From Octopus sinensis (taxonomy: Eukaryota): a DNA stretch of 64,000 nucleotides. The stretch spans positions 42,904,001-42,968,000 of the forward strand of contig NC_043012.1 in NCBI RefSeq assembly GCF_006345805.1, in the 5' to 3' direction. Under the pieces are notes generated by a model. The model was not told the origin of the DNA, searched no databases, and saw nothing but the letters and a program-made list of their open reading frames with translations. This document shows, in pieces, positions 1 to 64,000 of the stretch (position 1 is its first letter; every line of letters begins with the position of its first letter). The position numbers were made by a program, and so were the translations under genes.

Positions 1-59
<59 letters not shown>

Positions 60-148
60 TATGTATATATGGTATATATATATGTATATATGGTATGTAT
101 ATATGGTATATATATATGTATATATGGTATATATATATGTATATATGG

Positions 149-179
<31 letters not shown>

Positions 180-398
180 GGTATATATATATATATGGTA
201 TATATATATATGGTATATATATATATGTATATATGGTATATATATATATATATATTTATATGTATATATGGTATATATATATATTTATATGTATATATGG
301 TATATATATATATTTATATGTATATATGGTATATATATATATTTATATGTATATATGGTATATATATATATTTATATGTATATATGGTATATATATAT

Positions 399-455
<57 letters not shown>

Positions 456-497
456 TGTATATGTATATATAGTGTATATATATGTATGTATATATAT

Positions 498-548
<51 letters not shown>

Positions 549-556
549 TATATATA
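1..556. repeat. Compound (TA)n microsatellite with periodic G/GG interruptions
   Basis: Direct reading: TATATATGGTATATATATATG-type units. Produces the spurious YI-repeat ORFs. Confidence 0.95.
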
Positions 557-591
557 TATCTATAATAATATGTTACATTACTCAATAGTCA

Positions 592-654
592 AGATAAAAC
601 TCTGAGTTTCAGATGCCGAAGTGGAAATCCACAACACCATCTCTTCAGTTATCT
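592..654 (-). ncRNA. Minimal type I hammerhead ribozyme motif (canonical CUGAAGA core)
   Basis: Minus strand reads AGATAA-CTGAAGA-GATG..CATC-T-GAA-ACTCAGAGT-T-TTATCT: stem I, core, stem II, near-palindromic stem III, GUU triplet. Confidence 0.7.
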
Positions 655-1475
655 GGCTATCTGAAAAACGCTATGAAAAAATACCGTTATATAAAGGGAA
701 ATGCCTCTATCTCTAAAGAACTGCTAGATAAAGCCCTTGTCTTCGCTAGTGATTTCATAGAAATCAGTACAAATGATAAGGACATAATCTTCCATGCTAG
801 AAAGACCTTACTTTTCAGTTAGAACGCAAAGTGGGTCAAAAATACCGACACAGAGGGTGTTTTCGATGTGAGCATGGGGTCATATGATGGAGCAGGCATT
901 TGCGATCTTATTGGATTTTTTCTCCTAGATACTTTAGGTAAGACATTTCCTGACGTATATTTCGCCATCTACAAAGATGATGCCCTCGCTTTAACCGCTA
1001 ATACAAATGGACCAGCACAGGATCGTTTTAGGAAGGATATTATCCAATTAATGGAGCTTGCATGTCCGAGACCATCATCTATGAAGCTACCGTAGACTCT
1101 ATAACCACTAAAGACACCGTTTCGGCGAAGAAATATGTTTGCCTTACAGAGGGTAATTTCAAGGCCATGTTCAATAACCACACCTTGAGTTTTAGGCACT
1201 GGAACAAAAGAAAAACGACACAATTATCTAATCATATTTGGTCTTTAAAAGATAAAGGTGTTGAATATAACATACATTGGAAGATTTTGGCCAAATGTAA
1301 GCCCTATACCAACGGCAGCGGTAGGTGCAGTCTATGCGACATGGAGAAATGGCTTATCTGGAAAAGCAGCTTAGACCCTACTACATGTCTAAACTCAAGG
1401 ATAGAACTTTTCGGATCATGCCCACATGTGACTAAATTTTTGTTACGTTTTTGGTCCCCTAAAGAAAACAGATAG
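613..1475 (+). pseudogene. Disrupted Penelope RT C-terminal half and GIY-YIG endonuclease
   Basis: ORF-track pieces 613-822, 868-1095 and 1062-1475 are broken by a stop and by deletion/frameshift. Confidence 0.85.
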
Positions 1476-2182
1476 AACATGCTTTCTATGTTATGTCCCA
1501 AAAAGTTTTTTATCTCATTATACCTTTTATCATATATTTTTTCATATTTTTATATTTTCGCACATAATAATTTTTTCTGTACTTTTCTATCCTGCATTTT
1601 TTCCTGTGCCTATATAGACATGTATATAGATTCATTTATACACGTGTGTGAATATGTATGAATGGGCAGTTTTTTAGATGTGTGCGTGTGTGCGGACATA
1701 AGAATGCTCATATATATATATATATATATATATATAGACGTTTTTACTTAGTATTTAAAAAAAAAAATTTGGTGGGAGGGACATATGTATATTCAATTTT
1801 TGTATATGCGTGTGTATGTATGCGTATATAAATATGTGCTGGTATGTACATATATGGGCGTGTGTGTGTATGAGTGCATAGGGGCTTATCCGTATATGTA
1901 CGTGGTTTTTATGCTTTGTATACTTCCTTATTATATATATATTTTTTCTGCTATCTTTAACCATGGTTTTTCTTGTGTTTGTGCATATATAGACGTATGT
2001 ATGAACTTTTACGGTACGCATGTGTGTGTGTATGAGGTTGTATATATATGCGTATATATTTGGCGAAAAATGCGAGTGAAGATGTGTACGTTTTCATAGT
2101 GACGTATAAGTATGCACGTGGGTCGCGAGCAGAATTATAATACAGTAATTTCCCTTTATATAACAGTATTTTTTCATAAGCC

Positions 2183-2245
2183 AGATAACCGAAGAGATGG
2201 TGTTGTGGATTTCCACTTCGGCATCTGAAACTCAGAGTTTTATCT
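2183..2245 (+). ncRNA. Hammerhead ribozyme motif, CCGAAGA core variant
   Basis: Same 63-nt sequence as the 592-654 motif except U4 replaced by C. Confidence 0.6.
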
Positions 2246-2457
2246 TGACTATTGAGTAATGTAACGTATTATTTTATAGATAAATTTCCTCTATTTACAT
2301 AATATTGAGGTCTCTTTCTTTCTTTCTTTTGTTATCTTACCGCTTTTACCAATAAATTACCTCCCAGACGATGCTATTCTTCACTAAGAGCTAATACAGC
2401 TTTTTTGGATTATAACCGAACATCGGTTGAGGACTCTTACACACAGAAGAATTTAAT

Positions 2458-2630
2458 ATGGATGCATATTACATAGATTATTCTATGAAAAATATACCTA
2501 TCCCATCAAGGGAACTTTATTCAAAGAAACTTTTAGAGAAAATTACTGATCTAATTAAGCGCATGAGATGGAAAGCTTTCTTTTTTGATACAGAAGTGGA
2601 CACCATGGAAAATACTTTCTATCGTATAAA
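2458..2630 (+). pseudogene. N-terminus of a Penelope-like ORF (next tandem unit, truncated)
   Basis: MKNIPIPS...LIKRMRWKAFFF resembles the N-terminus of PLE ORFs and directly follows the pseudo-LTR. Confidence 0.6.
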
Positions 2631-2639
2631 ATGTAAAAA

Positions 2640-3110
2640 ATGGTGGAGTTGCTGTATACATCCGTGATGATCTCCCACCCCAGGTATTGCTGTCATACTC
2701 AAATTCGGTATGTGACACTTTAATTGTATGCATAAGACTACATAATATAGTCATATGCAATACATATTGCCCACCGGATGCTCCAAACCACATTGGCAAG
2801 TTTGAAGATTGCCTCACAAGAATTAAGGAAATCCTCATGAATCTGGAACACCATGTGACCACATTCCTTATGGGTGATTTCAGCTTCCCCAACGTCAAAT
2901 GGCCTGAAGGTCTCATACTCTCAGGAACGACTCATTGCAAGCAAGCACAGGTGGAGTCCCTGCTCAACCTCACTAATGCCTTATTCATGGAGCAAGCTGT
3001 ACTCAGACCAACTAGGGTGAAAAACATTCTGGATCTCTATTTCACGAACAATATGGACATCATTCATGATGTGAAAGTGACACTGACATTAGTCTCGGAT
3101 CACAACATAA
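2640..3110 (+). mobile_element. Non-LTR retrotransposon APE/EEP endonuclease fragment (CR1/L2/Jockey-like)
   Basis: YCPP...MGDFSFPNVKW...PTRVKNILDLYFTN motifs in ORF 2687-3154. Confidence 0.8.
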
Positions 3111-4679
3111 CAGAGAGAAGGAAAGAATGTAAGAGAATGGAGAAAGAAGATTAGTTAAAAATAGCAAAAAGTAACAAAATAATAAAAAATAATGTAAAAA
3201 TGAACAATAAAACCCTGAAGATATGAAGAAAGGGAATAAAGAAAAAGAAAAAAGAAAAAACAAAGATATAGAACAGTCAGTGGTCAGTGGAGATAATTTG
3301 AGAGTAGGAGTGGGGATAGAGAGAGAAAGGCATTATAGTGTAAATGATAGTGAAATGGGGGGGGGGTTAAAGGGTAGAGGGAAGACCAATGTGTAGTAGT
3401 AGCTTCGAATTGTGATGCAAAGATATGAAGGATTCAGGAAATAGCAGTTCAGTGGTCTGAGAAAATATATATGTGAAGATGTATATACATGTATATATCA
3501 GATAAGTTACATATACAATCCTTATTCGCATGTGTATGCCCTCATACATGCTTATATGCTCATCTGCGTGTATCATTGCCCCTGCATATACAGGTATATA
3601 TACCTTGCATGTGTATAAATGTTTACACATACCCACATGTATGCATACATGCATACCCTCACTCGTATGTATACATGTGCGCATGGGTGTGTACGTGTAT
3701 AGAGGTAAACGAATATAATCAGATGGTTGCATATGTGAGAAACTAGATAGGGGCTATGAGTTAGGGTGTAAATTTATGGGTTAATGGGATTACCTAATTA
3801 TTTCGGAAATGTACAGCATGGTCATTTTGACATTTGGATTTGTGATAGAATTTAAATGTGTGATAAAAGCAGTGGTTATGTTTATCGTTATGTTTATCAA
3901 GCAGTGTTGGAGGGTTTTGCTTTAATATTTAGAGTGTCTCCTTTGGGCAAAGCTTGCAGATTGAGCATTGACCTTGGTAGGGAAGTCCTGAGTCTAGTAT
4001 GGACCATGATAGAGTATAAGGTACATTTGCATTTTTGAGATGCTGTATGTGGTTGGCGAGTGTTGTAGATTTAACATACTGCAAGCTCACTGGTTAGATA
4101 ATAAAAAATAAGTAAATGAAAAAATTAGATTTCCTATATTCAGTTGAGTGGCTAGTGGCTGGAATGGTATCCAGCTGTTAAAAGATGTAATAAAGCTTCC
4201 CACTCATACAGCATTGAGAATTGAATTCAAGTTGGTGTTGAAGATAACAGGGTAATGAAATGGTATGAGTCATCGAAAATACGTTTAGTTTGTACCTGTG
4301 CATGTATGAAATTACACACACACACACACTGTGTATATATTTTGTATAAGTATATACATATATGTATGTATTTTGTATATGTATGTTTATGTGCATGTGT
4401 GTGCATATATATAGATATATAGTTGGAATTTACAGAAAAAAGATGTTCTGGTATTTGCTGAATTTTCTCTGGAGAACATTTTTTTTTTGTAGTTAGATCG
4501 CATGTGATATTCTAGTGTATGGTTATCCACCTAGTGGTTTATCCCTAAATATACATATGTATTGAAATTTTTTTTGATTTTTAAGATTTTTTATATATGC
4601 TAGGCTACTGGTTTTAAATTGATATTAAATTAATATTCAATTTATCTCCCTCATTATTTGAATTATATATATATATATG

Positions 4680-5030
4680 AAGGCACGTGGCTCAGTGGTT
4701 AGAGCGTCAAGCTTACGATCGTGAGGTTGTGAGCTCGAATCCCAGACCGGGCTGCGTGTTGTGTTCTTGAGCAAGACACTTTATTTCACATTGCTCCAGT
4801 TCACCCAGCTGTAGAAATGAGTTGCGACGTCACAGGTGCCAAGCTGTATCGGCCCTTGCCTTTCCCTTGGACAACATCGGTGACGTGGAGAGGGGAGGCC
4901 GGTATGCATGGGCGACTGCTGGTCTTCCATAAAACAACCTTGCCCAGACTTGTGCCTCAGAGGGTAACTCTCTAGGTGCAAACCCATGGTCTGTGTCTGA
5001 CCGAAGGGGGTCACCATCACCATATCGTAA
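4680..5030 (+). mobile_element. tRNA-derived SINE
   Basis: A box TGGCTCAGTGG, B box GCTCGAATCCC, then GTTGTGTTCTTGAGCAAGACAC central domain and an unrelated tail. Confidence 0.85.
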
Positions 5031-5284
5031 CTAAAGGAGTGGAGATGAGTGGCATATTGTTGCTTAAATTTTTTGGTCATCCTATGTATATGGCTGTAAA
5101 GTTGTGCAATTGGTTAAGGACTGTGCATTTGTAGATTACATTATATCTTCTGCAATCGGTTTGTAGCGGGCAGTTGATTCCAGGACGGCAATTACAATTA
5201 GGTGAATTTTGAGGACCGTGTTTGGTAACTGAGGAGGTAGTATCATCAGAAGAGAGGCTATAGAAGGCGGGGAATTATATATTA

Positions 5285-5287
<3 letters not shown>

Positions 5288-5335
<48 letters not shown>
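5288..5335. repeat. (ATT)n microsatellite
   Basis: Direct reading. Confidence 0.95.
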
Positions 5336-5339
<4 letters not shown>

Positions 5340-6103
5340 TATCATCATTACTAACGTTATCATTACTACTATTGTTACTGCTACTTCTGCTAATTGTCGG
5401 GGCATTAGAGATTGTGGTGGTGTTCCGGGCATTGTCAGTAGAATGGGTTGGGATGCAGTTATGACCAAGCGTAATGGTATCTATGCTAGATGTGTGTTGA
5501 TTATTTGTATTAGTAGAGTTGTAGTTATGTGAGTTTTGATAGTAAAGAGAGAGCATTTGCTTATTCAATGATGCTACCTATCTTCTGATGATACTACCTC
5601 CTCTGTTACCAAACAAGGATGGGTCATTTGAAGTTTTCTTTCTTCAGTGAAGCACCAGATTATCCTTGCAATTTTGGCTGATTATTCTTGAGATTGCTCC
5701 AATCTGGCCAGCCCAAGGAAAAACTGAGCTAATTGCATTAGAAAGCAGTAGAAAAAACAGACAATGAGCCTTACGCCATTGATACAAAAATTTCACAAAC
5801 ACATGGAAGAATATCGATGTTGCACAGACAAAGGTCAGATCAAGAAAGAAAGAACAGGCTTGGCTGAACACTGGTCACGTGGGAAGAGAAGAGAGAGAAG
5901 TAGAAGCAGAGGGACAGAAGAATTAAGGAGGGGTGAGAAAAAAATGACAGGAAAACAGTGAAGGGAAAGTGAGTAAAAAGAGAAGGCAAAGAGGGAGAAC
6001 GAAAGAAACGAATAAGCGTGAAAGGGTGGATAGACAGAAATAGTCATACAAGATTTAGAAAAATGTGTACTTACATATAAGAGACCAAAGTGTATGTACC
6101 TCG

Positions 6104-6149
<46 letters not shown>

Positions 6150-6700
6150 GTTTATATATTTGTTTTGCAAGATTTTTGATGTGAAATCGCGTGTTGAAAC
6201 AGATATTGTTGTATTTAGGAATGGTCATTTTGCCAGTTTAGCCAATAAAAACACGGACTATATATTTGGTGTTACTTTGCTTCAGCGTTATTTATTTTTT
6301 ACATTAATCTTAATCTTATTTCGGCCAGAGTTCTTTCGTCACACTCCTGTGACCGCATCAGTGGTCCTTTGCTTTCTTCTTTCTTATTTGTGTGTCTCTC
6401 CTTACTAACGGTTAGTAAGTAATGATTGTGTGTACTTGTATATATCTATAAATAAGGTTATATGTGTATCTAAGACGTATCCTGTCACCGTGAGATGGTG
6501 GTGAGAGGGACAAACACGCACATACACACACATGTGTATGTGTGTCTATATACATGTATACAACTTGAAAAGACATATCAATACATAAACATACGTTCAC
6601 ATGTATGTACACACTTAACCTAAGTACTCACGTACATACATAAGTACATACGTAGATACAGGCATGCACACATGCATACACATGTACACAAATGCATACT

Positions 6701-6738
<38 letters not shown>

Positions 6739-7467
6739 CGTACATATATATCATGAACTAACTGTTACTTTCTCAGATGCAGCATGGAATTTTGTCAGTG
6801 AACTGGTCGCGGTCCCAAAGCGACAAAAATATTTTGATAAATTAAATTTAAATGTTGAAGTGAATCTAACGTCTTTTGTGTATTTCTTAAATGGCTTATA
6901 AACACCTTCCTCTCTGCAATTGTTATATATATATATATGTATGTATGTGTGTGTGTGTGTGTTTGTGTGTGTGAGACTTAGCATTGCCGGGTCTAGTGCT
7001 AATGCTTGTTGTTCATTTCCAGTGTTTCAATAAAAAGTTCTTACTTAATCAAGGTAGTGCAGAAACACTGTATAACTCGTGAGTTCTAGCCTTGAATTGT
7101 CTTAGATACCAGTGTGCTTCTGTTTGGTTAGCTCTAAAATGGGGTAAGAACAAAACTCAGGCTTTTTACAGATAAAGATTGCTCCATTTTGTGCTAAATC
7201 CTTTTCTTTGTTTTGGGAAATTATGTTCGCCTTTCCATTGCATATGTTTTTTAACATGTTTGACTGAGCCTCTGCAGATTCTGAGCACAGTGAAGCTTTA
7301 CTGTAGCATTGTAAATTTATCGACTGCTATTTCCAGTAAACATTGGTGCCTTGTTGTATCACTACTCTATAGCCCTACCTTTACGTTGCTTTATTTTACT
7401 GGAAAGTAATACATTTGTTTTGTAATATTTAATTCTTCATTGAAAAATATATTATGTGTGTGTGTAA

Positions 7468-7534
<67 letters not shown>

Positions 7535-7946
7535 AATTGAGATAGGGGTTGTAAATGCAACCCTCTATGGGATAACGTATATCCAACATACTGCTAGTGA
7601 AGTACCCAACAAAGTTAATACATAAATGTTAATGATTGCGATGCAATCAATTCATTTACTGTATTATATGGGCAAAGGTAAAATGATTTACCACAAATTA
7701 CTAATACAAGATAAGAAAATGGAGAAATACATCTAAATCAAATATCAATTACCAGATAATACTCAATCACATACTTTATTAAACCACCACATAAGAGACT
7801 ATAGGGTTAAATATAAAAAGCAGAACAAATCTGTGTACATAAAGGAATGTACATAAAAAAGTGTACATAAAAGAGTAATGTTGTATAATAAGTAGAATAT
7901 ATATAGAAGAGAATATAAATACAAGTAAATATAAATATAAGTATAA

Positions 7947-8086
7947 ATTACATCTTACAGCTGTTTCGGCCATGTCGATAATTATGTCTCATTTTACCAA
8001 TATTAACCCTTTATGGTTGGTCAATATATAGATATAAATGAGACATTAACAAAAATATCACAAGGCCTCTTCGGAGATTATGTAAT
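7947..8086 (-). ncRNA. Type I hammerhead ribozyme motif with long stem II (second family)
   Basis: Minus strand reads ATTACATAATCT-CCGAAGA-GGCC..92 nt..GGCC-GAA-ACAGCTGT-A-AGATGTAAT. Stem III is a perfect palindrome; GUA triplet. Confidence 0.65.
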
Positions 8087-8692
8087 ATAACTCAGTCTAC
8101 ATATATACCCACATGGGTGTGGGTGCGTACCCACAATACAACATATAAATATACATATGAGTGCATATACTCACACTCCTATACATATAAAAATATACAT
8201 TTACATAATGATATAAATAAATAATATAAATTAGTAAACATATATGTGTTCCACACTCAATGTCTCAGTTTTTCGACTTAATATTGTGATAATAAACATA
8301 CACAAATTAATACCTAGATGCAAATATACATAGTCAATAGTACATTATATTACTTCATAATAGTTTCTAAAGTGTCATTAAAGTTAGTATCATTATCGTT
8401 GTCAATACCATTAATGTTATCATTGTTATCATTCATAATATTATTAATAACTCTTACATTATGATCCAGAGCGGAATATATGTATGTCCGTGTTCCAGTT
8501 AATAATTTTCCTTATGGCATAAATACACTATTAGATTTGAATTTAAAATTATCATTATCTTCCTCACGGTTGGTCAATTGAGAACCGCCCGACCTCCACC
8601 ACACCGTACAAGCAAAACATACACATCCACATCTAACCCTAAACCCATACATCCACACAGACTCACACACACATGAATACACTCCGACACTA

Positions 8693-9240
8693 GGTAACAG
8701 AAGCTGTCAACTACTTGTAGTTTTTCTCCCTGGAATGTGATGGCAGTTGTTCTCTGCACATTTTCAGTGTTTATTGCACCTGAGCACCTGCCACATACAA
8801 CGACTATCTTCCCAGTTAGCCTTCCTTTGATATTGCTGCACCTCTTATGTGTTCATAGCTTACACTGGGTAGATCGAGCAGGGCCATCTACCTGAAGGGA
8901 TTTGTGGTTTTTCTTCCTGCCCGCTTATTAAGAGTTTTTTTTTTAGCTAGGTTGACTCTAAAGCCCTTCGTTTCTAATCCTTGCTTCCACACCTGAAACT
9001 TCTCCTCTAGTTCTGATAGTGGCTCAGCAATTAGGGCAAGGTCATCAGTATAGAGGAGTTCCCAGGGGTATCCTGTCTTGAATTCCTGTGTTATTACCTG
9101 GAGGACTATGATAACCAGGAAGGGTTATCCTCGGTGGACTGCTATCTCCACTCGGAATTCTTCCCTGTACTCATTGTGAATCTTCACCTTACTGACAGCA
9201 TCCCTGTACATGGATTGCATAGCTCTCATGTATATATGTC
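8693..9240 (-). mobile_element. RTE LINE RT fragment (decayed)
   Basis: Collinear with 36140-36720 of the large RTE copy (GEKLQVVDSFCYL). Confidence 0.85.
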
Positions 9241-10845
9241 AAAACATATGTGTATATATAATCTCTATATATAAAACTGAAATGCGTTTCGACCGCTTGG
9301 ATCGCTTTGAAGGCCACTACATCCCGTTGGATTGACTCCAAAATTTACAGGGACATGTAAAATGAGGTGATGATGCCCGTAGGCTACCTTAGAAATCCCT
9401 ATCTTAAAAGGTGTCGTTGCTAGGGCCAAAAACCCACTTTGACAAGTCCACTCCCGTTCTTTAATGTATGTCTTCCTCAACTCACTCTCGCTATTTCCTC
9501 TCTTCCCAGCACTTTTTCACTCACTCTATTTCCTACATTCCCATCACTTTCACTTCGTCAAACGGCCTGCTTTTATGTATCTGTCTGCATTCATAGAGAA
9601 AATTACCATCACCACCACAACCAACACACAATCATGACAACAAATATTATGAATCTCGCCATCGCATTCTATTGTCTGCCTGTCAACGCGCCGATCGAGC
9701 AAATACAAACAGAACACACCAACGAGCATTCGTGTTCTGGTGATAACGTAGGTTTTTCGTATCTATTACATTTTAACATTTATTTAGAACCCTGCAAATT
9801 TTTCGTGCTAAATTTACATTTTTTACTACTTTATTTTTTCTTAAATTGATGCTTTTATTAAAATTATAATTCTAATTGTCTGGGTCAGCAGTTCGTTTCC
9901 TCGGAGGATATGGAAATTCCTATTACCCAGAGAGAAATAACTCCAGCAGCTCACAACTATTTCAACAAAGACAAGGTTACCTGCTTACCAGTCGAATTCA
10001 GCGTCAACGCTCATGTATGAGAGACACTCCAACACACATATCTACATATATATCATGTGTGCATTATGTGGTCGGTTGAGCTGAAAATATGCAGACCTAT
10101 GTTAAAAGTGCTGGCAAGTTTGCATGACAACTATTTTTTTTCCTCAAATGAAACGCATGACCTCTTGGACAAAATTCCTCATCTTTTAAAATGTGGCCCC
10201 AGTAGACCCGAATGAAATCAGGTTATATTAACCAAAATGTGAAAATGGGGCTGGAAGGTGATTAAAATTTAAATGAGCGGGTGTTTAGGAATTCTCTGTT
10301 ACATCAAGCTAAAAAATTTGCGCCAGCCTTTTAATCGTCAATGTGTTGCCGTCCATGATGAAGAAGTTTTGAATGCTTGCCATGGTGAGTCTACTGTCGT
10401 GAGAAAGAATCACTTCAAAACTTGGTGTTTAGGGATTTTCTTTTACATCAAGTTCAAAATTTTACGCCAGCCGTTAAACTGTCAATACGTTGCTGTCCGT
10501 CATTATGAAATGCCAGCCATGGTGACTCTACTATCCTCACATTCTATCCCTTCAAACTTTGGTTTCCAATATTTTATTATTTTTATTCAGCTCGCAAGTT
10601 CGTCTGTCTCTTTTAAATGTTAGCGTTTTGCTGTCTGCCTTGAAGCAGACCTTTCCGTTGTTACTGCCTGATATTTATGATTGATCTTTCTAAATATTTT
10701 ATTTCTCAACTTACTCAAGATCTTTTGTTGTTTATAAATGGGAGAGAGATAGAGAGTAAGAGAAAGCGAGGGAGAGTCCGAGAGAAAGGAAGAGTAAGAG
10801 AGTGGGGAAAGCGAGAGAGAAACAAAGAGGGAGAATCATCATCAT

Positions 10846-11145
10846 CATCATTTAAAGTCCGTTTTCCGTGCTAGCATGGGTTGGACAGTTTGACTGGGGT
10901 CTGGGAAGCCAGGAGGCTGCACCAGGCTCCATTCTGATCTGGCAGTGTTTCTACAGGTGGATGACCTTCCTAACGCCAACCACTCTGTGAGTGTAGTGGG
11001 TGCTTTTTTCGTGCCGCCAGCACAGGTGCCAGGGGGGCTCGCAGCGGCAACGATTGGTTGGTGCTTTTTACGTGCCACCAGCACAGAAGCCAGTCAAGGC
11101 GGCGCTGCAATCGGCCACGTTCGGATGGTGCTTTTTACGTGCTGA
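10846..11145 (-). mobile_element. RTE 3' tail / RTE-tailed SINE-like copy
   Basis: (CAT)n-TTAAAGTCCGTTTTCCGTGCTAGCATGGG signature shared with the RTE 3' ends. Confidence 0.8.
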
Positions 11146-11259
11146 AAGGAAGCAACAGAAAGTAACAACCACACTCTTACCTGCGTGTAGAGCGGGTCAC
11201 CTTCAGCTAGTATTATATATATTATATTTAATAATAAATAAAGTAAAATATGTGTTAGC

Positions 11260-11397
11260 AACCATTATCTTGGCCTATGCCCCTTAGCCGGGGCTACCCA
11301 ATGGACAGAAAGACCAATTCTATGACACCCTCTTGCAGACTACCTCGTTGCTGAATGACAGGGACCTTCTCTTTGTGGCTGGTGACTTCAATGGCAG
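11260..11397 (+). mobile_element. RTE endonuclease fragment
   Basis: TIILAYAP...LFVAGDFNG, matching 60470-60580. Confidence 0.85.
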
Positions 11398-12720
11398 ACT
11401 TTGTTAACGCCAACATATCTTCGTCTGTCAGAGTTTCAGAGTGGGAATTGATGAAATTGTTGACCTCATCTTGCGTGAAGTTGTCAAAATATTCACCTCC
11501 AAGTAATTTTGCCAGTTTCAGCACATTGACAGCCTCGTGGTGAATATCTTTGGGAGAGAAGCCCTCGTAGTCCTGACACCCTTTGGCCATGCAATGAGTG
11601 TTTCTTGTTTCATGTCTTTAAGATTGTAGATAACTGACAGGCATGTTGCAATCATGAAATTACGCCAGTACACCTATAACTTGAAATTCTTGTCCATGTT
11701 CATTGCGTCCACAAGGTGTTGGTGAGAGTTCTGAGTATAGAGTGTCTTGATGGCACAGATCACGTCTTGATCGATAGGCTTGATGAGGGAGGTGGTGTTA
11801 GCAGGCAAGAACTCGACCTGGACTCCCTCGTGCTTCAAATCAAAAGAACGCCCACCAGCATTATCCATAGCAAGCAACACTTTGAATTCCATTTATACGT
11901 TTTGGAAGTATTCTTTGGTTTGAGGGATGAAGTCTTGGTGGGAGTAATTCAAAGTTAGAGCTTTGGTAATCCATGTGCATCCGGTGGACAGGCAGGAGGT
12001 TTTTATTTGTATTTTTGAAGGCTCTTGTGTTCTCGGACTTGTAGATAAGTCCTGGTTTTATCATGAAGCCAGCAGCATTGCCACATATAATTAGCACCAC
12101 TCTGTTTTTCTGTGCCTTAAATCCTGGTGCCCTGGCTTCGTCCATCATGTTGTATGTTCTGGAAGGCATCTTCTCCCAGTACAAGCCATTCTTGTCCATA
12201 TTGAAAACCTGTTCCTGCTTGTATCCCTTGTCCTCGATGATCTAACTGAAGGTTCCAAGGTACTTCTTGGTGGCTTCTTTGTCAGCTGATGCTGTCTCTC
12301 CATGCAGGGAAACACACTTTATTTTAAACCTTTTCTGGAAACGGTCAAACCATCCCTTGCTGGTTTGAAAATCTTTGGGCTCTGGTGCTGTCAGTGGTAT
12401 TGGTTGTGGTTCTCCAATACCTTCTGCTCCATCTCCTGCTATAATTTCCGTACTTTCTCGTAGTTGATGTTACCACTCAGTTACTGTTCCATAATGCCAA
12501 GGTAAATTTCATCCTGACAAAGTGTTTATTTCTCACTGTCGTTATCTTTGTGGCACTTTCACAGAAACTTACTGCTACAGTAGACCTAATCACTACCTCA
12601 TTCTTCTTTATGTAGTGTGTCATAACTTTTACCTTCCTGGAGCATGTCCAACAGGTGTACCTTCTCATTGAATGTCGTAACCTTTTTCTGGCGTTTAGGT
12701 TCACTGCCAGAAGCCTTAGG
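11398..12720 (-). mobile_element. Tigger/pogo-family transposase remnant
   Basis: SKGWFDRF (Tc5 HTH), MDKNGLYWEKMPSRTY, GNAAG, LLAMDNAGG, FLPANTTSLIKPIDQDVI. Multiple stops and frameshifts. Confidence 0.9.
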
Positions 12721-13125
12721 TGTAAGGCATTTGGGTGGCATCTTAGGGCTTTAATAACATGCTATGGAAAACACAACACTCAACAAAATATTTGAGATAG
12801 CTACTAGATGCAGGTTTTTCCGAAAAAATGTACAAAAAAAATCTTTCTTGTGTCTAATAGGCACATACGACCAATGGAAGATTGAGCATGCATTAAAAAT
12901 AACCATGATTTTGAAAAATTTAGTTTGCGTTACCACTTGGTAGAGTAATCTATACTCTCATATTTATAATAATAATAAGAGTGAGAGAGGGATATTGCCA
13001 CGAAAGAAGTCAATAAAAAATTGTGGACGATATATTCATGATACCTCAAATATGCAATGGTTTTTGTAAACAAACATTCATTCTGCTAATAACCAGAACC
13101 ACAAATAAGCGGGGGTATAGTGTAT

Positions 13126-13143
13126 ACACACACACACACACAC

Positions 13144-13235
<92 letters not shown>
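13126..13235. repeat. (CA)n-(TA)n-(GA)n compound microsatellite; similar arrays at about 6104-6147, 7470-7529, 14714-14788, 20565-20609, 30114-30147 and 53840-53940
   Basis: Direct reading. Confidence 0.95.
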
Positions 13236-13242
<7 letters not shown>

Positions 13243-13254
13243 ATATATACTCTT

Positions 13255-13640
13255 TACTCTTTTACTTGTTTCAGTCATATTTTACTGTGGCCATGCTGGA
13301 GCATCTCCTTTAGTCGAGCAAATTGACCCCAGGGCTTATTCTTTGTAAGCCCTAGTACTTATTCTATTGGTCTCTTTTGCTGAAATGCTAAGTTACGGGG
13401 ACGTAAACACACCTGCATTGGTTGTCAAGCGATGTTGGGGGGACAAACACAGACACACAAACATATAGACACATATATGACAGTCTTTTTCCAGTTTCCG
13501 TCTACTAAATCCACTCACAAGGCTTTGGTTGGCCTGAGGCTATAGTAGAAGACATTTGCCCAAAGTGCCATGCAGTGGGACTGAACTCAGAACCATGTGG
13601 TTGGTAAGCAAGCTACTTACCACACAGCCACTCCTGCGCC
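13255..13640 (-). mobile_element. tRNA-derived SINE with conserved tail
   Basis: Minus-strand head GGCGCAGGAGTGGCTGTGTGGTAAG...GAGTTCAGTCCC. Same family recurs at about 51190, 52150 and 53960. Confidence 0.75.
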
Positions 13641-13661
13641 TATATATTTTTATTTTAATAC

Positions 13662-14437
13662 TAAAAGGATAAAATTAATTAATCAATAATTAATAATTTT
13701 ACCAAGTAGATTGGTACGTTAAAATAACCTTTTTTGGTAAAAATTATACAAATATTCTATAATTATAAACATAAATTATAATTAGGAGTCAGCTAATTGC
13801 TTCACCACGCACCAAATTTAGAAATAGGATTTAAAATTCCTTTTCTGCTATCGTAAAGATCTCCCAGATAGTAACACACTTTTTTCCATAGGCAAATGGA
13901 AAAATAACGAATCCACACAACTCAGATTAGCTACATACCCGTTTCGGGATTAAAGTAAAGTTATATAGTTACTTACTTATTTCACCCCTTCAGTGCAGCA
14001 TTTCAAATATAAATTTGAGAGTGCCAGGATTAAATATGTATGCGATCAAGCGCCATCGCATAACTGATATCCAACCAACACTTCCAAAAATATGCAGCCG
14101 AATGTAAACACATATTTATCCTTAATACTCACGTGTATGTTATGAGCAATCCCGCAGAAACTGCAGTTTTCAATGAGGGTGTAATTATAATTTCAATATT
14201 AATCATAAAAGGGTAAAATTAATTAATTAATAATTAATTATTTTACCAAGTAGATCAGTACGTTAAAATAACCCTTTTTAGGTAAAAATTATACAAATAT
14301 TCTATAATTATAAACATAATTATAATTAGGGGTCAGCTAATTACTTCACCATGCACCGAATTAAAATTCCTTTTCTGCTACCGTAAAGATCTCCCAGATA
14401 GTAACACACAATAATTAATAATTTTACCAAGTAGATC
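13662..14437. repeat. Two ~200-220 bp direct repeats (13662-13879, 14206-14408) around a ~325 bp core, plus a third partial copy
   Basis: Direct alignment by eye. Confidence 0.85.
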
Positions 14438-14708
14438 ATTATAATGTTAGTTCTCAGCAGAGGATCTTGCTGATACTCTAGGTTAAAAGGGTAGCTTGTC
14501 TCATACAACTCCTGAGAAATGAAACATTGAATGCAATTCAAAATGATTCAAGTGTATAGCATAAATACAGTGATTACTATGATATATTAAATTATATTAT
14601 GATATAGGTGGCCCCTTAGCAATTAAAATGTAAAGGCAAGTTAGTCAATGAAGGTACAAACTAGTAGCAGCAATTGCTAGAAATAAGAATGAAAAATGTA
14701 CATGTATG

Positions 14709-14784
<76 letters not shown>

Positions 14785-14787
<3 letters not shown>

Positions 14788-15340
14788 ATTCAGGCTGAAT
14801 TCCTGGTGGGCTGTTAAGAGTTTGTTTATGAGGTGCTGCATTTGCTTCTCATAGTGTGCTGCCAATACTACATTGTCCACAAACAACATTTCTCTGATGA
14901 GTATTTGATGAATCTGGATTTTGCTTTCAGCCTTGACAGACCAGATAGTTTCCTGTTTGATTTGATGTGGGGGTAGGCACCATCAGTTGACACTACAACT
15001 GCATTATTCAGCATCACTGCAAAGGGGATGCCAAACAGGGTGAGTGCAAAGACATAGCCCTGCTTTTCACCACTGCATATGTTGAATGCCTCCAATGAAA
15101 AGCCATCAAATTGAATGACACCTTCCATATCTAACTGAAATGATTGGACTATCCTGAGAAATCTTGGAGGACATTCAATCTTGGCAAGGATTTTGAATAG
15201 GCCATCTATTAACTAGCTCGAAATCCTTTGTGAGATGAATAAAGTTGATGTAGAGTGGTTGCCTTTGTTGTCAGCACTTCTGTAACTGTCAAAAAGAGAG
15301 GATCATGTTGAGATTCATGATATCCCCTCTCAGCAATTTT
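14785..15340 (-). mobile_element. Second RTE-clade (BovB-like) RT fragment
   Basis: SGEKQGYVFALTLFG...LFVDNVVLAAH, a decayed GVKQGCVLAPTLF / LFADDAAL. Confidence 0.7.
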
Positions 15341-15849
15341 ATGTAGTCTGTTATTATATATTTATATAATTATAATTATCATTAAAACCCACAAGTTTTG
15401 TGAAATACAGCTGCCCAGGGTTTCTTGGTTGAAATATTAATTCATTTTGCCATTTATCAAGCTATTTAATATGACAAGACAGTTTAACTGTTTTGAATGC
15501 ACATATAGAAAAAGACAGAGGAAAACAACTGTTTAGCAAACATAACCAGTATCTTACATATATCAAAATAATTTCAACCGGACTGCAATGGTTTATTATG
15601 TATCCAGTGGTCTATTTTTAATTTCTGCTAAGCTGTAATTTTTAAAATGCAGACATAAACGAAAAATTTTGTTTCTGGAATTTATACAGTGATTGGAGGT
15701 TAATAAGGTTTTAAGTTTTTGAAAAATATATATATAATTTTTTGTATATACAGGGTGTGTAAGATATTTGAGGACAGATTTATGTTTATAAAAAAACCCC
15801 AGATATATAATGAGAGCACAAACCTTTGCCATGGTCACACCAACATCCT

Positions 15850-16185
15850 CTCAACGATTAGCCAGAGATGATTTTTAAAATGAGAATATCTGAAATAAAT
15901 TTGACTGCTCTCACAAACAAGAATACTAAAAGTGAACCTGACGGCTCTCAAAAATTAAGTAAAAAAAAAAAAAACAGGAAAAAAAAATCTAGAATCCTTG
16001 TTGGGTACTGGATTGATCCCAAAATTAATCAATTCATGCCAGTCATGAGGCCAAAGATTCCTGAAAGTTTTATTCGAATCCATCCAGCGGTTCTTGAGAT
16101 ATTTTGTCCATGGACAAACAAACAAATAAATGTGACTGAAAATAATACCTCTGCCTTAGCGAAGGCAGAGGTAATAACAGATAAT
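15850..16185 (+). mobile_element. Possible non-autonomous Helitron/Helentron-type insertion ending in a 12-bp hairpin
   Basis: Perfect stem TACCTCTGCCTT-AGCG-AAGGCAGAGGTA at 16146-16173. The sequence is foreign to the mariner transposase; class assignment is inference. Confidence 0.4.
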
Positions 16186-16800
16186 AACTTTATTTATCAA
16201 AAAATTGCTATGAGGATAAAATTAAACCTTGTTTTCTATAATGTTATTCAACAAAGCCACTTTCAGCTTCAACAACTACTTCTATATGAGATCTAAATCA
16301 TCTATACGTTCGAATCAAGTGGTCCTGGTTCATTTTGTCATTACTCTGATATGGCAGCTTTCAAAGATATGTATTAGTCCAATGGCTTGAAATCTGGGGA
16401 ATTAGGAGGCCAAATGTTAGGGGTTATGTGATCATGAAAATTTTCAACCATCCATTCCTGTATTACTAGATCCATGTGTGATAGTGCAGAGTTTTACTGA
16501 AACACATATGGCCTTCCATTACATACACTGTCTATCCAGGGCTTAATAATTATTTCCAGGACCTCAATGTAGGCGGCCTTGTGGAAAGAAGTAAGGAGGC
16601 ATCACATGTCCTTCATTACTGACAAACCCTAAAACCATGACAGTTGCAGGAAATTTTGTATGCATAACACCTAGAACTTCAGAAGGGCCTGCACATAACT
16701 ATCTGTCATTTCATCTGTTAACTTTTTGATCTTGGTTGAAGTTTTTCTTGTTTGAGAAAAATCAAATCAAATCTTCTGCTGGATTTTACAGTTTGTTTAA

Positions 16801-19330
16801 CCCTTTCGTTACTATATTTCTGACCAAAATACACCCCTTATGTGTTTCAATTAATTTCTAACATAATCATAAATTTAGTCTGGTTTCATTAACCCTTTCG
16901 TTACCAAACCGCCCAAAGCCGCCCGAAAATAATTTTGGTTAATGTGACCAAACCGCCCGAATTTACCTATTCATATTTAAATGAGAATATCAGAGCAAAT
17001 CTCTTTAGTACATTCGTGAAAACACGTATTATACTTCGTAAACAGTTCAACTACAGTTTTGTACAAAAATCGAAGTGTAATTTTAATTCCGTCAATTTTG
17101 AGAGATTTTTTTCCGAAATTTGTTCCTATTGTGTTTTCAAAATTTGTAATTCTGACAAAAAATGGATACGAATTTCATTATATCAAGCAGCGAGTCAGAA
17201 TTCGAAGGATTTTCTACTGAAGACCTTCATAAATCTAACTCTATGATTGAAAAAAAAAAAGCACATGGTATTTGATAATGAATCTGATGTTTCATTTTCC
17301 GAAAGTGAAAACAGTGAATTCGAGAGCTCCGACAGCGATAAAGAAAACGAATTGGCACCTGAATGGAATGAAAATTTAAAAACTGTTTCTTTCGGTGATT
17401 TTTCTGAAGAAACTGGACCAAGCCACAGACTTTCCCAGAGGAGTAAAGCCTTAGACTATTTCTTTTTACTTTTTCGAATGAGCCTATTTGAAATCATTAC
17501 GGTGAAAACCAACCGTTACGCTAAACGTAAACAAAGCGAAAGAAACGATAGTTTGTGGTTTCCCATAACCTTAAATGAAATTAAGACTATTTTGCCGTAA
17601 ATATTATTATGGGTATCAGAAAGTTACCCAGAATAACAAATTCTATCGTAAAATTTTGTTGTATACCCAATTGAATATTAGCTAATAACCCATTTTCTAT
17701 AGCGATGTTTGAACAAAATTTTAATTTTATATTTTGTTGAATTTACCTGTATCTACCTGCAATTAGAGTCACTTTGTGACAAAAATTATAGTATAGAATT
17801 GGTTGAGAATATTTCATTAAATTATCTTCCAAAAATCAGATTAATATATTGATAAATAAAAAAGTTATAGTTGTTTAATGAAACCAGACTAAATTTATGA
17901 TTACGTTAGAAATTAATTGAAATACATAAGGGGTGTATTTTGGTCAGAAATATAGTAACGAAAGGGTTAAACAACTATAACTTTTTTATTTATCAATATA
18001 TTAACGGGAATTTTGGAAGATAATTTAATGAAATGTTCTCAACCAATTCTATACTATAATTTTTGTCACAAAGTGACTCTAATTGCAGGTAGATACAGGT
18101 AAATTCAACAAAATATAAAATTATTAAAATTTTGTTCAAACATCGCTATAGAAAATGGGTTATTAGCTAATATTCAATTGGGTATACAACAAAATTTTAC
18201 GATAGAATTTGTTATTCTGGGTAACTTTATGATACCCATAATAATATTTATGGCAAAATAGTCTTAATTTCATTTAAGGTTATGGGAAACCACTAACTAT
18301 CTTTTCCTTCGCTTTGTTTACGTTTAGCGTAACGGTTCGTTTCCGCCGTAATGATTTCAAATAGGCTCATTCGAAAAAGTAAAAAGAAATAGTCTAAGGC
18401 TTTACTCTTCTGGGAAAGTCTGTGGCTTGGTCCAGTTTCTTCAGAAAGTGACTCTAATTGCAGGTAGATACAGGTAAATTCAACAAAATATAAAATTATT
18501 AAAATTTTGTTCAAACATCGCTATAGAAAATGGGTTATTAACTAATATTCAATTGGGTATACAACAAAATTTTACGATAGAATTTGTTATTCTGGGTAAC
18601 TTTATGATACCCATAATAATATTTATGGCAAAATAGTCTTAATTTCATTTAAGGTTGTGGGAAACCACAAAGTATCCTTTCTTTCGCTTTGTTTACATTT
18701 TGCGTAACGGTTCGTTTCCGCCGTAATGATTTCAAATAGGCTCATTCGAAAAAGTAAAAAGAAATAGTCTAAGGCTTTACTCTTCTGGGAAAGTCTGTGG
18801 CTTGGTCCAGTTTCTTCAGAAAAATCACCGAAAGAAACAGTTTTTAAATTTTCACTCCATTCAGGTGCCAATTCATTTTCTTTATCGCTGTCGGAGCTCT
18901 TGGATTCACTGTTTTCACTTTCGGAAAATGAAACATCAGATTCATTATCAAATACCATGTGCTTTTTTTTTTTCAGTCATAGAGTTAGATTTATGAAGGT
19001 CTTCAGTAGAAAATCCTTCGAATTCTGACTCGCTGCTTGATATAATGAAATTCGTATCCATTTTTTGTCAGAATTACAAATTTTGAAAACACAATAGGAA
19101 CAAATTTCGGAAAAAAATCTCCCAAAATTGACGGAATTAAAATTACACTTCGATTTTTGTACAAAACTGTAGTTGAACTCTTTATGAAGTATAATACATA
19201 TTTTCACGAATGTACTAAAGAGATTTGCTCTGATATTCTCATTTAAATATGAATAGGTAAATTCGAGCGGTTTTGGGCGGCTTGGTCACATTAACCAAAA
19301 TTTTTTTCGGCCGGTTTGGTAACGAAAGGG
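16801..19330 (-). mobile_element. Non-autonomous piggyBac deletion derivative (outer copy) with a 375-bp internal tandem duplication
   Basis: TTAA target duplication (16797-16800 and 19331-19334), CCCTTTCGTTAC TIRs, acidic N-terminus plus LFEIITAETNRYA transposase fragment. Confidence 0.9.
16893..17966 (+). mobile_element. Non-autonomous piggyBac derivative (inner copy, same family, opposite orientation)
   Basis: TTAA at 16889-16892 and 17967-17970, same TIRs, ORF 17247-17600 is a piggyBac transposase N-terminus. Confidence 0.9.
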
Positions 19331-19816
19331 TTAAGAGCCTTTTAGATTTGATATAGTGATTTTCTTTTGCTTTTTCTGACAACTTGACCTTTCCTCATCA
19401 TATAAGACTTTTCGTGGACCATTCCCTCTAACACATGGAGATCTTTTGCAACTGATCTCATGGACTTTCTGGGATTGTAATCAATGGCCTGTTGCTGGAT
19501 AAATTCAGGTGTTCTGATGATTTCCGAGTGTTTAGAGTGCTGTTTATGCTTTGATACTGGTGATACATTTCCGTCTTCAGTCTGTAGCTCCTTACAAACT
19601 TTGTACATGATAAATGTAGCAACTTTTCAAAATCGAGATATTTCTAATTCGCTATGCTCAGCCTTTATAACCTCAATAACAACATGCTTCTTCATTATTA
19701 TTATTTTCTGAAACAAAAATTATACAGATTTAGATAAAAATGTAGCAATGACTCAAAAAAAATATGTCTTCAAATATCTTACTCACCTTGTATAAATATA
19801 TGTTTTTGAATTGCAG

Positions 19817-19895
19817 TTATGGACAATTGTGATATCAGTTTAAAAGTACAGGCAACTTCAGAACCAGACACGAACAAGAAAAATGTGGTTATATG
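19817..19895 (+). CDS. Myb: Myb exon a: (x)MDNCDISLKVQATSEPDTNKKNVVI
   Basis: ttgcag acceptor, gtaaat donor, open frame, phase 2 matches the next exon. No conserved motif of its own. Confidence 0.7.
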
Positions 19896-19981
19896 GTAAA
19901 TATATTTCTTTCTTTCTTTTCTACTTTTTGAAAAAGATATGAATTATTTTATAAAACTTAGTGCTTTTTCTTTTCTTACAG

Positions 19982-20115
19982 TTCATCTGATACCAGTACT
20001 TGTGGTGAAGATGTGGACAGTGGACTTATAGATTTCAACTCATTAGATCTGAATGATGTGACAGAAGATGATCCGAGTGTAACACCTAATAAATTTACAG
20101 GCTTAAATAAAAAAG
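19982..20115 (+). CDS. Myb: Myb exon b: CSSDTSTCGEDVDSGLIDFNSLDLNDVTEDDPSVTPNKFTGLNKK
   Basis: Strong polypyrimidine tract with cag, gtaaaa donor, phases 2/1 consistent with neighbours. Confidence 0.85.
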
Positions 20116-20560
20116 GTAAAAATAAATTTATTTTAATTAGTGTGAAGTGGAATAGTAACACCAGTTATCTTTTCAGTTCTGTCAATGGAATAAATGCTGT
20201 TTAGAATTATATAAAAATATTTGTTACTCATAAAATTACAATTTGTAATGTATATTATACTAGAATTCAAAATTGTAGTATATTATACTAGAACTCAAAA
20301 TTACTTGTCTTGCCAGTTACGGATCTTTACCTTTTGACTGGCAGATTTAGAAAATAATTTTTTGTAACTAAACAGTCAAACTTTGTATACTGGTAGAATG
20401 TGTCATATAAAACATCTTTTACTCTTAGCGTTTTTGAGAAAAGTTTTTTATTTATGAAGTTATTTTGTGTTAAAGTTGTCGTATTTCGGTAATTTCAACC
20501 AATCCATGATGTATATTCAGCTGAATAAAATTACTGCTGTTGTTTGTCAACAACTTCCGG

Positions 20561-20609
<49 letters not shown>

Positions 20610-21667
20610 CCACCCAATTAATGGCTCATATTTTAATCATTCAAATAATCCCGGGAACCAGCTCTAGGTTTGTTAGACCTCTTTAACGAAGCATTTACTT
20701 CACTATATTTACCAAATTAGTTTTGAGAGAATGATGTATAAGTATGGAAATGAACTTATCTTCAAAAAATAAATCATCCTGGAAATTATTCACATCATGT
20801 ACAATTGTTACATGAATGTCATCATCATAAATATGTTTGCTTTTCCAAGTTGCTACCATCCTATTGACCGAGGTTGCCGTGGTCTTTTCTGTAGGCTTTT
20901 CTTTCCACGGATAAACCTTATCTGCTCCATCCTTTACACTTTACATCATGACATTTCTGTGATACACGATCCCTATTGATTATTTTTTTCTTTCCCTTTT
21001 TTTCTTTTCTTTCCCTTTTACGATCACTTTTGATCAAAAACCTACATCACTTATTTTTTTCTCCCCAAGAAGAAAAAGCTCTACTTTGTAATCTGTCCTG
21101 TCTGTGTGCAGCCCTGTGTGGCTAATAAAGAAACATATTATACTAGAAATAGCAAGCACATCATGTGGATATATTTTAAAGGTATACAGCGTACAAAAGA
21201 GCCACATTGATAAATTTACCAGTGTAGCGATTTTTTTTGTGTTCCTGTTCATCATATAAGCTAAAATAATAAGAACAGTGGAGCTTATTGCAAAGGAATT
21301 AACTATTGAAAATATGTAAAGAGAGAGAGAGAGGCATTAAACAATTGTGTCTCGCTGTAAAATTTTTGAAACCCATTTGCATTTAATTAAAATTAATTGT
21401 CTAGCTGAAAAAAACTTAAAGGCCACATTTTGATAAAAAAGAAGAAATATTAATATTTTCATTTTTAATTATTTTCTAAGTTAATGGAAACTTTAATAAT
21501 TGCTTTCTTTTAGTAAAAGTTACATTATTCCATCTAACTAATAAGCAGCTCTCTCCATTTATAGTACAGGCATTATAAAATTGTTTGTTATAAAATTTTA
21601 TTTTTTAACCCAAAAAAGAATTTACCCTGTAATTCTCTTTGTCAAAATTCTTTTGGTCATTTAGCAG

Positions 21668-21798
21668 ATCTTCGGTTTGATGGCAGAGCCATTGATAAAT
21701 TAAAGTCCCCAGGGCGTTTGATACCAATTGTTTCTAAAGTGGCTTCTAAACTTTCTACACCACCAACAATACTTCGGAGAGGTAAACATCAGAAAAAG
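21668..21798 (+). CDS. Myb: Myb exon c: DLRFDGRAIDKLKSPGRLIPIVSKVASKLSTPPTILRRGKHQKK
   Basis: STPPxILR motif of Myb proteins. TAGCAG acceptor, gtaatt donor, phases 1/0. Confidence 0.9.
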
Positions 21799-23908
21799 GT
21801 AATTGATTCAATCCAAAACAGGTTGAAAATGTTTGAAATGTATAATTATTTTTGTATTTAGTATTTCAAATTTATTAATCAGTATATTCCCGTAAGTGGA
21901 ATGTTCGGTGTGCTGTTGTTGTCTCAGTCAAGTCACTGCATTCAGTCTTAAACAGCTTGTTATACAGATTCTTGTTTTATTTCTCTTTAACATCTGTCTT
22001 GTATTCATTCTGTTTTATTGTATTATATGCAATTTACCCAAAAAGACAGTTTTCTGTTGATGATAGCTATTTGTTTACTCACTTTTATGTTAAGTATATT
22101 CCATATGTTTCATTTCATTGTGAAATAATCAAAAATCCATACTGGTTTTGTAAAACAGCCTGAAGTTATTTATTTATTAATAAATAAATATATTTGAATA
22201 CAAGTTAGCAACAAATGGTCTTAACATAAATATTTGGGAGGATTTTTCTCAGAAAACTACTACAGTTACAGCTAAATGCATTGAAATGTAAAATTATTTC
22301 TTATGAAATGAATTCACCTGACATGTAAAAAGGAATGGTCATGCACATTCTGAATTTTCACTTCAACTTGAGTAAATATAAACAGATACTTAATATAATA
22401 GGCAGAGGTGTTGCTATGTGGTTAAGAAGCTTACATTCCAACCATGTAGTTTGGGGTTGAGTTTAATATTACTGTAGAGTTACTATCACTATCTGAAATT
22501 GAAACATCTGCTATTGCTTCTTCTTTTGAAAATCTTGATCATTGTCTGTTGCACTTGTCTGTAGCTTTCTTTTTCTGAAAGGCTCCTGTGTCTTTATGTA
22601 TTGTGAAGAATTTCTGCTGCTTTCTATTCCAAATTGAATTCTCAATAAAATCACTCAAATTTGGGTAGGGTGGGGCCCTATTTTAAGCATGATAATCTGA
22701 AATAAACAAAAATACACAGTGAAAACAAAACTTGTAGCATAAAATAATGGGCTGAAATCTATACTTCCATATGAGCAAAATCAAATAAAGTTAATTCCAA
22801 AATAAGCACCAAAGTTTAGAATAAGAAAAATTATAATTATGGTGGTACAGATACTATGGATTGTCCAAGTAAAGCATTTGATAGATACCATGCTGTGTAG
22901 AATTCATAGAAAACTTTGTGTTGATTTACGTTGAGGGATGAAAGAAAGAAATGATTCAAGCAGTTACTGTTTGTCTGAGAGAAAATATAAAAGTGACTTC
23001 ACATTAGTGACAAAATTGTGAATATGAAACAAAGTAGTGAGGCTTAATGTGGAGTGAAGGAGATAAAAGGCAATGAACAGTGTGTGCTGCAAGTAGGGTG
23101 AAGAGTAATGTGGGATGAAATTAAATGAGCAGGGTGGGAGGTGGGGACACATGTTTGTAACAAGATTAAGTTGAGATAAATGATAGTATTGAGAATGTAT
23201 AGAAGCGAACATGTGGACAATAATAAGAATAAGAGAGAGACACACACATAAGAAGAAGAGGTGGTCTTAGAGGAAGCTTTCAGAAAAATTAAATCAGTAA
23301 GGAGTAGTAAAGAAACCAATGAATAAAGAGGTAGTAAACTGTGGTTGGAATAGCAATGGGAAATTTGACTAAAGTTCAGAGTATAAGTAATGCTTAATTT
23401 ATTCAATAGAACTAACATCCAAAAATTTCTTAAATATTCAAATCAGTCTACCTGATTTAGTTGAATCCTAATCTGAGTGGCTTTAAATAGAATTTTTCAG
23501 TGAGAGTTGAAGTAGGTAGTGTTATGACACTTGGAACTATATTCTAGTCAATCACCTTTTACTGCTCATAGTGAAATTGTATAAACATGACAAGCATTTG
23601 CAACTGTCTTATGTATCTAATAAATGTATTTGATTTATAAATGTAGCAGTTACTAAAATTTATGAATATACTCCATAGTAAAGTTGAATATTGTATTTTA
23701 ACAATTCATATAATTTTGTTAAATATATTTTGATACAAATTAATGTCATTGAGAATTTCTAAACATATTTTGAGGAATATTCAAAAAGAATTCTTATAAG
23801 GATATGGCACATAAGTGGTGTATATAACATGAGAAACACTGTAAAAATAATAAGAAATCAGCTACCTATATTTCCTATTACAATAATGTATTTGTCTATA
23901 TTTTTCAG

Positions 23909-24319
23909 CAATCTTATTCTGGATCCTTATCAGCATCTTATCATCAAATTTGTGATGATAAAATGAAAGAAGAAATGAATCAATACCTTCCAAAGTCAAA
24001 AGAAAAGTGCAGAGAATTTGAATCCCCTCCTTTGGCTAGTTGTGATTTGGGAAAAGAGTCCAGTTCTGATTGTTACACACCTCAACATAAGAATGATTCT
24101 CCTGTAGTACATAAAATAATTCATATCAAAGAAGAACCCGCTGAATCTACTGGGGATTTTATTGACAATACCTCGGAAGAAATTAAAAAAGAAGAAATGG
24201 TTTTAGATAATGATTTTGATTTTGAAAATCTTAACCCTTTATTAGGATTGCAACGGAAAGATGTCAACAGAACACCAAGTGTAACACCCATAAAAAATCT
24301 ACCCTTTTCACCATCACAG
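23909..24319 (+). CDS. Myb: Myb exon d (137 codons) ending in TPIKNLPFSPSQ
   Basis: Conserved Myb TPxKxLPFSPSQF motif. ttttcag acceptor, gttagt donor, phase 0/0. Confidence 0.95.
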
Positions 24320-27300
24320 GTTAGTGTACATGAATATAACGTGTGTGTGTGTGTGTGTGTGTCTTAGGTTTGTGACAAGTCTTTAGGCTTTTTAGGCTAG
24401 AGCTTATCCCAGTTTTCTTGATGTGTAAGCAAGCAAGAAAACAACACTCTCTCTTGGACAAAACATTAGTCAATTGCAAGGTCAATTCCCTGCCGGAGCT
24501 GGTTCTCATTTTCAACAGTACAGACTGGAACAGTATGAAATGAAGTGCTGTCCAGACTGGGAACTGAAACTATGACCTTATGATTATGTGTTCAATTCCT
24601 TATCCACTAGGCCACATGCCTATACACACACTTACTCTGATAAGAAAGAAACATGGAAATGCTACTATGAGAGGAAGCTGAGTTCAGATAAAGAGCCTTC
24701 TCCATTGAAACTCAACAGAAGTACCAGCCATTCAAGCTGACAGCAGAGTAATAGAGAACATGGTAAAGGATATGAAGGTAGAGAAATAAGGATATGAAGG
24801 TACTTAAAATATCTGGCAATATAGAGTACATGATAGTCACTCAAATAGCAAATCATGTAATGCAGTGTTACAGGACCATTACAAACTGCTACAAGGGCAA
24901 GGGAGGTGCACTAGAGAAAGGTAACAAAGCAACAAGCAGTTTGACCAGGTTATGAAAGTTACAGAGTGTGTTATAGTGACAGGATTAGTCTAGGTGAGGT
25001 GTAGTTTAGCTTTGTCCCAGGAAGAGGGACCTTGTGAGAGAACTGGATGAGAAATACTAAGGAATATGTTCTTGTATCTACTTAGCGTTTGTAGTCCCTT
25101 ACACTATTATTTGGTGTTTTCTCAGAAAACCAAGAATAAATGAATGGCTTGTGAGGATTGTAGGAGCTCTCAGTAAGATGAGAATTAGCAACTATTTATT
25201 GATGAACTTAGTGTACAGATGAGGATACATCAGAGCTCAGTTCTCAGCTTTATTCTATTTATTGTAGTCCTTTAAGCTGTAATAAAGACATTTAAAACCA
25301 GCTCTCTGTAGGAAGTCCTCTATGCTGAAGACTTAGTCTTATAGTAGACTTGGCAGAACTGAAAATGAAATTCCAGGCATGGAAGCAAAATCGAAAATAG
25401 AAAGGCTTTAAAGTAAACTTGGCAAAAACAAAGGTTTTAGTACGTTGTAAAGAGGCCAAGACTCTTATAGTTTCAGGGAAATGGCTGTGCTCTGCCTTCA
25501 GAAAACAAGTTGGTAGAAATTCTGTGCCGAGTGTAATCAATGGATATGCAAAAGTTGTAGTGGGTTTAAAGACAGCCTAACAAAGAAAGTAGATGTTAGA
25601 TGCAACAGGTACACTGGAACAATAAGAGTAATTGGGAAATAGATTCTGCCAACTGCCCAAGTGTCTCCCTTAAAATGTTTGATAAGTTTGCTACCTGGGT
25701 GGATGTTCAGAAAGTGAGGCAGCTAGAATAACAACAGGTTTGAGAAAGTCCAAGGTGCTGTTAATCCTGTTAGCAACAAGGGGTTATCCCTCAGGATCAA
25801 AGGCAGATTGTATGATGATTGTGTGCAAAGTGTACTGCTGCACAAAACAAACATGGACCTTGAGGGTGGAAGGCATATAAAGACTTGAAAGAAATGAGGT
25901 GAGCATACTTTGTAGGAGATGCCATGTTAGTGTGCAGGAAGAACAAAATATAATTGAGTTGAGAGATAAACTGGATGTAATGGGAATCTTTTGTAGTGTG
26001 CAGGAGAGAAGACTGCACTAGTATGGGCATGTGATATGAATGGAGGATGACAGCTGCATAAGCAAGTGCCAAGCACTCAAATGAAGGAAGACTTGAGATG
26101 ATAAAAATGACCTCAAGATGTTATATCTGACAAGGAGATGGCTGAAAATATGTTGATTGGTGATATGCATTACTGTAAAAAAACCCCCAAAAAACCACCC
26201 AGCCTCCTGTGCAGGCTTAGTGCATGATCCACTTCCACATACACCCCATCTCTGCCCACTCGTCTATTCTGTACTTTCTGGGCATGTATCTCCAGCCATA
26301 TCCTGTCCACCATATAGCCTTGCATCCCATTTTACTGCTTGTTTATTCTGTATTCTCTCATCTTTTCTGCTCACTGTACCAAGACACTCAGAAATGGGAG
26401 GTGGGGGTAGACTTGGATTTATACATACTGAATACTTCCACTACCTATATCTTGCTTCCTTTCCTCCTTCCAAATCATTAGGATGATGAGTGTAAAAAGT
26501 ATGTGAGATTGGAATGTAATGTAGGAGAGGTCTCTATTAAATTAAGTTCTACAGAAACCAAACAGATGGTAACTTAAAGAGATTGAATGAGCTAGAAATG
26601 GTAGATTCCACTGTTGAAGAAGTTACCCCTCTTAGGAAGGGACCCTGTAATGAGAGAAGCATAGAAACATTGAAAATGGAAAATAATGCCTAGCACAGGA
26701 GTGAAGTCAAAAGGTAGTAGAATGAATATTGTCAAGACCTGTTCTTGTCATTACTCAACCCCATTGCAATTATAATCATGGGCATTCCAACCATGACCAT
26801 ACCATTATAAGATAGATTTGATTTAAATGGTTAAAGAAATTTTCACATTGGTAGTGAAACAAGTTGAGTTGAGAAACAAAAAGTTTTCAAGAGGTTTTAT
26901 TGCAAAAATCTAGTGTGCAATTGAAAATAGAAGAAAGTTCAGAGTTCATCAAAAGCAATGTTACTTACATTGTGGTTGAGGTGTTATGGGTAGGAAAATT
27001 CTAGAAATTTTTGTATAAATCTTATCACTGTTGAATTAGAATGCTTGATTATAGGTTGAGAAGTGAGAGGGTTTGAAGGCATGCTTTTCTTTGCTGATAG
27101 TCATCATTACATGCATTGAAATGCTGGATGGTGACTTCCTTTGGGTTTTCTGGGAGGTGTTCATCATCTGGTAGCTATAGCTGAATTACTTGGGGGAATT
27201 GGGATTGTGAGGTTTGGTTATGAGGTATTAGAGATGTTATAGGATAGTACTAGTCATCTGCTTTAGCATCTTAATTGGGAAACATATGTTGCCATACTTA

Positions 27301-27460
27301 ATCAACATAGAATTGGTGGATCTTCAACCAGTTAGCTGGTTTCCAGAGGTTTAGGGTGCTGGAGTGGTTGCACATTTACCTGCTTGCTTTTCTTTTCATT
27401 TTCCTGTTAATTTATGTATTTTAAGTTTTTTAATAATATACATTCCATATTCTTTATCAG

Positions 27461-27588
27461 TTCCTGAATAGTCCAGATGCTTTCTTCAACCGGAAAGTGA
27501 TTTCAACTCCTGTTAATTCATTGACCCCTAAATCACGGATTAGCAAGCCAGATACTTTAAGTACGCCCTATTTGAAGTTGAATGAAAT
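27461..27588 (+). CDS. Myb: Myb exon e: FLNSPDAFFNRKVISTPVNSLTPKSRISKPDTLSTPYLKLNE
   Basis: Completes SPSQ|FLN. gtaagt donor, phases 0/2. Confidence 0.95.
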
Positions 27589-27904
27589 GTAAGTAAATAT
27601 TTTCAAACTAACTTGCATTGTATCAGTAAATGCAAATATTTAAAAGGATATGTTTCTTTTCTTGTCTAGGTTTGATGGATTGGTATGTTTGCGAAATATT
27701 TGGGCATTATCATGTACCACTTCATGGAATTGCTTCATGGATTTCTGATTAAATGATTATGAAGCATTTTCCAGGAGTTGTAAATATTTGCTAAACCATA
27801 TTGTCATGCAACTTAGAAGTAATGAAGGATTTTGTCATATATTCAGATCAGTGTTCAGAAGTAACTATATTATGCATAGATGTCTTACCACCACCACCAC
27901 CACC

Positions 27905-28500
27905 ACCATCATTTAGCGTCTGTTTTCTGTGCTAGCATGGGTAAGAAGGTGTGACTGAAGGTGATAAGCCAGAGAGCAGCACCAAGCTGCAGTCTGATTG
28001 ACTTGGTTTCTGTGGTCGGATGCCCTTCCTAACACCATAGAGTGAACTGGGTCTTTTATGTGTTACTGGTATGGGTGCCTTTCATGTGTCATTGTCATGG
28101 TGCTTTCACATGTCACCAGCATGGGTGCCTGTCATGTGCCACAGCACAGGTGCCTTTGATGTGTCACTGGCACTGGCCACAACTAAAATTTCACTTAGAT
28201 TGACATGTCTTCTCAAGCACAGCAAATTGCCAAGTCTCGACTTGTCCTTGTCCCTTTAAGACTCAACATCCAAAGATCATATTTCACCAGCTCATCCTAC
28301 GTCTTTTTGGGTCAACTTCTTCCACAGGTTTCCCCTACAGTTAGAGATTGGCACTTCTTTACGGAGCTGTCCTCATCTATACACATCACATGACCATATC
28401 AGTACAGTCTTCTCTCTTGCATGCTACATCTGAAGCCTCATATACCCAATTTTTCTCTTAAGACAACTATGCTGTATATGCACACTGACATTACCATACT
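27905..28500 (-). mobile_element. Decayed RTE 3' end
   Basis: CATCATTTAGCGTCTGTTTTCTGTGCTAGCATGGG tail plus reverse complement of the ORF end. Confidence 0.75.
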
Positions 28501-29277
28501 AAATTAAATTGATGACTGAAATAATCTTCATCTTAGAAATATGTACTTTATGACTTCATACTAAGCCAGAACATTTGTGAAAGCACGGTACCAGAACGTA
28601 AATGGAAATTAAATCAGTTGAAGCAATGGGTATAGATGATTATAACTAAAACAACAATGTAAATGGCTTTATTAATTTTAATATTCCTTGCCTGAGTGCA
28701 TATTTTTGGTACTGATCATAAGCTCAAATACAAAAAGGTGCAGAATTTAGGAAGCAACTTGTTAGAATATACACGTCTGTAAGGAGACATAAACAAGAAT
28801 AGCAAAAATGTATTATACCAAAAGAACTGGTAATACATACATTACAAGTGTTCTATGAAGAGAACATAAGATTGCTGTGTAATTCAACATGAATGTGAAA
28901 TGACATTAAACATCCTATAAGGTAAACGAAGGTTTCTGTAGGAACGCTAAGTCATGTTCACTTAGAGATGTTTATATGCACAAGGATGAATTATGATGTT
29001 GTCGGTGATGAATTTCATTGTCCTAAGGCGGAGGTAGCGAGAAGTAGCTTCCCGGGGGCAAATGCAAACTAGACTTTTTAAGCAGAGAAAAACTGATCTA
29101 TTTAAGGAAATTGTTGGGCTCCATTGCGATAGGTAGAAACTCTATACAAAATAGAACTTTATGAAACAAAGCAACTTGAAGAAAGTGCATCTATCAATCA
29201 AACACTTGTGTATGATAATTTAAAGTAATCTTCTGAATTTCTTTTGTAAAAATTTAGATCTGAAATGGAAGATTTAA

Positions 29278-29497
29278 CCCTTTAGCATTTCAACCAGCCA
29301 TATCCAGCCCAAATATTCTACCAGTTTCATATTTAGACTGGCCAGATCCAGCCTCACTCACCTACCCTACAATATCATTCTAAAAATCTACATGCATATA
29401 ATTAAAATCTTGAAGCTACAGAATAATGCATGATTAATTCTAAACAGTGTGAATAAATAAGCATTACACTTGACAGAGTAATCTGAATGCTAAAGAG
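29278..29497. mobile_element. TTAA-flanked MITE (piggyBac-type)
   Basis: TTAA-CCCTTTAGCATT ... AATGCTAAAGAG-TTAA. Confidence 0.8.
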
Positions 29498-30110
29498 TTA
29501 AAGCCTATAAACACACTTTTTTTGTTTGTTTACATTCTTTCTATTTCCACATATAAACAGTATGTTTACATGCTTTAATGTTGATTCTTAACATTTTTGA
29601 GCTTAGTTAATGTAAAAATGATTTTCTGCTGTTTGAAAATCTTTTAACTGTTTGTTATGCATATTTTTCTTACTATGTGATTACTCTATTAACTACCTCA
29701 TGTTAATGAAATGTAAGATGGTATAACTAAATTTGTTATAAGCAATCTCTCATGTTTTGTTTTGTTTCCTACATGTATTCTAAGTAACATTTAAACCTGG
29801 GTCTCTTAACAAAGGATACAGTTGTGAAACATAAACTGAAATAAACATGGAGTTCTAAGTACTGGTTATTTGTTGCACAATTTAAGTTTTAAATTGTATT
29901 AGATGAACCAACAACTATACGTTGCAAACTCTCATCTGTCTCAGCAATATTGGAAAGGAATAACATGACAGGTTTCTTTCAGATTCCATTGACCAAATTC
30001 ATTCACTGAGTTTATAGCAGGATACACCTGCCCAAGGTGCTACATGTTGGATTTGAATCTGGAATCATGTAGTCAGGAGGCAAACATCTTACCACATAAC
30101 CATGTCTGTG

Positions 30111-30147
<37 letters not shown>

Positions 30148-30149
<2 letters not shown>

Positions 30150-32035
30150 CAGTTGAGGGAACCTGTGGAAGAGGTAGACCCAGGAAAACCTGGGACGAGG
30201 TGGTGAAGCACGACCTTCGAACTTTAGGTCTCACTAAGGAAATGTCTAGAGACCGAGACCTATGGAAGTATGCTGTGCGTGAGAAGACCCGGCAAGACTA
30301 GTCAGGCCATAACCCGTGGCCCCTACCTGGGACGTAGTCAGTCCTCCTGTGCATACCTTCCTTCTTGTGACACTTATGAAGACCTGTTGAGGCAAGTGAA
30401 AATCAAATCAAAATAGATGAACATCAGTGGAATTGTATTCTTTGTGGTACCAGTGCCGGTGGCACACAAGAAAACCACCCAAACGTGGCCGTAGCCAGTA
30501 CCGCATCGACTGGCCTCCGTGCTGTGGGCACAACAAACACCATCTGATCGTGGCCGTTCGCCAGCCTCATCTGGCACCTGTGTCGGTGGCACATAAAAAC
30601 ACCATCCGAAGACCCGGCGACGTAGTCAGTTCACCTGTGCATACCTTCCCTCTTATGACACTTGTGAAGACCTGTTGAGGCAAGTGTGTGACACTTGTGA
30701 AGACCTGTTGAGGCAGAGGCAAGTGTGTGACACTTTGTGAAGACCTGTTGAGGCAGAGGCAAGTGTGTGACACTTGTGGAGACCTGTTGAGGCAAGTGTG
30801 TGACACGTGTGACACTTGTGTAGACCTGTTGAGGCAAGTGAAAATCAAATCAAATCAAATCAAACCAAATCAAAATAGATGAACATCAATGGAATTTGTA
30901 TCTTTGTGGTACCAGTACCGGTGGCACACAAGAAAACCATCCGAACGTGGCCGTAGCCAGTACCGCATCGACTGGCCTCTGTGATGTGGGCACATAACAA
31001 ACACCATCCGATCGTGGCCGTTCGCCAGCCTCATCTGGCACCTGTGTCGGTGGCACATAAAAACACCAACCGAAGACCCGGCAAGACTAGTCAGGCCATA
31101 ACCCGTGGCCCCTACTTGGGACGTAGTCAGTCCACCTGTGCATACCTTCCTTCCTTCTTGTGACACTTGTGAAGACCTGTGAAGACCTGTTGAGGCAAGT
31201 GAAAATCAAATCAAATCAAATCAAAATAGATGAACATCAATGGAATTTGTATCTTTGTGGTACCAGTGCCGGTGGCACACAAGAAAACCATCCGAACGTG
31301 GCCGTAGCCAGTACCGCATCGACTGGCCTCCGTGCTGTGGGCACGTAACAAACACCATCCGATCGTGGCCGTTCGCCAGCCTCATCTGGCACCTGTGTCG
31401 ATGGCACATAAAAACACCATCCGAAGACCCGGCAAGACTAGTCAGGCCATAACCCGTGGCCCCTACCTGGGACGTAGTCAGTCCACCTGTGCATACCTTC
31501 CTTCTTGTGACACTTGTGAAGACCTGTTGAGGCAAGTGAAAATCAAATCAAAATAGATGAACATCAATGGAATTTGTATCTTTGTGGTACCAGTGCCGGT
31601 GGCACACAAGAAAATCATCCGAACGTGACCGTAGCCAGTACCGCATAGACTGGCCTCCGTGCTTTGGGGACGTAACAAACACCATCCGATCGTGGCCGTC
31701 CGCCAGCCTCATCTGGCACCTGTGTCGGTGGCACATAAAAACACCATCCGAGCGTGGCCGTCTGCCAGCCTCGTCTGGCACCTGTGTCGGTGGCACATAA
31801 AAAACACCATCCGAGCGTGGCCGTTCGCCAGCCTCGTCTGGCACCTGTGTCGGTGGCACATAAAATCACCCACTACACTCTCGGAGTGGTTGGCGTTAGG
31901 AAGGGCATCCAGCTGTAGAAACACTGCCAGATCTGACTGGCCTGGTGCAGCCTTCGGGCTCCCCAGACCCCAGTTGAACCGTCCAACCCATGCTAGCATG
32001 GAAAACGGACGCTAAATGATGATATTGATGATGAT
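30148..32035 (+). mobile_element. RTE 3' end with tandemly amplified 3' UTR
   Basis: ORF end AVEGTCGRGRPRKTWDEVVKHDL...REKTRQD-stop, four copies of the first 3' UTR block, nested ~30-45 bp repeats, (GAT)n tail. Confidence 0.92.
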
Positions 32036-32402
32036 GAAACAGGTATTATAAACATGTGGTGTAAAATTAAGATTTATTTTATTTTATTTTTCCTCCTAAA
32101 TATTTTATCATGGATTTAGCAGGTAACAAAGTGGTTTTCAAATATGATTTTCTTATTCACTGTTTTTTTTACATAATAAATGCATTAAAGAGGAGTAGAA
32201 AAAAAAAACTTCCTAGACATTGGAAAACTTTACAATAACAGCATCTCAAATACCTTAAGATGCTGTTATTTGGGGAATTTATTGTTCTGCATAATTTCAT
32301 ACATTGTGTTAGTGGGAGGTTCAATACAATTGTGGAACTCTTGGTAAATGAACATTTTATGAACCAGATTCAAAGTTTCCTTTTTTTAATTCTTATCTAC
32401 AG

Positions 32403-32529
32403 TGAGTGTAAATCTCTTCAAAAGACTCCAGTAATCTGTAGAGATGTTTTAGATACTAAACCACGTACACCAACACCATTCAAAAATGCCTTGGCAGAAG
32501 TGGAGAAGCGTAATGGGCCAATTAAATCT
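32403..32529 (+). CDS. Myb: Myb exon f: IECKSLQKTPVICRDVLDTKPRTPTPFKNALAEVEKRNGPIKS
   Basis: Hallmark PRTPTPFKNAL motif of the Myb conserved C-terminal (MuvB-binding) region. Phases 2/0. Confidence 0.97.
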
Positions 32530-33321
32530 GTAAGCTTTGCTCTTCATAATTTTTATCCTTATTTTACAACTTTAGTATTTTAAATTTTACTCTGATAATT
32601 ATTTATACTGTTTCATTAACTAATTATTTATATTCATTAACTTATTTGTTAATGAAACACCTTAAATGCCTATGCTGTCAAAGTTCTCAAAATCTGCTGG
32701 ATTTAATCAAAACATTGTCTTAAATCAGAACTTCTGTGGTATTTTTCAAATCCTTTTATTTAGCTTCAGATTTAGTAAATGCAACTCTGAATTCAATGCT
32801 TATTCAAATGCAGCATTTTGTTATTCTCTTCCAAGTATTTTGATAAATTATTCTCTGAGGTCATTTAATTTATCAGCCTTTTGAGGTCAGTAATAAAGAA
32901 GCACTAATTGAGGGTGAGTGATTTGCCATATTATTACCAATAATAGCAGCAGCAGTAGTACTAAAAGAGGTATATGAGGGTAATGAATATATAGGACCAT
33001 TTGGCAGTGTGATAAACTGATTGGGGTGTACAGAAAAGGTGATGTGCCAAAGGGAGAGGCCACTATGAACAATCATGAAGTCACTTCTGAGATAAATGCA
33101 GAGAAAAAGTTTTTGTTACTCTTGTTCTTGTCCTATACTGTAACTCTGTAATTTATATCTTCTGAATAACTCATTCTTATATGGTGATATTTAACTAAAA
33201 TTTATATAACTTCATATTTTATTGATTTTTGCCTGTACTTTGGAGCAGTTTTGAGACAAAACTTATATTTTGTGTTTGTGAAAGTACCTTTTGTTAAATT
33301 GTGTTCCAAGTACTGCTTTAA

Positions 33322-33827
33322 CCCTGTCCTGCCATGTTCCTGGATTCCTGTTAAAGGAGTAATGATCAACATATGTAGAAAAATAAAATAAAATACTAAA
33401 ATTATACAATGATCATGTTGCAGCTTTTTAGTCAAGTGTATTTCTCATCGTTAATGGCATCACTCATAGTTTTTGTGTGTAATTATTAAAAAAGAAAGAA
33501 AAAAGCATGTTTTAGTGATGAAACGAGCATGTGGTGAAATAATTGATGATATTTATTCTTTCGGCAAAGAGTTTGCCCTTACAGAGACAATGAGAATGAT
33601 TTGGACAATCAAACTGGTAGAAGTGATGAAGAAAGTAGCGATTCAGGTGAACGAATAACATAATACTTGAGAGATAGGCCTGTTATTCTCTCTTTTTATT
33701 TTTGTGATTCTGTTCGTTAGTTTTTCTGCCATAATTACTCTTGAGCTTTGCATGCATCTATTTATTTTTTTGTTCAGGAGCCCAGGTGAAGGGTAAAATT
33801 AAACACAGGAGCCTGGGTCTGAGAGGG
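33322..33827 (+). mobile_element. Possible TTAA-flanked piggyBac-like derivative
   Basis: TTAA-CCCTGTC ... GAGAGGG-TTAA with an acidic N-terminus-like remnant. TIR match is only partial. Confidence 0.4.
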
Positions 33828-34403
33828 TTAATATTGATTTCAAATTTTGGCACAAGGCCAGCAGTTTGGGAGTGAATTGGATGGGAGTCTTACATTACTG
33901 GTTCTTATTTTATTGACCCCAAAAGGATAGAAAGCAAAGTTAACCATGGTGGAATTTCAACTGAGAACATTAAATTGGAAGAAATGCCTCTATGCATTTT
34001 GTCCGTTGTGCTAATGATTCTGTCATTTCACTGCCTTTGAGAGGGTTAATATATTAATAAAATGAAACTAAGTATTTAAAATGCATTAATAGTTTAACTC
34101 ATATTTTAGTTAGAAATATAGCAACAGAAGGTTGAAGCACCTAAAAAAAATAACACTTGATACAAAAAGGAAATATTTTCTGTTAGAATTATGCTCTCAA
34201 TGTTTGAGAAAGGGTTTATTTTATATTAAGGGCTTTTCAGGAAATTGTCTTTTTTCACACTAACAGATGATGGCCATATGCATGATAAACCTTGTGAAAC
34301 AGGTTATAAATTGCTAATGTTATTAAATGTCGGCAAACTATAAATAGTTTATAGAGGTCTTCAGTGACTATATTTTTTTCAATAATTTTTTTCTTTTAAT
34401 TAG

Positions 34404-34523
34404 AATGTCGAACATTTGGATGAATTAACAGAAATAATTAAAGAAGACACAGGAATATCTCCAGTTAATCACATTGATGAAAAAGTAACACCTATATTTC
34501 AGAAGCGCAAAAGTAAAATTGAG
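34404..34523 (+). CDS. Myb: Myb exon g: NVEHLDELTEIIKEDTGISPVNHIDEKVTPIFQKRKSKIE
   Basis: HLxExxxxIKxE/D-like helix that follows the PTPFKNAL region in Myb proteins. Canonical splice sites, phase 0/0. Confidence 0.9.
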
Positions 34524-35053
34524 GTATATTTCTACCATCTTAAAGCATTTAAAGTCCATTTCTTATGTCAAGGACAATACAGTTTATATAAAACTTATTT
34601 TGTTGGCTAATATACTAGTCATTGCTATAATTTTCTTTTATTGACCTTTGTGTGTGTGTGTGTGTGTGGGGAGTATTTTGATTTGTTATAAACATCTTTT
34701 CTGCATTGTGTTATTGAGTACAGTTGCTCTAGAAGGAGTCATTGTATTTGTATCCAGCGTGCATATAATTGAATTGAAAATCTAAAGACTTTGTTTTAAT
34801 GCCACGAACCAGATAATTATCGATTTTAAAAGTGGATGAATGATGAAGCAATCTTTTGAGCGATAACACTTAACTATTTGTGACAAATGTGTTGAATTAG
34901 GGAATAAAGAAAATAATGAAAATGAAGCACTAAATACAAATGAACCAGTGTTTGAAAAAGGAACTACACAAAGATTAATCCAGATATTTCATGTTTATAT
35001 TATAAACTAGCTTGCCCTGTGCCATTAAAAATGACGGCTAATTGTAGCATTTT

Positions 35054-38000
35054 CATGATGATGATCATCATCATCGTTTAACGTCCGTTTTCCATGGGTT
35101 GGACGGTTCAACTGGGGTCTGGGAAGCCAGAAGGCTGCACCAGGCCAGTCTGATCTGGCAGTATTTCTACAGCTAGATGCCCTTCCTAACGCCAACCACT
35201 CCATGAGTCTAGTGGGTGCTTTTTGCATGCCACTTGCACAGGTGCCAGACGAGGCTGGCAAACAGCCATGATCGGATGGTGCTTTTTACATGCCACCAGC
35301 ACGGGGGCCAGACGAGGCTGGCAACGGCCACACTCAGATGGTACTTTTTAAGTGCCACCGGCACGGAGGCCGGTTGGGGCGGCGCTGGCAATGGCCACGT
35401 TTGGATGGTTCTCTTATGTGCCACCGGCATCACAGCTACAATTTCCATTGATGTTGATCGATTTTGATTTTCACTTGCCTCAACAGGTCTTCACAAGTAG
35501 GGTTTGTGTCACAAGAAGGAAAGGTATGCATAAGTGGGCTGGCTACGTCCCAGGTAGAGGCCACGGGTTATGGTCTCACTTGTCCTGCCAGGTCTTCTCA
35601 CGCACAGCATACTTCCAAAGGTCTCGGTCTCTGGTCATTTCCTCGGTGAGACCTAAAGTTCGAAGGTCATGCTTCACGACCTCGTCCCAGGTTTTCCTGG
35701 GTCTACCTCTTCCACAGGTTCCCTCAACCGCTAGGGTGTGGCACTTTTTCACACAACTATCTTCATCCATTCTCGCTACATGACCATACCAGCACAAACG
35801 TCTCTCTTGCACACCACAACTGATGCTTCTTAGGTCCAACTATTCTCTCAAGGTACTTACACTCTGTCGAGTATGAACACTGACATTACACATCCATCGG
35901 AGCATACTGGCTTCATTCCTTGCGAGCTTACGCATATCCTCAGCAGTCACAGCCCAAGTTTCACTGCCATTTAGCATGGCTGTTCGTACACATGCGTCAT
36001 ACAGTCTGCCTTTTACTCTGAGCGAGAGGCCCTTTGTCACCAGCAGAGGTAAGAGCTCTCTGAACTTTGCCCAGGCTATTCTTACTCTAGCAGTTACACT
36101 TTCAGCACACCCACCCCAACTTCTGACTTGGTCACCTAGGTAACGGAAGCTATCAACTACTTCTAGTTTTTCTCCCTGGAATTTGGCGGAAGTTGTTCTC
36201 TGCACATTTTCAGTGCTATTTATAGCTCCTGAGCATCTTTCACATACAAAAACTATCTTCCCAGTTAGCCTTCCTTTGACATTGCTGTACCTTTTGTGTC
36301 CATAGCTTACACTTGGTGCATCTTATAGAGTTTCTACCTACGCCTTTTCTACAGATCGAGCAGGGACATCTACCTGAAGGCGTTTGTGATTTGCCTGCCT
36401 TCCTACATATTAGGACTTTGGTTTTAGCTAGGTTGATTTTAAGGCCCTTCGATTCTAATCCTTGTCTCCACACTTGAAATTTTGCCTCTTGTTCTGATAG
36501 TGACTCAGCAATTAGAGCAAGATCATCAGCATATAGTAGCTCCCAGGGGCATCCTGTCTTGAATTCCTCCGTTATTGCTTGGAGGACTATGATAAATAGG
36601 AGGGGTCTGAGGACTGAACCTTGGTGGACCCCTACCTCTACCCTGAATTCTTTAGTGTACTCGTTGCCAACCCTCACTTTACTTACAGCGTCTCTGTACA
36701 TGGCTTGCACAGCACTCACTAACCATCCATCTATCCCTAGTTTCCTCATTGACCACCAGATAAGGGATCGGGGGACCCTGTCAAAGGCTTTCTCCATGTC
36801 AACGAAAGCCAGGTACAGGGGCTTATCCTTGGCTAGGTATTTCTCCTGCAGCTGTTTCACCAGAAATATGGCATCAGTGGTGCTTTTCCCTGGCACGAAA
36901 CCAAACTGCATCTCATCCAAGTTGACTCTCTCCCTAATCAGCTGGGCTATGACCTTCTCCGTAACCTTCATTACCTGATCCAACAGCTTGATACCTCTGT
37001 AATTATTTGTATCTAAAGCGTCACCTTTACCTTTGTAGCAGTTGACTATTATGCTGCTACACCAGTCATTGGGTATGACTCCTTCGTGTATCACCTGGTT
37101 AACTATATGGGTGACTTGGCTATAGCCGACACTACCAGATATTTTAAGCATCTCTGCAGTAATTCCTGATGGTCCTGGGGCTTTCCCTGTCTTCATGCTT
37201 CTAATTGCCTTAGCTACTAAGGAACTGTCAACTCGGATAGCTGGTCCCTCTGTTGGGTTTGACATTCGGCAGACTCTCTTTATCCCATTCATTTTCCTTA
37301 TTTAGCAGCCTCTCATAATGGTGTCTCCAAACCTCTCTCTTTGCATCCTCATTCAGCGCAAGTGAGCCATCAGCCATGCAAACACATTTCTCTCCTACCA
37401 CATCATGATTCTCTCTCACACACTGTCTTGCAACACAAAATACCTCAAGTCTTTGGTCCTCACGGCGCAGAACATTTGCAAATTTTTTCTTATCTGCTTC
37501 CCTTCTGGCTAAATAAACCTGTCTCCTAGCTTCTCTTTTGGTAGTCTGATACAATTCCCTGCTACCATCATTTTTCTAGTCCTTCCAAGCCTGTTTCTTT
37601 TCTCTAATAGCCCTGTCTACAACATTGTTCCACCACCATGTTATTTTGGGTCGAGAGGGGACTTTGCACCAGCCACAGATCTGGTCAGTGGCCCTCAGCA
37701 GGTTGTCCCTTAGAAACCTCCAGTTGTCTTCTACCCCATGTGAAGCTATATCGCCTTCTACTTCGTCAAAGGCTTCAAATAATATGTTCCTAAGTCTCTG
37801 TCCATTCGCAGGATCTTTTAACTTCCAGATCCTTCTTCTCCATGTTGGTCGTCTTCTTAGTCCTGATCCTAAAGTCACTAACTATCAGTCTATGCTGTGG
37901 GGTACATTCTTCGCCTGGGAAGGTTTTGGCATTTATAAGCAGCCATCTTTCCCTTTTCCTGGCAAGGATGTAGTCAATTTGGCTGGTATATTGGCCCGAT

Positions 38001-38870
38001 CGGTAGGTGGCTTGTAGGTTTCCTGAAGTTAGTTTTGCAAGCCATAAGATCATTTGCATCGCAGAACTCCAGCAGCCTGGTTACCTCCTCGTTGCGGGAA
38101 CCATAACCATAGCCTCCATGTACACCATGGAAGCCCCCAGAATGTCATCCAACATGACCATTGAAGTCACCAGCCACAAAGAGAAGGTCTCTGTTGTTCA
38201 TCAACGAGGTAGTCTGCAGTAGGATGTCATAGAATCAGTCTTTCTGTCCATCGGGTAGCCCCGGCTGAGGGGGCATAGGCTGATATAATGGTTGCTAATC
38301 CATGATGAAGCACTAATCTAATCTTAAGTATTCTGTCACTTACTCTGATTACCTCTATTACCTTATCTACCCATTTTTCAGCGAGAAGTATACCCACGCC
38401 CCCAACCCCATCTTGTACCTGTGTTCTTTGCCTGTGAGGAACCTAGCAGAACCTCCTCTCCACCTTACTTCTTGGATGCAGCACATATCAACACATCTAC
38501 GTTCAAGCATTTCAACAATCTCACCAGACCTATCTGTCAGTGTGCCGACGTTGAGAGTGCCAACTCTGAGGGTGTGGGAGGTATGGGCCCTAGAGACCCT
38601 GGGGCGGGGAACAGTGGCGTTATGTACCTGAAAAGAGAGCTCACATTTGGCAGAATTCATAAGCAAACAATAATCTCAATAAGTTCAACCTGCATACACT
38701 AAACTATCATGTTTTGCACTGTATGATCACTACCTTATATAGTAGGGGTGGGGTTGGCGTTAGGCCTTTAGCTGTTCATGGGAGACAAGCAAGGAAGACG
38801 AGATAGAGACTTCCAGTTCAAGTGGAGGGGGTGGGAGGGCGGGCGCACTGCCGCAAACTGGCAGCCATGG
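35054..38870 (-). mobile_element. Near full-length RTE-clade LINE (APE endonuclease + RT with embedded PHD-type finger), inactivated
   Basis: LRVGTLNVGTL, QIDYIL, NYRGIKLL, AFVDMEKAFDRV, GVHQGSVL, LLYADDL, FRYLG, GRGRPRKTW motifs. Several stops and frameshifts. (ATC)n tail at about 35054-35076. Confidence 0.97.
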
Positions 38871-41051
38871 GCTAGAAAGTAAGGGACGGAAAAGGCTGAT
38901 AGATAGATAGGCATATAGTGTAGGAATTAGATAGACAGGGTGAAGGACGATAGATGAGCCAGTGGGTGGGGGTCAGAACACGCGAGAGGGAGGGATGGTT
39001 CCTGGATTTGGAGGAAGACGAAATTAGAGACAAGGACTGTGAACAACGTGTGATAAGTTTGAGTGAAAGAATATGTTGGAAATTAAAGAAATGCATGACC
39101 TGGGGTTAAGACGAAAGGATGTGAAAGAATATGTTGAAAATTAAAGAAATGCATAAAGTTCAAAACCAAGTTTTTAGTTTAATAATTCTTTTATTACCAA
39201 ATTTTTTTTGTGAAAAATCTATCTGCAAGTAACATCCCTTGACTGCTTGTTTCCTTCAAACAAATTTTAAAGGTTTTTCCTTCCTTCTGGTATGACTTAA
39301 GGCCACATAAAGCTGGCCACGACTAAATATGGGAGCTTGCAAGTAAATACCAACTTTTTCAAAGTGACGTTTCCTTTCAACTATACTCTCAATTACTGAA
39401 ACCAGCCTAAACTCATACAACTTAAAGCCTCAAAAAGCAGTCCATGACATATAGTTGATGTTGTAAAAACTCCCCTATTCAAAATTTATTACATAAATTT
39501 CTTAATATAAATAAATTAGGCAGATGAATGAACTGTTAAATGTGTATTTATAATATACTTTTCAACTGCAGTCGTTTTATATTCTTGATACACTCAGGCA
39601 ATAATTATTTTCTCTAATGTGTTTGTATATGTTTGTGTAGATGTGTGTAATTGTAATAATTATTTGTAACACATCAGATAATATATGGATGGTAATTCAA
39701 ATTAATGCACTTCTCAATTTTATCTCTTTGGAGATGTGACATCGATCATCATTTTTTACTGAAAGGACACTGGTTCACACATACAAACTTTCACATACTT
39801 CCCTTGTACACACACACAAAGTTGAAACGATGTTTGATTTTTCTTTTCAGCATTGAATGTTCACCATCCCACTTCCATTGCACACACACACAAATATTAT
39901 TATATTATGAGATAATTATTTATACTTTTTTTTTTGATTTGGTAGTTCTGTTGACCTAACAGAAAGCACTTGGTGGATATCTTATGAATTGCTTTCTACA
40001 GAGTGATCATTGCATAAAAGGGAAAGAAGATACAATATCCATCCAAAAATAAAAGCATTTTAAAGAATTCAATACATCAATTAGATTATAGTTGGGAGAT
40101 AACAGTTTACTCAAATCAAAGTAGCCACCCTCAGCTTTTCCCACAGCCTGAAGATGGTTCTGGAACCTGGTGCATGTGTTCTTTATCTAAAGAATGTATA
40201 TTCCTTGTTTCATAATTGCCGTATTTCATTGATGTAAATTCAATATCTTGGATATTGAACACTACAGTAGTCCCTTATTATTACTGATTCTTCTTGTTTT
40301 TCAATTTGGCTTTAGCTACCACCTTAATAATGTTATTGTTGATCAACTCTGAATTGAGCAGGATGTACTATCAAATTGCATTGTAGCAATAATGATCTCA
40401 GTTTTAGGGTTTTCGTAGGGCTGCATTACCCAACGTGTTCTTTCCTTCCCCAAGACCTGAGGACATGGTTTCAGATGAGTTTGGCTGCTAATTCTAGCAG
40501 ATCAAGCTACCATTGCCTTCATAGTCTAAGGAGAAGTGATCTTTTTTTGCATCACAAAGCTCACAGTTAACCTGTTGAGCATATTGTTTACTACCTTATA
40601 CTTTGTGTTTATAAGAAATTGTTGTTTCTAAAGTACACATTATTAAAGTTAAACTACTTCAAACATTTTCTTTTTATGTGATACATCTACCACTAATAAA
40701 AATTGCAAATGGTAAAATATTAACTGATAGTGTCTAAGGGAAAGTCACAGCTTTAAGCCACATTCAAAAGAGGTCATGAGTAATGAAAGGTTAAAAATCA
40801 CTGATCTAGAGCAGTATGGAAGCTTCCAAAGGAGATCCTTTGTTTCCCGGTGTTAGACAGCTATCAGTTATTTCAGCTTTGTTGTTGAACTGGTGTATGA
40901 AATAGAGTATAGTTTGATTTTAGTATTGATTCTGTGCACACACACACACAACACAAAATAAAGAAAAGAAATGGTTGGAAAGTATGCCAGCTTTGTAGCC
41001 ATGATAGCAGTTTTAAAAACTAAATTGTTACTTTTTCTATTTTTCTTCTAG

Positions 41052-41153
41052 GTGTCTGAGGGAAGTAAAAGAGCACGTCAGTCATTAAATGCAAAATGGC
41101 ATAGTTCTGCTGGTTTTGATGATACCTTTTCATTAATGTCACCCGAAACGCCA
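41052..41153 (+). CDS. Myb: Myb exon h: VSEGSKRARQSLNAKWHSSAGFDDTFSLMSPETP
   Basis: KRxRxSL motif, strong polypyrimidine tract, gtaagt donor, phase 0/0. Confidence 0.9.
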
Positions 41154-41690
41154 GTAAGTACTACTATTCAACATCAATGCAAACAAAACATTGTTTTATA
41201 AACGAGATACATTTATAAAACATTGTATTGAAATGATTTCACCTGATTTTTGTATCCATTTTCTATGCTAGCATGAGTGGACTATTACCTTTTCACTCCA
41301 ATTTTGACATTTGTGTATCACTAGGCCTTGTATCCACTGTGCTATTTTTTTAAATACTGTTCACATAACCATGGAATAGAAGTGAAGCAAATTGCTATAA
41401 GATTCCTACCTTAGTAGTCATGGCAGGGTAACCATTCACAAGTTTTTCAGTACATCTATTGATATATCTTTTGATAGATAGATGGCTAGGTAAATAAAAA
41501 GATATAATATAAATAGAGGTATAATATTTTACAAGTGTTTTTTTTTAATGAAATAATACTCATCAATCATCATTTTAACATCTATTTTTCCATTTTTTGT
41601 TTAGGCAAAATTTGTTGATACTCCTCCTATTGTCAATCCTCTTCTGTTTCCAAATAAAGAAGTATTTTCTCTGGCCCTTCAAACAACAAA

Positions 41691-43780
41691 TGGCTTAATT
41701 CCTTGCAAGCTGACGTATGTCCTCAGCAGTCAAGGCCATGTAGCATAGCTGTTCGCACACATGCATCATACTGTCTACCTTTTACTCTGAGTGAGAGGCC
41801 CTTTATCACCAGCATCGGTAAGAGCTCTCTGAACTTTGCCCAGGCTATTCTTATTTTAGCAGCTACATTTTCAGAGCATCCACCCCCACTACTGACTTGG
41901 TCACCTAGGTAATGGAAGCTATCAACTACTTGTAGTTGTTTCCCCCTGACATGTGATGGAAGCTGTTCTCTGTACGTTTTTAGTGTTTATTGCTCCTGAG
42001 CATCAGCCACATACAGAAACTATCTTCCCAGTTAGCCTTCCTTTGATATTGCTGCACCTCTTATGTGTCCATAGCTTACACTGGGTACATCTTATGGAGT
42101 TTCTACCTGAAGGGATTTATGGTTTGTCTGCCTTCCTACTTATTAAGACTTTGTTTTTTGCTAGGTTGACTCTAAGGCCCTTCAATTCTAATCCTTGCTT
42201 CCACACCTGAAACTTCTCTAGTTCTGATAGTGACTCAACAGTTAGAGCAAGGTCATCAGCATAGAGAAGCTCCCAGGGGCATCCTGTCTTGAATTCCTCC
42301 ATTATTGCCTGGAGGACTATAATGAAAAAGAGGGGGCTGAGGACTGATCCTTGGTGGAGGCCTACCCCTACTTGGAATTCTTCACTGTACTCGTTGTCAA
42401 CCCTCACCTTACTGACAGTATCCCTGTACATGGCTTGCACTCTCACTAACCATTCATCTATCCCTAGTTTCCTGATTGGGGGACCCTGTCAAAGGCTTTC
42501 TCCATGTCAATGAAAGCCAGGTACAGGGGCTTATCCTTGGCTAGGTATTTCACCTGCAGCTGCCTTACCAGAAATATAGCATCAGTGGTGCTTTTCCCTG
42601 GCACGAACCCAAACTGCATCTCATCTAGACTGACCCTCTCCCTAATTAGCTGGGCTATGATCCTCTCGTTACTTTCATTACCTGATCCAACAACTTGCTA
42701 CATCTGTAATTATTTGTATCTCAAGCATCACCTTTACCTTTGTAGCAGTTGACTATTATGCTGCTACACCAGTCATTGGGTATGACTCCTTCATGTATCA
42801 CCTGGTTGACTATATGGGTGACTAGACTATAGCCGACACAGCCAGATAATTTAAGCATCTCTGGTGATTTCTGATGGGCCGGGGACTTTCCCTGTCTTCA
42901 TACCCTTAATTGCTTTATCTTCGAAGGTACTATCAACTCAGATAGCTGGTCCCTCTGTTGGGTTGACATTCGGCAAACTCTCTTTCTTCCATTCATTTTT
43001 TTTATTGAGCAACCTTTCATAGTGGCATCTCCAAGTCTCTCTCCTTGCAGCCTTGTTAAATGCAAGTGAGCTGTCATCCATGCGGACAAATTTCTCTCCT
43101 ATGATATCATGATTCTCTCTCACGCACTGCCTTGCATCATGAAATACCTCAAGTCTTTGGTCTTCACGATGCAGAACATTGGTAACTTTTTTCTTATCTG
43201 CTTCTCTTCTGGCTAAATAAGCCTGTCTCCTAGCTTCCCTTTTGGCAGTCTGATACAATTCCCTGCTACCACTGTTCTTCCAGTCATTCCATACCAGAGG
43301 GGACTTTTCACCATCCACAGAACTGATCAGTGGCCCTCAACAGGTTGTCCCATAGAAGCCTCCAGTTGTCTTCCACATCATGTGATGCTATATCCCCCTC
43401 TATTTTGTGAAAGGCTTTGAGTAATACGTCTCTAAATCTTTGTCCATTCACAGGATCCTTAAGCTTCCAGACCCTTCTTGTAAATGCTGGTCGTCTTCTG
43501 GGCATCCATTTAGCCTGATCCTGAAGTCGCTAGCTACTAATCTGTGTTGTGGGGTGCATTCTTCACCTGGGAAGGTTTTGGGATTTATAAGTAGCTATCT
43601 TTCCCATTTCCTGGTGAGGATTTAATCAATTTGACTAGTGTGTCTACCAGATCAGTAGGTGAATAGGTGACTGGCAGGTTTCCTGAAGTTAGTGTTACAA
43701 ACCATAAGATCTTTTGCATCACAGAACTCCAGCAGCCTGGTTCCCTCCTCGTTGCGGGAACCAAAACCATAGCCCCCATG
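41691..43780 (-). mobile_element. Older decayed RTE copy (endonuclease end to RT thumb)
   Basis: Collinear with 35900-38110, with many indels. Confidence 0.93.
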
Positions 43781-44029
43781 TATGTTTGTATAAAAGGAAA
43801 AGGAAACAATATCCCATCCAAAAATATATATATTTATTAAAAAATCAAAATGTATCAACTAGATTATGGCTGGGAGACAATGGTTTACTCAGAGTAGCTG
43901 CTCTCTGCTTCCTCTACTACCTCATGGTGGCCCCAGAACCTGATGCATGCTTTACTCACTGTACTCCTGGGAAGATCTTCAAACACCCCCTTGATCTTGG
44001 CCATGTACAGGGATATTGTTAATATGGTG

Positions 44030-45345
44030 ATAGTCGCCAATGAATATAGCAAGAATTTTAGTTAACAACTAGGAGTCCACCAAGGTTTGGTTCTTAGCCC
44101 CCACTTATTTATCATGGTCCTCCAGGTTATAACTGAGCAATTTAAGACTGGCTACTTTTGGAAGCCCCTCTATGCCAATGACCTTGTTCTTATTGCTACC
44201 AGAATTAGAGAAGAAATTTCAGGTATGGATGTACAGACTAAAATCAAAGGGCCTTAGAGTTAATTTAGCAAAGATCAAAGTCTTAATAAGTAGGAAAATA
44301 GACAAATTACAGATCTCTTGAGGAAGATGGCCCTGCTTGATATGTAGAAAAGGTGTTGGAGAAATTCTATATGGTGTCCCAGTGCAAGCTATGGATATGT
44401 AAGAGGTGCAACGGTATCATTGGAAAACTAACAGAGAAAGCAGTCTTTACATGTGGCAGATGTGCAGGTAGATTAAACACCAGGTATGTTGAAAAAAAAA
44501 ATAGACTCCTTCAAATGTCACTGGTGATTCTTAGAGGTAGTAGACAGTTTCTGTTACTTAGGTGTCCAAGTTGGTAGTGGAGAAGGTTGTTCTGAAAGCA
44601 CAGCTGCTAGTATAAGAATAGGCTGCGTGAAGTTCAGAAAGCTACTACCTCTGTTAGTAATGAAGGCAGGTTCTATGATGTCCCTGTATGAACAGCTGTG
44701 CTACATGGCAATGAGACATGGGCTGTAACTACTGAAAATATGCAAAGGCTTGAAAGAAATGAAGCCAGTATGCTCTGCTGGATGGATAATGTCTGTATGC
44801 ATATATGACAGAATGTAAGTGATTTGAGAGAAAAACTGGGTATACGAGGCATCAGTTGTAGTGTGCAAGAGAGAAGACTGTGCTGGAATGGCCATGTAAT
44901 GCATATGAAGGCAGTTGCATCAAGAGGTGCCCATCACTTATTGTAGAAGGAACATGTCGAATGGGTAGACCCAGGAAGATGTGGGACTTAGTAGTAAAAA
45001 AGGATCTACTGATGTTGGGACTTGCAGAGATGACGAGGTCGAGACTCCTGGCAGTTTGCTTTGCTTGAAAAGACACATGAAGCTAAGTAAAGGCATGGTT
45101 GTCCTTGCATGCAGGCTGTCCCCTGCATCCCCCTCTAGCTGAGCATTCCTAACCTTGCTGGCTCGTGGGTGTTGGTGCTATGTAAAAAGCATCAAGGAAA
45201 CACTTTAAAGTGGTTGGCATTAGGAAGGGCATCCAGCCATAGAAACCATGCCAAATCATATGGATCTTGGACTGCTCTTCTGCTGGCCAACTCCTGTCAC
45301 ACCATCCAACCCATGCCAGGATGGAAAACAGATGTTAAATGATAA
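44030..45345 (+). mobile_element. Decayed RTE RT + 3' end
   Basis: HQGLVLSPHLFI, YANDL, CSxC...CKRC and GRPRKMWD remnants, GATAATGATAATGA tail. A further fragment lies at about 45440-45690. Confidence 0.85.
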
Positions 45346-46363
45346 TGATAATGAGAAGGAAAAAATATCCAAGAATCAAGCTAGCACCTAGTTTAGTAAG
45401 CACCTAGTTTAGTAAGCACCTAGTTCCCTCAGTGACTAGCGAAATCACTGATGGGTAATGTCAGTATGCACGTAAAACAGTGTAAATGATCTAAGAGAAA
45501 AATTGGGCATAAGAGACATCAGGTGTTATGTGCTCTGGTAGGACAAGTGCATAAAGAAGTGCCGATCTCTAATTGTGGAGGGAACCTATGGAAGGGTTGG
45601 GCCCAGGAAGATGTGGAATGAAGTGGTAAGAAATGATCTTCAAACATTAGGCAACACTGAGATGAGAAGGGATTGAGACTTCTGGCCATCCATATATGCA
45701 GGCATGGGCCTGTAGGTACTGGTGCCTTGTAAAAATCACCTGTTTCGGCGTCTCATTAAAAGCACCTGTGCTGATGCCATGTAGAAAAGCACCCATTCCA
45801 GTGCCACCTAAGATGCATTCATGCTGGTGTCACATAAAAAGCAACCATGCTGGTGCCACGTATGAAGCATTTTGGTATGACCAAGTAAAAATTACCCTGT
45901 ATACTCTGTAAAGTGGTTGGCATTATGAAGGGCATCCAGCCATAGAAACCATGCCAAAACAGATAATTGGAGCCTGAGCAGCTCTTCATCTGGCCATCTC
46001 CTATGCCAGTATGGAAAATGAACATCAATCCTTTTGTTACCATATTTCTGTTGAGATGTTCTGTGTTTCTTTCAATTAATTTTAAATATAACAAAGAATT
46101 TGGTAGAATAAGTTATCATTAAGCTAGTGTTAGGAACATGAATTGTGACTAAGGTTCAGTGGAAGATTTTAATTCAGAACTTTTGAAAACAAGACATTTG
46201 TACTACAGAACCAGAGGCAGTTTCAGGTGGGCTTCAAAAGGGTTAAATAATGATAATATATATACACATATATAAATGTATGTGTGTATGTATGAATCTT
46301 GTCAAGATAGAATTGTAATTCATTCTGTGATGTTGATATGTGCAATCTAATTAATGGTAGAAA

Positions 46364-47038
46364 ACATAATGAATTTACTAGAACTATAAAAGAAAAATCA
46401 TGTCTCTGAGGTTTTCTGTGAACCTACCAGCCAGTCAGTAGCCAGTTTGTCTGATATAGAAAAGATTGCAGAGCACATATCTTAGGTTAGTGGAGGTGCA
46501 GTGGAAAGAGTCGCTAATACGGAAAATGTGGTGTTCCGGTCCATTAGGTAAGCATGTAATTGGAAAGGTAAATATAACAGGGGGGGGGGGATATAGAAGG
46601 AATCTAAATGGGGAAGGTGGTGGTGTGTGTACCTGTGCAAGTATGTATGATTTTTTATTTGTTTGAGTCATTTGACTGTGGCCATGCTGGAGCACTGAGA
46701 GAGTATTCAGAATATTTAGTGCAGTATAGGTGAAAGATTGTTTTTGTGGTAAGAAGTTTGTTTCTTCAACCATGTGATTTTGGGTTCAGTCCCATTGCGT
46801 GGTACCTTGGGCAAGTATCTTCTATTAATAGCCTTGGACCAACCATAGCCTTGTGAGTGGAACTGGAAAAAGCCATTTTCCGCATTAGATACTCTTTCCA
46901 CTGCACCTTGACTAACCTAAGATATGTGCTCTGCAATCTTTTTTATATCAGACAAACTGGCTACTGACTGGCTGGTAGGTTCACAGAAAACCTCAGAGAC
47001 ATGATTTTTCTTTTATAGTTCTAGTAAATTCATTATGT
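46364..47038. repeat. Fold-back: 165-bp inverted arms (46364-46528 / 46874-47038) around a ~345-bp spacer containing SINE fragments
   Basis: The arms are near-identical reverse complements by direct reading. Confidence 0.9.
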
Positions 47039-48078
47039 AACTTTACTCTCTGTGTTTGTCCTCTACAAATTGTTGGACAACCAGTGTTGGTTTGTTTATG
47101 CCCTGTAACTTAGTGGTTTGGCTAAAGCGACTGATAGGATAAGTACCAGTCTTTAAAAAAATGTCAGTACTGGGATAGTATGTTCAGCTAAAACCCTTGA
47201 AGGTAGTGCCCTAGCGTATCCACACTCCAATGACTGAAATAAGTAAGATAAAATTTTCCCCCTTCTGTCTAGTGGCTGTAGTTCTTGGAGAGAGGATGAA
47301 ATGTTTCTCAGAAAAATTATTATTAGAGCAAGTCTTTTTACTCCATTGATCCATGCAGGTAAATATATAGTGTGCTTCAGAGATATTTTCAACTGAATTG
47401 TTCTCTAGTTTTGAAATGCACTCTGGCGATGCAGTTTCATTTCTGTTTCCAAAGGAACATATGTGCTGGTTGTAGATGGATAAATGTCTTCTGTGCATCC
47501 TGTATAGTTCTTATGCATACTATTATTTGGTGTTATGGTCATTTTGTGCGAAAATCTACATGTTGGCTTTTGTATAGTTATAGCAGATTAATGTTTGCTT
47601 TTGTTTGTGATCTGTGGTGTTGTACAAGCAACTAAAGCTGGCTTTTGAATTATTATAGTTGAAAAAATTGCGATTTATGTGACTGGAAAATGTTTATCTA
47701 GTTCTTAGTAGAATGACTTGAACCCTATTTAATATTGTATTTGCTGGACTCGCATAGGTGCCCCTATGAAATTATTCCTTAATGCCAATTTTTTTTTTTA
47801 GTTCATGATTGTAATGGAGTGTGGCACATGGATTGGATATTCTTCTAGTTCCTTAGACTAAAGTTTTTATTATGGCTGGTCGATGGTTGTGGTTTTTATG
47901 TATGTAGCTTTTGCATTTTCTTTTCTGCATGGTTAGTGCTTGCCTGTGGTCAGGCTTAGAGGAGTTTCATGAAAATTTATTGTACATGATAATGTCTTAT
48001 TCTTTTTTTCTCTGCTGTAATCACTTTTCCATTTTTGCTTTTAACTATAATCTTTAAAAAATCTTGTGTTATTATTAG

Positions 48079-48195
48079 AGCAAGTCATTAGTTAGTGATG
48101 ATAGTTTACTCTTGTCACCTGCATATTTGATGAAAGAAACTTTGGCTGAAGGACAGCTGGAAGGTGTATGCAGATTGCCTAAATCCCCTCCATTG
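48079..48195 (+). CDS. Myb: Myb exon i: SKSLVSDDSLLLSPAYLMKETLAEGQLEGVCRLPKSPPL
   Basis: Open frame, ttag acceptor, gtaagt donor, phase 0/0. Joins to give SPETP|SKSL. Confidence 0.85.
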
Positions 48196-48440
48196 GTAAG
48201 TAATTCAATTTTTAAAACGCTGCTAAAACAAATAAATACACAATAAAAATACCCACATCCAATCCAAATTCAAGAAGATTCAGTACAAAAATGTGGCAGT
48301 GAAAATGTCTGCATTGTTTATTGCAAATAAATTTAGCATTAGGACTAAGCTTAATCTTTGTCTTATTAAAATAAAATTTTCTTATATGTTGTTTGGAAAT
48401 CTCGTGAATGATAATATTTATAAATGATATTACAAGGTAA

Positions 48441-49068
48441 TCTCTATATAAAACTGAGAATGTGTGTCTGTCTGTCTATGTGTTTCCCTAAAACTTGAGA
48501 ACTACACAACCAATTTCATTCAAATTTTACACATGCCTTACTTAGGGTCCATGTAGTTTCATGGGCAAAAAAAATGTTCAACTTCTTGCCTAGGGCGAGC
48601 CCATAGCAATATCATATCTTCTCCACTATTTCAGTATTACGTGTTAAAAGTGAAACAAAAACATTTCTCTATTTTATGTCAGATGCTTTCACTTTAACAA
48701 TAAAAATAATAATTGAATTATATGTAGTAAGTAATAATTAAAATCAAACTAAAGTATAATATAATCGTAACATAACAAAAGTAAAACTAGCAATTGGTAT
48801 AAAATTGCATCAAGGATTTGAATTTGAATAAGGGGTTTCACATGAATGGGAATAAATTAAAAATAAAATTAGCGTGCAGAAATGGAATAGTCCTACAATT
48901 CCAGTCTGTTATATATTTTCAGTATTGTTATCACTAGCGATATCAAGATATAACTTTGTATTTTGTATTTTATGTGTAGATGTATATATATATAGATGTA
49001 CATGTAATATGTACACATATATACATGAACTAGCACTATGACCCGGCAAAGATGGGTCGTAATGCTAG
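48441..49068 (+). mobile_element. Non-autonomous Helitron-like element
   Basis: A|TC 5' end, TGTC microsatellite, 3' hairpin ATGACCC...GGGTCGT followed by CTAG|T. Confidence 0.65.
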
Positions 49069-50244
49069 TTACAATATAATATTATGATTTTAAAATTGCT
49101 ATGAATTTATGATCTGATTTAGAATTACTACCCTATTTACATCCATTTTTCCATGTTTGCAAGGATCTTTTCCTGCACAGCATCTCACAAGCAGGGAATC
49201 TGGTTGAGGCCTCCTATTTAACCTGTAGTGGATGCGTGGATGTATTAATAAATACATAAGTGCTTTGTAATAAATTAAAGATTTATTATCACTACATCAA
49301 TTTGTAAGCAATGTTACACATCGCTTGTACAAAATGCATATCAAATAGTGGTTGCAAATAATACATTTTAAAGGAATGCATAATACAGGATACACATTAA
49401 AGCAGAATATGTTTGATGGTGTGTGTGTGTGTGTGTGTGTAAATCATGCAGTACAGAGTCACCTTTCTGAATATTCTTTCGTCGTCCTCATAAATGCGTG
49501 ACGTTCTCTTAAATGTTGGTTCGGCTTCTTCCAGATACCTATTTCTCCGTTCTATTTATAACATCTCAAATAGCCAGAAAAATAGATATACCGCAAGAGT
49601 GTTATTGCGTACAGTAGGTCGCTGGTCGTCCTGTTAAACTTCGCCTGACCTGCTCGGGTCAGAGGTCGAAGGGAGACGATCCATCATTTTTTGTCAGAAC
49701 AAAGAGATTCTGATTTCGCGCCTTTTTGTGCATTGGTATTTTACGACCAATGATTCTTGGGTCTGATTTCGAATCCAAGCTTTGAGAAGGAAGTGCTAAT
49801 TCTTACAAACCTCTTGTAGATAGCATACATCCACTCTTCTCTGCAGTGTCTTTAGATCTACCAGCAGTCATAGTGATAGCCCTGAAGCTTTGGGCTTGGA
49901 AGAAAGAGTAGATTTTTGGGTGGGTTGGAATATAAACAGTACTTTGGAGTTGGAATATTTATATAAGATTGTAATTTTATTTTTAAATAATTTCCTATAT
50001 CTTACTGTGTATAATTTTTTCTCTCATCAATGCTTTAATTTCTTCTCAGAAGAGTTTTCAATTATCATGTTTTGTACTTGAATGAATCTTCTCTAAATGT
50101 CTTAAGTTTAAGTATATATTTTCAAGCCAGTTAATGTTACACCTAGTTTCTTTACCTCTTTCGTAGTTTAACAACTCATTTCCTTATCATTGATTCTATT
50201 AATACTAAAATTCATTTTCTTTTTGAAATCTCAATCTGATGCAG

Positions 50245-50274
50245 ATAAAGTCGAAAAGAAATTTCATTTCTGAG
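50245..50274 (+). CDS. Myb: Candidate 30-nt Myb microexon j: IKSKRNFISE
   Basis: tgcag acceptor, GAG|gtaagt perfect donor, phase 0/0, open frame. Too short for motif support. Confidence 0.6.
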
Positions 50275-51189
50275 GTAAGTTGAATTTTATTGCTTAAAAA
50301 TATATTCAATCAGTTGCTTTTATTGCAGTGAAATTAGATGCAAAATAATAAACATGGCAAATAGATTTAGTCAAATAAGAATAAAGAAGTTAGCATGCTC
50401 CTTTGGATGTGTAATCTCACTGTACATGAACACAAAGTACAAATATGTTGGGGAAAAAAATTGGACATAGAAGAATCAGATACAGTGTGCTGTTGCACAC
50501 TACATCTTCTTGTACAGATATGTGATGCATATGGATGAGGACAGCCTTATAAAAAAGTACTCATTACTTAATGAGCTTGCAGAAAATGTGATGAAATAGT
50601 GAAGGCTGATCTCAGGACTTTGAATTTCGTGCAGATAACAAAACAACCATGGTGATCTGCCCATCTCTGCAAAATGGAGATGCTGGAAGATTAATGTGTA
50701 TATTACACAGTTGGGCTACTTACTCAATTTCCTTGTGAACATATGTATAAAATCTTTTGGGAAGGCAATTGTGATGGAGTAGGGTATCATCATCATCATT
50801 ATTTTACATGTATTGTCCATGCTAGCATGGGTTGGACCATTTGATCAGGGCTGGAGAGCTGCACCAGGCACCAGTCTGATTTGATTTCCATGGCTGGATG
50901 CCTTTCCTAATACCAACCACTTTATATAGCACCTCGTGAGCGCTTTTATGTGGTACGGCACAAGTGCTTTTTACATGGTACCAGCATGGGATTCTTGTAG
51001 GCCAATTCTCTTCACCAGGGTCAATAACCTTAACACTTCTACTATAGAGTATGGGTTCTTCTTGAGTACAGCAAGGTGGCAAATACACATTTACATGCAC
51101 ATATACAAATACATAATTATAAATATATGCATAAATGCAAACAGTCATACACATAAATATTTTCATACTAACATGTAGACAGAAACAAA

Positions 51190-53863
51190 ACACATAACCA
51201 TGGTTGTGTGGTAAGAAGTTTGTTTTGCAACCACATGGTTTTGGGTTCAGTCCCACTGTGTGATACATGGGGCAAAAGTTTTCTACCATAGTCTCAGGTA
51301 GAGTGGACCTGGTAGATCAGAAACCTACATGTGTGTGCATGCATGTGCTACTGTCTTGTTGCCTTGACATCGAGCAATATATGTAAATGAGTGTGATCAT
51401 CATGTAAGTACTCTCCTTCATTTATAGTATTCCATGAAAACATGTCTGGCCATGTGGAAATATTCCTTTACTTGGAAATAGGTTAAGGCTGATGACAAGA
51501 AAAGGCATCAACTAATTGTCTGAACCATGGGAGACGTCAGTGTTAAAGCATATGTATATACATACATGCGCATACGCTCACAACCACACACACACACATA
51601 CATGTTCTTCATAATTTTATGTCTCCTTTCTATATTGGCTTAGATTAAACAAGTTATAGCTGAATCTCTTTCTTCGTGATACTCAGTCGTTTTGCTTTGA
51701 TCTATTTTTTCATGTGTTTATAATCTTCAGATTTTTAATTCCTGTAACAATTTTTGTTTGAAAATATTTTCTTTGGTCCAAGTATTTTAAGCACTAATCA
51801 CAATGTGTGACCCTTGGTGGTGGTCAGGGTGTTGCAGTCACAATTGCAAGATCATGCTTTTGATTCCCAGATTGGTTGTGTGTTGTGTTCTTGAGCCAAG
51901 CACTTCATTTCATGCTGCTCTAGTCCACTCAACTGTAAATGAGTGAGCTTGTGATGGATTGGTGTTCAGGTTGAGATAGTGACTCAAAAAAATCATATGA
52001 ATGGAGGTCTTATGAGTCATGTTTTGCATTCAGCAAAAAAACGAGATTTCACTCTACCTTTGGTATTCAGGTCTATTTTCTTTGGTTTGTTTTGCATATA
52101 TGTTCTTTTGTGTGTGTGTGTTCATACATACACACAGAGAAAGAGGGGCTGAGTGAGGTGGAGACATGGGTGTGTGCTTAAGAAGTTTGTTTCCCACTCA
52201 TATGGTCTCAGGTTCAATTCCATTGTATGGCACTTTGGAAAAGTGTTTTCTGCTTTATAAAGCCTTATGAATGGATTTGGTTGAGAGAAACTGAGAGAAG
52301 ACCATTGAAGACATGTATGTATGTGATGTGTCTTGACATCATACAAGCATTAAAACTCTTCTATGAAAATATGTCCAGCCAGGGGGCCAATACTACCTTG
52401 CATGCAAACAGATGAGGGTTGGTGAAAGAAAAGGTATCTGACCCAGTGAATTCTCCCATGCTCATGTAAGCATGAGAAAGCAGATGTTAAAATAATTATG
52501 ATGCATATATAAAGGCTATTTGTTTGTATAAATCTGCTGCAAATACCAACAGCTAATACGTGTATGTATGTATGTATGGATGTATGGATGGATGGATGGC
52601 GGCGGAGGGTCCTCATTAGGGATAAAATAATCCAAAAATTTCACTGGTTAATCACCATCATATAAAGAGAATGATTCAGCGATATGTTAGGGTTTATTAT
52701 TGTAATACGTATTGTTAATAATGATGAAAGGAAGGAAATGGAAAATTATGGATGTATAAATAATTTATTCATATGATATAATGAGGTTGAAAGATTTGTT
52801 TAAATATCAACACTTCATTTAACTGCTAAATAGTTCTAATCTAATTTACCTTAGCAAAAAAACAATCAATCATAAATACAAATATTGTCTTTTTTTGTCT
52901 TCATGTAATGTAATACGCTATTTCTACATATAATGAAATGATCTCCAATTTACTTCCTTATTTATTTAGCTAATAATTAATAATTACAAACATATGCTAC
53001 ATTATAACAAATACCCAATATATGCTTCCATATATTCTACTAAATTTTATTTATTCTTTTTCCCCTTCACTCTCTCATTCAATTTTTCTTTTTAGTTGAC
53101 CTGATCAATTCTAGATATTAAACTTAACATTACATAACTCTAACAACTGAACCTTTCTGATAAATGAAACTAAATTTAATAAATATATATTTTGAGTGTG
53201 TGTGTCTGTGTGTCTTGTGTGAATATATGCATATGTGTGTATATGAGTAAGTACGTACGCATATATATGGAAGTACCATATTTTAATGTGTGTAAGGAAC
53301 CCTTTTTTGTCAAAAATTAGGTTAAAAAAATAAGGGAGTTTCTTATACATATTAATAAATGACTTAATTCCTTGAACCTCAAATCTCCAAATTAGTGGGT
53401 TCCTATAATACATCTTATATATTGACAAATAAGTGTTCACATTTAAGGCTTTTAAGATACATATCATAACGGTTAGATTTTTCAAACTTTTGTCTATACC
53501 TGATTTTAAATATGACATAATATGATGTGAACACTATGCATCCATAGATTTCCTGAACTGTATGAAAATTATTCATCTATAATGGTCAACTAATATTTTT
53601 TTACTATCTAACTTATCTTTCATTTATTTTATTATATAATTCTCCCCTATCCAAATTCTTAGAATTACTATTCACCTTGGGGCATGAATCGAAACATATG
53701 TTGTCATTTGCCATTTCTTTTAGAGCTTTATAATTTATTGGTATTGTTTTTATAAAAAAAAAAAATCGTTCAGCCTCATTATATCATACAAATAAATTAT
53801 TTATACATCCACAATACTCCATTTTCTTCCTTTCATCATATATATATATACTCTCTCTCTCTC

Positions 53864-53928
<65 letters not shown>

Positions 53929-54720
53929 AGAGAGAGAGAGTTGTGTATATATGTATAGTAGGTACAAACTTGGTTGTCTGATTAAGAAGTTTGCTAACCA
54001 ACTACATGGGTTTGGGTTTTGTCCTACTGCATGACATCTTGAGCAAATATCCTCTACCAGCCAAAGCTGTTTGAGTAAATTTGGTAGGTGGAACTGAAAG
54101 AAGCCCATTGGATGTGTTTGTGTGTATTTGTTTCTTTGTGATGACATTATACAACAGCTAGAAATGAATATCACTGTCGTATAAGCAGTATCCTTCATTT
54201 TCAGTCTTCTGTGAAAACATGTCCAGTCATGGAGAAATGTTACCTTGCTTGGAAACAGGTGAGGGTTGGCAACAAGCAGGGCATCATGCTATAGAAAATC
54301 TTCCTCAAATTCCATCTGATCTGTGTTGTGTATATAGTGGACATTGTGTGTGTGTAGGCACAGACTTGACTGTGTTAAGAAGCTTCCTCTCACTACATGG
54401 CATCTTGGGCAAGTATTGTCTACTAAATCCTTTAACCGGCCAATCCTAGTGAGTAGATTTGGTTGATGAAAACTGAAAGAAGCCTGTTTCATATCATTTC
54501 AAGTCCCTTTTTCCATGTTGGCATAGGTTGGACTCTTTGACACGAACAGATGAGCAGAGGACTCTGTCAGGTTCTGTGTGTTTAAGCCCGGCGTCTTCAA
54601 CTGGATGCTCTTCCTAAATGTGAACCACTTAACAGAGTATACTAGTTTCTTTTTAGGTGGCACTAGCACTGGTGAGGCCATGAAATACCCACAAGATTAA
54701 GACTCCTCAACTGAGCAGGG
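51190..54720 (+). mobile_element. Cluster of decayed tRNA-derived SINEs (about 51190-51540, 51820-51960, 52150-52500, 53960-54480) and a minus-strand RTE tail (54500-54720)
   Basis: Recurrent TGGTTGTGTGGTAAGAAGTTTG..GGGTTCAGTCCC heads and shared tails. Confidence 0.7.
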
Positions 54721-55330
54721 TATAGACTGGAGTAAGAAACTATGATAGAGGGAGATATGATAGCTGGTGTCTTTTTGAAGAGATGCATACATGGCTTGTT
54801 CACCTGGAAAATGAAAAGACAAAAAAATGAGGTGTGACGTCCAGGTACAATATGAATACGACACAGAATAGTGTGACAGATGATTAGAGAAATGGAATGA
54901 GTTGGACACAAAGGATATGTTCTGTTTGGTGGGAAGTGAAGAGAACAGATGAATTGTGGAGGAAGGTTTGACAGCCTCAATTCTACTGAGGTGGATGTAA
55001 ACAAATATCACTCTCATACAAGTGGTGTCATCTATTTCCAATTTGTAAAAACCTATCCAATGTTCAGGTGACTATTAGTCTTCTAAAGAGCATTATAAAC
55101 ATGTTGTCCATCGGTAGTCAGCTGGAAAAGCTGTTTTTCTGGGGCTAAAATAAGTAGTAACATCATCATAATCAGGACTGCTGTGTTACTTCTCGCTCAG
55201 AGATTTTAAAACTAATTGTTTCCCTCATTATAAACATGATTATTGAGAATTGTACACTGTTCATGAATGAGAGAATGAAATTACGCAATCTATAAATCTT
55301 TATTATTTTAACTGTTTTTTTTTTTTGTAG

Positions 55331-55414
55331 ATAGATCATTTTTACGAACATGCCTGTGGGAAAACGAAAGATCAAATTGAAATGACAGAATTAGCCAGAA
55401 GTTACACGAGATAA
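55331..55414 (+). CDS. Myb: Myb terminal exon k: IDHFYEHACGKTKDQIEMTELARSYTR-stop
   Basis: ACGKTxDQxxMTExAR is the conserved extreme C-terminal motif of animal Myb proteins. Poly-T tract with tag acceptor. Confidence 0.95.
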   Translation: MDHFYEHACGKTKDQIEMTELARSYTR

Positions 55415-56490
55415 AGAGAAGAAAGAAAACTAAACACAAATCACATTTGTTGAAATTGAATGTATCTGTGATGGCTGTGTAAACTAAAAAGGAAAAAAAA
55501 CAAAATATACTTTGTAATTTAAGAAAGCTTCACACAGATTTTTTAATAAGTGTTATAGTATGAATTTCCAAATTATTTTATTTTCATAAATGAAAAAGAG
55601 AAATAGGAATATTTAGCAAAGCAAAATTAATAAGTTGGTAATTATGGTTTACCAAATTTCATAATTTTGGTAAATATTTTTTAAACCTTGGTTTTGCATG
55701 TTGCCAAGTTTTCTAACAATGAACCTTTATGCTCTTAGCTCTTAGATTCATCAAGTTTAATCCATTTTGCAATCCACTTTTGCATGGTATTTTCCTTTTT
55801 TTAAAGTATTAGTTAAAATTATGCTTATTTTTCATCTATATTGAAATGGCTTGCTAACTTTTGAGTAATTTTATTTTTCATTTTAGGAAGTTTTTCTGGT
55901 GCAAATTTTTAATTCAATATTTACAAAAAGAGCTAGTGCCACACTTTTATAAAATATACACAAATATACAGATAAACATGCCTCTAGTATATATTGTGAA
56001 CTGAAAATCTCTTGTGCATTTCAATTTCAAAATTTATTCAAAATTGTAAATATTTTATCACATTTTATGTAAAAATTACTTTTAATATCATGTTTATCTT
56101 ACAAAACTATGAATTCTAGATTTAACATTTTAAGATAATTTTATAAATATTAAAATTGGTATATTAAAATCAATTTTATGAATATTAAAATTGGAATATT
56201 AAAGTAATTTTAATCATCATTTAAATCACTTATTTTTATGAAATTATTTATAAAATGTAGAACCAAATATTTTTAAAATATTAAAATTTATAATGTGAGC
56301 CTGAATTATAACATATTTACCCAGTATGCTGATTAATGTTTTTGTCTTATTTAAAATAAATGGAAAATTACCATTAACAATGTGTGTGCTTGCTTATTTT
56401 TCTCTATTTGAAAAAAAAGAAAAAAATTCTTTTTTTTGTTTATGCCATTTCTATCCTTTCTGGTGAATAAAATGCCAGAACATACTGCCA
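55415..56490 (+). other. Myb: Probable Myb 3' UTR with candidate polyadenylation signals AATAAA at 56355-56360 and 56466-56471
   Basis: AU-rich, repeat-free stretch after the stop. The second AATAAA is followed by GU/U-rich sequence. The true end is unknown. Confidence 0.5.
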
Positions 56491-56585
56491 TTTTTCTATT
56501 TGAAGTGTTGTTTTCCTATATATCTCCTGTGAGTTAAAATCCAATTTTAAAAACCCAGAATTTAGATGGGTTTCATTAACAACTA

Positions 56586-58139
56586 CACTGGCGAAAATAA
56601 ATTTAAGACCGATGATAAAAGTTCTATTTCTTACAAAAATATTTTGTTACTGACACCATACAAATTACTTTTACCTTTTACACCTTATGCAGAATTTAAT
56701 TTCTCTTTCGAATGATGCAGACAATTTTTATACAACTCGAAGAATTTTAATGCTAAATTAATATAAACGTTTCAAATTTACCGGCAAAATTAGTTGAAGA
56801 CCGTATCATTATAATTTTATTTAAAACATAAGATTGTGGCACAAATTTGCAACAAGAACGAAATACATATTAGTACTTTGTGCTGTGGCCTTTATTCTTG
56901 ATAACGGCTGAAGAACGCCTTGGCATTGAATTCGCTAAGTGATTACAAAAATCCTAAGGGAATGTTTTGCCATATTTCATTGATATAATTGAATAATTAT
57001 TTTACATTAGATGTTTTTTTAGCATGGACTTTTTTGGAAACATAATTCAGGTCCAGGCTCTGGGGAGGCCATTCGATTACCTCAATATTATGGTGATCAA
57101 ATAATTCCATAACCTTTTTGGCTTTCTGCACAGGACTATTGGTGAGTCAAATATGGCACAACATTATCCTTTAGTAGATTCATATAACCTACACTATTTA
57201 GCCTTCCATCAACTTCAACTAGAGGGCCAACACCAAAGCCACCCATGCCATCACACCTCCACCCCTGCTTGCGCTATCTTTTTCACGCATTTTGGATGGA
57301 ATTCCTCAGTTGGGCGACGTTTGACGTATGTTTTACCATCTGATCCAAATATACAGAAGCGTGACTCATCACTCCAAAGGACCCTACACCAATCTTCAGT
57401 AGTCCATTGAGCATGGCTTTTTGCGAAATTAAGGCGTTTGAATCGATTTCTTTCGGATATTATTGGCTTTTTCCTAGCGATTCGTCCATGTAGTCCAAAT
57501 TCTCTTAAACGGTTTGTGGTGTACAATAACACCATTCTCATTGGACAATTGTTTACAAATTTCAGTGTCTATCAGCATTCAGTTGCCTTCCGAAAGTCAG
57601 TGGATTTGATGGTCCAACTACACCGTCGTTTTTCTTGGGGGACCAGTCCTTTGCTGATCTTTATATTGATCAGTCTCTGAGTATAACTTCCACACTTGCA
57701 TGCGAGCCGTTTTACTCCACTTGCTTGCTGATGTTCGCAAAGGAAACTTTTTGCTGGTGGAATAATATGATTTTTGCTCTCGTTACCGGACTAAGGCTAC
57801 GTTGTTTTCCCATTATTAATCAATTGTATAATAATGTTAAATTATAACACTATATAGTGCCTTTAGGCTCGTTGTGTGACCACCCATTTTGGCAAAAAAA
57901 TTTGCACACATATTACATGGTCTTAAACTAATTTTGCCAGTAAATTTGAAATGTTTATATTAATTTAGCATTAGAATTCTTCAAGTTGTATAAAAATAGT
58001 TATTGTCTGCATCATTTGAAAGAGAAATAAATTCTGCATAAGGTGTAAAAGATAAAAATAATTTGTATGGTGTTAGTAACAAAATATTTTGTAAGAAATA
58101 GAACTTTTATCATCGGTCTTAAATCTATTTTCGCCACTG
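56586..58139 (-). mobile_element. Tc1-family (DD34E-like) transposon with long IR/DR-type TIRs, decayed transposase
   Basis: TA duplication (56584-5 and 58140-1), ~220-bp TIRs, ARKKPIIS...WSDESRF and WPPQSPDLN motifs. Confidence 0.92.
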
Positions 58140-58767
58140 TATAACTTTTTTGTTAATTGGTGTACTATTACTGTATTTGAAACATAGCAGAATTTTTTTT
58201 ACATAAATACCTAAGATGAATTTTTACCCCAATGCTACTCTAATTACAAGTAAACACAGTGAAATATAAGATTATTTAAATTGTGTATAAATACCATACA
58301 AAATTAGGCATTCGTTAATATTCAACTAAATAAGCTATTAAATAGGAATTATGTACATTATTGAATTTTCAATTGAAGAAAATTGCATTTATATTTGGTT
58401 ATTTAGTAAATAGAAACATTGTCAATGTGTTTTTCTATTATATACCAAATGAAAGTATTCACTAATATAACTAAGCAGAATTTATCACTCACCTTATGGA
58501 TAAATTAAACAAATTGAAGCAAAGTAAATTTGAAAATATAGTATTTTTAGAAAAAATTAAACAACAAATTGTTTTAATTGATCATCCCCTGAGAATATTC
58601 CATTTTCTAATGTTGGCTTTCTCAGTCTGTCTTCTATTTATCTTTTTGAATTTTATGGTTATCAGCCAAATTCAAGGAGTTGTTCACTTTGCTTGAAAGT
58701 TTATTTTGGGGATAAAATAACCTGCCTCCAAATGTATTGCAAAAGTATACCATGATCTGGTATAGAA

Positions 58768-59606
58768 TCATCATCATTTAACGTCCGTTTTCCATGCTAG
58801 CATGGGTTGGACGGTTTTGACTGAAGGCTGGTAACCAGATGGTTGCACCAGGCTCCAGTCTTTGTCTGGCAGAGTTTCTACAGCTGGATGCCCTTCCTAA
58901 AGCCAACCACTCTGAGAGCGTAGTGGGTGCTTTTTACATGCCACCTGCACGGGGGCCAGTCAGGCGGTACTGGCAATGACCTCGCTCGAATCTTTTTACA
59001 TGTGCCAGTGAAGCGACGTTGGTAATGATCACACTCGAATGGTGCCCTTTTACGTGCCACGGATACAGAAGCCAGTTGGCTCCTCTGGCAACGATCACGC
59101 TCGGATGGTGTTCTTGGCACCCTACTAGCACAGGCATAAGTGCCAGTAAGGCGACGCTGGTAACGATCATACTCGAATAGCTGCCGCCCTGTCAACGCTC
59201 ACACTCGTATGGTGCTCTTTGCACCCCGCTAGCACGGATGCCAGTCATCGAAATGATTTTGATTTCACTTGCCTCAACAGGTCTTCGCAAGCAAAGTTTA
59301 GTGACCAAAGAAGGAAAAGTTATGCATAAGTGGGCTGGTTATGCTCCTGGCATAGGCCACGGGTTATGGTTTCATCTGGCTTGCCGGGTCTTCTCGAGCA
59401 CAGCATTTTCCCAAAGGTCTCGGTTGCTAGTCATTTCCTTGGTGAGGCTTAATGTTCGAAGGTCATGCTTCACCACTTCATCCCAGGTCTACCTCTTCCA
59501 CAGGTTCCCTCAACGGCTAGGGTGTGGAACTTTTTCACACAGGTATCCTCATCCATTCTCACCACATGACCGTACCAGTGCAGTCGTCTCTCTTGCACAC
59601 CACATC
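58768..59606 (-). mobile_element. RTE 3' end (ORF C-terminus + 3' UTR + tail)
   Basis: ATCATCATCATTTAACGTCCG tail. LRCGVQERRLHWYGHV...GRGRP on the minus strand. Confidence 0.92.
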
Positions 59607-59892
59607 TAAGATTTAACCCTTTTAGTTTATCTCTATTCTGTTTTACTCTGTCTATTTCAGTTTCACGTCTCATGTTCAATATATAACTCTATGGTTCCTT
59701 CTTACTTATCGATGTCTAAGACAAATTTAGCTCACACATCTTCCCTAAATCTGCAACATAAACCTTCTCTCAATAATGTCTCTTAATACCTACAACGAAG
59801 TATTCCTTCTCCAAGAGATGAGATGTGCCCCCTTCATGGCTTAATACCTACAACGAAGTATTCCTTCTCCAAGAGATGAGATGCGCCCCCTT

Positions 59893-62800
59893 CATGGCTG
59901 CTAGTTTTCGCGGTGCACCCGCCCTCCCAACCCCTCCACCTTTACCGGAAGTCCCACTTTTGTCATCCTTGGTTGTCTCTCATGAACACTTCAAAAGGCT
60001 TACGCCACCCCCACCCCCTTCTATATAAGGTAGTGATCATACAGTGCAAAATATGATAGTGTAGTGTATGCGGTTTGAACTTAAGTCTATTGTTTGTCTA
60101 TGAATCCTGCCAAATGTGAGTTTTCTTTTCAGGTACATGAAGCTACTGTCCCCCGTCCGAAGGTCCTAGGGCCCATACCTCCCACACCCTCAGGGTTGGC
60201 TCACTGAAAGGTAGGTCTGGCGAGATTGTTGAGATGCTTGAACGGAGATGTGTCGATATGTGTTGCATCCAAGAAGTGAGGTGGAGAGGAGGTTCTGCTA
60301 GGTTCCTCACAGGCAAAGAACACAGGTACAAGATTTTCTGGGCTGGGAACACTGACGGGGTCGAGGGCGTGGGTATACTTCTTGCTGAAATATGGTTAGA
60401 TAAGGTAATCAAGGTATGCAACAGAATACTTAAGATTAGATTAGTGCTTCATCATGGATTAGCAACCATTATATTGGCCTATGCCCCTCAGCCAGAAAGA
60501 CCGATTCTATGACACCCTACTGCAGACTACCTTGTTGACGAACGACAGGGACCTTCTCTTTGTGGCTGGTGACTTCAATGGACAACATGCTGGGGGCTTC
60601 CATGGAGGCTATGGTTATGGTTCCTGCAATGAGGAGGGAACCAGGCTGCTGGAGTTCTGCGATGCGAACGATCTTATGGTTTGCAAAACTAACTTCAGGA
60701 AACCTACCAGCCTACCGTACCGATCGGGCCGACATACTAGCCAAATTGACTACATCCTTGCCAGAAAAAGGAAAAGATGGCTGCTTATAAATGCCAAAAC
60801 CTTCCCAGGCGAAGAATGTACTCCACAACAGTGACTTTAGGATCAGGACTAAGAGGACGACCAGAAGACTACCAACATGGAGAAGAAGGATCAGGAAGCT
60901 TAAAGATCCTGTGAATGGACAGAGACTTAGGGACATATTACTTGAAGGGGTTATAGCTTCACATGGGGTAGAAGACAACTGGAGGTTTCTAAGGGACAAC
61001 CTGCTGAGAGCAACTGACCAGATCTGTGGTTGGTGCAAAGTGCCCTCTCGACCCAAAATAATGTTGTAGACAGGGCTATTAGAGAAAAGAAACAGGCTTG
61101 GAAAGACTGGAAAAATGGTGGTAGCAGGGGATTGTATCAGACTGCCAGAAGGGAAGCTTGGAGGCAGGTGTATTTAGCCAGAGGAGAAGCAGATTAGAAA
61201 AAATTTGCCAATGTTCTGCGCCACGAGGACGAAAAGCTTGAGGTATTTTGTGTTGCAAGACAGTGTATGAGAAAGAATCGTGATGTTGTAGGAGAGAAAT
61301 GTGTTCGCATGGATGATGGCTCACTTGCGCTGAATGAGGATGCAAAGAGAGAGGTTTGGAGACGCCGCTATGAAAGGTTGCTGAATAAAGAGAGTCTGCC
61401 GAATGTCGACCCAACAGAGGGACCAGCTATCCGAGTTGACAGTTCCTTGGTAGTCAAGGCAATTAGAAACATGAAGACAGGGAAAGCCCCAGGACCATCA
61501 GGAATTACTGCAGAGATGCTCAATATATCTGGCAGTGTCAGCTATAGCTTAGTCACCCATATAGTTAACCAGGTGATACCCAATGACTGGTGTAGCAGCA
61601 TAATAGTCAATTGCTACAAAGGTAAAGATGACACTTTAGATACAAATAATTACAGAGGTATCAAGCTGTTGGATCAGGTAATGAAGGTTATAGAGAGGGT
61701 CATAGCCCAACTGATTAGGGAGAGAGTCAACTTGGATGAGATGCAGTTTGGTTTCGTGCCAGGGAAAAGCACCACTGATGCCATATTTCTGGCAAGACAG
61801 CTGCAGGAGAAATACCTAGCCAAAGATAAGCCCCTGTACCTGGCTTTCATTGACATGGAGAAAGCCTTTGACAGGGTCCCCCGATCCCTTACCTGGTGGT
61901 CAATGAGGAAACTAGGGATAGATGAATGGTTAGTGAGATCTGTGCAAGCCATGTACAGGGACGCTGTAAGAATGGTAGGGGTTGGCAACGAGTTCAATGA
62001 AGAATTCAAGGTGGAGGTTGGGGTCCAGTCCTCAGCCCCTCCAATTTATCATAGTCCTCCAGGCAATAACGGAGGAATTCCAGACAGGATGCCCCTGGGA
62101 GCTCCTCTATGCTGATGACCTTGCTCTAATTGCGGAGTCACTATCAGAACAAGAGAAGTTTCAAGTGTGGAAACAAGGATTAGAATCAACCAAGCTAAAA
62201 CCAAAGTCCTAATAAGTAGGAAGGCAGGTATACTACAAATCCCTTCAGGTAGATGGCCCTGCTCGATCTGTAGTAGAGGCGTAGGTAGAAACTCCATAAG
62301 ATGTACCAAGTGTAAGCTATGGACACATAAGAGGTGCAGTAATATCAAGGGAAGGCTAACTGGGAAGATAGTTTTTGTATGTAGCAGATGCCCGGGAGCG
62401 ATAAACACTGAAAATGCGCAGAGACCAACTTCCAGGGAGAAAAACTAGAAGTAGTTGATAGCTTCCGTGACCTAGTTAGTAGTGAGGGAGGGTGTGCTGA
62501 AAGTGTAGCTGCTAGAATAAGAATAGCTTGAGCAAAGTTCAGAGAGCTCCTACTTCTGCAGATGACAAAGGGCCTCTCGCTCAGAGTAGAAGGTAGACTG
62601 TATGATGCATGTGTAGAAACAGCCATGCTACATGGCAGTGAAACATGGGCTGTGACTGCTGAGGATATGCGTAAGCTCGCAAGGAATTAAGCCAGTATGA
62701 GCCGATGGATGGGTAATGTCAGTGTGCATACTCAACAGAGTGTAAGTACCTCGAGAGAAAAGTTGGACCTAAGAAGCATTAGATATGGTGTGCAAGAGAG

Positions 62801-62922
62801 ACAACTGCGTTGGTATGGTGATGTGGTGAGAATGGATGAGGATAGCTGTGTGAAAAAGTACCACACCCTAGCCGTTGAGGGAACCTGTGGTAGAGGTAGA
62901 CCCAGGAAGATCTGTGATGAAG
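59893..62922 (+). mobile_element. RTE LINE from 5' leader to near the ORF end (no 3' UTR), inactivated
   Basis: Collinear with the 35-38.9 kb copy. ORF pieces 60234-60512, 60481-60834, 61267-62115 and 62167-62448. Confidence 0.95.
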
Positions 62923-63299
62923 TCTACCAAGTAGGTAATCAGTCATCCAGTTAGCACCACTCCTGTAATTGTTGTAAATCCAGATTTATAAGTGGTGTAC
63001 CATCTGTATCCACATGTAGATAGAAAAATAACTTGCCTCTTGTATAGTTTATGTGTATCTTTATGTAATCGTTTTGTTACGTTTGTATCTAAAATGTTGT
63101 GAATAAAAATGTAAAATGCTGCCTGCAATGAATTAATATTGTTCATTATTAAACATTAAAATCTACTCCACAGTGAATGCAATACATTTTTAAAATTGTG
63201 AGAATTTGGAAATTTCTTAGAATATAAATTTATAAAAATATTTCCAGACGGCCAACCTTCTAATATTGCTTTCTTTTAGTAACTGTTATATACCCAAGT

Positions 63300-64000
63300 C
63301 AGTGGTTCCCAAACTTTTTAGAGTCGTGACCCACTATTTATCACACCAGTTTATGACGACCCACTTAACTCTAACGAGTAAAAACATTAATGAAATTAAC
63401 AAATTTATTCCAGATTACATCTTCAGTGAGAAGGATGAGCCTGTTTCTTGCTACGCTCAATAATAGAATTAACATCAGGTTCAATGCGTGATAGTTTCAG
63501 GCGTAAAGAATTTGAGAGTTGCAGTTTATTTCGATATTTGCTTTTAATCCCAACCATTGCTGAAAATCCAGCTTCATAAATATAAGATGACGTGAAAAGG
63601 AGAAGTACATTTAATGCTTCGGTGGAAATGATTGGGTACAAGGTTTGAAGAGACGCCCAGAACTGTACCAATCTTCGGGTGATATTCCAGTCGTCACGTC
63701 AGGCTGAAAGGGGGTTCATAATCCATCTTTTCTGTGGCATAGTATTCATCACTTTATGAAAATAAAATTCAAAACTTTCATTTAACTTACCTCGAATTTT
63801 CTCATGAATTGCAAATATACTGATACCTTCTGTTCCTTGTAAATACAAATTCAGGTCGTTTAATTTCGAAAAAATATCTGCCAAATACATAACCCTCAGA
63901 ACAAATATTTCACAAAATTGCTTTTATCTTCTAAAAATATAGCTACTTCTTCGCGGAGTTCTGCAAGTCTTGTTAACACTTTTCCCCTAGAGAGCCATCG
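63300..64000 (-). mobile_element. hAT (Charlie/Buster-like) transposon 3' part, runs off the window
   Basis: CAGTGGTTCCCAAAC terminus. YLADIFSKLNDLNLYLQG and LLLFTSSYIYEAGFSAM..IKSKYRNKL dimerisation-domain motifs. Confidence 0.9.

What the first reader, a model, noticed from the sequence alone, without database searches (positions are those of the whole stretch)
15751..19790. Russian-doll transposon nest: mariner > piggyBac(-) > same piggyBac(+), creating a ~1 kb fold-back
Seen: the outer piggyBac splits the mariner transposase exactly at a TTAA (minus strand AGGCTC-TTAA-ACAAACTG rejoins). A second copy of the same element sits in a TTAA 88 bp inside the first, in opposite orientation. Result: 16893-17878 is the reverse complement of 17971-19330 (with a 375-nt bulge) across an 88-nt spacer, and the copies look highly similar, so recent. 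Established: long intronic dsRNA is a substrate for ADAR, which is exceptionally active in coleoids, and long inverted repeats are unstable. Inference: a strong hyper-editing or small-RNA hairpin ending under 500 nt from a Myb exon, and evidence of self-targeted local hopping.
Basis: partly seen in the sequence, partly recalled or inferred. Interest (0 to 1): 0.75.

Follow-up and report, generated by a model that had tools for sequence, protein, structure and literature searches.

The report
Transposon inside transposon inside transposon
An old, dead Tc1/mariner transposon in an intron of a Myb-family gene was hit by a small piggyBac-type element, which was then hit by a second, opposite-facing copy of the same family, leaving a real ~1 kb inverted repeat that is an ordinary kind of genomic fossil.

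Summary
A degenerate Tc1/mariner relic (15751-19790, TA duplication) is split at one TTAA by a non-autonomous piggyBac-type element (16801-19330, minus orientation). That element is split at an internal TTAA, 88 bp from its end, by a 1,074-bp copy of the same family in the opposite orientation (16893-17966). All four piggyBac ends carry a perfect 12-nt terminal repeat and TTAA. The arms predict a ~960-bp RNA duplex (MFE -1673 kcal/mol) ending 486 nt upstream of a conserved Myb-family exon.

Corrections:
- The outer element has DD37D spacing (maT-like), so it is not mariner in the strict sense.
- The two piggyBac copies differ by 27 substitutions (2.5%), two 10-bp indels, a 3-bp indel and a 375-bp tandem duplication. 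They are moderately young, not fresh.
- Self-targeted local hopping is one of two equally viable origins and cannot be decided without other family copies.
- ADAR editing, small RNAs, transcription of the intron and the coleoid origin could not be tested here.

The closest known analogue is maize "double Ds". Inverted-repeat dsRNA loci are reported as abundant in octopus. This is a well-read but ordinary nested-transposon locus.

The parts
15749..15750 (.). TA target-site duplication, left, of the Tc1/mariner relic
   Evidence: Sequence; the matching TA is at 19791-19792.
15751..16796 (-). Tc1/mariner (DD37D, maT-like) relic, left part. It holds the left TIR (15751-15781), 3' non-coding sequence and the catalytic and C-terminal half of the transposase, with many stops and frameshifts.
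   Evidence: The stitched translation is 54% identical over 100% of its length to 345-aa DDE_3 transposases (E 2.9e-105). It also matches the Sleeping Beauty catalytic domain (E 1.6e-4).
16797..16800 (.). TTAA, left copy of the target-site duplication of the outer piggyBac-type element
   Evidence: Removing 16801-19334 restores one TTAA and an uninterrupted transposase alignment.
16801..16888 (-). 88-nt 3'-end segment of the outer piggyBac-type element. It starts with the TIR CCCTTTCGTTAC.
   Evidence: Reverse complement of 17879-17966 with 2 mismatches.
16889..16892 (.). TTAA: the internal target site of the outer element, and the left duplication of the inner insertion
   Evidence: The inner copy keeps the equivalent, unoccupied TTAA at 17875-17878.
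16893..17966 (+). Inner piggyBac-type non-autonomous element, 1,074 bp. It has 12-nt perfect TIRs, three subterminal AAACCGCCC-like 10-mers at the 5' end, and a relic of the transposase N-terminus (about 17162-17675).
   Evidence: (DDE_Tnp_1_7 E 9.3e-8, profile positions 2-58 of 349).
17967..17970 (.). TTAA, right duplication of the inner insertion
17971..19330 (-). Remainder of the outer piggyBac-type element (1,360 nt). With 16801-16888 and one TTAA it makes a 1,452-bp element.
   Evidence: 27 substitutions over 1,064 aligned positions against the inner copy.
18061..18810 (-). 375-bp tandem duplication inside the outer element (two copies, junction at an AAA microhomology). This is the 'bulge' of the fold-back.
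   Evidence: 11 mismatches in 375 ungapped positions; TRF score 1451.
19331..19334 (.). TTAA, right copy of the target-site duplication of the outer element
19335..19790 (-). Tc1/mariner relic, right part: the N-terminal DNA-binding half of the transposase and the right TIR (19760-19790)
19791..19792 (.). TA target-site duplication, right
19817..19895 (+). Predicted Myb-family coding exon (..MDNCDISLKVQATSEPDTNKKNVVI..). Its acceptor lies 26 nt from the end of the relic and 486 nt from the nest.
   Evidence: The acceptor position and the MDNC motif are conserved in L001. Splice sites are predicted from sequence, not from RNA.
19982..20115 (+). Next predicted Myb-family exon (SSDTSTCGEDVDSGLIDFNSLDLNDVTEDDPSVTPNKFTGLNKK)
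   Evidence: tblastn to L001 681-785, 54% identity, E 2.8e-7.

Best explanation
This is the product of three successive cut-and-paste insertions, all now inert.

1. A Tc1/mariner-superfamily element (DD37D, maT-like) inserted at a TA in an intron of a Myb-family gene and decayed.
2. A roughly 1.1-kb internally deleted, non-autonomous piggyBac-type element inserted at a TTAA inside the relic's transposase gene, in minus orientation.
3. Another member of the same piggyBac family inserted, in the opposite orientation, into a TTAA 88 bp from the 3' end of the first. Because that site is so close to the end, almost the whole element (982 of 1,074 bp) became the arms of an inverted repeat with an 88-nt spacer (96 nt if the two flanking TTAAs, which pair, are counted).

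At about the same time or soon after, the outer copy gained a 375-bp tandem duplication by slippage at a short microhomology.

Shown: the anatomy, the family assignments and the order of events. Inferred: the locus has no selected function; if the intron is transcribed, the RNA folds into a ~960-bp imperfect duplex of the kind ADAR enzymes edit. Whether the inner copy came from the outer copy itself (a hop into the sister chromatid's copy) or from another family member is open. I put the self-hop at about 0.4.
For: - All four piggyBac-type ends carry the perfect 12-nt terminus CCCTTTCGTTAC / GTAACGAAAGGG next to TTAA.
- Deleting the inner copy plus one TTAA gives a complete element. Deleting that plus one TTAA gives a Tc1/mariner relic whose translation aligns without a gap across the junction (KALKQT against KRLLNK) to full-length 340-349-aa transposases.
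- The piggyBac relic matches DDE_Tnp_1_7 above Pfam's cut-off.
- Decay follows the nesting order. The outermost element has many stops and frameshifts, its stitched translation is 54% identical to its best intact relative, and its TIRs are 87% alike. The two piggyBac copies are 97.5% alike.
- In the duplicated segment both outer copies share 6 substitutions and 1 indel against the inner copy, and have 3 and 6 private changes. The duplication therefore belongs to the outer lineage and is nearly as old as the split.
- Fold: MFE -1673 kcal/mol, 957 pairs between the arms, longest uninterrupted helix 246 bp, similar on either strand.
- Myb context.
Against: - There are no reads to confirm the assembly.
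- No other copy of either family is in the window, and none could be retrieved elsewhere.
- No upstream Myb exon is in the window. 'Intronic' rests on the fact that Myb DNA-binding repeats are N-terminal and must therefore lie upstream.
- The nest could have formed elsewhere and moved here as one composite using the outer ends. The data do not exclude that order.
Confidence: 0.85

Rival explanations
1. Self-insertion in the strict sense. After replication, the outer element excised from one sister chromatid and reinserted into the copy on the other. The two copies were then identical at birth, and all differences arose in place. This would be a natural piggyBac counterpart of maize double Ds.
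For: - Same family, opposite orientation, both complete.
- Branch lengths fit a clock. About 1.3-1.4% per lineage since the split and about 1.2% since the duplication explain every difference without any pre-existing divergence.
- Double-Ds elements are said to form often because Ac transposase prefers local transposition (PMC7584900).
Against: - piggyBac is reported to show much weaker local hopping than Sleeping Beauty (PMC3952818).
- The copies differ in the arrangement of the subterminal 10-mers (2+1 against 1+2), which needs two separate 10-bp indels.
- Nothing distinguishes this from a hit by an unrelated family member. A rough estimate from general knowledge makes the two routes about equally likely for a family of around a thousand copies.
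Confidence: 0.4
2. Assembly artefact: a fold-back chimera from a long read, or a misjoin through a repeat.
For: Palindromic chimeras do occur in long-read data, and no reads are available here.
Against: - The arms differ by 27 substitutions and four indels, including a 375-bp duplication. Chimeric fold-backs have identical arms.
- All junctions fall exactly at complete TIRs with TTAA duplications, not at arbitrary points.
- Misjoins through repeats occur inside homologous sequence, not at element ends.
Confidence: 0.04
3. The ~2.4-kb fold-back (16893-19330, with two identical 5' ends) is the native long-inverted-repeat form of the element, or it arose by template switching during replication rather than by a second insertion.
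For: Fold-back elements and palindromic non-autonomous elements exist. One example is the palindromic Harbinger repeat of frog noted in PMC5625713.
Against: - It leaves 16801-16888 plus a TTAA unexplained. That segment is 98% identical to the reverse complement of the spacer, and it is foreign to the Tc1/mariner relic, whose alignment closes perfectly only when it is removed too.
- The inner unit is a complete element with unlike 5' and 3' ends and its own TTAA duplication.
Confidence: 0.03
4. The nest is functionally co-opted: a hairpin-RNA or small-RNA source, or a hyper-edited structure that regulates use of the Myb exon 486 nt downstream.
For: - A very stable predicted duplex on either strand.
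- Octopus is reported to have exceptionally high hyper-editing, linked to abundant long near-perfect dsRNA (PMC5625713). Repeats are the main ADAR targets across animals (PMC9989829).
Against: - No expression, editing or small-RNA data.
- No Rfam family matches the region.
- The distant orthologous contig L001 shares no DNA similarity with the window outside Myb exon blocks in the 13.9 kb fetched, and holds only 584 nt of the intron upstream of this exon. So conservation of the nest could not be assessed.
- The substitution pattern between the arms is unremarkable: 17 transitions in 27, with no A/G bias.
- About 0.4% of random octopus loci lie in such structures (PMC5625713), so one near an exon is expected by chance.
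Confidence: 0.08

Closest known systems
Maize 'double Ds' (hAT superfamily): one Ds inserted in inverted orientation into another copy of itself
   Same: A non-autonomous cut-and-paste element sits inside a same-family copy in the opposite orientation. Four intact termini lie close together, and the result is a long inverted repeat. Such nests are attributed to local transposition (PMC7584900) and are thought to be selected against because they break chromosomes (PMC3260210).
   Different: The superfamily differs (piggyBac: TTAA target, seamless excision). The copies here are 2.5% diverged and no longer identical. No evidence of breakage or aberrant transposition can be obtained from the sequence, and origin by a local hop is unproven.
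piggyBac superfamily non-autonomous (internally deleted / MITE-like) elements
   Same: TTAA duplication, short TIRs starting CCC and ending GGG, unlike subterminal regions at the two ends, and a retained 5' fragment of a DDE_Tnp_1_7 transposase gene.
   Different: No catalytic core and no autonomous partner was found. The family is not identifiable in the collections searched. The same 12-nt terminus also ends an otherwise unrelated family in host-associated metagenome contigs.
maT (DD37D) family of the Tc1/mariner superfamily
   Same: TA duplication, ~31-nt TIRs, and a ~345-aa transposase with an HTH N-terminus and DDE_3 core. There are 37 residues between the second and third catalytic positions, and the third is D. 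The maT/DD37D and MLE/DD34D classes are as listed in bioRxiv 10.1101/2022.10.13.512200.
   Different: This copy is dead: N replaces the first and second catalytic D, and there are many stops and frameshifts. The family assignment rests on spacing and homologues, not on a phylogeny.
Intronic inverted-repeat dsRNA substrates of ADAR (e.g. inverted Alu pairs in primates; repeat-derived dsRNA in octopus)
   Same: Two oppositely oriented copies of one repeat would lie in the same pre-mRNA and predict a long, nearly perfect duplex (PMC5625713, PMC9989829).
   Different: The arms come from a nest rather than from two separate neighbouring insertions, so the spacer is only 88 nt. Editing here is untested.

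Membership tests
piggyBac superfamily | TTAA target-site duplication | tested here: met
   TTAA flanks both the outer element (16797-800 / 19331-34) and the inner one (16889-92 / 17967-70). Removing each element with one TTAA restores the host sequence.
piggyBac superfamily | Short terminal inverted repeats beginning 5'-CCC and ending GGG-3' | tested here: met
   A perfect 12-nt CCCTTTCGTTAC / GTAACGAAAGGG at all four ends.
piggyBac superfamily | Encodes, or derives from, a DDE_Tnp_1_7 transposase gene | tested here: met
   PF13843 E 9.3e-8, 32.2 bits against a 22.4-bit cut-off, profile positions 2-58 of 349, after bridging one frameshift. Without bridging the score is 14.8 bits, below the cut-off.
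piggyBac superfamily | Catalytic DDD core present (autonomous element) | tested here: not met
   Only the first ~58 profile positions survive and the rest is deleted. The elements are non-autonomous, which does not bar family membership.
piggyBac superfamily | Seamless excision restoring a single TTAA | not testable with these tools
   Needs empty-site alleles or an excision assay.
Tc1/mariner superfamily | TA target-site duplication and TIRs | tested here: met
   TA at 15749-50 and 19791-92. TIRs 15751-15781 and 19760-19790 are 87% alike over 31 nt.
Tc1/mariner superfamily | DDE_3-type transposase with an HTH N-terminus | tested here: met
   The stitched relic gives E 2.9e-105, 54% identity and 100% coverage to 345-aa proteins carrying PF13358 and PF13384/PF01498. 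It is colinear with them and matches Sleeping Beauty at E 1.6e-4.
mariner sensu stricto (MLE, DD34D) | 34 residues between the second and third catalytic residues, the third being D | tested here: not met
   The spacing is 37 in the relic and in all aligned homologues. The third residue is D, giving DD37D (maT-like).
Double-Ds-like inverted self-nest | A same-family element inserted in opposite orientation inside another copy, all termini intact | tested here: met
Double-Ds-like inverted self-nest | Inner copy derived from the outer copy by local transposition | tested here: inconclusive
   The divergence is compatible with this but not diagnostic. No third copy is available to polarise the changes.
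Double-Ds-like inverted self-nest | Chromosome breakage or aberrant transposition | not testable with these tools
   Needs genetics or population structural-variant data.
ADAR hyper-editing / hairpin-RNA locus | Long near-perfect intramolecular duplex | tested here: met
   957 pairs between the arms, helices up to 246 bp, MFE -1673 kcal/mol, z = -72 against shuffles.
ADAR hyper-editing / hairpin-RNA locus | Lies inside a transcribed unit | tested here: inconclusive
   Myb-family exons lie downstream on the + strand. No upstream exon is in the window, and there are no RNA data.
ADAR hyper-editing / hairpin-RNA locus | Clusters of A-to-G mismatches in RNA, or small RNAs from the arms | not testable with these tools
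   No transcriptome access.
Myb transcription-factor gene | Conserved C-terminal Myb region (Cmyb_C) | tested here: met
   PF09316 E 3.4e-12, 46.7 bits against a 27.7-bit cut-off, in the + strand ORF 32260-32583 (the conserved exon block is about 32400-32534). The PFSPSQ motif lies at the end of the exon block near 24320, inside ORF 23963-24367.
Myb transcription-factor gene | R1-R2-R3 Myb DNA-binding repeats | tested here: not met
The repeats presumably lie upstream of the window.

The most novel reading that the evidence does not exclude
The nest is a natural piggyBac counterpart of maize double Ds. In this reading it formed when an element hopped into its own sister-chromatid copy. While transposase was present it served as a substrate for aberrant transposition or breakage. 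Today it yields a hyper-edited or small-RNA-producing hairpin within Myb pre-mRNA that influences the exon 486 nt downstream.
Probability: 0.07. Interest if true: 0.5.

Novelty: new member of a known kind. Interest (0 to 1): 0.2.

Why it matters
The value is mainly as a clean worked example.
- The nest gives an unambiguous relative timeline of three transposon families in this genome.
- It shows that a piggyBac-type family was mobile after the DD37D element died.
- It marks a specific, easily assayed intronic site where a ~1-kb dsRNA should form in a Myb-family transcript.

If the source is an octopus-like genome, it is one of very many such sites (PMC5625713). It would serve as a convenient test locus, not as a discovery. 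Same-family inverted nests are of some interest for genome stability, by analogy with double Ds. The persistence of this one through about 2.5% divergence suggests it has been tolerated.

Tried and rejected
- Other copies of the piggyBac-type element:
  - None elsewhere in the window.
  - No protein relative in the 5.8-billion-protein index.
  - No exact 22-mer match in the metagenome contigs.
  - The 16-mer TTAACCCTTTCGTTAC hit more than 120 contigs, but these belong to an unrelated family with no further similarity by blastn or tblastn. The one contig with both ends (L010) has no ORF of 100 aa or more.
- Organism identity:
  - The Myb exon query found only one distant orthologous piece (P0001, 58% identity), from an unnamed ENA metagenome contig.
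  - An exact look-up of a window reverse-transcriptase ORF found nothing.
  - 'Coleoid' therefore stays unverified.
- Orthologous empty site: L001 begins only 584 nt upstream of the exon, so the intron cannot be compared.
- Pfam on raw three-frame translations of the Tc1/mariner relic gave nothing. Only a frame-stitched query worked.
- Myb DNA-binding exons: none in the window.
- Known structured RNAs: no Rfam match in 15000-21000.
- The bacterial promoter/terminator scan is uninformative for a eukaryotic intron.
- Autointegration of a single excised element (PMC3952818) was considered and rejected. It gives circles or inversions of one copy, not two complete copies with four ends.
- Mutational signature: the spectrum shows no A/G bias, and 7 of 17 transitions lie in CpG context. 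Neither is informative.
Full report
**1. The observation**

I read 15400-20300 and ran repeat detection on 14500-21500.

| Coordinates | Feature |
|---|---|
| 15749-50 | TA |
| 15751-16796 | Tc1/mariner relic, left part |
| 16797-16800 | TTAA |
| 16801-16888 | 88-nt segment S, beginning CCCTTTCGTTAC |
| 16889-92 | TTAA |
| 16893-17966 | 1,074-bp unit, beginning CCCTTTCGTTAC and ending GTAACGAAAGGG |
| 17967-70 | TTAA |
| 17971-19330 | 1,360-nt segment, ending GTAACGAAAGGG |
| 19331-34 | TTAA |
| 19335-19790 | Tc1/mariner relic, right part |
| 19791-92 | TA |

- BLAST of the 1,074-bp unit against the window finds only itself, its reverse complement in 17967-19319, and S.
- The unit's last 88 nt (17879-17966) are the reverse complement of S with 2 mismatches.
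- So 16801-16888 + TTAA + 17971-19330 is a second, minus-oriented copy of the same element. It is interrupted at an internal TTAA by the plus-oriented copy.
- The inner copy still carries the equivalent unoccupied TTAA at 17875-78.
- That TTAA is one of 15 in the outer element, so the choice of site needs no special explanation.
- Because it lies 88 bp from the end, almost the whole element became inverted-repeat arms.

**2. How alike are the two copies?**

A global alignment gives 27 substitutions in 1,064 aligned positions (2.5%; 17 are transitions, and there is no A/G asymmetry). It also gives four indels:

- Two 10-bp indels rearrange three subterminal AAACCGCCC-like 10-mers (2+1 in the inner copy, 1+2 in the outer).
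- One 3-bp indel.
- A 375-bp tandem duplication in the outer copy (TRF 18066-18822, 2.0 copies, 97% matches). Its junction is at an AAA microhomology.

In a three-way alignment of the duplicated segment, the two outer copies share 6 substitutions and the 3-bp indel against the inner copy. They carry 3 and 6 private changes.

- The duplication therefore arose in the outer lineage and is nearly as old as the inner/outer split.
- The nest is moderately young, and much younger than its host relic, but it is not fresh.

**3. What the elements are**

*The inner and outer pair: non-autonomous piggyBac-type elements.*

- They show the piggyBac hallmarks: TTAA duplication and CCC...GGG termini.
- They keep the 5' end of a transposase gene. 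Bridging one frameshift gives a DDE_Tnp_1_7 match at E 9.3e-8, 32.2 bits against a 22.4-bit cut-off, covering profile positions 2-58 of 349. The unbridged ORF scores below the cut-off.
- The catalytic core is deleted, so they are non-autonomous.

*The outermost element: Tc1/mariner superfamily, maT-like.*

- It is flanked by TA and has 31-nt TIRs.
- Raw frame translations hit nothing in Pfam.
- A piece of it matches the Sleeping Beauty catalytic domain.
- A frame-stitched translation finds 98 proteins. The best is 54% identical over 100% of the query (E 2.9e-105). They are about 345 aa long and carry DDE_3 plus HTH domains.
- The alignment runs without a gap across the TTAA junction (KALKQT opposite KRLLNK). 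This confirms a precise insertion.
- It also shows 37 residues between the second and third catalytic positions, with D as the third. That is DD37D, the maT class, not DD34D mariner (classes as listed in bioRxiv 10.1101/2022.10.13.512200).
- This copy has N at the first two catalytic positions and many stops and frameshifts.

**4. Gene context**

- A + strand ORF (32260-32583) carries Cmyb_C (E 3.4e-12, above the cut-off).
- The only external relative of the exon set is a 123-aa piece from an ENA metagenome contig.
- That contig (L001) holds orthologous exons in the same order. They include one that begins ...cag|TGATGGACAATTG, against ...cag|TTATGGACAATTG at 19817 here. So the exon and its acceptor are conserved.
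- The nest ends 486 nt upstream of this exon, and the relic ends 26 nt upstream.
- No Myb DNA-binding exon is in the window. 'Intronic' is therefore an inference from the N-terminal position of that domain in Myb proteins.
- L001 starts 584 nt upstream of the exon, so the orthologous intron cannot be compared.

**5. Consequences**

- As RNA, 16701-19430 folds at -1673 kcal/mol (+ strand) or -1666 kcal/mol (- strand).
- There are 957 pairs between the arms and helices up to 246 bp. One copy's worth of the 375-nt duplication (part of each copy) is left out of the main duplex.
- The central 861 nt score z = -72 against shuffles.
- No Rfam family matches the region.
- Published work supports the general premise:
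  - Hyper-editing sits mainly in repeats that pair with nearby inverted copies.
  - Octopus bimaculoides has an exceptionally high hyper-editing rate.
  - About 0.44% of random octopus loci lie in long near-perfect dsRNA structures (PMC5625713; see also PMC9989829).
- The same figures mean such a locus is common, not exceptional.
- Whether this one is transcribed or edited, and whether the window is from a coleoid, could not be tested.

**6. Origin of the inner copy**

- The nest proves only that one family member inserted into another.
- A hop from the outer copy into its sister-chromatid copy fits the branch lengths. It has a precedent in maize double Ds, said to form through local transposition (PMC7584900) and to be selected against for breaking chromosomes (PMC3260210).
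- Against that, piggyBac is reported to hop locally much less than Sleeping Beauty (PMC3952818), and the two copies differ in subterminal repeat layout.
- Without other family members the changes cannot be polarised, and none could be retrieved.
- Autointegration of a single excised element (PMC3952818) cannot give two complete copies.
- A native long-TIR fold-back leaves S unexplained.
- An assembly chimera would have identical arms and arbitrary junctions.

**7. Verdict**

- The functional and 'self-targeting' inferences are plausible but untested.
- In kind this is a nested-transposon locus with a known analogue. It is a new instance, not a new phenomenon.
- If the window does come from an octopus, piggyBac families are listed among the recently active DNA transposons of O. 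vulgaris (PMC13282606). That would fit, but the species is unknown.

Noticed in passing
window 19760-19816: The right TIR of the Tc1/mariner relic ends 26 nt before the 3' splice site of the conserved Myb-family exon (19817). Branch-point-like motifs cttAc and ctcAc (A at 19781 and 19785) lie inside the TIR, so the old transposon may now supply the intron's branch site.
   Followed up: partly
window 19896-19981 vs L001 585-786: The window has a predicted 86-nt GT-AG intron containing stop codons. It splits what is a single continuous exon in the distant orthologous contig, so an intron was gained or lost between the two lineages.
   Followed up: partly
window 21665-21800: A block 79% identical in DNA to L001 2349-2484, lying between recognised Myb exons. 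It is probably another conserved exon of the same gene.
   Followed up: no
window 16146-16173: A perfect 12-bp stem with a 4-nt loop (TACCTCTGCCTT CGCT AAGGCAGAGGTA) lies inside the 3' non-coding part of the Tc1/mariner relic. That part is about 500 bp, unusually long for a ~345-aa transposase element, and might hide a further small insertion.
   Followed up: no
window 16906-16958 and 19265-19317: Three AAACCGCCC-like 10-mers occur only at the 5' end of the piggyBac-type element, arranged 2+1 in one copy and 1+2 in the other. They are candidate transposase-binding repeats, and show that such repeats shift by whole units.
   Followed up: partly
loci L002-L121 (e.g. L010 2036-4192): The 16-mer TTAACCCTTTCGTTAC also ends an abundant, otherwise unrelated TTAA-flanked repeat family in JGI metagenome contigs from a handful of recurring projects (contig prefixes Ga0056131, Ga0049107, Ga0209781 and others). 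The same 12-nt terminus is thus shared across distant piggyBac-like lineages.
   Followed up: partly
window 30852-31751: A 351-bp tandem array (2.7 copies, 93% matches) in a GC-rich (~50%) island, with nested 62-63-bp sub-repeats. It generates a series of spurious ~100-aa ORFs.
   Followed up: no
window 2687-3154, 11861-12199, 36240-37292, 57251-57541, 60481-62115: Other transposon relics are scattered through the window:
- LINE-type endonuclease (Exo_endo_phos_2) at 2687-3154 and 60481-60834.
- Reverse transcriptase (RVT_1) at 36240-37292 (-) and 61267-62115 (+).
- A pogo/Tigger-like DDE_1 fragment at 11861-12199, at 21.2 bits, just under Pfam's 22-bit cut-off.
- A Tc1 HTH_Tnp_Tc3_2 fragment at 57251-57541.
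   Followed up: partly
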